Virus genome (UHGV): UHGV-0089979
Reading direction: 5' to 3' (one strand)
DNA from: a virus
Length of the DNA: 17,711 bases
Every line of letters begins with the position of its first letter. Within the stretch, counting starts at the first letter, position 1. Under the pieces are notes generated by a model. That model was not told the DNA's origin and ran no database searches. It saw only the letters and a program-made list of their open reading frames with translations. The translations under genes and the position numbers were made by a program. Positions 1 through 17,711 of the stretch are shown here, in pieces.

Positions 1-49
1 TAAAGCGTGGTGTTGCCCTCCACGCAGTTAACATGACGGGTATTGAAGG

Positions 50-1363
50 CTAACCCACTGATTTTAATAAGTCTCTTGTGTCACTTTGGTGACCATGGGA
101 CATCATTGGGACATAATCTGCCAGCTTCTGATTCAGCATTGCGATCTGTTCTGCATTACTGTCAGTCATCCATGCTCCGTATACATTGAATACCATCTGG
201 GCACTTGCATGGCCCATCTGGCTGGCAATGAAGCTTGGGTTTGCTCCGGCAGATAATGACCAGCACGCATAAGTGTGTCGTGACTGGTATGCTTTCCGGT
301 GCCTGATGCCCGCACGCTTAACGGCTGTTTCCCATGAGTCGCCAATAGAATCTACCTTGTAGATAAAACCGACCTGTTTGCTTTTTCTAACCACCTGGGG
401 GTTAAATACGAAAGTACATTCATGATTCACTGAGCGCCCATATTCACGTAGTTGAACCTTGATGTGGTGCTGCTTACCCAGTCTTGTCATTTCAGCCTGA
501 TTTTTCAGGACACTGATAGCGGGCTGGATAAGATGCACAACCCTGTTTGTACTTGCTTCAGTTTTAGGTAGAGTGAACTCACTGAGTTTCGTATAATTGC
601 GCCTGATAGTAATAGTTCCTGCTTTCAGATCGATATCCTCCCAGGCCAGGGAGACCAGTTCACCGTGACGCATTCCTGTGTACACAGCCAATGACCACAG
701 GTTTTTCGTCTGCTGATGTCGGCAAGCATCTATCAGGCGAATAAATTCGTCACGAGTTAGTGGATCTGGCTCTGCCCTGGCTCTTTTAAGAGGCTTAATT
801 CCCTGGAAGGGATTTGCTTCTAAGTAACCGTGATCTGCAGCAAACTGAAACATTCCAGCGATAGTTGTCATGTAATAATTTACAGTAACGACGCTCCGTC
901 CTTTTGCTGCTGCTTTGTTTTTCGTTGAATTCTGACACCCGGTCAGTAAATCTTTCCTGATATACAGCAATTCCTCTTTGGTTACCGATGACACCAGTCT
1001 GCTGCCTCCAATTTTCGGAACCATCGTTCTTGCAACGGATTCATAGCGATTGAATGCATTTGCAGAGATTTCCATTCGTTTCAGATCCAGCCACTTTTCT
1101 TCAAGTTCCTTCACCGTAATTTCTTTTTTACTTACCCCAAAAGCCTGAAGGTTGGGGGAGTCAGGGAACTGTGCAGCATAATCAAAGCTTCCTGTGCGGA
1201 TGGCAAAACATACCGATGTCCTCAGTTCCCCGGCGATCTTCCTGTTCTTGGCAGTGTCAGGGACACCAAGATTTTCCCTGACACGTTTACCTTTAAAATT
1301 AAACCAGATGCGTAATGTGCCGCCGTGGTTTTCGACGCCTGTTGGATATTTGACTTTATCCAT
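50..1363 (-). CDS. int: Phage tyrosine integrase (437 aa), resembling Rac-prophage IntR-type integrases
   Basis: ATG at 1363 preceded by GGAGGT. N-terminal arm-binding-like region (KYPTGVENHGGTLRIWFNFKGKRVRE) and C-terminal catalytic region (LAVYTGMRHGE...HTYACW...VYGAWM with the terminal tyrosine) are typical of lambdoid integrases. Family resemblance is from memory. Confidence 0.85.
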   Translation of the reverse strand: MDKVKYPTGVENHGGTLRIWFNFKGKRVRENLGVPDTAKNRKIAGELRTSVCFAIRTGSFDYAAQFPDSPNLQAFGVSKKEITVKELEEKWLDLKRMEISANAFNRYESVARTMVPKIGGSRLVSSVTKEELLYIRKDLLTGCQNSTKNKAAAKGRSVVTVNYYMTTIAGMFQFAADHGYLEANPFQGIKPLKRARAEPDPLTRDEFIRLIDACRHQQTKNLWSLAVYTGMRHGELVSLAWEDIDLKAGTITIRRNYTKLSEFTLPKTEASTNRVVHLIQPAISVLKNQAEMTRLGKQHHIKVQLREYGRSVNHECTFVFNPQVVRKSKQVGFIYKVDSIGDSWETAVKRAGIRHRKAYQSRHTYACWSLSAGANPSFIASQMGHASAQMVFNVYGAWMTDSNAEQIAMLNQKLADYVPMMSHGHQSDTRDLLKSVG

Positions 1364-1418
1364 TGATACCTCCAGACGCCCAAGAGCGATACGAGCTTAC
1401 ATATTTCATGATATTAAA

Positions 1419-1655
1419 TCACCTGGGTTGTTTGTTTTTCATTGAGGCGACCCAGGCATCTATTGCTTTTCTGTTATACATACATTCACTGGAAGGCTTT
1501 GGATTACCGTCTGGTGATACGTGAATATACTCTCTTCCAACCATCCAGCATTCTTTCCGGGCCCGAAGAATTGTGCCTGGTTTGAGCCCGGTAATTGCGA
1601 TAAGAACGCTTTCACAAACCCATTCATTGGGAGCCAGTTGAATCACATTGCTCAT
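1419..1655 (-). CDS. Excisionase-like small DNA-binding protein (78 aa), resembling lambdoid-prophage YdaQ-type putative excisionases
   Basis: Sits immediately upstream of int on the same strand; ATG at 1655 preceded by GAGGT; size and position fit xis. Family assignment from memory only. Confidence 0.6.
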   Translation of the reverse strand: MSNVIQLAPNEWVCESVLIAITGLKPGTILRARKECWMVGREYIHVSPDGNPKPSSECMYNRKAIDAWVASMKNKQPR

Positions 1656-1657
1656 AC

Positions 1658-1810
1658 ATTACCTCACACAACACTCAGCCCACGGCAGTGGCACCACACT
1701 TCAAACATTCGTTTCACAATTTCACGACAGTAGAAGCCGTCAACATCTCGCGTCAGGTCATAGCGATTGCCGTAACGCTGGCGCACCCATAGCTCAAACG
1801 CTTTATTCAT
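1658..1810 (-). CDS. Small hypothetical protein (50 aa; MNKAFELWVRQRYGNRYDLTRDVDGFYCREIVKRMFEVWCHCRGLSVV)
   Basis: Not in the ORF track (too short); found by manual translation. ATG at 1810 is preceded by AAGGAAG; its TGA stop (1660-1658) overlaps the xis ribosome-binding site, and it starts 4 nt after the stop of the upstream gene. Confidence 0.35.
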
Positions 1811-1813
1811 TCT

Positions 1814-2056
1814 TTACTTCCTTTTCATGGCCCGTAATTTTTTCAGATGAGCTTCCTGCTCTGTTTCTGCCAGAATTTGTCGGTATTCCTGGTGATCAAT
1901 CCGTTCAAACAGTTCATTGAAATCGTTTATTTTTACTGACTGTGTTCGCCCATCCATTCTTCTGTACAACACAGTGTTGTTTATGCAGCGAACAATTTTT
2001 ACCGGGTAACCGGCATTGTCGGTATACAGTTGTCCCTGATTAATCAAAGCGAACAT
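1814..2056 (-). CDS. Hypothetical protein (80 aa; track ORF 1814-2179 trimmed to the internal ATG)
   Basis: The ATG at 2056 (residue 42 of the track ORF) is preceded by AGGAG at 7-nt spacing; the longer N-terminal extension would overlap the neighbouring ORF. Confidence 0.5.
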   Translation of the reverse strand: MFALINQGQLYTDNAGYPVKIVRCINNTVLYRRMDGRTQSVKINDFNELFERIDHQEYRQILAETEQEAHLKKLRAMKRK

Positions 2057-2087
2057 TTTTTCTCCTGCTCTCTGAATAGCGAGAACT

Positions 2088-2459
2088 TCAGAGCCGTATG
2101 TTTGTAGCGGGTTCAATACTGATAATTTCTGCTGAGATAAGCATCCCGGCAAGCCAGAGCTCTCCGGACAGGTCTTCATCCTGGCATATCAGTTCGCCAA
2201 TATTAATGGTGGCCATGATATCTGTTTCCCCTGTACGCTCATCCTCGACTTCTTCATAAGGCAGCGTTGCGTACAGGCTTTCAATAGCGCAACTGATAAC
2301 ATCGAGTCCGGTCAGGTTGCCACCGACAGTGACTTCGAATGTTTCGCGGTATTCCCATAGCCCGAAAGTTAATCGAACGGTTTGTTTTGCCATGCGTCCG
2401 CATGACGTCAGATTTGGGTCATAGTTCATTATTTGCGGTTGAGTATTATGAGTGTTCAT
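2088..2459 (-). CDS. Hypothetical acidic protein (123 aa)
   Basis: Intact ORF with ATG at 2459, in the early-left leftward gene series. No recognisable motif. Confidence 0.5.
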   Translation of the reverse strand: MNTHNTQPQIMNYDPNLTSCGRMAKQTVRLTFGLWEYRETFEVTVGGNLTGLDVISCAIESLYATLPYEEVEDERTGETDIMATINIGELICQDEDLSGELWLAGMLISAEIISIEPATNIRL

Positions 2460-2500
2460 CTGCTTTTCCCTTAGCCCGACGGTCTGCCGGGCATATTAAG

Positions 2501-2834
2501 TTATTTAACCTGGATAAATGGTGTATTGGCACCACTGGTCATGTATTGCGGCAGCGTGCCGTTCCATTTATTGATGGCTTCCAGCTCCACAACACCGGGG
2601 TTCTGACGCAGAGCTTCACCGCGTAAACGAATAGCATCGGCTTCAGCCTGGGCTTTTGTGCGAATCGCATCAGCCTGTCCAGTAGCGACCAACACCGACC
2701 ACTTCACCGACGCCTTTGTCGTCGTCAAGTTTGTTGACTTTGATGCCCACATTACCAGGCTCAACACGATCACAACCGACAAGGCCAATGGCAGGCAGAA
2801 CAATGGCTAAAGAAAAAATAATTTTTTTCATCAT
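2501..2834 (-). pseudogene. Probable remnant of a lipoprotein gene: signal peptide with lipobox in one frame (54 codons, stop at 2675-2673) and a conserved-looking C-terminal tail in the +1 frame
   Basis: Manual translation from ATG 2834 gives MMKKIIFSLAIVLPAIGLVGCDRVEPGNVGIKVNKLDDDKGVGEVVGVGRYWTG-stop (lipobox LVGC). The track ORF 2501-2803 in another frame continues ...VATGQADAIRTKAQAEADAIRLRGEALRQNPGVVELEAINKWNGTLPQYMTSGANTPFIQVK, which looks like the C-terminus of an SPFH/band-7-type protein. The intervening domain is missing. Confidence 0.4.
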
Positions 2835-3076
2835 TTATCCTTGGTGAAAGAAAGCCCCTTATAAATGGCACAAATGCACGGCGGGGTCAGACACGCCAGA
2901 GCAAAACCAGAAATCACTGCTACCGTATCCTTCATTGATATGAGGGCCGAAACGATTAATCCGTAAATGCATGCGATAATTGCCAGTGATATAACTATTT
3001 TGAAATAAATGTTCCTGGTCCTCCTGATGTATTCGGCTTGCCTTATTTAATTGCGTCATGGTTAATTTCGTTTACG

Positions 3077-3469
3077 TCAGAATGGTTTTGTTGCCATCAG
3101 TTCGTAATATCCGGCGCTCCATGTGTCATATTTTCTGAACCATTTTTCTGTATACTGTTTCCTGGCGATGAGTCTGCGCAGTCGTCTGATTGTTCGCTGG
3201 TGTGCGCGGGTATACTCTGTGGTTGATTCTCCTCGTTTCCATATCTCATTCCCGTTGAAGATAAAACGCTTGTCAGGATGGCGCTGTCGGAATCCTGAAC
3301 GTTCAAAAGCGCGGGTGGTCATAAAGAATGCCAGGTAACGAATTGCCGTTTTTCGGGTGAGGCATTTTTTTGTTCTTCCGTGGCGTGTTACAAAAAATAA
3401 CGGGCCGATGGGTGTATCATGTTTCTGTAATGCCTGGTCAATGGCGCTGGCGGTGCGGTTGTCGATCAT
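3077..3469 (-). CDS. Hypothetical basic protein (130 aa)
   Basis: ATG at 3469 overlaps the stop of the upstream ORF (ATGA). Arg/Lys-rich. No family recognised. Confidence 0.55.
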   Translation of the reverse strand: MIDNRTASAIDQALQKHDTPIGPLFFVTRHGRTKKCLTRKTAIRYLAFFMTTRAFERSGFRQRHPDKRFIFNGNEIWKRGESTTEYTRAHQRTIRRLRRLIARKQYTEKWFRKYDTWSAGYYELMATKPF

Positions 3470-3684
3470 TTCTTTATTTCTCCCGAATAACGTTCATGAC
3501 TCATTACTTCCCAGTTCCGGCCGTCGTCTTTCGATAACAGCCGCCAGCGACGGTTAACCTTCAGACTGAGATATCCGTTGCGCTGTATCCGATGCGGGAA
3601 TATACGTCGGCATCTGTACCGCCGCAGGACCAGCAACGCCTGCTGGTGGACCCACTCAGGAATTCGTGTTGCTGTTAATGTCAC
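3466..3684 (-). CDS. Hypothetical Arg-rich small protein (72 aa, GTG start)
   Basis: The only available start is GTG at 3684. It overlaps the 3' end of the upstream ORF by 29 nt and is coupled (ATGA) to the downstream gene. May be spurious. Confidence 0.3.
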   Translation of the reverse strand: MTLTATRIPEWVHQQALLVLRRYRCRRIFPHRIQRNGYLSLKVNRRWRLLSKDDGRNWEVMSHERYSGEIKK

Positions 3685-3871
3685 TGGTTTCCTCCTGAGC
3701 AGGTGCTGTTATCTGATACCCCGCTCTTTCTGCCAGCCATATGAATGTATCCATGCTGGCAATCAGCTCTCCATCGCGGACTTTGCAGACATCTGTTACC
3801 TGGCCATTTTCAATTGTCATAACGATCTGCACTTTTTCGTGTACAACAGATACAGGGGATAAATTAGCCAT
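3656..3871 (-). CDS. Hypothetical protein (71 aa)
   Basis: ATG at 3871 overlaps the stop of the upstream gene by 1 nt (TGATG); part of the coupled leftward operon. Confidence 0.45.
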   Translation of the reverse strand: MANLSPVSVVHEKVQIVMTIENGQVTDVCKVRDGELIASMDTFIWLAERAGYQITAPAQEETSDINSNTNS

Positions 3872-4230
3872 CAGTTAATTCCTCCGCTGATATATTTTTC
3901 TTTCGCGTAATCAATAACCTCTTGTAAAAGGTTGTCTATAATTAACTTTCCGGTTTCAGCCTGGTATTCAGTATGTTGATTAATCCCGATAGCATTCTGG
4001 TATGCAGTTCGGAATTCTGTTTCACCCTCCACTCGACCCAATTCACCACGGGTAATATCTTCAAAGCGCAACAGCAACTGGGTTATAAACTGTTCTGTTA
4101 TTTCTATGGTCGTAATGTTCCCATCCGGAAGGTCAACAATAAGCAGATCACCACCTGTTTTACGTTTTATTCGATGGAGTGCTGCAACAGCTATACGGCG
4201 ACGATATGTATTAATGGGTTCATGTGTCAT
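3871..4230 (-). CDS. Hypothetical protein (119 aa)
   Basis: ATG at 4230; first gene of a tightly packed leftward series (3077-4230). Confidence 0.55.
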   Translation of the reverse strand: MTHEPINTYRRRIAVAALHRIKRKTGGDLLIVDLPDGNITTIEITEQFITQLLLRFEDITRGELGRVEGETEFRTAYQNAIGINQHTEYQAETGKLIIDNLLQEVIDYAKEKYISGGIN

Positions 4231-4425
4231 TTGTTATTTCTCGTATGCTTTACGCAGAAATAAGCAGGCAATATGCATGTAATTTTCACCGTATTGTGCA
4301 ATAAGGCAGGCGGTCTTGTGTGATGCCATATTCTTTATAAAAGTCATAATAAAGCCTCCTGTGGATTAAGATTGTAACATTCCCCGGCGATAAAACTGCA
4401 ATAAACGTTCAGGGCATATTTATTG

Positions 4426-4791
4426 TTATTGCGCTAATTCTTTTTCGGCAGCAGTTTTTGCATACTCACATGCAAAATTCAGAATTTCGCTGCCGAGTGT
4501 TTTCGTTTCGTGATTACTGGACATATGTAATACCTGTGTTGCATGCAATAAATGATAAACATTTACCGCAAATGAATCAGGCTCCAGACAAATGCCTTCG
4601 TAATTATCTTGCTGTGAGGTTGTTTCTGTCATTGCTTCTGAAGTGCATGCGAGCCTGTTTTTGACAATTCTCTTTCCTCTAATCACTATATCGGCAACAT
4701 CTATTACCTTTACAACCTCCGGGAGAAGTTCCGGGTTTGTATAATCAAAGTCATCAACATGGAGAACAATTATGTTTTCGAACTTTTTCAT
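4426..4791 (-). CDS. Hypothetical protein (121 aa)
   Basis: ATG at 4791 preceded by GAGGAAG; divergent from the plus-strand ORF at 4971. Confidence 0.55.
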   Translation of the reverse strand: MKKFENIIVLHVDDFDYTNPELLPEVVKVIDVADIVIRGKRIVKNRLACTSEAMTETTSQQDNYEGICLEPDSFAVNVYHLLHATQVLHMSSNHETKTLGSEILNFACEYAKTAAEKELAQ

Positions 4792-4970
4792 GGCTTCCTC
4801 AGCTGACTTATATGTCCTGCTATATAGCGAGTCTCAGAAGTGTTTTCATATTGAGACTGTTTCCGCAATGATTGATAATCAGTTACCGGATGCTTATCCG
4901 TGTCCGGCGCACGACCACACGTAGCCGCGTGTTGGTCCCCATTTTCAATTCAGCTCTCAATGGAGGATAA

Positions 4971-5198
4971 ATGATTAACGCAGAGCAACTCGAAAAAGAG
5001 ATTTCAGAACTCAAAAAAGAATTAATTTGGCACAAAGTTGCTATCTCCGCATTAATTCGTCAGGTAGTTTCACCTGAAGATAAAGTAAAGTTTATGAAGC
5101 AGTTCTCATCTTCATCAAAGGAGTTTTTCACTGACGAGGTTCATCCAGAGGCTGGATTTTGGATCCGTCAATTATTTTCGCAAGATAAGCGTAAATAG
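4971..5198 (+). CDS. Hypothetical small protein (75 aa), N-terminal part coiled-coil-like
   Basis: ATG at 4971 preceded by GGAGGATAA. Its 3' end overlaps the convergent ORF 5128-5370 by about 70 nt, so one of the two may be wrong. Confidence 0.4.
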   Translation: MINAEQLEKEISELKKELIWHKVAISALIRQVVSPEDKVKFMKQFSSSSKEFFTDEVHPEAGFWIRQLFSQDKRK

Positions 5199-5370
5199 CG
5201 TCATCAATACTCGCGTCGCTCCTGAATTTAAGAGCGATGCTCTTTATATCCTCTGAAATTATTACCAGATCACCATATGTTATATTTTTATTATTGCGCG
5301 CAGTGCTTTTTTGTATGAAATCAAGCAATTCACCAATGAGACAAATATGGTAAGCATTACAGTTTTTCAT
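5128..5370 (-). CDS. Hypothetical protein (80 aa), second gene of the two-gene operon downstream of cI
   Basis: The ATG at 5370 overlaps the TGA of the upstream HTH gene (ATGA at 5370-5367), indicating translational coupling. Track ORF 5128-5412 trimmed to this ATG. Confidence 0.45.
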   Translation of the reverse strand: MKNCNAYHICLIGELLDFIQKSTARNNKNITYGDLVIISEDIKSIALKFRSDASIDDAIYAYLAKIIDGSKIQPLDEPRQ

Positions 5371-5828
5371 GCGCAGATATCCTTTGCTGCCGTTTCGCCA
5401 GTTAACAGCCACATCGCATCGCAGCCAAGAATATTTGCCAGTGGGATAAGCATACTGATAGTTGGTTCATACTCTCCGCTCTCCCACTGGATGATAATTT
5501 CTTCATCGAGATCGAGCAGCCTGGCGAGTTCGGCGGTTGTTAAGCCGCAGGCTTCGCGTTGGGTGCGAAGGTTAACCAGCCAGCTTTCAGGGAAGGATTG
5601 TTTTTGTTGCGCAGGAGAAGCAGCAGATAGAGCATATTCATGGATAAATTCCATTACCTCAATGCCCAGTTCCTTTGAGCGAGCACAATCCAGAAGATGG
5701 AATGTGCGTACAGCACTTAGCAAATTTGCAATATTTAATGCAAAGGAATCAAGTTCTAAGCCCTTAAGCGTAACACAGCCGCAGTTGATAAAATTAGTTG
5801 TTTCTGGAGTTGCTTTTAGTGTCTTCAT
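5367..5828 (-). CDS. XRE-family helix-turn-helix protein (153 aa from the ATG) with an unassigned N-terminal domain
   Basis: The C-terminal segment LRTQREACGLTTAELARLLDLDEEIIIQWESGEYEPTISMLIPLANILGCDAMWLL is a typical Cro/C1-type HTH. The track start at 5858 is a TTG; the first ATG is at 5828. Driven by its own promoter (5882-5910). Confidence 0.6.
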   Translation of the reverse strand: MKTLKATPETTNFINCGCVTLKGLELDSFALNIANLLSAVRTFHLLDCARSKELGIEVMEFIHEYALSAASPAQQKQSFPESWLVNLRTQREACGLTTAELARLLDLDEEIIIQWESGEYEPTISMLIPLANILGCDAMWLLTGETAAKDICA

Positions 5829-5881
5829 ATATCCGCCAACAATTTTAAATTGAATCAAATCAAGTTATAATTGATGGGGCG

Positions 5882-5910
5882 ATATTATGTTTTGGGAAAT
5901 AGCCTGTCAA
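5882..5910 (-). promoter_or_regulatory. Near-consensus sigma-70 promoter for the two-gene operon 5828-5128 (-35 TTGACA, 17-nt spacer, -10 TAATAT); pL-like by position
   Basis: On the minus strand TTGACA lies at 5910-5905 and TAATAT at 5887-5882 with exactly 17 nt between. An imperfect palindrome ATCAAgttataaTTGAT (5859-5875) sits at the predicted transcription start. Confidence 0.5.
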
Positions 5911-5940
5911 GAAAAAATTGATATCGTATATTTCAGGCAG

Positions 5941-5961
5941 AAAAAAAACGGGCAAAGCCCG
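5941..5961 (-). terminator. Rho-independent terminator just downstream of cI (minus-strand hairpin CGGGC-TTT-GCCCG followed by eight T)
   Basis: Plus strand shows A8 (5941-5948) then cgggc-aaa-gcccg (5949-5961); read on the minus strand this is a GC stem followed by a U8 tract, starting 14 nt after the cI stop codon. Confidence 0.65.
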
Positions 5962-5974
5962 TTAAAATCAAAGA

Positions 5975-6664
5975 CTAACCAAATCTGTTTATGTTGAATG
6001 GTACTGATGAGATCACTTTAGACTGGATATAAAGCAGAGCTAACCCCTCTTTTTCGATGCTCCATGGTTGATAATTGGGGTTATCAGATAACACCATGAT
6101 TTTGCTTCCAATTTTTTGAAGCCTTTTCACGTAGCATTCTCCATCAAAACAAAATGCATAAATACCATCGCCATCAAAATAAGTTACTGTCTTATCAAGA
6201 AAAAGAAGGTCGCCAGGTGAGATTGTGGGAGCCATACTGTCTCCTCTGGCGTTACCTATTTCTATATTTTTGAATGCCCGATTTCCAACAAGACGTCGGG
6301 CATATTCAGGATCAAGTTCTATTGAGCGCACTACATCTATCAAGTCACCACGGACATGAGTTCCATCACCGCAACTAAACTCAACATCAAGGACATTAAA
6401 CACGACGCTATCTGTTCTTGTCTGGTGTTTCTCTTGCGAGGAAAAGGTTGGTGAGGAGTCTTCACCTAAGAACCAGGATTGTGGATAACCGCTAATCTCT
6501 GATAAATGCGCGAGCTTATCACTCCGTGGAAATGTTTTTCCTGTTGTCCAGTACTGCACTGATTGCGCACTCACACCTAACTTGCGGGCCAGTTGAGCCT
6601 GAGTCCATCCTTTTGCTTTCAGCATCGCGGCTATTCGATTTTCCGTGTTTTTGACGTTCTTCAT
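5975..6664 (-). CDS. cI: cI-like prophage repressor: N-terminal XRE HTH plus C-terminal S24 (LexA-like) autopeptidase domain (229 aa from the ATG)
   Basis: HTH segment AAMLKAKGWTQAQLARKLGVSAQSVQYWTTGKTFP; C-terminal GDSM (Ser nucleophile) and a downstream YVKRL (Lys) as in LexA/cI. The track start at 6670 is a TTG; the ATG is at 6664. Divergent from the cro-like gene. Confidence 0.85.
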   Translation of the reverse strand: MKNVKNTENRIAAMLKAKGWTQAQLARKLGVSAQSVQYWTTGKTFPRSDKLAHLSEISGYPQSWFLGEDSSPTFSSQEKHQTRTDSVVFNVLDVEFSCGDGTHVRGDLIDVVRSIELDPEYARRLVGNRAFKNIEIGNARGDSMAPTISPGDLLFLDKTVTYFDGDGIYAFCFDGECYVKRLQKIGSKIMVLSDNPNYQPWSIEKEGLALLYIQSKVISSVPFNINRFG

Positions 6665-6797
6665 GACCAAATCCTGTGGGTTTCTTTACAAGGATAAATC
6701 TTTACTTGATTTTAGTGTATTCGATCCTTTTGTAACTTGCATGTTAATTTAAACTTGATGTATTCTTGATTTATAAAGTTAATATTGGTGCTTTGTT
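6665..6797. promoter_or_regulatory. cI/cro divergent control region (oR/pR/pRM-like) with three copies of a CTTGAT(TT) motif
   Basis: 133-bp AT-rich intergenic region between divergent repressor and cro-like genes. CTTGAT occurs at 6705-6710, 6754-6759 and 6765-6770, and the same motif recurs at the promoter near 5859-5875. Confidence 0.5.
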
Positions 6798-7088
6798 ATG
6801 GAAGGAAATGATTACGACAAACTTCGTGCATTAATTGCGCAAAATGCCATAGCGCGAAATCTTGGTGTGACGCCGCAAGCGGTGAATCAGTGGTTTTCAA
6901 AAAGCACAATTCCTGCTCGTTTCGTTTTACGAGTATGTGAAGTAGTTGCATGGAAGGTTACGCCTCATGGCTTAAGGCCAGATCTTTATCCTCACCCTGA
7001 AGATGGAATTCCTAACTTGTTACGCAAAAGCCTAAATCCAAGTTCACCACACAGAGCGGATGGAATACACGCAGGAGATAAACAATGA
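6798..7088 (+). CDS. Cro-like small DNA-binding regulator (96 aa), resembling YdaS-type Cro proteins of lambdoid prophages
   Basis: Divergent from cI; the motif LGVTPQAVNQW...IPARFVLRVCEV...LRPDLYP resembles the YdaS/Cro-like family (from memory); its stop overlaps the next gene start (ATGA). Confidence 0.7.
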   Translation: MEGNDYDKLRALIAQNAIARNLGVTPQAVNQWFSKSTIPARFVLRVCEVVAWKVTPHGLRPDLYPHPEDGIPNLLRKSLNPSSPHRADGIHAGDKQ

Positions 7089-7792
7089 ACATCGCAATTT
7101 TTAACGGCAAAGTATCCATGACCAGCGTTGAAATTGCAGAGCTGGTGGGTAAACGTCATGACAATGTGAAACGCACTATTGAAACATTAGCCAAAGGTGG
7201 CGTTGTCCGGTCTCCTCAAATTGAGGTTTCCGAAAGAATCAATAACTTAGGTTTTAAAGTTCAATATGAGCATTACCTGTTTGAAGGAGAACAAGGTAAG
7301 CGCGACAGCATCATTGTCGTCGCACAGCTCTGTCCTGAATTCACTGCTCGCCTGGTAGATCGCTGGCGCGAACTGGAAGAACAGATCCGTAAGCCAATGA
7401 GCGAAATCGAAATGGTTGCCGCGATGGCTCTTGAAGCAGTTCGTCAGCAGAAACGGATCACTCAGGTGGAAGAAAAAGTCAGCCACGTTGCCGAAACAGT
7501 TGAGCAAATCAAAAAGGGCACCATTCGTGAGGGCTATGCCGGATATCGCCAACTGAAAGCGAAAACCGGTTTGTCAGATGATAAATGCCGCAATCTGGTG
7601 AACGCTTATCAAATTCCTACAGACACCCATGAGTTCATGACGCCGGACGGATTGTTGTCACGTCGCGCAATTGTTGCTGTGGAACCGTTTATGGCTGCTT
7701 TTTATCGGGTTATGGAGGAAGCAGAACCGCGAGGGACTCGCTGGTATCACCCGAAAATGGGGTTATTTCAGGTTATTGGTTGGCAGCGGTGA
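7085..7792 (+). CDS. Rha-family phage regulatory protein (235 aa)
   Basis: The N-terminus MNIAIFNGKVSMTSVEIAELVGKRHDNVKRTIETL matches the characteristic Rha N-terminal signature (from memory). Confidence 0.7.
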   Translation: MNIAIFNGKVSMTSVEIAELVGKRHDNVKRTIETLAKGGVVRSPQIEVSERINNLGFKVQYEHYLFEGEQGKRDSIIVVAQLCPEFTARLVDRWRELEEQIRKPMSEIEMVAAMALEAVRQQKRITQVEEKVSHVAETVEQIKKGTIREGYAGYRQLKAKTGLSDDKCRNLVNAYQIPTDTHEFMTPDGLLSRRAIVAVEPFMAAFYRVMEEAEPRGTRWYHPKMGLFQVIGWQR

Positions 7793-7816
7793 AAAAAAAG
7801 CCGGGAGTAACCCGGC
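7792..7816 (-). terminator. Rho-independent terminator oriented for leftward transcription (GCCGGG-agtaa-CCCGGC stem with T8 on the minus strand)
   Basis: Plus strand: A8 (7792-7799) then gccggg agtaa cccggc (7800-7816). Only the minus-strand orientation has the U tract. It abuts the Rha stop codon. Confidence 0.5.
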
Positions 7817-8015
7817 TCACTCAACATCAATAACGGGGAGCTGTTTCGCATAAAACGGTTCCGAAACATCCAAGAACAGTTCTAAAGATATCAGCAGCTA
7901 TATGATCATTTCAAGACCAAATATTGATTCTGCAATTTCGGGACGTTACACTGTTCAGGCACCTTATAAAGCGGGTGCCGGGATTTGCACCCCGGAATTG
8001 CATACGGCGATATAT

Positions 8016-8035
8016 GACGCGCCAGCGTCTTTTTT
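8016..8035 (+). terminator. Rho-independent terminator on the plus strand (GACGC-gcca-GCGTC followed by TTTTTT)
   Basis: Seen directly at 8016-8035; it lies inside the N-terminal part of track ORF 7902-8564, arguing that this part is non-coding. Confidence 0.5.
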
Positions 8036-8201
8036 ATCGTTCATGCTCGCGCACGCCAGAATTATGGTGGGCTGGGCAGGGGAGCCGAAAGGCTCGCCGG
8101 TTTCCGTATGCGCCGGTAGTGCAAACCCTGTTCAGTCCGCCACCAGCGAGATTTGCACCTCCGGTGGTGGAAGTTATCCATTGCATACGGAGGCTGCCAT
8201 C

Positions 8202-8564
8202 ATGGCTACAGTCCCAACTTCCCCATACCTGAAAATTGAAGTTGTCAACGGCAAGGCCGTTATTTTCTCCCTGCATGTTGCCTGCCACTTTAAGCGCATG
8301 CACCAGAACATCGTCGACAAAATCGAGTATCTGAACTGCTCACGCGAGTTTTTTACCCGCAATTTCATACCGGGTACTTATCACATCTACGGTGACTCCC
8401 TGCGTGGTTATTACATCACCCTTGATGGTCTGATGATGCTTCAGCTTGGGTTAAGTCTGCGCACAATGCGGTACTACGAGAGCTGCATTGAAGCATTCCA
8501 TGAGGCTGAGACCAACCTGAATCACACTGTTTTCCGTCGTAATCAATGGGAGGTGCGCCCATGA
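8202..8564 (+). CDS. Hypothetical phage protein (120 aa); possible regulatory or antirepressor-like N-terminal domain
   Basis: Track ORF 7902-8564 trimmed to the ATG at 8202, which is preceded by GGAGG at 8-nt spacing. The upstream part contains a terminator and repeats and has no ribosome-binding site. Function not confidently assigned. Confidence 0.45.
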   Translation: MATVPTSPYLKIEVVNGKAVIFSLHVACHFKRMHQNIVDKIEYLNCSREFFTRNFIPGTYHIYGDSLRGYYITLDGLMMLQLGLSLRTMRYYESCIEAFHEAETNLNHTVFRRNQWEVRP

Positions 8565-8785
8565 TTCGCCGCGTCGTTAATTCCCTGTATCACCGATACA
8601 ACCGTTGCCCCCGTGTGGGGCAGTGGTTTGCCACCAGCAACGGCCACGTTCTGCGGGTTTGCCTAGTCAACGCTGAAAGCCAGAAAGTCGTGTGCGAACT
8701 ACAGGGGCGTAGCTACACCATCAGTTACCCTATGGCGGTATTTCTGTCTGGAAAAATGTTTAAGCGTCTGGGAGGTGTGGCGTGA
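8561..8785 (+). CDS. Hypothetical protein (74 aa)
   Basis: ATG at 8561 preceded by GGGAGGTG and overlapping the upstream stop (ATGA). Confidence 0.45.
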   Translation: MIRRVVNSLYHRYNRCPRVGQWFATSNGHVLRVCLVNAESQKVVCELQGRSYTISYPMAVFLSGKMFKRLGGVA

Positions 8786-9081
8786 ACTGTTTTCAGTTTG
8801 TGTGCGGATGTGCTTTCGATAACCCGATTCAGCGCCTGATTATGTTGCGTGTTTTGATGTCGGGTTCTTCAGACGGTGAAGGCGAGAGAGTTATTGATCA
8901 TCAGGTGCTTGCTGATTTCTGCTGTTGTTCTAAGCAAGCGATATTCAGGGAAACCCTGGCACTGGAAAGAGCTGGTTATCTTCATATCCGAAAAATTGCA
9001 ACGCTTACTATTGATGCAAAAGCCAGACTACAACCTGCGCGTGGCTACACAATTCTCATGCCGCGGAAGGAGGTTGTATGA
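8782..9081 (+). CDS. Hypothetical protein (99 aa, GTG start), possibly DNA-binding
   Basis: GTG at 8782 preceded by GGAGGTG and overlapping the upstream stop; its own stop overlaps the start of the O-like gene. Cys-rich N-terminus. Confidence 0.4.
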   Translation: MNCFQFVCGCAFDNPIQRLIMLRVLMSGSSDGEGERVIDHQVLADFCCCSKQAIFRETLALERAGYLHIRKIATLTIDAKARLQPARGYTILMPRKEVV

Positions 9082-10055
9082 GCCGTTACGCCCCCACACC
9101 GGAAGTTATGGCTATTGGTCAAATTAATATTTCCGGCAATGTTACACCTGCGAACTGGTGGAAATATATTCGACTACCCAGTGGGCGTCCGGATGCGACG
9201 GCTATCGCTCTGCTTTCAGAGATCGTTTACTGGTACCGCCCGACAGAGGTCAGGGATGAGCACACCGGAGCGTTGCTGGGATATCGCAAGCGTTTTCAGG
9301 GCGACAAACTGCAAAGAAGCTACCAGGCGTTTGCTGAGCAGTTTGGTTTCGGGAAAAGGGAAACCGCAGATGCGCTGAAGCGTCTGCGCGATGCAGGGTT
9401 TATTACTCTGGATTTACGCACGGTGGAAATGCTCGATGGGGTGAAATGCAGCAATATTTTGTTTGTCGGGATCAACCCACAGGCAATTGCGGCCATCACC
9501 ACACCTTCTTCTGTTTCGCCAGAAAGTAACAGCAATAATGCAATCAGCGATACAGCTATTACGTTAAAACGGAACACCCCCCGACGTCATAACGGAACAG
9601 GGGATACGCCGAATGTTGATACAAATACAGAGATTACTACAGAGATTACAACGGAGACTAAAAACACTATTGATGCATCCGCTGACGCGTCTGCGCCAGC
9701 GCGTTCTGCCCGACAGGAATATTCACCGGAATTTGAACAGGCCTGGCAGGAATATCCCAAACGTGCTGGTGGCAATTCCAAGTCAGCAGCCTTCAAAGCC
9801 TGGAAAGCCCGTATCAGGGAGGGAATAAAACCGGAGACCATGCTTGATGGCGTGAAGCGGTATGCCGCCTGGGTACGTGCTACAGGAAATACCGGCACAC
9901 AGTTCGTGAAGCAGGCTGCGACGTTCTTTGGACCCGATCGTCACTTTGACGAATCCTGGCAACAGCCAGCAGCTCCCGGAGGTGGGCGGGGCAAAAGCCT
10001 CCCGATCTCGGGATTCAGTGAGCAGGACTACGGTTCAACGAACTTCAACTGGTGA
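9078..10055 (+). CDS. Replication initiation protein, lambda O-like N-terminal domain (325 aa)
   Basis: The N-terminal region (ALLSEIVYWYRP...FGFGKRETADALKRLRDAGFI) resembles phage replisome-organiser N-domains (from memory). Position directly upstream of the helicase loader and helicase. Central low-complexity linker contains DNA repeats. Confidence 0.7.
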   Translation: MSRYAPTPEVMAIGQINISGNVTPANWWKYIRLPSGRPDATAIALLSEIVYWYRPTEVRDEHTGALLGYRKRFQGDKLQRSYQAFAEQFGFGKRETADALKRLRDAGFITLDLRTVEMLDGVKCSNILFVGINPQAIAAITTPSSVSPESNSNNAISDTAITLKRNTPRRHNGTGDTPNVDTNTEITTEITTETKNTIDASADASAPARSARQEYSPEFEQAWQEYPKRAGGNSKSAAFKAWKARIREGIKPETMLDGVKRYAAWVRATGNTGTQFVKQAATFFGPDRHFDESWQQPAAPGGGRGKSLPISGFSEQDYGSTNFNW

Positions 10056-10074
10056 TTTTTCGAGGTGATGAACA

Positions 10075-10965
10075 ATGTTTGAACAGTTAAAAAAACACTA
10101 CGCACAACACGACAAAGCGCAATTGCTCAACCGCAGGGCGGAACTGGAGGAGGAGATGCAGTTTGCCCGTGCCGGGAAGCGCCCGTGGCGCTGTGAACAC
10201 TGGCTGACAAGCGAGGAAACTGCTGAGTGTGAGAAACACGGGAAATACGCACGTCTGGTGTTGAAAGGGCCTGATGTTCGTGGGGAAACCATCAAACGGG
10301 TTTCTGGTTGCCCGACCTGCATTGCGAATGAACTGGATCAGGTACAGGAGGCGTTACGCATCCTGAAAGTTCATGAATTACTCGACAGGGCTGGTATTGC
10401 CCGCCGCTTCCAGAACTGCGAGTTTGAGAATTATCAGGCGGTGAATGCTGACGCACAGAGAAATCTTGAGGCTTGTCGGCGCTATGCCGGCTCATGGGAG
10501 AAGTGTCTTGCTGCGGGTACCAGCATGATCATGATTGGCAATTGCGGTACCGGGAAAAATCACCTAGCTGTATCAATGGCAAAAAATATTATTCACCACC
10601 ACCTGGCGACTGTCGAAATTACGGATGTCATGCGACTGACCCGCGCTGTGAAAAATACCTGGCGTCACAATTCTGAACGCACTGAAGATGAAGTTATTGA
10701 CCATTTTGTATCGCTGGACCTGCTCATCATCGATGAGGTTGGTGTGCAGTTCGGTACGCCAACAGAGATAACCATCTTGCAGGAAATCATCAATGCACGT
10801 TACGAAAGCGTTTTACCGACAATTTTGATCAGCAATCTGACGTTTGACCAGCTTAAGGAGTCCATTGGTGAACGAATTGTGGATCGCGTTACTGATGGTG
10901 GGCGTAATTGCCTGGTGTTTGGTTGGGAAAGCTACCGTGTACATATCAGAGGTGTGGCAGCATGA
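10075..10965 (+). CDS. DnaC/IstB-like AAA+ helicase loader (296 aa)
   Basis: Walker A GNCGTGKNHLAVS and Walker B LLIIDEVG; N-terminal Cys cluster; immediately upstream of the DnaB-like helicase. Confidence 0.85.
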   Translation: MFEQLKKHYAQHDKAQLLNRRAELEEEMQFARAGKRPWRCEHWLTSEETAECEKHGKYARLVLKGPDVRGETIKRVSGCPTCIANELDQVQEALRILKVHELLDRAGIARRFQNCEFENYQAVNADAQRNLEACRRYAGSWEKCLAAGTSMIMIGNCGTGKNHLAVSMAKNIIHHHLATVEITDVMRLTRAVKNTWRHNSERTEDEVIDHFVSLDLLIIDEVGVQFGTPTEITILQEIINARYESVLPTILISNLTFDQLKESIGERIVDRVTDGGRNCLVFGWESYRVHIRGVAA

Positions 10966-12362
10966 CAAACCAGACAAATCCGGCGTGGCGTAATGATGAC
11001 CTGGAAGGCGCTGTCATTGGTGCGTTTTTTCTGCGAGGGGCAGATCATGAAGTGATGGATATTCTGGCCACGCTTCCGGCGGATGTCTTTTTCGTGCGTC
11101 AGTACAGGGATATTTACGCGGGGATTTGCAGACAGGCCCGCGTATCCGGCGTCATTGACCCCGTGCTGCTGTGCAATGAGATGCCGGAACTTGCCCCGGT
11201 GATTACAGACACCGGGCGTAAAACCTGGGTGAAGTCTTCACTGGAGCACTATGTTGCAGCCTTGCGTCGCAATGCCGCACTGCGTGATGCAGAAAAGACG
11301 CTGAATGAGGCGTTGCAGAAATTACGTGATGCGCATACCTGTGAAGCAGCTGAAGATGCCCTGAAGGATGCGCAGAAAATGATGGCCTCATTGTCGACGG
11401 AAAAGGGCGTTATTCAGCCTGTTCACATTGATGATGTACTTCCGGAAGTGGTCGACCGTGTTGAATGCCGGAATCAGGGACTGGAGAAATCCAGAACGCT
11501 GATGACCGGTATTGATGAACTGGACGCAAAAACAGGCGGCATGGAGCCCGGCGACCTGGTATTTATTGCGGCTCGTCCGTCAATGGGCAAAACCGAACTG
11601 GCGCTGGACATCATCGACAAGGTGACTGAGCAGGGGCATGGCGTGCTTCTGTTCACCATGGAGATGGCGAACATCCAGATTGGTGAACGTATGGTGTCTG
11701 CTGCCGGTGGAATGCCGGTATCCCGTCTTAAGTCTGTTGCCCGTTTTGAAGACGAAGACTGGGCACGCTTCTCACAGGGTGTGGGACGAATGACGGGGCG
11801 TAATATCTGGATGGTGGACCAGGCAAACCTGACCATTGATGAGATATGTGCAACCACGAAGCACCACCGGATGAAACATCCGGAAACGGCGCTGGTGGTG
11901 GTCGATTACCTCGGCCTGATTAAAACCCGCAGCACGGGGCGTCACGACCTTGCGGTGGGGGAAATCTCAAAGGGACTTAAAAGCCTGGCAAAATCCGGCG
12001 GTTTTCCGCTGATTGCTCTGAGCCAGCTCTCCCGCGGCGTGGAATCCAGACCCAATAAACGCCCCATGAACTCGGACCTGAAAAACTCCGGGGAAATCGA
12101 GGCGGATGCCGACATCATTCTGATGCTTTACAGGGATGAGGTATACAACCCGGAAACGCAGGCCGGAGGCATAGCAGAAATCAACATCACGAAACAGCGT
12201 AATGGCACGCTCGGGACCATTTACCGGCGTTTTCATAACGGACATTTTCTGCCTGTGGATCAGGAAAGCGCACAGATTCTTTCCACCCCAATGCAGCAGC
12301 CTCAGCCGCGCAGATACAGCAACAAACGAACTGACAGCAGTAAGATGGAGCGTTTCTTTTGA
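10962..12362 (+). CDS. Replicative DNA helicase, DnaB family (466 aa from the ATG at 10962)
   Basis: Walker A ARPSMGKTELAL, DnaB-like C-terminal motifs (ALSQLSRGVESR, ADADIILMLYRDEVY). The ATG at 10962 overlaps the upstream stop and follows GAGGTG; the track start at 10908 is less likely. Confidence 0.9.
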   Translation: MTNQTNPAWRNDDLEGAVIGAFFLRGADHEVMDILATLPADVFFVRQYRDIYAGICRQARVSGVIDPVLLCNEMPELAPVITDTGRKTWVKSSLEHYVAALRRNAALRDAEKTLNEALQKLRDAHTCEAAEDALKDAQKMMASLSTEKGVIQPVHIDDVLPEVVDRVECRNQGLEKSRTLMTGIDELDAKTGGMEPGDLVFIAARPSMGKTELALDIIDKVTEQGHGVLLFTMEMANIQIGERMVSAAGGMPVSRLKSVARFEDEDWARFSQGVGRMTGRNIWMVDQANLTIDEICATTKHHRMKHPETALVVVDYLGLIKTRSTGRHDLAVGEISKGLKSLAKSGGFPLIALSQLSRGVESRPNKRPMNSDLKNSGEIEADADIILMLYRDEVYNPETQAGGIAEINITKQRNGTLGTIYRRFHNGHFLPVDQESAQILSTPMQQPQPRRYSNKRTDSSKMERFF

Positions 12363-12373
12363 ACAACCAGACA

Positions 12374-12616
12374 ATGACTTTTACCCCTGAACAATTACGT
12401 AAACAGGCACAGGAAATGTTGCGACAGGCGGAACAACTGGAAAAAACAGGTGTAACAAAAGATGCCATTCGTCGGGATATGGTGCCAGCGCTCAGGGAAC
12501 TGATGCAGGCAAAACATCGCGCACAAAAAGCAGTGGATGAGCTGGTGGACTGTGTGGCAGAGCTGGAAACCAAAGTTGGAAAGTTTGAAAAACTGGTGCA
12601 GGAGGTACTGCGCTGA
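12374..12616 (+). CDS. Hypothetical small coiled-coil protein (80 aa)
   Basis: ATG at 12374 (the track start at 12359 is a TTG overlapping the helicase stop); its stop overlaps the Q-like start. Confidence 0.5.
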   Translation: MTFTPEQLRKQAQEMLRQAEQLEKTGVTKDAIRRDMVPALRELMQAKHRAQKAVDELVDCVAELETKVGKFEKLVQEVLR

Positions 12617-12963
12617 TGCGTGATATGTACGAAGTTTTAGATCGTTGGGGGGCTTGGGCTGCAGCAGAAAATAGTGGTGTCGACTGGCAGCCGATAGCGG
12701 CTGGTTTCAAGGGGCTTCTACCACACGGTAAAAAGTCACGTCTCCAGTGCGATGATGATGAAGGAATTATGATTGATGGATGTGTGGCCCGGTTGCGGAA
12801 ATATAAACCAGAAGAATATGAGCTGATCATTGCTCACTTTGTTATCGGGATTTCACTCCGTACAATCGCAAAGAAGCGGAAATGCTCGGATGGAACTATT
12901 AGAAAGGAGTTGCAAACTGCACTTGGATTTATTGATGGTATTATGTGTATTCTAAATAGATAA
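12616..12963 (+). CDS. Short antitermination protein Q-like (115 aa), resembling the DLP12 QuuD type
   Basis: MRDMYEVLDRWGAWAA...AAGFKGLL...CDDDEG..DGCVARL...SDGTIRKEL..GFIDG matches my recollection of the roughly 127-aa QuuD family; C-terminal HTH-like segment. Assignment from memory, not a search. Confidence 0.6.
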   Translation: MRDMYEVLDRWGAWAAAENSGVDWQPIAAGFKGLLPHGKKSRLQCDDDEGIMIDGCVARLRKYKPEEYELIIAHFVIGISLRTIAKKRKCSDGTIRKELQTALGFIDGIMCILNR

Positions 12964-12993
12964 AAACAGCCTTGGTCCAGATAATAAAACTTA

Positions 12994-13659
12994 TTATTTT
13001 CTGGACTTTGCTGTTCTCGCACTTTTGTCTTTAGGTGCAAATCCCAATATTACAGCGAAATGTCTTACTTTGTATGGTAATCCAGATTTAGGGTGTTTGT
13101 GGCTAGAGTAAAAGCTCAACTTTTCTCTTGTTTTGCAATCGGATAAATAAAAATCTTCAAAGTCATCTTTTTTAGAGGTTAATGTTTTTTTCCATTTCTC
13201 TACGACATCTAATGCATTGTTGCTTTTCACATAAATTATTAATCCTCCTTGACAATCATCTTCACTTCCTGTGGAGTAACGAGAGCATAATTGATGGAAT
13301 CCTTCCATTAAATAGTCGTATGAGCTATGAATTTTAGCCTCTCCAATCCATGTGTAGTTTTTGAAACTTACAACAATGTCTGAGTGCCCATTTATATAAT
13401 TATCATGACCAGAATCATATCCGAAGCCAATTAGTATATTAATTATTTCTATAGATAAACGGTCTTCTCCATCGTTTTGCATTAAGCTTGCATTTTTTTC
13501 AATCAATCTGATTGTTTTTTCTAAGTCAATATAAAACATTTCAATAAATTTATCGTATGAATTGCATGTAATTCTTCGATAAAGGCGTGCTGCGCTCTCA
13601 TCGAATGACGCTGCGAACTTCAGCGATTCTAACGTAAAATTATTCTGATTATCCATCAT
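12994..13659 (-). CDS. Cassette gene C: hypothetical protein (221 aa from the ATG at 13659) with a PD-(D/E)xK nuclease-like signature
   Basis: The ATG at 13659 overlaps the TGA of gene B (ATGA). Motif string GHSDIVVSF...TWIGEAKIH...HQLCSRY fits the D...ExK core. AT-rich coding sequence. Confidence 0.6.
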   Translation of the reverse strand: MMDNQNNFTLESLKFAASFDESAARLYRRITCNSYDKFIEMFYIDLEKTIRLIEKNASLMQNDGEDRLSIEIINILIGFGYDSGHDNYINGHSDIVVSFKNYTWIGEAKIHSSYDYLMEGFHQLCSRYSTGSEDDCQGGLIIYVKSNNALDVVEKWKKTLTSKKDDFEDFYLSDCKTREKLSFYSSHKHPKSGLPYKVRHFAVILGFAPKDKSARTAKSRK

Positions 13660-14048
13660 TCTAGGCCTTTCCAGAACTCTGATGCATAAAAGTAAATGTA
13701 AACTTTCGACTGCCAATTGAGGACTGGTTTGCCATCGAAATAGAATGTTCCTTCTGAATATATTTTGCTTAACTCATCTTGAGAGATTTCAAAAATGTCA
13801 TCACCATCAATATATTCGTATCCGATTGATAATATTGGTGCTTTTTCTCCAGATAGATAAGTAATTGCCTCGTAAAGGATACTTTGATCAACATTACTGA
13901 CTTTTTGCAAGTTATTGAATGTTATATATTTTAAATTATCCAGATCTTCATTAAGCAGGTAATGATAAATATTCATACATGCAAAACCAACTTTGCTGTC
14001 GGTAGCAAAAGAATGTTGTATGATATCTTTCATTTCCTGCTTATTCAT
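13656..14048 (-). CDS. Cassette gene B: hypothetical protein (130 aa)
   Basis: ATG at 14048 directly follows the TAA of gene A (TAAATG); AT-rich; no recognisable motif. Confidence 0.65.
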   Translation of the reverse strand: MNKQEMKDIIQHSFATDSKVGFACMNIYHYLLNEDLDNLKYITFNNLQKVSNVDQSILYEAITYLSGEKAPILSIGYEYIDGDDIFEISQDELSKIYSEGTFYFDGKPVLNWQSKVYIYFYASEFWKGLE

Positions 14049-15101
14049 TTAGAAAACCTTTGACATCAATAACTCATAATCTGATTTACAAACACACCCT
14101 TCGATTATAACATGATTTATAAATGGTAGCGAGGATGAAATTAAAGAAAAATGTCCGGGTACATGCATTGTTAAAATATTATTGTGTGCTCCATTCCATT
14201 GTTTAGAAATACTAAAGTTATTAGTTTTCCCTCCAATTGCCGCTAAGCCTGCGGCATGATATTTTTCCTTCCTTAAATCATCTTTTCTCTTTCTCATTTT
14301 TTCTTCTTTTACTGAGCCTGTTCCTGTGGCATGCCCAAGTTTTAAAATGGTACCATCGGCAGATTTGTAAAGTTTATCGATAGCAGTAAATATATTTTTT
14401 CTAATGAAGGCGACGTGATATGAATTCTCTTTATGGAAAAGGTACATTAATATTCTGCGATATCTTGTTGATGCGCGCTCCAATTCATTGTGGTTAAGAT
14501 TTGTACACATGTCGATTTCAAATGTTATTTCGCCGGAAACATAGTTAAAAGTAATTGTGTCAAAACATTGGATGTATCTATCTTTTATTCCAATTATTTC
14601 ATCAAAACAATTGAGTTCTTTTTGTGTTGCTGGGCTTAGTGTATTTGTTTCAATTGCACTTCTTTCTTTGAATGGACGAAGATAAGTTGTTGTAATAGTG
14701 ATCGAGTTACCATGTTGAGAGTGGGAGATGCAGACTGGTCTTAATTTTTTGACTTTTTTATGTGTTGCGCTATCTATTGGCAATGGGTAGGTGGCAATGT
14801 ATTCTTGATAATCTTTATCGTTGCTGTTAATCAGATTTAACAAGGTTTTTTTCAAGAGGATTGCGTCAGTGATATTATTCAGTTGAGCAAAAAATACGGC
14901 CCGATTGCTGTAATTCAATTGGCTGAGGTAAATCTCCTTGAGATTATTTATTATATCCTTTTCATTATTACTTGCATAATCAGATAGCAACTCTGTCCAC
15001 CCCCTAGCTGACTTCATATTAAAATACTTTAATTCGCCTTGAAGAAGCCTGAAAGAGATGTTTCTTGCCTGAAGACCAAACAGGTAGTCGTTCGCTTTCA
15101 C
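14049..15101 (-). CDS. Cassette gene A: hypothetical protein (350 aa, GTG start)
   Basis: First gene of the AT-rich leftward operon. The GTG at 15101 is preceded by AAAGG and an in-frame TAA two codons upstream; the first in-frame ATG is at residue 29. No family recognised. Confidence 0.65.
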   Translation of the reverse strand: MKANDYLFGLQARNISFRLLQGELKYFNMKSARGWTELLSDYASNNEKDIINNLKEIYLSQLNYSNRAVFFAQLNNITDAILLKKTLLNLINSNDKDYQEYIATYPLPIDSATHKKVKKLRPVCISHSQHGNSITITTTYLRPFKERSAIETNTLSPATQKELNCFDEIIGIKDRYIQCFDTITFNYVSGEITFEIDMCTNLNHNELERASTRYRRILMYLFHKENSYHVAFIRKNIFTAIDKLYKSADGTILKLGHATGTGSVKEEKMRKRKDDLRKEKYHAAGLAAIGGKTNNFSISKQWNGAHNNILTMHVPGHFSLISSSLPFINHVIIEGCVCKSDYELLMSKVF

Positions 15102-15140
15102 TAGTCGTTACCTTTTACCTTTAGAATTAGAGAAAAGTTA

Positions 15141-15169
15141 AATATACAAAAGAGCTAACGCGTACGCAA
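15141..15169 (-). promoter_or_regulatory. Candidate sigma-70 promoter for the leftward cassette (-35 TTGCGT, 17-nt spacer, -10 TATATT)
   Basis: On the minus strand TATATT lies at 15146-15141 and TTGCGT at 15169-15164 with 17 nt between; the -35 is weak. Confidence 0.3.
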
Positions 15170-15217
15170 AAGTTATTGTAATGTGTTAAGAGTGGTTACT
15201 TTGCCACACAGCTTAAA

Positions 15218-15240
15218 CCCGCGCTGAGCGGTTTTTTTTT
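15218..15240 (+). terminator. Terminator-like element on the plus strand (short GC stem CCGC-gctga-GCGG followed by nine T)
   Basis: Stem 15219-15222 pairs with 15228-15231, followed by T9 at 15232-15240. The stem is short, so strength is uncertain. Confidence 0.45.
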
Positions 15241-15363
15241 GTGCCCGGAAAGCGGCACAGAACATTAAACGCGCTGGTAGTTGTGAATACTGGTCTTTCA
15301 GCTTGCTGGCTTTTTGGACAAGAGTTATTGGTATGTCACGTTAACCGGAAAAGGGAAAAAGGC

Positions 15364-15561
15364 ATGCTAAAACAGCAGGATATGACCGAAACCGCCAGAG
15401 TGGTGTTTAATGAATTAAGCGTCACCGAACCGGCGACCGTCGGGGAAATTGCGCAGAATACTTACCTTTCACGCGAACGCTGCCAGTTAATACTGACTCA
15501 GCTTGTTATGGCGGGTCTGGCAGATTATCAGTTCGGTTGTTACAGACGCCTTCCGCAGTGA
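15364..15561 (+). CDS. Small hypothetical protein (65 aa), winged-helix-like
   Basis: Track ORF 15241-15561 trimmed to the ATG at 15364 (preceded by AAGGGAAAAAGG). The segment EPATVGEIAQNTYLSRERCQLILTQLVMAGLADY looks like a wHTH recognition region. Followed by a strong terminator. Confidence 0.5.
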   Translation: MLKQQDMTETARVVFNELSVTEPATVGEIAQNTYLSRERCQLILTQLVMAGLADYQFGCYRRLPQ

Positions 15562-15570
15562 AGGCTTTTT
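15548..15570 (+). terminator. Rho-independent terminator (GCCTTC-cgcagt-GAAGGC followed by TTTTT) overlapping the stop codon of the small wHTH gene
   Basis: Seen directly: 6-bp perfect stem at 15548-15553 and 15560-15565, then a T5 tract at 15566-15570. Confidence 0.6.
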
Positions 15571-15711
15571 AATTTGTGGTAATGGGCGGCTGGTGGGTGT
15601 TAGCGGCACCTGCCAGCCATCTGCTCATGCGTTGGGGTCACAAGCAAACCTCAGGCCCATCTGCTTTGCGCAAAAGCGGTATGAGCCTATCAGAGAAGTG
15701 CTTATTGATCT

Positions 15712-16761
15712 ATGATTAATACTGTAAAAATATCCAGTTGTGAGTTAATCAACGCTGATTGCCTGGAGTTTATCCAGACCTTACCGGAAAACTCTGTCGA
15801 TCTGATAGTCACAGACCCGCCATACTTTAAAGTGAAGCCCGAGGGCTGGGATAACCAGTGGGAGGGCGACGATGATTACCTGAAATGGCTGGACCAGTGT
15901 CTGGCGCAGTTCTGGCGGGTACTGAAGCCTGCCGGAAGTCTTTACCTGTTCTGTGGTCATCGCCTGGCATCTGACACCGAAATCATGATGCGTGAGCGCT
16001 TTAATGTGCTGAACCACATTATCTGGGCGAAGCCGTCCGGACGCTGGAACGGGTGCAATAAGGAAAGTCTGCGGGCGTATTTTCCGGCAACAGAGCGCAT
16101 TCTGTTTGCAGAACATTATCAGGGACCGTATCGCCCGAAAGATGATGGCTATGTGGAGCAGGGGCGCGAGCTAAAACAGCACGTCATGGCCCCGCTGATT
16201 TCTTACTTTCGTGATGCGCGTAAATCACTGGGAATAACGTCAAAACAGATAGCGGAAGCCACCGGAAAGAAAAACATGGCTTCGCACTGGTTTGGTGCCA
16301 GTCAGTGGCAGTTACCGAACGAGGGTGATTACAATAAATTGCAGGCGTTGTTTGCGCGTGTTGCGGCAGAAAAACATCAGCGCGGGGAACTGGAAAAGCC
16401 ACACCACCAGCTGGTCAGCACATACAGTGAGCTGAACCGGCAGTATACGGAACTGCTGAGTGAATATAAAAATTTGCGGCGGTATTTCGGTGTGACGGCG
16501 CAGGTTCCGTACACCGATGTCTGGACGCATAAACCGGTGCAGTACTATCCAGGGAAACATCCGTGCGAAAAACCGGCAGAAATGCTGCAGCAGATAATCA
16601 ACGCGAGCAGTCGTCCGGGAGACCTGGTTGCAGATTTTTTTATGGGTTCAGGTTCAACGGTAAAAGCGGCGATGGCACTGGGGCGTTGTGCGATTGGTGT
16701 TGAGCTGGAGACCGGACGTTTTGAACAGACAGTCAGGGAAGTTCAGGATTTAATCGTTTGA
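15712..16761 (+). CDS. DNA methyltransferase, beta-class (N6-adenine or N4-cytosine), 349 aa
   Basis: N-terminal DPPY motif (VDLIVTDPPYF) and C-terminal AdoMet-binding motif (DLVADFFMGSGST), the circularly permuted order of beta-class amino-methyltransferases such as YhdJ. Confidence 0.85.
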   Translation: MINTVKISSCELINADCLEFIQTLPENSVDLIVTDPPYFKVKPEGWDNQWEGDDDYLKWLDQCLAQFWRVLKPAGSLYLFCGHRLASDTEIMMRERFNVLNHIIWAKPSGRWNGCNKESLRAYFPATERILFAEHYQGPYRPKDDGYVEQGRELKQHVMAPLISYFRDARKSLGITSKQIAEATGKKNMASHWFGASQWQLPNEGDYNKLQALFARVAAEKHQRGELEKPHHQLVSTYSELNRQYTELLSEYKNLRRYFGVTAQVPYTDVWTHKPVQYYPGKHPCEKPAEMLQQIINASSRPGDLVADFFMGSGSTVKAAMALGRCAIGVELETGRFEQTVREVQDLIV

Positions 16762-16810
16762 AACGGATGAGATTGCAGAATTAATTACGCACCATTATTA
16801 TTCTGCTCCC

Positions 16811-16886
16811 GGCCCTTTAGCTCAGTGGTGAGAGCGAGCGACTCATAATCGCCAGGTCGCTGGTTCAAATCCAGCAAGGGCCACCA
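16811..16886 (+). tRNA. tRNA with anticodon CAT, 76 nt including CCA; closely resembles E. coli tRNA-Ile2 (ileX-type, read as Ile after lysidine modification)
   Basis: Cloverleaf built by hand: acceptor stem GGCCCTT/AAGGGCC, anticodon loop CTCATAA (CAT at 16844-16846), T-arm GGTTCAAATCC, 3' CCA. Search tools would probably call it Met. Confidence 0.85.
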
Positions 16887-16893
16887 TCACATA

Positions 16894-16970
16894 CCGCCAT
16901 TAGCTCATCAGGATAGAGCGCCAGCCTTCGAAGCTGGTTGCGCGGGGTTCGAGTCCTCGATGGCGGTCCA
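16894..16970 (+). tRNA. tRNA-Arg, anticodon TCG, 77 nt including CCA
   Basis: Acceptor stem CCGCCAT/ATGGCGG, anticodon stem CCAGC/GCTGG with loop CTTCGAA (TCG at 16928-16930), T-arm CGGGGTTCGAGTCCTCG, 3' CCA. Confidence 0.8.
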
Positions 16971-16983
16971 TTATCTGTACCCT

Positions 16984-17060
16984 GCGTTGTTAGCTCAGCC
17001 GGACAGAGCAATTGCCTTCTAAGCAATCGGTCACTGGTTCGAATCCAGTACAACGCGCCA
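16984..17060 (+). tRNA. tRNA-Arg, anticodon TCT (reads AGA), 77 nt including CCA
   Basis: Acceptor stem GCGTTGT/ACAACGC, anticodon stem ATTGC/GCAAT with loop CTTCTAA (TCT at 17018-17020), T-arm TGGTTCGAATCCAGT, 3' CCA. Confidence 0.85.
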
Positions 17061-17074
17061 CGCTTATTTTTCCA

Positions 17075-17097
17075 GGCTCGCTTCGGCGGGCCTTTTT
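17075..17097 (+). terminator. Rho-independent terminator after the tRNA cluster (GGCTCGC-ttcg-GCGGGCC followed by TTTTT)
   Basis: 7-bp stem with one G-U pair, a TTCG tetraloop and a T5 tract, 15 nt after the last tRNA. Confidence 0.65.
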
Positions 17098-17235
17098 CAT
17101 ATCCGCGCCACGCCCGGCGCACATCAAAAAACCACAGAGCCTTTCAGGGGTGAGCTTACGGGATGGTCAGTGTGACTTTCTCTGTGGGCTGGTCACCCCC
17201 GGGCGCAGGCTCACCCACTAAAAGGAAAAGTCACG

Positions 17236-17661
17236 ATGTTTGGTATTTTCAAAAAGAAAACCCGCAAGGCCATTACCGAAGTGAAGAAGATGGAGAACCG
17301 TGACGCAGTGGAGGCGACCGTCTGGGGCGCGTACTCCATTGCATACGCTGACGGCACCTGTGACGCGAAAGAAATCGCGGTACTGGAAAAAACCATTGCA
17401 GCACTTCCTGTCTTTGCGCCGTTCTCCGGTGAGATTGCACAAATGAGTGCAAATATCCGCGCCCGTTATGAAGCGTCGCCGCGTTCTGCCAATGCCGAAG
17501 CTCTTCGTCAGCTGGCTGATGTTGCCGGTACTGATGATGCAGTTAATGTGCTGTGCCTGTGTCTGGATATCGCTGACCAGGACGGTATCGCTCAGGAAGA
17601 AGAAGCGCAACTGAAGAAAATTGCGCAGGCGCTGCAGTTGCCGCTGGAGCAGTACCTGTGA
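17236..17661 (+). CDS. TerB-like (tellurite-resistance TerB domain) protein, 141 aa
   Basis: ATG at 17236 preceded by AAAGGAAAAG. Two-part pattern (WGAYSIAYADGTCDAKEIAVLEK...; LCLCLDIADQDGIAQEEEAQLKKIAQALQL) matches the TerB fold signature from memory. Confidence 0.55.
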   Translation: MFGIFKKKTRKAITEVKKMENRDAVEATVWGAYSIAYADGTCDAKEIAVLEKTIAALPVFAPFSGEIAQMSANIRARYEASPRSANAEALRQLADVAGTDDAVNVLCLCLDIADQDGIAQEEEAQLKKIAQALQLPLEQYL

Positions 17662-17711
17662 AAAGTGCGCGCCTTGTGCTGGCTGTCATCCTGTTGTTTC
17701 TGGTAGTGGTG
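17658..17711 (+). CDS. Possible 5' end of a further gene (GTG start; hydrophobic N-terminus VKSARLVLAVILLFLVVV), truncated by the window edge
   Basis: The GTG at 17658 overlaps the TerB-like stop; the hydrophobic stretch is signal-peptide or membrane-like. Only 18 codons are visible. Confidence 0.2.
   Translation, partial: MKSARLVLAVILLFLVVV

What the first reader, a model, noticed from the sequence alone, without database searches (positions are those of the whole stretch)
7982..8190. Three copies of a composite repeat (TTTGCAC..CCGG..CATACGG) flanking an intrinsic terminator in a roughly 400-bp non-coding gap
Copy 1 (direct, 7984-8007) is TTTGCACCCCGGAATTGCATACGG; copy 2 (direct, 8152-8190) is TTTGCACCTCCGG followed by a 19-nt insert and CATACGG; copy 3 (inverted, 8104-8125) reads TTTGCACTACCGGCGCATACGG on the other strand. 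Copy 1 lies just upstream of the plus-strand terminator at 8016-8035 and copy 2 overlaps the ribosome-binding site of the gene at 8202. A hairpin GGCACC-N10-GGTGCC lies at 7958-7979. The arrangement suggests a regulator-binding array or a structured leader RNA (attenuator or small RNA) controlling the downstream gene.
Basis: seen in the sequence. Interest (0 to 1): 0.55.

Follow-up and report, generated by a model that had tools for sequence, protein, structure and literature searches.

The report
IsrK–C4 antisense RNA prophage switch
The three repeats are the matching recognition sequences of a well-known phage RNA switch (the P1 c4, P4 CI and Salmonella IsrK type): a decoy RNA, an antisense RNA and its target on the ribosome-binding site of an antirepressor-like gene in an E. 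coli prophage, so this is an ordinary but unannotated member of a known family.

Summary
TTTGCAC and GCATACGG each occur three times within 210 bp, in the stated order and orientation. The region is two Rfam-recognised RNA genes on the + strand: an IsrK-type sRNA (7959-8035, 63.7 bits) and a C4 antisense RNA (8060-8147, 81.7 bits).

- The inverted copy is the b' hairpin loop and a' linker of C4.
- Copy 2 is a2/b2, and b2 runs into the Shine-Dalgarno sequence of a Rha-family gene (8202-8564).

Phage P1 is annotated with the same layout (a1, b1, c4, a2, b2, icd/ant). P4 and the Gifsy-1 isrK locus also share it.

In 18 near-identical relatives, a and b change in all three places together. Pairing stays at 97-100%, seven pairs per interaction change on both sides, and some G·U wobbles appear.

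RefSeq annotates a 220-aa "ash family protein" across the region. Its N-terminal 100 codons show no coding signature.

Most likely mechanism: C4 blocks translation of the Rha gene, and IsrK competes for C4.

Verdict: a new member of a known kind, of low interest. Side points are the combinatorial a/b specificities, tandem modules in relatives, and a Pfam family that seems to model translated RNA.

The parts
7924..7952 (+). Putative promoter of the module (P_isrK): -35 TTGATT at 7924-7929, 17-nt spacer, -10 TACACT at 7947-7952. The predicted start is about 7958/7959.
   Evidence: Read from the sequence. Conservation among 20 relatives starts abruptly at 7922, the hexamers are invariant or nearly so, and everything upstream diverges, including the ATG at 7902. 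The distance from the predicted start to a1 is 25 nt, the same as in the Gifsy-1 type locus and in P1. The consensus scan did not flag it because it matches only 8 of 12 positions. This part is inferred.
7959..8035 (+). IsrK-type small RNA (77 nt), with a 5' hairpin, a second hairpin that shows a1 in its loop, single-stranded b1, and an intrinsic terminator.
   Evidence: Rfam RF01394 isrK scores 63.7 bits against a gathering score of 50, E 7e-12, over the full model 1-77. One relative (L061) has a compensatory A-U to C-G change in the 5' hairpin.
7958..7979 (+). 5' hairpin of the IsrK-type RNA (GGCACC-N10-GGTGCC).
   Evidence: This is the first helix of the isrK model.
7984..7990 (+). a1 (UUUGCAC), in the loop of the CCGGG/CCCGG hairpin. 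It is complementary to a' of C4.
   Evidence: Three of its 7 pairs show changes on both sides across 18 relatives. The Gifsy-1 compensatory mutants G28/C162 and G31/C159 map to this helix.
8000..8007 (+). b1 (GCAUACGG), complementary to the b' loop of C4.
   Evidence: The helix is 100% paired, with 4 pairs changed on both sides and one A-U to G·U change.
8016..8035 (+). Intrinsic terminator of the IsrK-type RNA (GACGC GCCA GCGUC U6).
8066..8144 (+). C4-type antisense RNA. The Rfam match is 8060-8147. The mature ends 8066 and 8144 are predicted by alignment with the annotated 77-nt P1 C4 RNA, whose 5' end is made by RNase P.
   Evidence: RF01695 C4 scores 81.7 bits against a gathering score of 45, E 4.8e-15, over the full model. 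The RNase P processing of P1/P7 C4 is cited in PMC11143913. Processing in this prophage was not tested.
8103..8111 (+). b' (UCCGUAUGC), in the loop of the second C4 hairpin (stem GCCGG/CCGG).
8119..8125 (+). a' (GUGCAAA), the single-stranded linker between hairpin 2 and the closing stem of C4.
8152..8158 (+). a2 (UUUGCAC), a target site on the mRNA 8 nt after the predicted C4 3' end. It lies in the loop of the possible hairpin 8140-8148/8162-8170.
   Evidence: The helix is 100% paired, with 3 pairs changed on both sides.
8183..8193 (+). b2 (GCAUACGGAGG), a target site that runs into the Shine-Dalgarno GGAGG at 8189-8193.
   Evidence: Eleven pairs with the C4 loop are 100% paired, 4 of them changed on both sides. 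In P1, b2 has the same position relative to the icd start.
8159..8164 (+). CCUCCG directly after a2, a possible anti-Shine-Dalgarno that pairs with CGGAGG at 8188-8193 in the predicted fold.
   Evidence: This rests only on the minimum-free-energy fold of 7950-8215. The columns are nearly invariant (column 202 alone varies), so they give no covariation test of this pairing.
8202..8564 (+). The regulated gene: a 120-aa Rha-family (pRha domain) regulator or antirepressor-like protein, and the first gene of a tightly packed rightward operon that continues into replication genes.
   Evidence: Pfam Phage_pRha E 8e-7, PHROG 995 E 2e-57, TIGR02681. It has a coding signature: variable sites by codon position are 19/18/53, and synonymous codon differences (1448) exceed non-synonymous ones (796).

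Best explanation
The region is an RNA-based secondary immunity or antirepressor switch of the P1 immI / P4 CI / Gifsy-1 IsrK type, sitting in the early-right operon of an E. coli lambdoid prophage.

1. A promoter at 7924-7952 starts transcription near 7959 (inferred).
2. Most transcripts stop at the terminator 8016-8035. This gives a 77-nt IsrK-type RNA that displays a1 in a hairpin loop and b1 as single strand. The structure is shown by the covariance-model match.
3. Read-through transcripts carry the C4-type RNA. It is probably released by RNase P at U8065/G8066 and ends near 8144 (by homology with P1; not tested here).
4. The b' loop and a' linker of C4 pair with b2 and a2 on the mRNA. This covers the Shine-Dalgarno sequence of the Rha-family gene at 8202 and blocks its translation. 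Through polarity it probably also lowers expression of the replication genes behind it. The pairing is shown by covariation. The effect is inferred from P1.
5. The IsrK-type RNA carries the same a/b words as the target, so it competes for C4. In cis it can lock the read-through precursor. In trans it can act as a decoy that relieves repression, as shown for IsrK in Gifsy-1.
For: **RNA families.** Both RNA genes match Rfam above the curated thresholds over their full length.

**Same layout in P1.** Phage P1 is annotated in the order a1, b1, C4 RNA, a2, b2, icd start. Spacing is comparable: a2 lies 4-8 nt after the C4 3' end, and b2 ends about 10 nt before the start codon.

**Same layout in P4.** Its immunity region gives C4 (74.9 bits) and isrK (60.8 bits) in the same order.

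**Covariation.**
- In 83 distinct neighbourhoods from viral contigs, found with a pattern that leaves the loops free, there are 12 a' types and 22 b' types. Complementary words sit at the same positions upstream and downstream.
- In a gapless alignment of 18 close relatives, a1·a' plus b1·b' are 97% paired.
- In the same alignment, a'·a2 plus b'·b2 are 100% paired.
- Seven pairs per interaction changed on both sides. The covariation scores are 0.555 and 0.466, against 0.136 and 0.119 in shuffles and at most 0.10 for slid partners.
- A-U to G·U changes in b1 fit RNA pairing.

**Experimental support in Gifsy-1.**
- Every nucleotide named in PMC4825925 fits the L005-type sequence. The named nucleotides are C18, G28, G31, A107, AUG 119-121, C159, C162 and G173.
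- orf45 is 45 codons long, and its TGA overlaps the next ATG.
- The experimentally compensatory pairs G28-C162 and G31-C159 are therefore a1·a' pairs.
- IsrK in trans activates translation of the downstream antirepressor more than 100-fold.

**Downstream genes.** In homologous loci they are antirepressor-type: pRha, ORF6N with or without P22_AR_C, Bro-N, Derepression, and Icd-Ant.

**Fold.** The read-through RNA folds far better than shuffles (z = -5.7), with a1/b1 paired to a'/b'.
Against: - There are no expression, processing or binding data for this locus or for its E. coli relatives.
- The promoter is weak by consensus (8 of 12 matches) and was not flagged by the scan.
- The c4-a1b1 covariance model scores only 16.7 bits here, against a gathering score of 46.7.
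- Standard co-folding predicts no net gain for C4 with either partner. It cannot model loop-loop contacts.
- The reading frame 7902-8564 is open in every close relative. An AUG at 8064 is in frame with the 8202 start. Some translation through the RNA region therefore cannot be excluded.
- Whether IsrK mainly acts as a decoy in trans or as a cis lock is not decided by sequence. The same holds for whether the main output is a translation block or transcription polarity.
Confidence: 0.87

Rival explanations
1. The repeats are binding sites for a DNA-binding regulator: an operator array in the intergenic region that controls the gene at 8202.
For: Three copies in direct and inverted orientation sit near a promoter-like site and a gene start. 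Several HTH and Rha regulators are encoded nearby. Joint change of all three copies would in principle also fit a co-evolving protein.
Against: - The inverted copy falls exactly on the unpaired loop and linker of a full-length C4 RNA match.
- Copies differ from each other where G·U pairing with C4 is kept. Examples are b1 GCUCGAGG against b2 GCUCAAGG, and CAAUAUAG against CAACAUAG.
- The a and b words reassort, giving 10 of 12 possible combinations on one backbone. A protein reading of the sites would have to change specificity to match each combination; this was not tested.
- The homologous P1, P4 and Gifsy-1 systems are RNA-RNA systems.
Confidence: 0.02
2. The region is protein-coding as annotated in RefSeq: a 220-aa "ash family" protein (7902-8564) with an N-terminal Ash domain and a C-terminal Rha domain. 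The repeats would then be incidental to the coding sequence.
For: - PGAP annotates WP_000587257.1 over 7902-8564.
- Pfam Phage_ASH matches residues 16-108 at 53.7 bits, against a cut-off of 26.
- The frame has no stop in any close relative.
- In tandem modules of relatives, the long ORF starts at an ATGA overlap with the previous stop.
Against: - Codon-position variability in 7959-8201 is flat (17/17/12), and non-synonymous codon differences outnumber synonymous ones 1151 to 216. The part from 8202 onward shows 19/18/53 and 1448 synonymous against 796 non-synonymous.
- Conservation starts only at 7922, downstream of the ATG at 7902.
- An intrinsic terminator and two Rfam RNAs lie inside the supposed domain.
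- A second + frame (7924-8232) is also open.
- In the P1-like and Gifsy-like groups, stops separate the RNA region from the gene.
- The P1 c4 region, translated with 2 stops, still matches Phage_ASH end to end at E 0.0099.
- The old P4 "cI gene product" ORF matches Phage_ASH at E 4e-16 over the CI/C4 RNA. P4 immunity is described as an RNA made from an untranslated transcript.
Confidence: 0.06
3. The RNAs are the same, but the main output is P4-like. C4 pairing with the upstream and downstream sites would cause premature transcription termination or Rho-dependent polarity. This would gate the whole downstream operon (Rha gene, replication initiator, DnaC-like and DnaB-like genes) rather than chiefly the Rha protein.
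For: - The P4 immunity region gives the same two Rfam matches in the same order.
- P4 CI RNA is described as causing termination by pairing with seqA and seqC, which prevents expression of replication genes.
- Here the genes from 8202 to 12362 overlap or abut and include replication functions.
- IsrK in trans raised transcription of the Gifsy-1 fusion 8-fold as well as its translation.
Against: b2 covers the Shine-Dalgarno sequence as in P1, which points to a translation block as the first event. No terminator is evident just after b2, apart from a weak candidate at 8247-8261. This reading is compatible with the best explanation rather than exclusive of it.
Confidence: 0.3
4. The IsrK-type RNA is mainly a trans-acting Hfq-dependent sRNA for host mRNAs, and its similarity to a2/b2 is secondary.
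For: Rfam describes isrK as an Hfq-binding RNA. It has a terminator U-tail typical of Hfq sRNAs. Prophage sRNAs with host targets are common in pathogenic E. coli, according to the papers listed.
Against: The variable words of IsrK track the C4 loops of the same module in every variant. This is what is expected if C4 is its partner. No host target was sought or found here.
Confidence: 0.08

Closest known systems
Phage P1/P7 immI operon: a1/b1, c4 antisense RNA, a2/b2, icd, ant1/2 (Citron & Schuster 1990; Rfam RF01695)
   Same: The order and spacing of all six recognition elements are the same. The C4 fold is the same, with b' in the hairpin-2 loop and a' in the following linker. b2 lies next to or over the Shine-Dalgarno sequence of the first gene. 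There is a terminator-like hairpin between b1 and C4. A promoter lies about 25 nt upstream of a1. Different a/b words give different specificities.
   Different: - The host element is a chromosomal lambdoid prophage with a CI/Cro-type immunity region, not a P1 plasmid prophage.
- The first regulated gene is a 120-aa Rha-domain protein, not Icd followed by Ant.
- The operon continues into replication genes.
- The a1/b1 part matches the isrK model, not the c4-a1b1 model.
- The a and b words themselves differ.
Salmonella Gifsy-1 isrK - orf45 (STnc1160) - anrP locus (Hershko-Shalev et al. 2016, PMC4825925; Rfam RF01394)
   Same: An IsrK sRNA has its own terminator and read-through into a C4-like RNA region and an antirepressor-type gene. 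The a1·a' pairing corresponds to the experimentally proven helix b-I (G28-C162, G31-C159). The module sits in a lambdoid prophage.
   Different: - In Gifsy-1 a 45-codon ORF through the C4 region ends at the anrP start, giving translational coupling. Here the equivalent AUG (8064) is in frame with the Rha gene and no stop intervenes.
- The regulated protein has an ORF6N domain there and a pRha domain here.
- The Gifsy-1 authors did not describe STnc1160 as a C4 homologue. They compared IsrK with P4 seqA.
Satellite phage P4 immunity: seqA, CI RNA (seqB), seqC
   Same: The P4 region gives C4 (74.9 bits), isrK (60.8 bits) and c4-a1b1 (44.1 bits) matches in the same order. An obsolete ORF over the RNA matches Pfam Phage_ASH, as it does here.
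   Different: P4 CI RNA is reported to act by premature transcription termination that shuts off replication genes. Here the geometry around the Shine-Dalgarno sequence resembles P1. The mechanism in this prophage was not tested.
APSE phages of Hamiltonella: c4 and isrK RNAs next to a BRO-N gene (PMC7313666)
   Same: The two Rfam families occur together beside a KilA-N/Bro-type gene in a temperate phage. The a'/b' words match the region upstream of that gene.
   Different: The host and the phage lineage differ. That case is known from annotation only and is not experimentally studied either.

Membership tests
C4 antisense RNA (Rfam RF01695; P1/P7 c4, P4 CI) | Sequence and secondary structure match the family covariance model at or above the curated gathering score. 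| tested here: met
   81.7 bits against 45, E 4.8e-15, model positions 1-87 of 87, at 8060-8147 on the + strand.
C4 antisense RNA (Rfam RF01695; P1/P7 c4, P4 CI) | Two unpaired words (b' in the hairpin loop, a' in the linker) are complementary to a2/b2 just downstream on the same strand, with b2 at the ribosome-binding site of the next gene. | tested here: met
   a' 8119-8125 pairs with a2 8152-8158. b' 8103-8111 pairs with b2 8183-8193, which overlaps GGAGG. Pairing is 100% in 18 relatives, with 7 pairs changed on both sides.
C4 antisense RNA (Rfam RF01695; P1/P7 c4, P4 CI) | A second set of complementary words (a1/b1) lies upstream on the same transcript. | tested here: met
   a1 is 7984-7990 and b1 is 8000-8007. 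Pairing is 97%, with 7 pairs changed on both sides.
C4 antisense RNA (Rfam RF01695; P1/P7 c4, P4 CI) | The RNA is released from a longer precursor by RNase P and represses the downstream antirepressor operon in trans. | not testable with these tools
   Only homology is available. The conserved UUAU|GGUGGG 5' end and GCCACC 3' end align with the annotated mature P1 RNA. RNase P processing of P1/P7 C4 is cited.
IsrK sRNA (Rfam RF01394) | The covariance model is matched at or above the gathering score, including two 5' hairpins and an intrinsic terminator. | tested here: met
   63.7 bits against 50, model positions 1-77 of 77, at 7959-8035. The terminator was also found by the independent scan.
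IsrK sRNA (Rfam RF01394) | It acts on its own read-through mRNA by pairing with the C4/orf45 region, and it binds Hfq. | not testable with these tools
   Complementarity and covariation are shown. Activity and Hfq binding are known only for Gifsy-1.
c4-a1b1 motif (Rfam RF03163) | The covariance model is matched at or above the gathering score. | tested here: not met
   16.7 bits against 46.7, E 0.11, at 7946-7998. P4 scores 44.1. The a1/b1 words are present, but this sequence belongs to the isrK-type version of the upstream element.
Ash protein family (Pfam PF10554), as annotated by PGAP | The profile HMM is matched above the gathering score. | tested here: met
   53.7 bits against 26, residues 16-108 of the 7902-8564 ORF.
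Ash protein family (Pfam PF10554), as annotated by PGAP | The matched stretch evolves as a protein-coding sequence. | tested here: not met
   Variable sites by codon position are 17/17/12, with 216 synonymous against 1151 non-synonymous codon differences. The Rha part shows 19/18/53 and 1448 against 796. The ATG at 7902 lies outside the conserved block. The stop-containing P1 c4 region and the obsolete P4 cI ORF match the same profile.
Antirepressor-type regulated gene (Ant / KilA-N / Bro-N / Rha group) | The gene directly behind b2 encodes a protein of this group. | tested here: met
   Phage_pRha E 8e-7 and PHROG 995 E 2e-57. Homologous loci carry ORF6N, Bro-N, P22_AR_C, Derepression or Icd-Ant. 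Antirepressor activity itself was not tested.

The most novel reading that the evidence does not exclude
The a and b words form a combinatorial address code. On one nearly identical backbone, 3 a-types and 4 b-types occur in 10 of 12 possible combinations. This happens although the six sites are interleaved (a1 b1 ... b' a' a2 ... b2), so each swap needs coordinated changes at three separated places. Related prophages carry two or three complete modules in tandem with mutually non-matching words. E. coli genomes hold up to six matching places. If both words are needed for recognition, selection would be keeping co-resident switches orthogonal, or letting them cross-talk on purpose. That would form an RNA network that decides which prophage in a polylysogen can be derepressed.
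Probability: 0.3. Interest if true: 0.5.

Novelty: new member of a known kind. Interest (0 to 1): 0.2.

Why it matters
The finding gives a correct functional annotation for a region present in about a quarter of complete E. coli genomes, and in Stx-converting phages. There it is currently labelled as a protein ("ash family protein") or left blank.

It places an RNA-level control upstream of an antirepressor-like gene and the replication genes of these prophages. That is relevant to prophage induction, including induction of Shiga-toxin phages.

It also links four systems usually described separately as one architecture: P1 c4, P4 CI, Gifsy-1 IsrK/STnc1160, and the APSE RNAs. None of this is conceptually new.

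Tried and rejected
- **Duplex and co-fold energies.** I computed them for C4 with the target and with IsrK. Co-folding gave no net gain, and duplexfold was only marginally better than shuffles. Neither handles loop-loop contacts within folded RNAs, so I relied on covariation instead.
- **Run-length complementarity statistic.** A version that allowed G·U pairs, with cross-pairing of flanks as a control, discriminated poorly. The loops share conserved flanks, and UUUCC pairs with GGAGG everywhere. I replaced it with column-wise pair counts on a gapless alignment.
- **Promoter scan.** It did not flag the proposed promoter. The assignment rests on position and conservation only.
- **Literature on E. 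coli prophage sRNAs.** The Pas sRNA preprint and the StxS paper do not describe this locus.
- **P1 genome paper.** It is not held in the library. The P1 anatomy was taken from the GenBank annotation instead.
- **Protein-operator reading and coding reading.** Both were considered and rejected, as set out under the rival explanations.
Full report
**Observation.**
- Copy 1 is TTTGCAC-CCCGGAATT-GCATACGG at 7984-8007.
- Copy 2 is TTTGCACCTCCGG at 8152-8164, then 19 nt, then CATACGG at 8184-8190.
- Copy 3 is the reverse complement at 8104-8125.
- A hairpin lies at 7958-7979.
- A + strand intrinsic terminator lies at 8016-8035.
- The downstream gene has GGAGG at 8189-8193 and ATG at 8202.

The repeat finder recovers all the direct and inverted pairs. 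GCATACGG occurs three times in the 17.7-kb window, all three here, against 0.39 expected. TTTGCAC occurs five times, three of them here. The cluster is not chance.

**What it is.** A scan of the window against Rfam gives two full-length matches above the curated thresholds on the + strand. One is isrK (RF01394) at 7959-8035, at 63.7 bits. The other is the C4 antisense RNA (RF01695) at 8060-8147, at 81.7 bits.
- Copy 1 is inside the IsrK-type RNA. TTTGCAC is the loop of its second hairpin, and GCATACGG is in the single-stranded spacer.
- The inverted copy is the two unpaired parts of C4. UCCGUAUGC is the loop of hairpin 2, and GUGCAAA is the linker that follows.
- Copy 2 lies just behind C4 and runs into the Shine-Dalgarno sequence of the next gene.

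**Comparison with P1.** The GenBank record of phage P1 annotates this anatomy in the same order. The features are putative a1 and b1 target sites, the 77-nt C4 RNA, target sites a2 and b2 ("repression of icd ant translation"), then icd and ant1/2.

In P1 the words are TTGACAG (a) and GTTAGTG(A) (b). Their complements sit in the hairpin-2 loop and the linker of C4. The spacing matches the window. a2 lies a few nucleotides after the C4 3' end. b2 ends about 10 nt before the start codon. a1 lies about 25 nt from the transcription start.

**Context.** The window is an E. coli lambdoid prophage.
- It is identical to NZ_CP035860.1.
- It is 94% identical to several Stx2a-converting phages and 93% identical to phiP27.
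- Matches occur in 1325 of 5426 complete E. coli genomes, with up to six places per genome.

The gene order, is:

| Coordinates | Strand | Gene |
|---|---|---|
| 5975-6670 | - | CI-like repressor |
| 6798-7088 | + | Cro-like |
| 7085-7792 | + | Rha/Ant-like |
| 7922-8201 | + | the RNA module |
| 8202-8564 | + | 120-aa Rha-domain protein |
| from 8561/8546 | + | small protein |
| up to 12362 | + | replication initiator, DnaC-like and DnaB-like genes |
| 12616-12963 | + | Q |

**Evidence from relatives.** I searched viral contigs with a pattern from the 5' part of C4 that leaves the loops free. Of the distinct neighbourhoods, 83 parse as C4. They carry 12 different a' linkers and 22 different b' loops in 36 combinations. 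In nearly all of them the complementary words are found at the same relative places upstream (a1, b1) and downstream (a2, b2).

Eighteen close relatives of the window align without gaps (alignment A1). On that alignment:
- a1·a' plus b1·b' are 97% paired;
- a'·a2 plus b'·b2, including the extension over the Shine-Dalgarno sequence, are 100% paired;
- each interaction has seven pairs changed on both sides, covering 55 cells;
- the covariation scores are 0.555 and 0.466, against 0.136 and 0.119 in shuffles;
- sliding the partner by 1-3 columns gives at most 0.10.

In several relatives b1 differs from b2 by an A-to-G change that keeps a G·U pair with C4. This fits RNA-RNA pairing and not a repeated DNA site.

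**Link to experiments.** One of the retrieved types (L005) reproduces every nucleotide named in the Gifsy-1 IsrK study: C18, G28, G31, A107, AUG 119-121, C159, C162 and G173. It also has a 45-codon orf45 whose TGA overlaps the next ATG. Three consequences follow.
- The compensatory mutant pairs G28A/C162U and G31A/C159U, which define helix b-I of the translationally silent "structure A", are a1·a' pairs.
- The region called orf45/STnc1160 in that paper is the C4-type RNA.
- The paper shows that IsrK supplied in trans raises translation of the downstream antirepressor gene more than 100-fold, and that the locus matters for Gifsy-1 induction.

Its authors compare IsrK with seqA of P4. The P4 immunity region does give C4 (74.9 bits), isrK (60.8 bits) and c4-a1b1 (44.1 bits) matches in the same order. 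APSE phages were also reported to carry both RNA families next to a BRO gene.

**Mechanism proposed.**
- A promoter (TTGATT-17-TACACT, 7924-7952) lies at the exact point where conservation among relatives begins. It starts transcription near 7959.
- Most transcripts end at 8035 as the IsrK-type RNA.
- Read-through produces the C4 precursor and the mRNA.
- By alignment with P1, mature C4 would be 8066-8144, with the 5' end made by RNase P.
- C4 pairs with a2 and b2 and covers the Shine-Dalgarno sequence, blocking translation of the Rha-family gene.
- By analogy with P1 and P4, this probably also reduces expression of the downstream replication genes through polarity or termination.
- IsrK carries the same words as the target and therefore competes for C4, in cis within the precursor or in trans as a decoy. 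The minimum-free-energy fold of 7950-8215 pairs a1/b1 with a'/b' (z = -5.7).

What is shown here: the RNA family matches, the complementarities, and their covariation. What is inferred: the promoter, the processing, the direction of the effects, and the antirepressor role of the Rha protein. In homologous loci the regulated genes are pRha, ORF6N with or without P22_AR_C, Bro-N, Derepression or Icd-Ant proteins. This supports an antirepressor-type output.

**Is the gap non-coding?** RefSeq annotates a 220-aa "ash family protein" over 7902-8564. Pfam Phage_ASH matches residues 16-108, which is the two RNA genes. Four observations argue against a protein here.
- Among close relatives, the stretch 7959-8201 has flat variability by codon position (17/17/12), with 1151 non-synonymous against 216 synonymous codon differences.
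- By contrast, 8202-8564 shows 19/18/53, with 796 non-synonymous against 1448 synonymous.
- The ATG at 7902 lies in unconserved sequence upstream of the conserved block.
- In the P1-like and Gifsy-like groups, stops separate the RNA region from the gene.

Two further results concern the Pfam profile itself. The P1 c4 region, translated through two stops, still matches Phage_ASH over the whole profile (E 0.0099). The obsolete P4 "cI gene product" ORF matches it at E 4e-16 over the CI/C4 RNA. The Ash profile therefore appears to model a conceptual translation of these RNA genes.

One point remains open. The frame has no stop in any close relative. The conserved AUG at 8064, which is the first AUG of orf45 in Gifsy-1, is in frame with the 8202 start here. 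Translation through the leader cannot be excluded.

**Verdict.** The element is an unannotated member of a long-known family of phage RNA immunity switches. Nothing about its anatomy departs from P1, P4 or Gifsy-1 except the kind of regulated protein and the in-frame leader.

The most interesting residue is evolutionary. The a and b words reassort almost freely on one backbone, although the six sites are interleaved. Relatives also carry two or three tandem modules with non-matching words.

Noticed in passing
window 7902-8564; P4 locus L124 1669-2085 (-): RefSeq/PGAP calls the ORF across the two RNA genes an "ash family protein". Pfam PF10554 (Phage_ASH) matches exactly the translated IsrK plus C4 region. 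It also matches the obsolete P4 "cI gene product" ORF that overlies the CI RNA, and more weakly the stop-containing P1 c4 region. The family looks like a conceptual translation of RNA genes.
   Followed up: partly
window 8064-8204: The conserved AUG in the C4 5' end (UUAUGG, the first AUG of orf45 in Gifsy-1) is in frame with the ATG at 8202, with no stop between them. This holds in all close relatives. In Gifsy-1 the 45-codon ORF stops at the next gene's start instead. An N-terminally extended Rha isoform or a translated leader is possible. The predicted RNase P cut (8065/8066) would split this AUG.
   Followed up: partly
L013 (reverse strand, 1383-3361 of the reverse complement) and L077 (454-1776): Related prophages carry three (L013) or two (L077) complete promoter-IsrK-C4-Rha modules in tandem. 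The L013 words are TCGCAG/GATCAAGG, TTGGCGT/CAACATAG and TTGGAAC/GCATACGG, all mutually non-matching. The two L077 modules share b but differ in a.
   Followed up: partly
alignment A1 and the matrix (window-like backbone): Three a-types and four b-types occur in 10 of 12 possible combinations on a backbone that is 93% identical. The six sites are interleaved (a1 b1 b' a' a2 b2), so a simple single crossover cannot exchange one word set alone. How the coordinated triple changes arise is unexplained.
   Followed up: no
window 7791-7914, minus strand: A minus-strand terminator (stem 7818-7798, then a T-run) overlaps the stop codon of the 7085-7792 gene. It lies about 65-70 nt downstream of the -10 hexamer of a minus-strand promoter-like site (TTGAAA-18-TATCTT, 7914-7885). 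This would give an antisense RNA of roughly 90 nt, placed like lambda oop RNA. The fold z-score is -2.2, and only sub-threshold Rfam matches were found, driven by the terminator.
   Followed up: partly
window 8546-8785: The next gene probably starts at the ATG at 8561 (MIRRVV...), which overlaps the Rha stop codon as ATGA, rather than at 8546. Relatives start their homologue with MIRR(I/L)VNSLYHRY, and tandem modules reuse this ATGATTCG junction.
   Followed up: partly
window 16811-17060: A cluster of three tRNA genes (Met-CAU type, Arg-UCG, Arg-UCU) lies on the + strand, about 3.8 kb downstream of the Q antiterminator gene. This is an arrangement known from Stx-converting and related lambdoid phages.
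   Followed up: no
window 7085-7792: The gene just upstream of the module is itself a Rha/Ant-like protein (PHROG 63 anti-repressor Ant, E 2e-48). It has no C4 module of its own in front of it and lies directly behind the Cro-like gene.
   Followed up: no

Follow-up and report, generated by a model that had tools for sequence, protein, structure and literature searches.

Where does late transcription begin in a prophage whose Q antiterminator gene is followed by genes that point back at it? The question is raised by the stretch of viral DNA analyzed here (UHGV virus genome UHGV-0089979, 17,711 nucleotides; hereafter the window), in which the canonical lambdoid arrangement, with the late promoter pR′ directly after the Q gene, is absent. 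As the first-pass annotation had noted, 30 bp separate the Q stop codon (12963) from the 3′ end of a convergent gene cassette (12994). Two readings were offered there, namely that the cassette was inserted between Q and its late promoter, or that late transcription reads antisense through the cassette. We consider it very probable that the window carries a late control unit of the phage 933W type that has been split by cargo, with the late start located beyond the cassette, and that the cassette is probably a defense system.

The Q antiterminator gene (12616-12963, plus strand) codes for a protein of 115 amino acids that belongs to the Q933W/QuuD-like subfamily. The ORF matches Pfam family PF06530 (Phage_antitermQ) over its full length (E 6.9e-46; 155.5 bits, where 26 is the cut-off; residues 1-113 of 115 covered) and PHROG 79 (E 1.3e-47), which identifies it as a Q. 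The gene lies after DnaC-like and DnaB-like replication genes, and the holin, endolysin, and terminase genes are found downstream. The protein matches the solved Q21 weakly (E 0.005) and also gives ECF sigma region-4-like matches. Its recognition-helix region reads ...GISLRTIAKKRKCSDGTIRKELQ.

Homology of the module beyond the cassette to the 933W late promoter

Directly beyond the cassette lies a 90-bp module (15155-15240) consisting of a promoter, a start-site block, and a hairpin, which aligns with the annotated pR′ and terminator of 933W. The promoter portion (15155-15184, plus strand) aligns column for column with pR′ of this phage, whose record annotates pR′ (-35 TTTACG, -10 TATCAT), qut, and a terminator at the corresponding columns. 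Alignment with a relative that lacks the cassette, which the first-pass annotation had suggested as a means of locating the late promoter, therefore places it at 15155-15184. Judged by homology, this pR′ counterpart 2.2 kb downstream is the predicted promoter-proximal site for the window Q. The promoter includes a weak -35 (CTAACG/TAACGC, 15155-15161), a spacer with a palindrome and an A-tract, and a -10 of TAATGT (15179-15184). With about 6 of 12 matches to the sigma-70 consensus, it falls below the listing of the promoter scan. A TAnnnT -10 is kept at this position in nearly all of approximately 160 relatives, and one promoter class carries CAGTAT.

The conserved start-site block (15185-15207, plus strand; GTTAAGAGTGGTTACTTTGCCAC) is a 23-mer that occurs once in the window, where 0.00 occurrences are expected by chance. 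Its invariant core across genera is TAAGAGTGGT..C...G.CAC, with the invariant TAAGAGTGGT spanning the start site. Across the module, Sakai Sp5 and 933W have identical sequences, and the Sp5 PR′ start was located by dRNA-seq 258 nt upstream of a Term-seq 3′ end (PMC7547250). This start maps to the A/G of TAAGAG, which corresponds to window positions 15189-15191, the probable start of late transcription. The block is likely to be a pause and Q-loading region. However, the initial transcribed region shows no clear -10-like pause element that is kept across genera, and TACTTT (15197-15202), a candidate sigma-dependent pause element, is not conserved outside E. coli. A 5′ RNA hairpin (GUGG..CCAC) was rejected. 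It folds, but pair 4 is present in 14 of 31 sequences across genera and compensatory changes are essentially absent. Conservation of the block is at the level of sequence rather than structure.

The hairpin that follows (15218-15240, plus strand; CCGC-GCTGA-GCGG and nine T nucleotides) is a tR′-like, weakened variant, homologous to the “possible rho-independent terminator” of 933W. Its stem has just four G-C pairs, for which reason the terminator consensus scan did not list it; the stems of relatives measure 5-9 bp and vary in sequence, with pairing preserved. The terminator efficiency of this element is uncertain because the pR′ transcript of Sp5 has its mapped 3′ end at a second terminator, 258 nt from its start, and not at the counterpart of 15218-15240. 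The hairpin may be leaky or may serve pausing. It had been described as the first terminator-like element on the plus strand, which holds for conserved elements but not for the scan, since matches are listed at 14238 and 14769 (both at chance level and inside the cassette) and another hairpin is present at 12974-13007. A stretch reading CACACAGC/CACAAC raised the idea that the short pR′ transcript is an anti-sRNA like AgvB/AsxR. Those genes are convergent, are located 3′ of a moron, and have conserved 3′ and variable 5′ parts (PMC4104026). The candidate was dropped because the gene arrangement differs and Rfam gave no AgvB/AsxR-type match in 12500-17711 at E values up to 1.

The kinship with 933W and Sp5 extends to a Q of the same family and a close subfamily (MRD..WGAW..AAGFKG core) and to an ileZ-argN-argO-type tRNA trio downstream. 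However, 933W has no insert and its Q stop codon lies within the promoter, whereas the window carries 2.2 kb of convergent cargo. Also, a methylase gene and a small ORF are found between pR′ and the tRNAs only in the window, and a terB gene takes the stx2 position. The small ORF (15364-15561, plus strand, 65 amino acids), which is the first of the late operon and is annotated in RefSeq and in phiP27, matches PHROG 331 (1.4e-37) and has weak winged-helix (TrmB-like) similarity. It is followed by the DNA methyltransferase gene (15712-16761, plus strand; PF01555, 2.3e-44; PADLOC MTase_II, 1e-159), three tRNA genes with CAT, TCG, and TCT anticodons (16811-17060, plus strand; ARAGORN and Rfam, with the first named tRNA-Ile in RefSeq), placed like the tRNAs ahead of stx in Stx phages, and the TerB-family gene (17236-17661, plus strand; PF05099, 8.3e-8; PHROG 632), which occupies the stx position of Stx phages. 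Lysis genes come next, past the end of the window, and the late genes further on appear to be intact. Between the cassette and the holin gene are at least three plus-strand terminators, including a scan match after the small ORF (15548-15565; 6-bp stem and T run) and a strong terminator-like site after the tRNAs (17074-17093; 8-bp stem with six G-C pairs and a T run). From the cassette to the holin gene, the prophage has no second module and no consensus plus-strand promoter. The rival late promoter further downstream that the first-pass annotation had allowed for was therefore not found.

The palindrome in the promoter spacer (15160-15167), GCGTACGC followed by AAAA, is a putative Q-binding element. 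Such spacer palindromes are 8-9 bp long, and their type matches the HTH type of the upstream Q in 104 of 104 loci, which fall into six classes. The pairing also holds across genera, in all 38 scored species genomes, for 37 of which the HTH region was read. For instance, the palindrome is ACGATCGT in 933W and GCGTACGC in the window, each with a different Q recognition helix. Beside ACGATCGT, GCGGTCCGC is another palindrome type with its own cognate Q. Inserts differ within a Q class, and downstream flanks are common to different classes. The pattern points to the palindrome as the likely Q-binding site, and close linkage could contribute to the pairing.

Lambda and phage 21 follow the same logic, in which a constitutive promoter and early termination are combined with Q loading near the promoter to yield a terminator-resistant polymerase. 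In lambda, the QBE is positioned between the -35 and the -10, as is the putative element in the window. However, lambda Q has an unrelated fold, Q adjoins pR′ in both phages, and no clear -10-like pause element was identified in the window. Q21, the only solved relative, binds two direct 8-bp repeats (bioRxiv 10.1101/651190) rather than a covarying palindrome like that of the window.

The variable slot between Q and pR′

From the Q stop codon at 12963 to the -35 at 15155, the window has 2191 bp with three convergent genes. Among 104 relatives, the distance from Q to the module ranges from 3 to 3780 bp and 32 different inserts are found. All 107 of the loci that were identified by the 23-mer and had enough upstream DNA carry a same-strand PF06530 Q gene upstream, again at 3-3780 bp. 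When 80 species genomes were picked by Q alone and searched on the Q strand, 51 gave a single module match, always downstream of Q, and the 38 scored modules lie 8-2916 bp from the Q stop codon. The slot is empty in 15 loci, where the Q stop codon is 27-38 bp from the block, as it is in 933W. Relatives with the same Q type as the window carry other inserts or none at the position of the cassette. What is exchanged includes the last ~10 codons of Q on one side and ends about 45 bp short of the late start on the other, meaning that the C-terminal tail of Q travels with the cargo. Together with the pR′ homologue directly beyond the cassette, the different or absent inserts of same-Q relatives strongly support the first reading, in which insertion of the cassette parted Q from its late promoter.

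The GC content of the window falls to 0.29-0.36 over 12950-15200, compared with about 0.5 on either flank. Similarly, GC contents of 0.30-0.42 are seen in the 32 insert clusters. Of these clusters, 28 have minus-strand genes only, and nearly all inserts are convergent with Q. Known or recognizable contents include Kiwa (KwaB, 2.3e-150), PDC-S20 (2e-176), PDC-S42, a KAP NTPase, an OLD-like (OLD/Gabija-like) ATPase with Dcm, and GmrSD_N, HEPN, and NACHT domains, along with the nmpC porin of DLP12, an ompC-like porin, lipoprotein-like ORFs, and a GIY-YIG/T5orf172 nuclease. Varied content between conserved flanks, empty sites, and known defense cargo are the hallmarks of a hotspot. The P2/P4 hotspots and moron sites likewise have conserved flanks and low-GC, interchangeable cargo that includes known and unknown defense systems. 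However, moron sites have been described downstream of pR′ (PMC4104026), whereas this slot is upstream of pR′, its cargo is almost always convergent with Q, and the left junction falls within the 3′ end of the Q gene. In the literature searched, a cargo slot between Q and pR′ is undescribed.

The DLP12 (qsr′) prophage of E. coli K-12/B has the gene order quuD - nmpC - essD/rrrD/rzpD, wherein nmpC is convergent with Q and separates that gene from the same module, located about 165 bp before the holin gene. The module is also directly upstream of lysis genes in Enterobacter (L127). DLP12 differs from the window in that its cargo is a porin gene rather than a nuclease-containing operon, its Q is of the TTTACGTACGTAAA-associated type, and the prophage is defective. 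A phage 434 recombinant carries the entire quuD-nmpC-module region of DLP12. The DLP12 lysis cassette is reported to be under Q-dependent control, according to work cited in PMC7918800. When the primer of a published DLP12 promoter fragment is mapped, the +1 given for it falls close to nmpC, about 350 bp upstream of the module. As far as that description goes, we read it as probably a different, RpoE-linked promoter and not as the start of the module, and we do not treat it as decisive.

The three-gene cassette

The cassette (12994-15101) comprises three minus-strand ORFs (12994-13659/13716, 13656-14048, and 14049-15101) that are convergent with Q, and RefSeq annotates the same ORFs in an identical prophage of E. 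coli E200139. Gene A (14049-15101, 350 amino acids) codes for a rare protein with a weakly RdgC-like fold. Gene B (13656-14048, 130 amino acids; PHROG 11490) fills the middle position of the operon, as a 130-amino-acid gene also does in the Enterobacter and Lysobacter copies. Gene C (12994-13659, 221 amino acids) is a candidate nuclease of the restriction-endonuclease-fold PD-(D/E)xK superfamily, based on its nuclease fold and an invariant D..ExK with an intact catalytic triad. The cassette is a conserved operon that occupies the same slot in Enterobacter prophages and is free-standing in Lysobacter, where it adjoins a UvrD-like helicase gene, an M78-HTH gene, and RHS genes.

A hairpin between the convergent Q and cassette genes (12974-13007) overlaps the cassette stop codon and folds at -14.2 kcal/mol on the plus strand and -13.6 kcal/mol on the minus strand (z -4.6 and -3.9), and is a candidate two-way terminator. 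At the other end, a possible cassette promoter (15141-15169, minus strand) has a -35 of TTGCGT (15164-15169), a 17-bp spacer, and a -10 of TATATT (15141-15146), and it stands back-to-back with pR′. This is the best minus-strand promoter match of the window, and its -35 overlaps the palindrome. Of 51 distinct junctions, 11 have their best match with a -35 at the same place, also overlapping the palindrome, which is suggestive of a cassette promoter beside pR′ but keeps it a lead.

The most likely function of the cassette, given its context and the fold of gene C, is that of an anti-phage defense system with a PD-(D/E)xK nuclease effector. No named defense family was matched: the cassette proteins have no PADLOC match below 1e-3 and no Pfam or NCBIfam match, and the PHROGs are only families of “unknown function”. 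This result would also suit a different gene set of benefit to the lysogen, or a selfish nuclease module, residing in the same slot, and the porins, lipoprotein-like ORFs, and GIY-YIG/T5orf172 nuclease housed there lend such a reading some weight. We nonetheless regard a role outside defense as unlikely, because the catalytic triad of the gene C nuclease fold is intact, the three-gene operon is conserved across genera, Kiwa, PDC-S20, and OLD-like systems are among the other occupants of the slot, and the Lysobacter copy keeps the company described above.

Alternatives and a model for late control

Late transcription might instead begin right after Q, at about 12957-12985, with a Q-modified polymerase crossing the whole cassette antisense. 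The classic lambdoid pR′ does follow Q directly, and a 9/12 promoter match (TAGATA-17-GATAAT), the only one close behind Q, is present at 12957-12985. However, this match was dismissed because it lies within insert-specific DNA that is exchangeable and differs with every cargo. Moreover, no homologue of the 933W pR′ block is found there, the single block being at 15185, the strong 12974-13007 hairpin overlaps the site, and promoter-like matches in this AT-rich region occur near chance (15 found, 10.4 expected). We consider this arrangement extremely improbable, and the antisense route of the first-pass annotation is not supported, since the promoter is found past the cassette and directs transcription away from it. 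It is also quite improbable, if slightly less so, that the module at 15155-15240 works as a promoter independently of Q, serving a short RNA or downstream accessory genes in a defective prophage whose Q target is elsewhere or lost. In favor of it, the promoter matches the consensus poorly, the window has a weakened form of the hairpin, and the pR′-terminated transcripts made by Stx phages function as small RNAs (StxS; PMC7547250). Against this, the pairing of Q type and palindrome is perfect in two independent samples, the module is homologous to the promoter that transcribes stx and late genes in 933W/Sp5, and it directly precedes the lysis genes in DLP12 and Enterobacter. The window prophage, for its part, has apparently intact late genes and no other module or consensus promoter ahead of the holin gene.

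We therefore favor a split 933W-type control unit. Q (12616-12963) would act in trans on the late promoter 2.2 kb downstream (15155-15184), from which transcription would start at about 15190 and proceed into the conserved pause/loading block and the hairpin with its T9 run. Q is predicted to recognize GCGTACGC in the promoter spacer and to load there onto RNA polymerase. The modified polymerase would then pass the 15218-15240 hairpin, the terminators at 15548 and 17074, and another immediately ahead of the holin gene, yielding a late transcript that covers the small ORF, the methylase gene, the tRNAs, terB, and the lysis and structural genes. The cassette would stand outside the late operon, convergent with Q, with its own hairpin terminator and probably its own promoter beside pR′, as one among many interchangeable accessory modules of the slot.

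A more speculative extension, which we consider doubtful, is that the slot is a dedicated, orientation-constrained site whose cargo is wired to the lytic switch, with a cargo promoter that overlaps the Q-binding palindrome and cargo genes set head-on to the early operon. Early-operon transcription that reads through past Q could meet the cassette head-on. If this wiring exists, the appearance of Q and the read-through past its gene would shut the cassette off at the onset of late development and the phage would be spared from its own cargo. The palindrome/recognition-helix pairs would then constitute a simple specificity code for the Q family.

The strict pairing of palindrome and recognition helix allows Q sites to be predicted for a family in which only the distant Q21 is solved. 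The slot can be mined for accessory and defense genes, since most of its 32 insert types, including the cassette of the window, are without a named function. Late transcription of this prophage, and stx1 transcription in its sister O145:H28 Stx1a phages, which share its Q and cassette, would begin beyond the cassette rather than pass through it. The module, present in 3709 of 5426 complete E. coli genomes and annotated in none of them, can serve as a landmark for the true late start in a very common class of prophages that includes Stx1, Stx2a, Stx2e, and DLP12-type elements.

Q, the cassette and the late promoter

The Q gene (12616-12963, plus strand) codes for a 115-aa protein with a full-length match to PF06530 (Phage_antitermQ, E 6.9e-46; PHROG 79). 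Its sole solved relative is the Q protein of phage 21 (E 0.005), and there are weak matches to ECF sigma region 4. The gene follows replication genes for a DnaC-like loader (10075-10965) and a DnaB-like helicase (10908-12362), and an 85-aa ORF. Three convergent minus-strand genes (12994-13659, 13656-14048 and 14049-15101) form the cassette, whose 3' end lies 30 bases past the Q stop codon and whose GC content is 0.29-0.36 versus ~0.5 on either flank. Thus, the PF06530 match, the ORF coordinates and the drop in GC content bear out the first-pass annotation, which had described a Q-like ORF followed after about 30 bp by a convergent cassette. By database sequence comparison, a phiP27-like prophage of E. 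coli E200139 is identical to the window. Another ORF of the replication region (9078-10055, 325 aa) contains a short TEITTEITTE repeat.

Alignment with related prophages, proposed earlier as a way to locate the late promoter, revealed a shared block. The window, an O145:H28 Stx1a phage, phiP27 and Stx2a_1447 have one block in common, just past their differing inserts, that consists of GTTAAGAGTGGTTACTTYGCCAC followed by a hairpin and a T-run. This 23-mer occurs once in the window, where 0 matches are expected by chance. The block and the upstream promoter match phage 933W column for column, and the 933W record annotates those columns as pR' (TTTACG..TATCAT), a putative qut site and a terminator. 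Sakai Sp5 has the same sequence as 933W over the late promoter region, and its PR' start was mapped by dRNA-seq to 258 nt upstream of a Term-seq 3' end (PMC7547250). Counted back from the second terminator, this start falls on the A/G of TAAGAG, whose counterpart in the window is 15189-15191.

Based on the 933W alignment and the mapped Sp5 start, we place the late promoter at 15155-15184 on the plus strand. It includes a -35 element (CTAACG/TAACGC, 15155-15161) and a -10 element (TAATGT, 15179-15184), with transcription starting at ~15190 and a promoter-proximal hairpin and T9 run at 15218-15240. This pR' homologue lies directly past the cassette, and relatives carry empty or differently filled sites, which supports the earlier proposal that the cassette was inserted between Q and its late promoter. 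The competing proposal, that late transcription reads antisense through the cassette, is not supported, as the promoter is located beyond it. From this promoter, late transcripts would not cross the cassette.

The fit of the window pR' to consensus is poor (~6/12), which, judged from sequence, counts against a strong constitutive promoter. A TAnnnT -10 element is kept at the same position in nearly all relatives seen, with CAGTAT in one promoter class. Within the start-site block (15185-15207), the core TAAGAGTGGT..C...G.CAC does not vary in genera ranging from Escherichia to Serratia, Yersinia and Erwinia, regardless of Q type, and conservation of the block is at the level of sequence rather than of a hairpin. 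Its AAGAGT-GG resembles the lambda pause element, AACGAT-GGG.

Terminators and the late operon

The terminator-like element noted earlier at 15218-15240 is indeed present (CCGC-GCTGA-GCGG and nine T); with just four G-C pairs in its stem, it escaped the consensus scan. In Sp5/933W, the published 258-nt pR' transcript passes the first hairpin and T-run and stops at a second terminator (762-784 versus 965-993 in the 933W locus, L212; PMC7547250). Therefore, the homologue of 15218-15240 may leak, or a product of ~50 nt may have been missed. The conserved first hairpin may serve as a terminator, a pause or a Q-loading aid.

On the plus strand of the prophage, the interval from the cassette to the holin gene contains at least three terminator-like sites, and no consensus promoter was found there, which together fit a processively antiterminated late operon. 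The module (pR', start-site block and hairpin/T9) is present in single copy, with no second one found in the same prophage. Thus, the possibility raised earlier that the late promoter lies elsewhere is not borne out. One terminator-like site is just before the holin (11560-11575 in the related locus L124).

The first annotated gene past pR' is a 65-aa ORF from ATG 15364 (PHROG 331, weak TrmB-like winged helix); leakage at the first hairpin could allow its expression in lysogens. The computed ORF list instead gives a 106-aa GTG ORF (15241-15561) that is probably over-extended. The tRNA at 16811-16886 is called Met (anticodon CAT) by ARAGORN, whereas RefSeq and phage records name its homologue tRNA-Ile (ileZ, AUA reader); it is probably a lysidine-modified tRNA-Ile2. 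A TerB-family gene (17236-17661) and a DUF3927 gene (together with the stretch beyond the window, L124 10936-11510) follow the tRNAs and precede the holin, a place occupied in Stx phages by stx.

Pairing of Q type with palindrome type in pR'

Of the loci retrieved from viral contigs via the 23-mer, 107 include enough upstream sequence, and each of these has a PF06530 Q 3-3780 bp upstream on the same strand. A second sample comprised 80 species genomes picked by Q protein alone, without use of the motif, in which only the Q strand was searched. A single module match was found in 51 of these, always downstream of Q; for the 38 scored matches, the distance from the Q stop codon is 8-2916 bp.

Just past the -35 element, the pR' spacer carries an 8-9 bp palindrome (15160-15167 in the window) that varies among promoters and tracks the HTH region of Q. 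The window-type region, ..SLRTIAKKRKCSDGTIRKELQ, accompanies GCGTACGC, whereas ..SKRKLAKARKKDEKLIRIEIQ accompanies GCGGTCCGC, ..TLRVLGVKLGISLNQVVIRLQ accompanies GTTATAAC, and phiP27-type Q accompanies GGAATTCC. The region ..TFMALARKHG.SD..G..LQ, which includes Q933W and QuuD, pairs at subtype level: SDCWVGRLLQ with ACAATCGT, SDTCIGKRLQ with ACGATCGT and SDGHIGKKLQ with ACGTACGT (L004-L123, L131-L210). Some types have a palindrome that reaches 14 bp (TTTACGATCGTAAA). The pairing is seen in 104/104 loci of the first sample and in all 38 good matches of the second, with the HTH region read in 37.

Inserts differ within one Q class, and identical downstream flank variants accompany several classes. 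Linkage alone would not easily maintain the pairing through so many exchanges of insert and flank, and we therefore read the palindrome as a likely, though putative, Q-binding element. Like the lambda QBE, it sits between the -35 and -10 elements. Q21 of phage 21 uses a direct repeat (bioRxiv 10.1101/651190).

Cargo between Q and pR'

The interval between Q and pR' is a slot for exchangeable cargo. Fifteen loci are empty, with the Q stop codon 27-38 bp from the block; 933W is also empty, and its Q stop codon lies inside the promoter. Filled loci carry 32 distinct inserts (525-3780 bp, GC 0.30-0.42), 28 of them confined to the opposite strand from Q. Among the cargo are Kiwa (KwaB, 2e-150), a KAP NTPase (PDC-S20) and PDC-S42. 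Inserts also code for an OLD/Gabija-like ATPase with a Dcm methylase, GmrSD_N with HEPN and Dcm, a 1060-aa NACHT-phosphoesterase protein, an SDH protease, NA37 proteins, and, in phiP27, a GIY-YIG/T5orf172 nuclease. In DLP12 of E. coli K-12/B, the nmpC porin gene occupies the slot, convergent with quuD, and the module is ~165 bp before essD (L126 2195-5216); strain E94 has an ompC-like porin in the slot. An annotated phage 434B recombinant (L211) carries the entire DLP12 quuD-nmpC-module region.

The last ~10 residues of Q (12930-12963) follow the insert rather than the rest of the protein, and a given insert and Q tail occur with different Q bodies (L004-L123). This places the left exchange junction within the 3' end of the Q gene, past the conserved GF(I/V)(D/E)G; the right junction lies ~45 bp ahead of the late start. 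The module is present in 3709 of 5426 complete E. coli genomes, and no record listed has an annotated feature under the module match.

The three cassette proteins (350, 130 and 221 aa) have no Pfam, PADLOC or NCBIfam matches. Enterobacter prophages keep the three genes in order (61-68% identity), also flanked by a type-1 Q and the module and directly before the lysis genes, and a divergent copy lies behind a type-2 Q (L026). Lysobacter carries a free-standing three-gene operon outside any prophage (L130 4554-6672; 351, 130 and 223 aa), neighboured by genes for a UvrD-like helicase, an M78-peptidase/HTH protein, an H-NS-like protein and RHS proteins. The cassette is thus a real, mobile three-gene unit, for which our best guess from sequence would be a nuclease-based defence role. 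In the O145:H28 Stx1a phage Stx1_14040 (LC567819, L001 4315-8601), Q, cassette and promoter all match the window at 99.1% identity and stx1A starts ~490 bp past the module, so that in a toxin phage the cassette separates Q from the late promoter of stx1.

Two routes might couple the cassette to the lytic switch. Transcription of the early operon may continue beyond Q and run into the cassette head-on; exactly between the two is a strong hairpin (12974-13007, z -4.6). As a lead, bound Q could block a putative cassette promoter: the best minus-strand match (TTGCGT-17-TATATT, 15141-15169) is back-to-back with pR' and has its -35 on the putative Q-binding palindrome, a geometry that ranks first in only 11 of 51 distinct junctions.

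Among the components, Q933W-type Q and its pR' are already known, as are prophage accessory genes, and single slot cases (nmpC in DLP12, L22 in phiP27) have been in databases for decades. Our literature search, whose coverage was partial so that an earlier description is possible, found none of a general slot upstream of pR', of constrained cargo orientation or of the match between palindrome and Q type. Published accounts describe morons downstream of pR' (PMC4104026), whereas the slot in the window is upstream of it.

Follow-up and report, generated by a model that had tools for sequence, protein, structure and literature searches.

Sequence homology relates a three-gene operon of a lambdoid prophage to the DS-21 anti-phage system

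Three intact minus-strand open reading frames (ORFs), here called A, B and C, fill the interval between the Q antiterminator gene and the methylase/tRNA module of UHGV virus genome UHGV-0089979 (the window, i.e., the whole stretch of 17,711 nucleotides that was analyzed). They constitute a real, rare, accessory operon that has been acquired horizontally. By sequence homology, this cassette is distantly related to DS-21, a family that has already been described, and the block is likely a self-contained three-gene anti-phage operon of that family, a moron occupying the variable slot that separates Q from the late promoter of a lambdoid prophage. The anti-phage reading is supported by the AT richness of the block, its rarity, its position in a variable slot, the defense genes that neighbor its relatives, and its homology to DS-21. 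Defense activity of the window's own variant we infer from homologs that are 20 to 35% identical. Points that weigh against the reading are this low identity, an A motif that DS-21 does not share, a promoter scan that gave nothing above threshold upstream of A, and the many housekeeping genes that adjoin the trio elsewhere.

RESULTS

Organization and composition of the operon

The ORF list and the sequence confirm the three leftward ORFs of 350, 130 and about 221 amino acids (aa) recognized in the initial annotation, and the identical three coding sequences are annotated in RefSeq. Gene A (15101-14049, minus strand; WP_000646552.1) encodes the 350-aa proposed sensor or DNA-binding subunit from a GTG; its N terminus is retained in the alignment of homologs, indicating that this GTG, rather than an internal ATG, is the start. 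Gene B (14048-13656, minus strand; WP_001041173.1) encodes an acidic, predicted winged-helix protein of 130 aa that we propose to be an adaptor or regulator, and gene C (13659-12994, minus strand; WP_000969103.1) encodes a predicted PD-(D/E)xK nuclease of 221 aa, counted from the first ATG, as the proposed effector. The junctions are exactly as had been claimed: the stop codon of A (TAA, 14051-14049) runs straight into the start codon of B (ATG, 14048-14046), forming TAAATG at 14051-14046, and the ATGA at 13659-13656 combines the start of C (ATG, 13659-13657) with the overlapping stop of B (TGA, 13658-13656).

The AT richness first noticed by eye corresponds to a G+C fraction of 0.337 at 12994-15101 (33.7%), compared with 0.477 (47.7%) over the remainder of the window and 0.52 downstream. 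The block also runs antisense to its neighbors, as noted initially. Q (12616-12963, plus strand; 115 aa, PF06530 type by annotation), which lies outside the A-B-C system, and all downstream features (from 15365 onward, including the methylase at 15712-16761 and the tRNAs) are on the plus strand, with gene C and Q convergent and 30 bp apart. An Rfam scan revealed no RNA family within the cassette.

The non-coding region at 15102-15240 presumably contains a putative minus-strand promoter and ribosome-binding site for gene A, judging from the sequence; a promoter consensus scan upstream of A returned nothing above threshold at 15102-15240, and a promoter/terminator scan yielded no convincing signals of the cassette's own. 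Within the same region on the plus strand lie a conserved 73-bp element (15144-15216) and, 3′ of it, a hairpin followed by nine thymines (15219-15240), which are probably the pR′/qut and tR′ of the late operon. The 73-bp element is 75 to 85% identical to the corresponding DNA of Enterobacter and Siccibacter prophages, compared with about 68% identity for adjacent coding DNA. Transcription of the operon would start from a promoter of its own and run opposite to the phage late genes, so that expression in the lysogen is probable.

As initially supposed, none of the three proteins belongs to a nameable family: scans against Pfam, NCBIfam and PADLOC v2 produced no family match, and the sole family-level matches were to PHROGs of unknown function. 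Weak profile scores (CARF for B, E = 0.007; PDC-S54 for C, E = 0.009; and SelD, E = 0.14) were taken as noise. A paper on modularity-based discovery was set aside as not relevant because A, B and C are without Pfam domains. Nor does any of the three contain a membrane segment, which leads us to reject classical superinfection exclusion. The initial annotation had proposed an anti-phage or superinfection-exclusion cassette, and its first half, a horizontally acquired anti-phage cassette, is the part that stands, by homology to DS-21.

Homology to DS-21

DS-21 (working name TOXO) is a three-gene system from an E. coli ECOR-type strain (GCF_003334085.1) reported in the DefensePredictor paper (Science 2026; PMC13092281) and validated experimentally as anti-phage in E. 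coli in 2025-26 (PMC13092281). Its components are WP_001532221.1 (365 aa), WP_021552536.1 (140 aa) and WP_001557682.1 (211 aa), scored as defensive (Table S6 of PMC13092281), with genes at 9963-8866, 8855-8433 and 8440-7805 (PMC13092281). In E. coli MG1655, a clone of the system under its native promoter reduced plating of the T1-like phages Bas1 and Bas11, with −log EOP values of 4.48 (approximately 3 × 10^4-fold) and 2.0 (100-fold), respectively (Table S7 of PMC13092281).

DS-21 and the window's operon agree in the order of three closely spaced, codirectional genes (365/140/211 versus 350/130/221 aa), their proteins are homologous one to one, and no Pfam domain is found in any of the three proteins of either system. 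Family hidden Markov models (HMMs) for A, B and C, built without DS-21, scored the DS-21 proteins (sequences from Table S8 of PMC13092281) at 84.1, 118.7 and 192.8 bits, respectively, over essentially their full lengths, the A alignment spanning positions 34-347 of the 349 in the profile. In direct BLASTP comparisons, identity was 20% for A (E = 5e-8), 26% for B (E = 7e-7) and 35% for C (E = 7e-38). The window's copy differs from DS-21 in being prophage borne and situated directly after Q.

The cassette had initially been called undescribed, which no longer holds. Its family is the one validated as DS-21, and the window's own gene B (product WP_001041173.1) already appears among the predicted defense genes, with a log-odds of 6.28 (Table S10 of PMC13092281). 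A term search of the main text found no mention of DS-21 by name, and no mechanism is described there (PMC13092281). We found no follow-up work on DS-21 in the literature, and searches on the accessions, on "RdgC-like" defense and on lambdoid Q hotspots recovered no description of this cassette.

Protein C is a predicted PD-(D/E)xK nuclease

The nuclease-like signature that had been noticed in the last protein is borne out by its family alignment: E65, D66, D94, E107, K109, Q123, R127 and Y128 are invariant across all 52 members, and these include the core PD-(D/E)xK motif (E65/D66, D94, E107-A-K109, plus Q123). C is thus predicted to be a PD-(D/E)xK nuclease with a complete active site. PDB sequence and profile searches with C returned no match, and curated families gave only the weak PDC-S54 score from PADLOC mentioned above. 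The PD-(D/E)xK residues are identical in DS-21 C, for which a remote HHblits match to "LmuA_effector_PDDEXK" is reported (probability, 94.7; coverage, 55%; Table S8 of PMC13092281). The PD-(D/E)XK proteins of that study, among them, according to its Table S9, a modeled DS-21 molecule (pTM, 0.82), are reported to align with the catalytic core of EcoRI (PMC13092281).

The C family comprises 35 clusters among 5.8 billion proteins. In cyanobacteria, a C-type domain forms the C-terminal domain of NACHT plus HEAT-repeat proteins of approximately 1,000 to 1,200 aa. These NACHT/STAND (NLR-like) defense proteins share a sensor-plus-effector logic with the operon, but the operon has no NTPase, and the proposed sensor A and adaptor B are separate small proteins.

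C might instead act as a restriction-like nuclease of the type IV or methylase-less kind, cutting incoming DNA according to its modification or sequence and not as part of a sensor-triggered or abortive response. The predicted restriction-endonuclease fold of C is consistent with this, as are a homolog named "Restriction endonuclease" in UniRef, a B-C pair attached to a type I restriction-modification (RM) system with HsdM and HsdR (locus L086), and the narrow range of DS-21 (Bas1 and Bas11). Yet the transferable unit contains no cognate methyltransferase: none occurs in the trio at any of 112 loci, and the methylase at 15712-16761 is a conserved backbone gene of the prophage, found also in prophages without the cassette. 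In addition, A and B have no detectable specificity or translocase domain. We regard such a nuclease as unlikely, and it is a subvariant of the defense reading rather than a true alternative to it.

Protein B is an acidic protein encoded directly upstream of C

The AlphaFold2 model of B shows a three-helix bundle plus a beta-hairpin wing, indicating a predicted winged-helix fold, and B proteins are acidic (median pI, 4.7). The B gene is always directly upstream of C, usually overlapping it. A word-indexed search for B homologs recovered near-identical copies only, and a full HMMER search was needed to find more. B-C pairs without A occur at two loci (L016 and L086), and a Sphingopyxis genome carries a fusion of B to a type I HsdR motor beside a gene for C.

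This arrangement of a small acidic protein and a nuclease with an intact site also fits a toxin-antitoxin-like addiction module that stabilizes the prophage, with C as the toxin, B as the antitoxin or inhibitor and A as an accessory, the anti-phage effect being secondary; the pairs without A, and the PIN and antidote genes among the neighbors of the trio elsewhere, point in the same direction. Set against this are the scoring of DS-21 as defensive in plaque assays from its native promoter and the conservation across 112 loci of the 350-aa A, a protein for which a simple two-part toxin-antitoxin system has no need. We judge an addiction module improbable as the primary role, although it would be compatible with defense by abortive infection.

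Protein A resembles RdgC in fold and not in sequence

A adopts a tandem TBP-like/RdgC-like fold, its closest structural matches being RdgC and phage "recombination-associated" proteins; it is an RdgC/TBP-like fold without a sequence family. RdgC (PF04381) is a ring-forming, DNA-binding, recombination-associated protein. The resemblance of A to it is one of fold only (with a high rmsd and a low TM), and A differs from RdgC in an extra N-terminal helical domain and a conserved motif of its own. A has no match to PF04381, or to any other Pfam family, at E ≤ 1, and a PDB sequence/profile search returned only a chance-level match to Dcp1 (E = 0.1). True homology to RdgC was rejected at the sequence level when the A alignment was compared by hhalign with one PF04381 protein, from locus L095 (probability, 0.4%). 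A contains no NTPase motif. The family signature is DLRxExxHxxG, in which H282 is invariant. The window's subfamily has the longer invariant stretch GHATGTGSVKEEKMR..DLR.E..H, whose first part is not conserved in DS-21 A, where the stretch reads T..S..LR..LR.D.YH.

These structural matches raise the alternative that the operon serves phage DNA metabolism and not immunity, pairing an RdgC-like recombination modulator with a structure-specific nuclease to the benefit of the phage. PD-(D/E)xK enzymes include resolvases and recombination nucleases, and prophages hold many copies of the trio. Several observations argue against this role, which we consider highly unlikely: A and RdgC have no sequence relationship, the operon lies on the strand opposite the late operon, apart from the phage replication and recombination genes, nearly all close relatives of the prophage are without it, it occurs also in non-phage chromosomal islands adjoining RM, Gabija and T6SS genes, and its homolog DS-21 protects a phage-free host.

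Distribution, cargo slot and mobility

Among species-representative genomes and encoding contigs, the complete A-B-C trio was found at 63 loci (51 distinct) in Proteobacteria, Cyanobacteria and Bacteroidota, and it is complete in 49 of 51 IMG/VR viral contigs. Because gene order, sizes and short overlaps recur at these 63 + 49 independent loci, the three-gene arrangement is more than chance; the operon is conserved as A-B-C and is horizontally mobile. Its neighbors elsewhere include Gabija-like genes, an MmeI-type RM system plus a helicase, and a methylase plus an integrase; within two genes on either side of the 51 distinct loci are GajB, Drt2, RmrA, PD-T4-6, MADS, MkoC, type I and III RM genes and integrases. 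The trio is often beside RM, Gabija, DRT, Mokosh or integrase genes, and many of its neighbors are housekeeping genes.

Within E. coli, the cassette is rare, occurring in 23 of 5,426 complete genomes, and this frequency, the low G+C content and the other cargo found in its slot elsewhere mark it as accessory. In related prophages, the same slot is filled by NYN, GIY-YIG, OmpC or WYL genes, in agreement with the moron position first suggested for it, showing that the gap between Q and the late promoter serves this group of prophages as a slot for defense-type cargo. Four prophage lineages (E. coli, Enterobacter, Siccibacter and L095) have the trio immediately after a PF06530 Q of 114 to 116 aa, on the opposite strand. 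DNA homology to these trio-bearing prophages starts exactly at the start of Q (12616), and homology to E. coli prophages lacking the cassette resumes at 15154-15184. Q thus travels with the trio as one module. The flanks contain no notable direct or inverted repeats, and a transposon-like insertion is rejected on that ground. In Stx1a-converting phages of O145:H28, the cassette is immediately upstream of stx1.

DISCUSSION

The likely role of the block as an anti-phage operon of the DS-21 family suggests a division of labor in which A would be the sensor, probably a subunit that binds DNA or a DNA structure, and B a docking or regulatory adaptor that ties nuclease C to A and restrains it. Infection would license C to cut DNA, so that either the invader is destroyed or the cell is killed by abortive infection. 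The sensor slot may be exchangeable, as the cyanobacterial NACHT plus HEAT fusions to C and the Sphingopyxis HsdR-B fusion with adjacent C suggest.

Lamassu combines LmuA, a PD-(D/E)xK/Cap4-type effector, with LmuB, an SMC-like sensor, and LmuC. The operon resembles it in pairing a predicted PD-(D/E)xK effector nuclease with a nonenzymatic partner thought to sense DNA, but differs in having no SMC/Rad50-like ATPase and no LmuC; the fold of A is not SMC-like, and PADLOC v2 Lamassu models gave no match to A, B or C even at E ≤ 1.

A more ambitious reading, which we offer as speculative and doubtful, is that the DS-21 family embodies a sensor principle new to bacterial immunity. The role of A would be to clamp, or to probe, some DNA structure specific to phages (ends, for example, or intermediates of replication or recombination), and that of the acidic winged-helix B to act as a portable docking module licensing a dedicated PD-(D/E)xK nuclease. 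Type I restriction motors would make use of the same B-C effector pair, and NACHT sensors of the C domain. The position of the cassette between Q and pR′/qut would bring coinheritance with the antitermination module, and convergent transcription from the cassette could influence late or Stx1 transcription.

The analysis of the cassette overturns nothing previously known. The DS-21 family, which has been validated but never dissected, gains from it a divergent, prophage-borne branch as well as an anatomy: a C protein with a fully conserved, predicted nuclease site, an acidic, predicted winged-helix adaptor B, and an RdgC-like A subunit with an invariant DLRxExxH. Natural swaps, in the form of the NACHT-C and HsdR-B fusions, tell the effector, adaptor and sensor parts apart. 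The location of the cassette upstream of stx1 bears on the competition of Stx phages with other phages and possibly on transcription of the late operon.

A conserved three-gene operon antisense to its neighbors

The three genes of the cassette lie on the minus strand between Q, a PF06530-type antiterminator (12616-12963, plus strand), and the methylase and tRNA module. As defined by ORF and sequence, gene A (15101..14049; WP_000646552.1) begins with GTG and encodes 350 amino acids (aa), gene B (14048..13656; WP_001041173.1) encodes 130 aa, and gene C (13659..12994; WP_000969103.1) encodes 221 aa. The ATG start of B directly abuts the TAA stop of A (14051-14049), and the ATG start of C overlaps the TGA stop of B in the ATGA at 13659-13656. 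In homologues with the same start position, the first 27 residues of A are conserved, so the GTG is the true start. The coding block is 33.7% G+C, as opposed to 47.7% for the rest of the window and 52% for the downstream DNA, and Q and every gene downstream of the cassette are on the plus strand. The ORF positions, the TAAATG and ATGA junctions, the AT richness and the antisense orientation are thus all as described in the initial annotation. RefSeq calls the same three coding sequences, as hypothetical proteins, in E. coli UTME-13; this strain matches the region at 100% identity and carries the window as a prophage integrated beside yecN and a DUF72 gene. No membrane segments were found in A, B or C.

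A-B-C is a conserved operon rather than three chance ORFs. When profiles of the three proteins were run on six-frame ORFs of fetched loci, the complete trio was present in 63 loci (51 of them distinct at 85% C identity) from Gamma-, Beta- and Alphaproteobacteria, Cyanobacteria and Bacteroidota. Gene order and strand are constant, overlaps of 1 to 4 nucleotides are usual, and the proteins span ~350 to 390 aa (A), ~130 to 145 aa (B) and ~206 to 235 aa (C). Viral contigs from IMG/VR likewise carry the trio, in 49 of 51 cases; the remaining two are truncated. Homologues of C form 35 clusters among 5.8 billion proteins, and 119 of 185,579 species-representative genomes contain a relative of C; a word-indexed search returned 13 homologues of A, and a full HMMER search returned 101 representatives of B among 1.84 billion proteins.

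Relationship to the DS-21 defense system

DS-21 (working name TOXO), a 2,159-bp system encoding three hypothetical proteins (365, 140 and 211 aa), was validated and scored as defensive in the DefensePredictor paper (PMC13092281, Science 2026, Table S6). Profiles built without the DS-21 sequences (taken from Table S8 of PMC13092281) matched these proteins over essentially their full lengths, scoring 84 bits for A, 119 bits for B and 193 bits for C; in pairwise comparison, A, B and C of the window share 20%, 26% and 35% identity with their counterparts, respectively. The nuclease residues of DS-21 C are the same as those of window C, whereas the A-subfamily motif GHATGTGSVKEEKMR is kept only in part in DS-21 A. 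Judged by sequence homology, the cassette represents a new and divergent DS-21 family member carried in a prophage moron slot.

Phages Bas1 to Bas12 of the BASEL collection are T1-like Drexlerviridae. When MG1655 carried DS-21 on a low-copy plasmid under its predicted native promoter, plating fell by 10^4.5 for Bas1 and by 10^2 for Bas11, whereas Bas3, Bas9, Bas67 and T3 showed weak or plaque-size effects (PMC13092281, Table S7). An entry in Table S10 of the same paper lists the product of window gene B, WP_001041173.1, as a "Predicted novel defense gene" (mean log-odds, 6.28). A term search of the main text of PMC13092281 gave no mention of DS-21 by name, no follow-up work on DS-21 was found in the literature, and the system is not contained in PADLOC v2 (2023). 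The cassette had initially been annotated as a candidate undescribed defense or exclusion cassette: homology and context support defense, but "undescribed" does not stand, the family having already been validated and gene B already predicted.

A putative nuclease and its proposed exchangeable partners

In C, residues E65, D66, G91, D94, W104, E107 and K109, and further G120, Q123, L124, R127, Y128 and W156, are invariant in 52 of 52 family members. This pattern, which bears out the nuclease-like signature suspected in the last protein, identifies a complete PD-(D/E)xK site under purifying selection; C had no match in curated families or to PDB sequences.

The domains of the trio also occur in other arrangements. 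At ten cyanobacterial loci (L033, L039, L045-L047, L050, L054, L055, L059 and L060), proteins of ~1,000 to 1,200 aa with a NACHT domain and HEAT repeats carry the C domain at their C terminus and are likely a single-protein, NLR-like defense variant. In a Sphingopyxis metagenome-assembled genome (L086, 6327-10462), a type I HsdR-like helicase ends in the B domain (residues 1034-1165), with HsdM upstream, a stand-alone C immediately downstream and no A; this locus looks like a type I restriction-modification (RM) system with an added B-C effector pair. A further locus, L016, has an extended B and C without A. These swaps mark out C as an effector, B as the coupler of C to its partner, and A as an exchangeable partner, one among several sensors or motors.

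Genomic context and the prophage slot

In a scan of the immediate neighborhood of the 51 distinct loci (two genes per side), PADLOC gave strong matches to, among others, GajB, Drt2, RmrA, PD-T4-6, MADS, MkoC, type I, IIG and III RM, and PDC candidates, and Pfam matched six integrases, two resolvases, PIN, DarT-associated NADAR, MobA and type IV secretion system proteins. The trio adjoins OLD-TOPRIM/AAA and UvrD (Gabija-like) and HTH/M78 genes in Lysobacter; an MmeI-type RM gene, a DEAD helicase and T5orf172 in Serratia; a methylase/DUF4928 pair and an integrase in Cedecea; and, on a metagenome contig (L094), it lies in an integrase island adjoining mutS. Housekeeping genes are likewise common among the neighbors, and the neighborhood supports the defense reading without amounting to statistical proof.

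The cassette is accessory cargo occupying a variable slot, and is carried by 23 of 5,426 complete E. coli genomes. Close prophage relatives share the helicase, the start of Q, the small ORF, the methylase and the tRNAs at ~87 to 96% identity. In a comparison of the kind proposed in the initial annotation, homology to these cassette-free relatives is lost inside Q at 12618-12795 and picks up again at 15154-15184. The flanks show no repeats that would indicate transposition. In agreement with the suggested moron position, the same slot holds other cargo in these relatives, namely, an antisense NYN-domain gene (L088), a GIY-YIG nuclease-family gene (L089), an antisense prophage ompC porin (L090) and a WYL-domain gene (L091), and the interval separating Q from the 65-aa ORF/methylase appears to serve as a hotspot for cargo of the defense or exclusion type. 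That ORF (15365-15561, plus strand; WP_000917767.1), which precedes the methylase and is followed by a terminator-like hairpin at 15548-15565, is kept in all relatives whatever cargo fills the slot.

Seven Stx1a-converting phages (LC5678xx series) also carry the cassette, between Q and stx1A; their homology to the window stops at 15250, and stx1A lies ~570 bp beyond. In Enterobacter, Siccibacter and one further enterobacterial prophage, the trio directly follows a 114- to 116-aa PF06530 Q, antisense to it and ahead of the lysis genes, and DNA similarity (~68%) to these phages begins exactly at the Q start codon. In the third of these prophages (L095, 8556-9609), A is called as two pieces of 79 and 196 aa and is probably disrupted; genes for a genuine RdgC (PF04381) and for a DndB-domain protein are present as well.

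A 73-bp noncoding element at 15144-15216 retains 75 to 85% identity across genera, compared with ~68% for neighboring genes, and is followed on the plus strand by a hairpin and T9 at 15219-15240. We infer that this stretch (15144-15240) is probably the late promoter pR'/qut and the terminator tR' of the PF06530-type Q, in which case the cassette sits between Q and the site on which Q acts.

Other RNA features of the window

Rfam matches to the Hfq-binding sRNA isrK (7959-8035, plus strand; 63.7 bits) and the C4 antisense RNA (8060-8147, plus strand; 81.7 bits) both fall inside the 5' portion of an "ash family"/antirepressor-like ORF (7902-8564), a placement suggesting that this lambdoid prophage controls an antirepressor by antisense RNA in the manner of P1/P7 immI. 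Downstream of the methylase lie three tRNA genes (16811-17060, plus strand), with a CAT anticodon (Met by ARAGORN, Ile by PGAP), Arg-TCG and Arg-TCT; the RefSeq annotation of the identical UTME-13 region has two, the middle Arg-TCG (16894-16970) being absent.

A model for the cassette

The demonstrated basis for a model comprises homology to a validated defense system, the intact nuclease site, the folds and the modular swaps. In the lysogen, a putative promoter of its own within 15102-15240 would drive the operon, in antisense orientation to the late genes. A would be the sensor, recognizing some property of the infecting phage; a DNA structure is the most plausible candidate, because A has an RdgC-like fold and its alternatives are HsdR and NACHT proteins. 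A role in recombination for the phage itself is unlikely, given the position of the cassette, its rarity and its nonphage contexts. In the defense model, B would dock and restrain C; a toxin-antitoxin-like relationship between C and B is a rival reading, though a compatible one. Once activated, C would cleave DNA, resulting in either direct restriction or abortive infection. The anatomy of A, B and C worked out here opens the mechanism of the DS-21 family to concrete experiments.

Follow-up and report, generated by a model that had tools for sequence, protein, structure and literature searches.

A predicted PD-(D/E)xK nuclease as the probable effector of a mobile three-gene cassette in an E. 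coli lambdoid prophage

What might be the function of three tightly packed genes of foreign composition that lie between the antiterminator and the methyltransferase genes of a prophage, on the strand opposite to both? The question is raised by a 17.7-kb stretch of DNA (hereafter the window, meaning the whole of the sequence analyzed) that belongs to a lambdoid prophage of E. coli, of the Shiga-toxin type. The three genes, called here A, B, and C, are each labeled "hypothetical protein" in RefSeq and are assigned by PHROGs to families of "unknown function" (9664, 11490, and 12777); none of the paper texts that we searched mentions their three RefSeq accessions. An initial annotation of this DNA had seen in C a set of motifs typical of restriction-fold nucleases and had proposed it as a plausible effector for the cassette. 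Here, we examine that proposal at the levels of motif, predicted structure, conservation, and genomic context. On balance, we believe C to be a metal-dependent BamHI-like PD-(D/E)xK endonuclease, with a predicted active site formed by E65, D94, E107, and K109, that serves as the effector of a mobile anti-phage (superinfection-exclusion) moron composed of A, B, and C.

The cassette and its setting in the prophage

The landmarks of the window and the three genes of the cassette are as follows.

50-1363, minus strand: integrase
5975-6670, minus strand: cI-like repressor
10908-12362: DnaB-type helicase, the last of the replication genes
12616-12963: Q-family antiterminator
12964..15161, no strand assigned: whole inserted cassette, ~2.2 kb, from the Q stop to the conserved pR'/tR' region, delimited by the GC drop and the homology breakpoints
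12994..13659, minus strand: gene C, a 221-aa predicted nuclease of PD-(D/E)xK fold, WP_000969103.1, last in the operon
13656..14048, minus strand: gene B, a 130-aa acidic protein (pI 4.5), WP_001041173.1, candidate adaptor
14049..15101, minus strand: gene A, a 350-aa basic protein (pI 9.2) with an RdgC/RexA/CENP-L-type fold, WP_000646552.1, candidate DNA-binding sensor
15712-16761: DNA methyltransferase

Three tRNA genes are also present in the window. The GC content of the cassette is 33.7%, versus ~51% in both of its flanks, and in alignments with cassette-free prophages the homology ends at Q and resumes at ~15162. The conserved segment that begins just after this point is closed by a hairpin followed by a T-run (15216-15240), and its position and sequence suggest that it is pR'/tR'. 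The insertion site is empty in an Stx2 prophage and in an ETEC prophage it is filled by an ompC moron, again on the opposite strand. Since the site is empty or bears ompC in these relatives, and homology breaks at the edges of the insert, the cassette is itself a moron that occupies a variable site between Q and pR'. At an identity of at least 99% it is found in 23 of 5426 complete E. coli genomes, and it also occurs in seven Stx1a-converting phages of O145:H28, where it sits between Q and stx1AB and abuts stx1.

The TAA stop of A abuts the ATG of B, and the TGA of B overlaps the ATG of C (ATGA); because of these abutting or overlapping stops and starts, we regard A-B-C as a single translationally coupled operon. 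The open frame of C extends from 12994 to 13716 on the minus strand; translation probably begins at the ATGATG (13659), in agreement with the RefSeq coding sequence of 221 aa. Scans of the cassette for promoter and terminator consensus sequences gave no excess over the shuffled expectation. No segment of transmembrane-like hydrophobicity was detected in A, B, or C, the maximum KD(19) being 1.43.

Motifs, predicted fold, and putative active site of C

Three parts of gene C are of particular concern to the argument.

13276..13380, minus strand: catalytic-block codons D94 ... E107-A-K109 ... Q123-x3-R127-Y128 (strand 2, strand 3, and the next helix), defined by conservation and predicted secondary structure
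13465..13467, minus strand: codon of E65, in a GEDRL motif where the core helix (65-78) begins; E65 is found in 113/113 and 42/42 sequences
13561..13659, minus strand: residues 1-33, two short helices (10-17 and 21-30), present in stand-alone C and absent from the NACHT-HEAT-C fusions, which match the C HMM over ~34-215 only

The motifs to which the initial annotation had drawn attention are both present in the translation: GHSDIVVSFKNYTWIGEAKIH corresponds to residues 91-111 and HQLCSRY to residues 122-128. Their spacings had likewise been given correctly, with 13 residues from D94 to E107, an ExK formed by E107-A-K109, and a Q-x4-Y from Q123 to Y128. The description of a hydrophobic strand ending in D was accurate only in part; the strand exists (95-99), but the model places D94 just before it, in the "PD" position, and not at its end. 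To this motif can be added a fourth acidic member of the signature, E65, located on the helix ahead of the strand; it is probably the fourth residue of the putative active site and analogous to E77 of BamHI.

How much weight can such a pattern bear? Among composition-matched shuffles of the protein, D-x(8-30)-[DE]-x-K turned up in 92%, D followed by three hydrophobic residues, plus ExK, in 14%, and the full composite including Q-x(3-4)-Y in 0.6%. The motif by itself is therefore weak evidence, as its loose form appears in 92% of the shuffles, and the support for it comes instead from conservation and from the predicted fold.

A search of 5.8 billion clusters identified 35 homologous clusters of C, none with a Pfam domain, and in their alignment E65, D66, G91, D94, W104, G106, E107, A108, K109, G120, F121, Q123, L124, R127, and Y128 are invariant. 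Further C loci were recovered by a scan of one genome per species (87 loci in 185,579 genomes) and by a scan of IMG/VR (51 loci). In a set of 115 distinct sequences and in the 42 distinct sequences from viral contigs, E65, D94, E107, K109, Q123, R127, and Y128 are all invariant, and the signature residues are thus constant in ~150 distinct homologues whose identity descends to ~26-30%. The invariance of ExK in the first of these sets is partly circular, since the pattern used for the genome scan contained GEAK. The viral scan, however, added a second pattern (GFxQL..RY) that lacks ExK, and in the distinct viral sequences, some of which were retrieved by this ExK-free pattern, ExK is found in 42/42. 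Positions beside the catalytic residues vary: G106 can be replaced by A, A108 by S or C, and D66 by N, T, or E. The conservation of the motif residues among homologues, the lack of which the initial annotation had named as a refuting outcome, accordingly holds in the 32-sequence alignment as well as in the 115- and 42-sequence sets.

An AF2 model of C, built from the alignment of 32 sequences, has a pLDDT of 92.5 and a pTM of 0.87. It comprises a helix (65-78) that begins with E65, a strand (82-84), a second strand (95-99) with D94 just N-terminal to it, a third (102-110) that carries E107 and K109, a helix (114-128) that carries Q123, R127, and Y128, and a final strand (137-144). Together these form a four-stranded mixed sheet with flanking helices, which is the alpha-beta-beta-beta-alpha-beta core that defines the PD-(D/E)xK fold. 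The predicted catalytic layout is also the expected one, with D at the start of strand 2, ExK on strand 3, and an E on the upstream helix. Structure prediction had been suggested as a check on the proposed restriction-endonuclease fold, with a model that lacked the core as the refuting outcome; the model obtained has the core. Its best structural matches are the Type IIP enzymes BamHI, OkrAI, BstYI, and BglII, at a sequence identity of 9-11%. There is no indication that C belongs to the RecB/Cas4/lambda-exonuclease branch, either by the possession of its motif IV (QhxxY, that is, Q-x3-Y) or by a RecB-like protein as the closest structure.

Sequence comparisons give little that resembles these structural matches. 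Pfam and NCBIfam contain no match to C, and Pfam applied to all of the C homologues produced only scattered chance hits; a profile comparison with every PDB sequence turned up no relative, and no sequence homology to the BamHI family could be detected. PADLOC-DB 2.0.0 yielded no firm match, the only marginal one being to PDC-S54 (E 0.0086, ~0.009) over the nuclease core. We conclude that C very probably has the fold and the intact predicted active site of a PD-(D/E)xK nuclease and that, as judged by its sequence, this putative nuclease family lies outside all the current Pfam, NCBIfam, and PADLOC models.

Some PD-(D/E)xK domains are RNases or are inactive, and C could accordingly have kept the fold while becoming catalytically dead, or it could act on RNA, as a binding module or as an RNase. 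This we consider very unlikely. A complete E...D...ExK set that is invariant in ~150 sequences argues for catalysis, the nearest folds are those of DNA endonucleases, and the partners of C (an RdgC-fold protein and, in one case, an HsdR-like translocase) are related to DNA. The model and these associations suggest that the substrate that C would cut is DNA.

The identity of the best structural matches raises another possibility, that C is the endonuclease of a Type II restriction-modification pair whose other member is the methyltransferase encoded at 15712-16761, only 600 nt from the cassette. That gene, however, is part of the phage backbone; it has a GC content of 51%, lies on the other strand, past pR'/tR', and is present where the insertion site is empty or filled by ompC. 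The backbone is matched by 3733 E. coli records, the whole region being covered in only 17 of them. Moreover, A-B-C has no conserved methyltransferase neighbor in other taxa, and in the Stx1a phages nothing that resembles one intervenes between the cassette and stx1. Since it is found in thousands of genomes that lack the cassette, the adjacent methyltransferase was rejected as the modification partner of C, and a Type II system of this sort appears extremely improbable.

Partners, distribution, and reuse of the module

If C is a nuclease, then its partners may indicate what controls it. The model of A, from an alignment of 14 sequences, has a pLDDT of 89.1 and a pTM of 0.87; a further homology search seeded by the A alignment yielded only one additional sequence. 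In Foldseek comparisons RdgC alone was found at E < 0.001 (1.2e-5 to 3.1e-4), although the global TM-score was low (0.35-0.40), and by two independent methods RdgC is the top and sole significant structural match. The base and centre domains of the RdgC fold can both be recognized in the model. The likeness is structural only. The hhalign probability is 0.3% for A against E. coli RdgC and 0.1% against lambda RexA; the Pfam RdgC model matches none of 17 A homologues, for which Pfam gave only scattered chance hits, and neither searches of Pfam, NCBIfam, and PADLOC nor the comparison of a profile with all sequences in PDB found a relative of A. The most conserved part of the protein is the following.

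14256..14336, minus strand: GHATGTGSVKEEKMRKRKDDLRKEKYH, residues 256-282 of A, a charged strand-loop-helix with 10 invariant residues and a local pLDDT of 75-83

The invariant residues (T259, S263, K265, E267, R270, D275, L276, R277, E279, and H282) were identified in 17 sequences with identities down to 21%, and the segment is possibly a DNA- or partner-binding element. The predicted fold of A suggests that it may bind DNA, and its pI of 9.2 is indirect evidence that it might do so non-specifically, as a ring or horseshoe dimer of the RdgC kind.

An exhaustive phmmer search for B gave 101 cluster representatives, almost all of them stand-alone proteins of 125-145 aa. No relatives of B were found in Pfam, which across its alignment gave only scattered chance hits, in NCBIfam, or in PDB profile searches, nor did B reveal an HTH or a known antitoxin family; against PADLOC-DB 2.0.0 only a marginal match to a CARF model (CARF3, E 0.007) was seen. 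In the E. coli pangenome analyzed by DefensePredictor, WP_001041173.1 appears in Table S10 as a "Predicted novel defense gene" with a mean log-odds of 6.28; this entry is a computational prediction for a protein with no HHblits or Foldseek match to known defence proteins (PMC13092281). In the parts of the DefensePredictor tables that are available in readable form B alone was found, and not A or C (PMC13092281).

The three genes travel together. Of the 71 non-redundant bacterial loci whose upstream sequence is long enough, 60 have A-B-C in common order and on the same strand, as do all 45 viral contigs with such room. Every stand-alone C with upstream room has B directly upstream, and A is kept with B-C in 60/63 of the stand-alone cases. 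The taxa concerned are Enterobacterales, Pseudomonas, Acinetobacter, Xanthomonadales, Burkholderiales, and many Alphaproteobacteria, together with many Cyanobacteria, Bacteroidota, and one Terriglobia MAG; the module is rare (~0.05% of species) but has been widely transferred.

The exceptions to this organization are particularly informative. At 8-10 cyanobacterial loci (eight of them full-length) the C domain is found at the C-terminal end of proteins of 1000-1200 aa in which a NACHT NTPase at the N-terminus is combined with HEAT repeats, and there is no B. In PADLOC these fusions match HEAT-repeat models and nothing else, and they are therefore likewise unclassified. At a Sphingopyxis locus, a 1167-aa Type I HsdR-like protein (HSDR_N, SWI2/SNF2, and T1R_D3; REase_I in PADLOC) has a B domain (E 1e-16) at its C-terminus, and C comes after it. 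Upstream of the HsdR-like gene are an 844-aa ORF with an NPPF motif, which is probably a methyltransferase, and a 496-aa ORF. At a further locus B-C is preceded by an A-like protein of greater length and by an additional gene of 540 aa. These alternative fusions, in the cyanobacteria and in Sphingopyxis, lead us to view C as a portable effector and B as a portable docking domain. Gene order and the single B fusion suggest that B may act as a docking adaptor, and residues 1-33 of C are the candidate segment on which it would dock. The initial annotation's suggestion that C is a plausible effector gains from the modular behavior of the C domain, both as the C-terminus of NACHT-HEAT proteins and as the gene that follows an HsdR-like protein with a B domain, and we consider that C is probably the effector of a conflict or defence system.

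Should the module be regarded, rather, as a toxin-antitoxin or addiction system? In such a scheme C would be the toxin, B the antitoxin, and A a regulator or accessory, and the function would be to stabilize the prophage or island, with abortive infection a secondary consequence. B is small, acidic, translationally coupled just upstream of C, and present with every stand-alone C, and the context is that of mobile elements, all of which would suit an antitoxin. However, the retention of a 350-aa RdgC-fold protein at nearly all of the bacterial loci and all of the viral ones just enumerated is atypical of type II pairs; the NACHT-HEAT-C fusions have the nuclease domain without any B; a B that serves as the C-terminal domain of an HsdR-like translocase is better suited to docking than to the role of a labile antitoxin; and, as noted, B has no detected HTH or known antitoxin family. 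We consider the addiction scheme unlikely.

The neighborhoods of the module bear on a different alternative. Elsewhere than in the window, the nearest neighbors of A-B-C include tyrosine integrases (9/113), resolvases, recombinases, and MmeI-type enzymes, and others are PD-T4-6-like kinases, MkoA-like and RmrA-like proteins, a UvrD helicase, and an SNase gene. These neighborhoods are consistent with mobile or defence islands.

The apparent enrichment of defence genes among these neighbors is modest.

The module could nonetheless benefit the phage directly, through its DNA metabolism: an RdgC-like modulator of recombination and a structure-specific nuclease might together assist prophage replication or recombination, or counter host defences. 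RdgC modulates RecA-dependent recombination (PMC11077077), the family is common on viral contigs (51 loci), and in the window the cassette adjoins the replication and Q genes. Against this, its strand is opposite to that of the early and late operons, its GC content is foreign, and it is dispensable, given the empty site in close relatives and its presence in so few E. coli genomes. Most copies, moreover, are chromosomal, in diverse phyla, beside integrases or defence genes, and the reuse of the nuclease domain with NACHT-HEAT and HsdR-like proteins is the architecture of conflict systems. A role of this kind in phage DNA metabolism therefore seems to us quite unlikely.

A possible mechanism and its relation to known systems

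If C is, as we favor, the effector of an anti-phage moron, then its action can be pictured in a few steps. A, a basic protein on the RdgC/RexA scaffold, would monitor DNA, for example the linear DNA of an incoming phage or replication and recombination intermediates. B, small and acidic, would tether C to this sensor through the N-terminal helices of C and hold it silent. Sensing would then license C, probably by allowing it to dimerize as BamHI-like enzymes do, and the licensed enzyme would cut DNA, with the result that the invader is destroyed or the infection aborted. Both the defence phenotype and the trigger of A-B-C are deduced here from fold and context, and this specific sensor-adaptor-nuclease sequence of events is put forward tentatively, as a rather speculative scheme.

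In a more general form, A-B-C could represent an unrecognized class of anti-phage system, in which an RdgC/RexA-fold protein that encircles DNA is the sensor and a B of ~110-130 aa plugs the BamHI-like C onto different DNA-tracking sensors. These would be the RdgC-fold protein in most bacteria, a Type I HsdR-like translocase in the case of Sphingopyxis, and the NACHT-HEAT receptors of the cyanobacteria, to which C is fused directly. We regard this as a serious possibility, though one that falls short of being probable. In Pfam, NCBIfam, PADLOC, and PDB profile searches none of the three proteins was tied at the sequence level to any defence family that has been validated.

The fold of C and the general logic of a sensor combined with a restriction-fold nuclease are already known; the novelty, relative to the searchable libraries and the literature, lies in the protein families themselves, in a partner of RdgC fold, in an adaptor (B) that is portable, and in an organization with neither ATPase nor methyltransferase. 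With C, the PD-(D/E)xK superfamily would be enlarged by one family. Were the defence reading correct, there would exist a defence architecture that dispenses with ATPase and methyltransferase and in which an RdgC-fold protein has the apparent role of sensor, and the enigmatic RdgC/RexA scaffold would gain a second immune context that is easier to study, the read-out being a nuclease as opposed to membrane depolarization. The reuse of B and C on HsdR-like and NACHT-HEAT proteins suggests, in addition, a general rule for the attachment of effectors to sensors. Finally, because the cassette rides between Q and pR', right upstream of stx1 in the Stx1a phages, superinfection exclusion, if it occurs, could help to determine which Stx phages become widespread in pathogenic E. 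coli.

The systems that most resemble A-B-C do so in different respects. C and the BamHI-like Type IIP enzymes (BamHI, OkrAI, BstYI, and BglII) have in common the alpha-beta-beta-beta-alpha-beta core, a size of ~200-220 aa, and the order of the acidic residues (helix E, strand-2 D, and strand-3 ExK). Nonetheless, C is only 9-11% identical to them and has no profile match to any PDB sequence; its operon contains no cognate methyltransferase, its partners being always B and usually A; and it has an extra N-terminal helical segment and an invariant GFxQLxxRY helix specific to its family.

Hachiman (HamA nuclease and HamB helicase), McrBC (McrC), and NucC offer a parallel in logic, since in each a separate DNA-monitoring partner licenses a PD-(D/E)xK nuclease effector without self-marking by methylation. 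The A-B-C operon, however, has no helicase or ATPase, the partners of C being an RdgC-fold protein and a 130-aa adaptor, and none of the PADLOC models for Hachiman, McrBC, and CBASS matches A, B, or C. The cyanobacterial C fusions, for their part, show the sensor-NTPase-effector layout of bacterial NLR-like immunity (STAND/NLR-like, NACHT, and Avs-type systems), whereas the E. coli C stands alone in an operon without an NTPase.

With RdgC itself, a ring-forming protein that binds DNA and is associated with recombination, the resemblance lies in the basic character of A (pI 9.2) and in its one significant structural match. A differs from RdgC in being ~50 residues longer, in its own invariant charged motif at 256-282, in the lack of a Pfam RdgC match, and in a global TM-score of just 0.35-0.40. 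A conceptual parallel is offered by lambda RexAB. Crystallography has shown that RexA, the sensor of lambda exclusion, is built on a scaffold in common with RdgC (PMC11077077); in the literature searched for RdgC-like components of defence systems, the work on RexA was all that appeared. A-B-C, like RexAB, is encoded by a prophage, and both A and RexA resemble RdgC and the IML3/CHL4 (CENP-L/N) scaffold (PMC11077077). In sequence, however, A and RexA are not similar, and the best structural matches of A do not include RexA; the cassette lies outside the immunity region, and the effector is a soluble predicted nuclease and not a membrane protein such as RexB. What the two would have in common, in spite of these differences, is that a DNA-sensing protein of RdgC fold triggers an effector.

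The insertion site downstream of Q

Between the antiterminator gene Q and the pR'/tR' region lies a gap that is a variable site for morons. In the loci compared it carries the A-B-C cassette, is empty, or contains a porin gene on the opposite strand:

window 12964-15161: A-B-C cassette
2758-2974 in the Stx2 prophage of strain P15-385 (L089): empty site
1700-3439 in the prophage of ETEC1749 (L090): ompC porin gene on the opposite strand

In seven Stx1a-converting phages of O145:H28 strains (for example 6095-9724 in LC567819.1, L142), the cassette is flanked directly by Q and by stx1A/stx1B, and no methyltransferase gene separates it from the toxin genes.

Downstream of the window's methyltransferase gene there are three tRNA genes (window 16811-17060), a trio that recurs in this position in the related prophages L006 and L089. 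ARAGORN called them as Met(CAT), Arg(TCG) and Arg(TCT), whereas RefSeq labels the first as tRNA-Ile, a label that presumably reflects a lysidine-modified CAT anticodon.

Database records and the conserved segment of A

In the protein clusters of A, B and C, a large share of the database entries for the three E. coli proteins are partial and cut off at contig ends; short-read assemblies may therefore often break at the cassette or in the prophage DNA around it. In the complete genome C311 (H14), only two of the three cassette genes are annotated.

Conservation in A is highest in a strongly charged segment with ten invariant residues, over which the confidence of the structural model is only moderate:

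window 14256-14336, minus strand: GHATGTGSVKEEKMRKRKDDLRKEKYH, A residues 256-282

To our knowledge, no familiar motif resembles it.

Variant operons and a possible distant relative of C

Loci with other gene arrangements include:

541-8462 in a Sphingopyxis MAG (L064): operon with all genes on one strand
3302-8435 in L069: expanded A-B-C variant

L064 encodes, in order, an 844-aa ORF, a 496-aa ORF, an 1167-aa HsdR-like protein with a C-terminal B domain, and then C. The 844-aa product carries an NPPF motif and is a probable methyltransferase; the arrangement suggests a Type I R-M-like operon with an acquired B-C nuclease module. In L069, B and C are preceded by an A-like protein of 523 aa that is extended at its N-terminus and by an additional gene of 540 aa, which had no match in Pfam or PADLOC.

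The nuclease core of C (residues 53-164) gave a marginal PADLOC match (E 0.0086) to positions 258-369 of PDC-S54, a single-gene candidate of 410 residues that may be a distant relative with the same nuclease domain:

window 12994-13659, minus strand: C

Cyanobacterial proteins of 1000-1200 aa join an N-terminal NACHT NTPase and HEAT/PBS-lyase repeats to a C-terminal C-type nuclease domain:

L038, L039, L040 (5295-8543), L042, L046, L047, L049: NACHT-HEAT-C proteins
L026, L032, L044: partial NACHT-HEAT-C proteins

Because PADLOC matches their HEAT repeats only, these proteins look like an unclassified NLR-like family.

Follow-up and report, generated by a model that had tools for sequence, protein, structure and literature searches.

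A beta-class DNA methylase with a three-gene cassette on one side of it, the last cassette gene resembling a nuclease and a small open reading frame (ORF) lying in between, raises the question of whether the neighbours work together. An earlier note on this DNA had asked whether the methylase is an orphan or belongs to a restriction-like system in which methylation protects the carrier's own DNA from the cassette nuclease. The window, i.e. the whole stretch of 17,711 nucleotides that was analysed (UHGV virus genome UHGV-0089979), does contain the methyltransferase, the small ORF and the cassette at the positions given by that note. We put the probability at about 85% that two unrelated accessory modules simply lie side by side, with no obligatory functional link between methylase and cassette.

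Organisation of the locus

The locus belongs to an E. coli lambdoid prophage and is the stretch of variable gene content that lies downstream of its Q antiterminator; the features are listed in Table 1. Genes A, B and C of the cassette form a tightly coupled operon, in which B shares 4 nt with C and directly adjoins A. The operon converges on the Q gene, with only 30 bp between the Q stop codon and the end of gene C. For gene C we adopted the length supported by RefSeq and by the homologues; the 240-aa version in the ORF list has a start further upstream. The GC content of the cassette is ∼33% compared to ∼51% in the flanks, so the earlier argument from composition that the cassette arrived independently is sound. 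Annotation and domain searches also agreed with the note that, the cassette aside, no recognisable restriction endonuclease adjoins the methylase.

Table 1. Coordinates of the features at the locus, in window positions
Feature	Position	Strand	Details
Antiterminator Q gene	12616..12963	+	115 aa; PF06530 Phage_antitermQ 6.9e-46; RefSeq 'antiterminator Q family protein'
Cassette gene C	12994..13659	-	221 aa; PD-(D/E)xK nuclease, BamHI-like fold; presumed effector
Cassette gene B	13656..14048	-	130 aa; phrog_11490, unknown function
Cassette gene A	14049..15101	-	350 aa, GTG start; RdgC-like fold; presumed DNA-binding component
Q-linked intergenic segment	15102..15240	+	inferred pR' late promoter and terminator
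Mosaic junction	15216..15250	.	between the Q, cassette and pR' module and the wHTH, methylase and tRNA module
Presumed tR'	15219..15240	+	terminator-like hairpin CCGC-GCUGA-GCGG, then T9
Putative winged-helix (wHTH) protein gene	15364..15561	+	65 aa; first ORF past the presumed late promoter/terminator
Second terminator-like hairpin	15548..15575	+	between the wHTH gene and the methylase
Beta-class N6-adenine DNA methyltransferase	15712..16761	+	349 aa; M.EcoGI/M.EcoGII family
tRNA cluster	16811..17060	+	CAT anticodon (tRNA-Ile in RefSeq), Arg-TCG, Arg-TCT; ARAGORN and RefSeq

The segment between gene A and the small ORF (15102-15240) appears to contain the late promoter pR' together with a terminator. 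In L002, L005 and L093 this segment accompanies Q and the cassette at 94-99% identity, and L003, which has a different type of Q, lacks it. For its right part (15161-15240) conservation amounts to 79-83% both in L004 and in phage 1720a-02, where the homologous segment lies 16 bp past the Q stop codon. The left ∼60 bp probably contain the divergent promoter and leader of the cassette itself; a consensus promoter scan detected none for the cassette. A hairpin followed by a T-run occupies the position homologous to tR' in the window, L002, L003 and L004. By fold prediction the stem in the window is only 4 bp long, whereas that of L003 is stronger (z = −6.2). The consensus scan also reported the second hairpin, with a 6-bp stem and a T-run, but its fold is no better than that of shuffled sequence and we therefore treat it as weak evidence.

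The methylase and the cassette are inherited separately

We compared the occurrence of the two modules across 5426 complete E. coli genomes. The cassette was found in 23 of them, in all cases at least 99% identical, whereas the wHTH ORF with the methylase was found in 2580 (48%), with up to seven copies per genome. A Type II restriction-modification (R-M) system made of nuclease C and the methylase would be inherited as a unit, which these counts do not show. The cassette adjoins the methylase in 17 of the 23 genomes. In the other six it lies between Q and stx1, and methylase and wHTH ORF are missing at that locus. EHEC genomes usually carry several lambdoid prophages, and the methylase may be present on another of them. 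The cassette is likewise present, with neither methylase nor wHTH ORF, in seven Stx1a phage records; one of these, a complete genome, was checked throughout and has no homologue of either anywhere. In prophages of Enterobacter and Raoultella this slot is taken by a triad with 63% identity, the lysis genes follow directly, and again methylase and wHTH ORF are missing. Among 80 loci from diverse bacteria none had the methylase or the wHTH ORF within 10 kb, and of the 115 genes next to the triad just 2 had a DNA-methylase domain of any kind.

The pairwise comparisons place the boundary between the modules at about 15216-15250. Homology to the methylase-only prophage L003 starts at 15216 and homology to the cassette-only Stx1 phage L002 stops at 15250. 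L003 has a methylase that is 99.8% identical to that of the window but neither the window type of Q nor the cassette, and in L005 the cassette is 99.7% identical compared to only 89.5% for the methylase. The partner that does stay with the cassette is Q, which is co-inherited with it at 99.7% identity or more in L002, L005 and L093. In L004 the slot of the cassette, between Q and the conserved late-promoter element, is filled by an ompC-like porin gene on the minus strand. Methylase and cassette are thus inherited separately. The functional link that had been raised finds no support in this co-occurrence analysis, as each module is repeatedly found without the other in both directions, and the options of an orphan methylase and of an independent arrival of the cassette gain support.

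The methylase module

The methylase matches PF01555 (N6_N4_Mtase, 2.3e-44) and the PADLOC model MTase_II (1e-159), and its relatives in the PDB are RsrI, CcrM and MboIIA. Its motifs follow the beta-class order, with DPPY N-terminal at residues 35-38 (codons 15814-15825) and FxGxG (FMGSG) C-terminal at residues 310-314 (codons 16639-16653). Over the full length 317 of 350 residues (∼91%) are identical to M.EcoGII as printed in the supplement of PMC11551740, a machine-read reference, so that some of the ∼9% differing residues are reading errors. M.EcoGII shares the length of 349 aa, the motif order, the Pfam family and the position in a lambdoid prophage downstream of Q. Judged by motif order, family, full-length identity and prophage context, the methylase is an orthologue of M.EcoGI/M.EcoGII and belongs to an already studied family.

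M.EcoGI and M.EcoGII come from prophages of E. coli O104:H4 and are N6-adenine DNA methyltransferases that lack sequence specificity (Murray et al. 2018, PMC5778455). The family is reported to methylate adenine in any context, to be silent in the lysogen and to cause harm when its expression is constitutive (PMC5778455). The methylase of phage 1720a-02, named as a close relative of this family in the same study (PMC5778455), is 90% identical to ours. That phage resembles the window in its arrangement of Q, small ORF, methylase and tRNA/stx genes. By likeness to the ∼91%-identical relative, the allele of the window is expected to be non-specific and silent in the lysogen as well.

The small ORF is on the methylase strand and is inherited with the methylase module. 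It belongs to phrog_331, a family of unknown function, and 63 of 63 residues are identical to the ORF upstream of the methylase in phage 1720a-02. Its winged-helix matches, TrmB (E=0.0026), MarR_2 (E=0.036) and HTH_24, all fall below the Pfam cut-offs. The earlier note had likened the product of this ORF in size to a controller protein. We found no match to HTH_3 in Pfam and none among solved controller proteins in the PDB, and the ORF also occurs without the methylase in L092; by family it is thus not a controller of the HTH_3/XRE type. The tRNA cluster accompanies the methylase in L003 at 100% identity, and L005 has Thr and Gly tRNAs instead.

Together the wHTH ORF, the methylase and the tRNAs are what the late operon of lambdoid prophages in E. 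coli commonly carries as its first cargo. From the position of the genes, the weak terminator predictions and the literature on the 91%-identical relative, we infer late-operon expression: the methylase would be transcribed only after induction, once Q lets RNA polymerase pass the terminators. It would then broadly methylate the progeny phage DNA, which could escape restriction in the next host. The enzyme would thereby act as an orphan anti-restriction methylase that leaves the chromosome of the lysogen unprotected. The presumed pR'/tR', the second hairpin and the published silence in lysogens argue against a methylase that is constantly expressed to protect the host chromosome.

The cassette

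Many bacteria have this cassette, an operon that is so far uncharacterised. The order A-B-C is kept, with overlapping or abutting genes, in 57 of 80 loci of diverse bacteria, and in 57 loci a homologue of B or a gene of equal size lies between A and C. The operon is self-contained across bacterial phyla and has no partner methylase. Most triads are located in the chromosomes of cyanobacteria and proteobacteria without conserved phage neighbours, though integrases and resolvases are found among the adjacent genes.

The product of gene C adopts a PD-(D/E)xK fold in which the catalytic residues are invariant, which places it in that superfamily and bears out the earlier reading of the last cassette gene. 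Its closest structural matches are among the Type IIP restriction enzymes (BamHI, OkrAI, BstYI, BglII). Cyanobacterial loci also encode NACHT and HEAT-repeat (STAND) proteins of 995-1205 aa that have the C domain at their C-terminus. A has an RdgC-like fold and not the Rossmann fold of methyltransferases; its sequence falls into neither the RdgC family (PF04381) nor the RexA family, and some of its BFVD matches are phage proteins that carry an RdgC or exonuclease annotation. B showed no sequence match in Pfam or the PDB, even with a profile of 48 sequences, and no fold could be assigned to it. The cassette as a whole was assigned to no Pfam, NCBIfam or PADLOC family. In PADLOC-DB v2.0.0 A had no match and the only matches of B (CARF3, E=0.007) and C (PDC-S54, E=0.01) were partial and weak; C matched no Shedu, Avs or other PADLOC model. 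Domains that read DNA modifications (SRA, YTH, DpnI-like, McrB-N) were not detected in A, B or C.

Several known systems resemble the cassette in part. The RexAB exclusion system of lambda and the RdgC protein of E. coli, both of the RdgC/RexA/IML3/CHL4 fold, are among the closest. Antiviral STAND/NACHT NTPases of the Avs/bNACHT type are related through the terminal C domain of the cyanobacterial NACHT-HEAT proteins, but the cassette of the window has no NTPase. KELShedu follows the same general logic of a DNA-binding partner and a PD-(D/E)xK effector; however, it consists of two genes with a 12.6-kDa WYL-like partner, and C lacks DUF4263. The morons between Q and the lysis genes of lambdoid phages (stx genes, OmpC-like porins) use the same slot, and in Stx1a phages of O145:H28 the cassette lies directly upstream of stx1AB. 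Here the cargo is a three-gene nuclease operon instead of a toxin or porin.

Fold, genomic context and domain fusion suggest that the cassette is most likely a self-contained moron and a candidate for anti-phage defence. This second, low-GC module is inserted in the opposite orientation between Q and the Q-linked late-promoter region, and it is therefore inherited together with Q. Since Q has to remain with its cognate site, the cassette would be hard to remove from this slot by recombination. It could be expressed in the lysogen from its own promoter as an abortive-infection or exclusion system, in which A would sense foreign or aberrant DNA, B would couple or restrain the response and C would act as the nuclease effector.

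Alternative explanations

An R-M-like pair, in which the methylase guards the cell's own DNA from nuclease C and the 65-aa wHTH protein is the controller, would account for the adjacent and divergent genes in 17 E. coli genomes, for the similarity of C to Type IIP enzymes and for the small DNA-binding-like ORF between them. The resemblance to Type II R-M systems with a controller protein (for example BamHI, PvuII) lies in the PD-(D/E)xK nuclease, which has an adenine methylase close by as well as a small ORF whose product may bind DNA. Nuclease and methylase are, however, not co-inherited: cassettes that lack the methylase are known from E. coli, Stx1a phages, Enterobacter, Raoultella and the 80 diverse loci, more than 2500 genomes carry the methylase without the cassette, and a mosaic junction separates the two. 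The constant partners of C are A and B and not a methylase, and the small ORF is a weakly TrmB/MarR-like winged helix and not an HTH_3 controller. The closest characterised relative of the methylase is non-specific and silent in lysogens (PMC5778455), which is not how a cognate modification enzyme should behave, and the timing suggested by its position is that of a late phage gene. Co-occurrence largely refutes this reading, and we regard it as highly improbable. A looser arrangement, in which the modules are independent and late non-specific adenine methylation shields the replicating DNA of the induced phage from C, thus favouring the combination, is improbable too. Broad m6A blocks many PD-(D/E)xK enzymes, and the strains in which the cassette adjoins the methylase come from varied hosts and have different methylase alleles (89.5-99.8% identical). 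But the methylase module is the commonest cargo past the late promoter in E. coli, and given how common it is and how few and closely related the prophages are, an adjacency of 74% is not clearly above expectation. The cassette-bearing Stx1a phages and the prophages of Enterobacter and Raoultella also manage without it.

Other readings concern the cassette alone. It could serve the DNA metabolism or life cycle of the phage, for example as an RdgC-like modulator of RecA or recombination with a structure-specific nuclease for prophage replication, recombination or the lysis-lysogeny decision. RdgC modulates RecA, and RexA, which shares this class of fold, biases the switch of lambda (PMC11077077), so lambda RexA is a precedent for a dual role; the RdgC- and exonuclease-annotated phage proteins among the matches of A point the same way. 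We nevertheless consider this unlikely, since most triads are chromosomal, the prophage cassette is foreign in GC content and transcribed against the phage operons, and the reuse of the C domain in STAND proteins is an architecture typical of immune sensors. There is very little to be said for a modification-dependent, Type IV-like nuclease directed at the hypermethylated DNA of competing lambdoid phages with EcoGII-type methylases. The 17 prophages in which the cassette lies next to such a methylase would destroy themselves upon induction, the triad is widespread in taxa where no such methylase was found nearby, and the absence of detectable modification-reading domains also speaks against it.

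At odds that we would place somewhat below even, A-B-C could be a previously undescribed anti-phage system that crosses phyla, in which an RdgC-fold DNA-binding protein A and a small adaptor control a BamHI-like PD-(D/E)xK effector. Enterobacterial lambdoid prophages, including Stx1a-converting phages of EHEC O145:H28, carry it between Q and the late promoter, and where an EcoGII-type methylase is adjacent, this enzyme might incidentally let the carrier phage escape its own or similar nucleases.

Gene content of the window

The sequence of the window matches a lambdoid prophage of E. coli E200139 (NZ_CM128604.1) at 100% identity, and all genes described in the earlier note were found in it. 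The cassette has a GC content of ∼33% compared to ∼50–52% in its flanks, and only 30 bp separate the stop codon of the antiterminator gene Q from the end of cassette gene C. The TerB-family gene occupies the post-tRNA position where Stx phages have stx, and a terminator-like hairpin (17074-17093) lies between it and the tRNAs. ARAGORN assigned the first tRNA (16811-16886) to Met (anticodon CAT), whereas RefSeq lists a tRNA-Ile. The tRNA set 3' of the methylase differs among otherwise similar prophages: Ile-Arg-Arg in the window, Thr-Gly in L005 (a locus with the cassette and a diverged methylase) and Ile-Arg in L004 (E. coli E94).

Coordinates of the genes in the window and of fusion proteins carrying the cassette nuclease domain
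Feature	Coordinates	Strand	Match
Replicative helicase	10908-12362	+	
85-aa ORF	12359-12616	+	
Antiterminator Q	12616-12963	+	PF06530, 6.9e-46
Cassette gene C	12994-13659	-	
Cassette gene B	13656-14048	-	
Cassette gene A	14049-15101	-	
Intergenic region, 262 bp	15102-15363		
wHTH, 65-aa ORF	15364-15561	+	
Methyltransferase	15712-16761	+	
Three tRNAs	16811-17060	+	
TerB-family gene	17236-17661	+	PF05099; phrog_632 'tellurite resistance'
Lysis and packaging genes	beyond window end		
Long C-domain fusion examples	L037:7313-10549, L048:5946-9380, L045:7568-10552, L041:6935-10549		

Identity of the methylase

The methylase matches PF01555 (2.3e-44) and carries DPPY at residues 35-38 and FxGxG at residues 310-314, which is the motif order of the beta class. 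Compared to the M.EcoGII sequence given in the PMC11551740 supplement, a machine-read text with a few reading errors, 317 of 350 residues are identical. The window methylase also shares 90% identity with its counterpart in phage 1720a-02, an enzyme that Murray et al. (PMC5778455) list as closely related to M.EcoGII. The gene order in that phage is Q, a small ORF, the methylase and then stx2, and the small ORF agrees with the wHTH of the window in 63 of 63 residues. Judged by every sequence feature that we checked, the enzyme is a member of the M.EcoGI/M.EcoGII family.

M.EcoGI and M.EcoGII are 349-aa beta-class prophage enzymes that methylate adenine whatever the sequence context. They are not expressed in the lysogen, their constitutive expression is harmful, and it was proposed that prophage induction turns them on (PMC5778455). 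Non-specificity and silence in the lysogen are thus established for a relative that is ∼91% identical, and by analogy with this relative both properties would apply to the allele in the window. M.EcoGII is active when it is cloned alone. The methylase in the window is an orphan and belongs to the M.EcoGII family, which had been characterised before. Its annotation as one half of a restriction system should be avoided.

Two other assignments were rejected: M.EcoGIX because it is plasmid-borne, and the Stx-prophage rRNA methyltransferase M.EcoPA8orf6770P, which belongs to the MT-A70 family, has a DPPW motif and occupies another prophage position. The latter enzyme depends on PNB-2, a winged-helix protein encoded upstream, which as its subunit redirects it to 16S rRNA (PMC10810198). 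This pair is an earlier example of a phage methylase with an adjoining small wHTH subunit, and the 65-aa wHTH might modulate the window methylase in a comparable manner.

The size of the 65-aa ORF had suggested a controller protein. This proposal failed the controller-protein family test, and the winged-helix matches of the ORF were all below threshold (TrmB, E=0.0026), so the ORF should not be labelled as such. As the wHTH is present without the methylase in E. coli 25DN, the two are not strictly tied to each other; in that locus the ORF is directly followed by a short DUF3927 gene (L092:3501-3787). Late promoters of many types are joined to the wHTH leader: the leader is present in 1982 genomes, but at least 80% of 15102-15400 in only 195.

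Separate inheritance of methylase and cassette

The earlier note had asked whether the methylase protects its host from the cassette nuclease, and had suggested co-occurrence across genomes as a check. Each was found without the other, the pattern which the note had named as evidence against such a link. The cassette occurs in 23 of 5426 complete E. coli genomes, always at an identity of at least 99%, and the segment of wHTH and methylase in 2580 of 5426, with up to seven copies per genome. Cassette and methylase are adjacent in 17 E. coli genomes. In another six, O145:H28 strains among them, the locus examined holds Q, the cassette and stx1AB without the methylase. Seven records of Stx1a-converting phages contain the cassette, and in the complete 49.6-kb Stx1a phage genome LC567819.1, which is one of these seven, tblastn detected no homologue of methylase or wHTH anywhere. 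In the O145:H28 Stx1a-converting phages, cassette and stx1A are on opposite strands, with the cassette ∼570 bp upstream of the toxin gene (L002:8177-9403; L093:16302-17528).

Sequence comparison separates two modules with a junction at 15216-15250. Q, the cassette and 15102-15240 travel together in L005 and in the Stx1 phage loci L002 and L093 (Q and cassette at least 99.6% identical, 15102-15240 94–99%). The methylase beside the cassette in L005 is only 89.5% identical and the tRNAs differ. The prophage L003 has the methylase, tRNAs and TerB gene at 99.8–100% identity together with a Q of a different type (DUF1133), and the cassette is absent.

The triad occupies the same slot in prophages of Enterobacter bugandensis and Raoultella ornithinolytica (identity of A 63%, B 44% and C 66–68%), where it converges with a PF06530-type Q gene and holin and lysozyme genes come directly after it; methylase, wHTH gene and tRNAs are all absent from these loci. 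A scan for the C motif with one genome per species yielded 80 loci from cyanobacteria, gamma-, beta- and alpha-proteobacteria and Bacteroidota; the enterobacterial copies are outside this set and were recovered separately. In none of the 80 loci did we find a homologue of the methylase or wHTH within 10 kb. The 115 immediate neighbours of the triad include no conserved family, and a DNA-methylase domain was seen in only two (N6_Mtase). Phage integrases and Mo-nitro_C were the joint-commonest neighbour domains (five each), with three other integrase domains and two resolvases. Co-inheritance, the defining test of a restriction-modification system, is therefore not found for this pair.

Probable late promoter and cassette slot

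The region 15161-15240 is conserved at 79–83% in L004 and phage 1720a-02, both of which have related PF06530-type Q genes, and its counterpart in the phage lies 16 bp past the Q stop codon. A hairpin with a T-run ends the segment in all compared loci. We infer that pR' and tR', the Q-specific late promoter and its terminator, lie in this segment, and that insertion of the cassette took place between Q and this element. The wHTH, methylase and tRNAs would be the first cargo on the late transcript, in agreement with the published silence of M.EcoGII. As folding energies point to weak terminator-like hairpins in the window (15219-15240 and 15548-15575), the late-operon reading draws mainly on comparative position. 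For the cassette and the region preceding the methylase, a consensus sigma-70 scan returned no promoter, which says nothing either way. The presumed tR' (15219-15240) has only a 4-bp core compared to a far stronger stem in the methylase-only prophage (L003:4985-5007, fold z = -6.2). The late terminator of the window prophage may be leaky.

In E. coli E94 a minus-strand ompC-like porin gene takes the place of the cassette between Q and the conserved, presumed late-promoter element (L004:3690-4787, equivalent to 12964-15160 of the window), and the slot thus exchanges cargo. In E. coli, Enterobacter and Raoultella the cassette was invariably found with a PF06530-type Q gene, between Q and the Q-linked element (window 12616-15240; L087-L091). 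Loss by recombination may be difficult for cargo that is flanked by Q and its cognate site.

Cassette proteins

The full A-B-C order is present in 57 of the 80 loci, mostly with junctions of 1–11 nt overlap or gaps below 10 nt. The PD-(D/E)xK-like motif reported for the last cassette gene proved genuine: E65, D66, D94, E107-A-K109 and Q123 of protein C are invariant in 25 homologues. Protein A, the signature protein of the triad, forms 635 clusters at 50% identity. Searches with A, B and C gave nothing usable in Pfam, NCBIfam and PADLOC and only families of 'unknown function' in PHROGs, and the profiles of A and B had no significant match in the PDB. For B, 48 homologues showed no consistent Pfam family and no relative was detected outside the triad. 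The RefSeq protein accessions did not lead to any publication.

Proteins with 995–1205 aa from eight cyanobacterial loci (within L037-L048) have the nuclease domain of C as their C-terminal ∼180 residues. Pfam scans of four of these long fusions showed a NACHT/STAND NTPase at the N-terminus and HEAT repeats in the centre of every one; shorter fusions of HEAT and C (308–389 aa) occur in L025, L031 and L043. Going by this domain architecture, the C domain appears to behave as an interchangeable immune effector domain and not as a site-specific restriction enzyme that requires a cognate methylase.

Discussion

The question posed in the earlier note has an ordinary answer and a clean negative one: the variable region, itself known, contains a known orphan phage methylase and beside it a moron to which the enzyme is unrelated. 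By its fold and logic the cassette is similar to defence systems with nuclease effectors and to DNA binders of the RexA/RdgC type, but it belongs to none of the described families. KELShedu was rejected as its identity, being a different, DUF4263-based two-gene system. In our working model, to which we give roughly even odds, the cassette is an abortive-infection or exclusion module expressed in the lysogen, in which A would sense DNA, B would couple or restrain and C would degrade DNA. We regard it as a candidate defence system that is so far uncharacterised and is distributed over bacterial phyla.

This by-product is more useful than the negative itself, namely a conserved three-gene operon without a family in Pfam, NCBIfam or PADLOC. 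What remains of interest is the candidate defence cassette and its location between Q and the presumed late promoter of Q, beside stx1 in EHEC phages. With regard to phage genome architecture, cargo between Q and the presumed cognate late promoter passes on as one unit with Q. If the cassette is a defence system, it would represent a new sensor-effector combination of an RdgC-like fold and a restriction-enzyme-like nuclease, and could also influence superinfection and the ecology of Stx phages.
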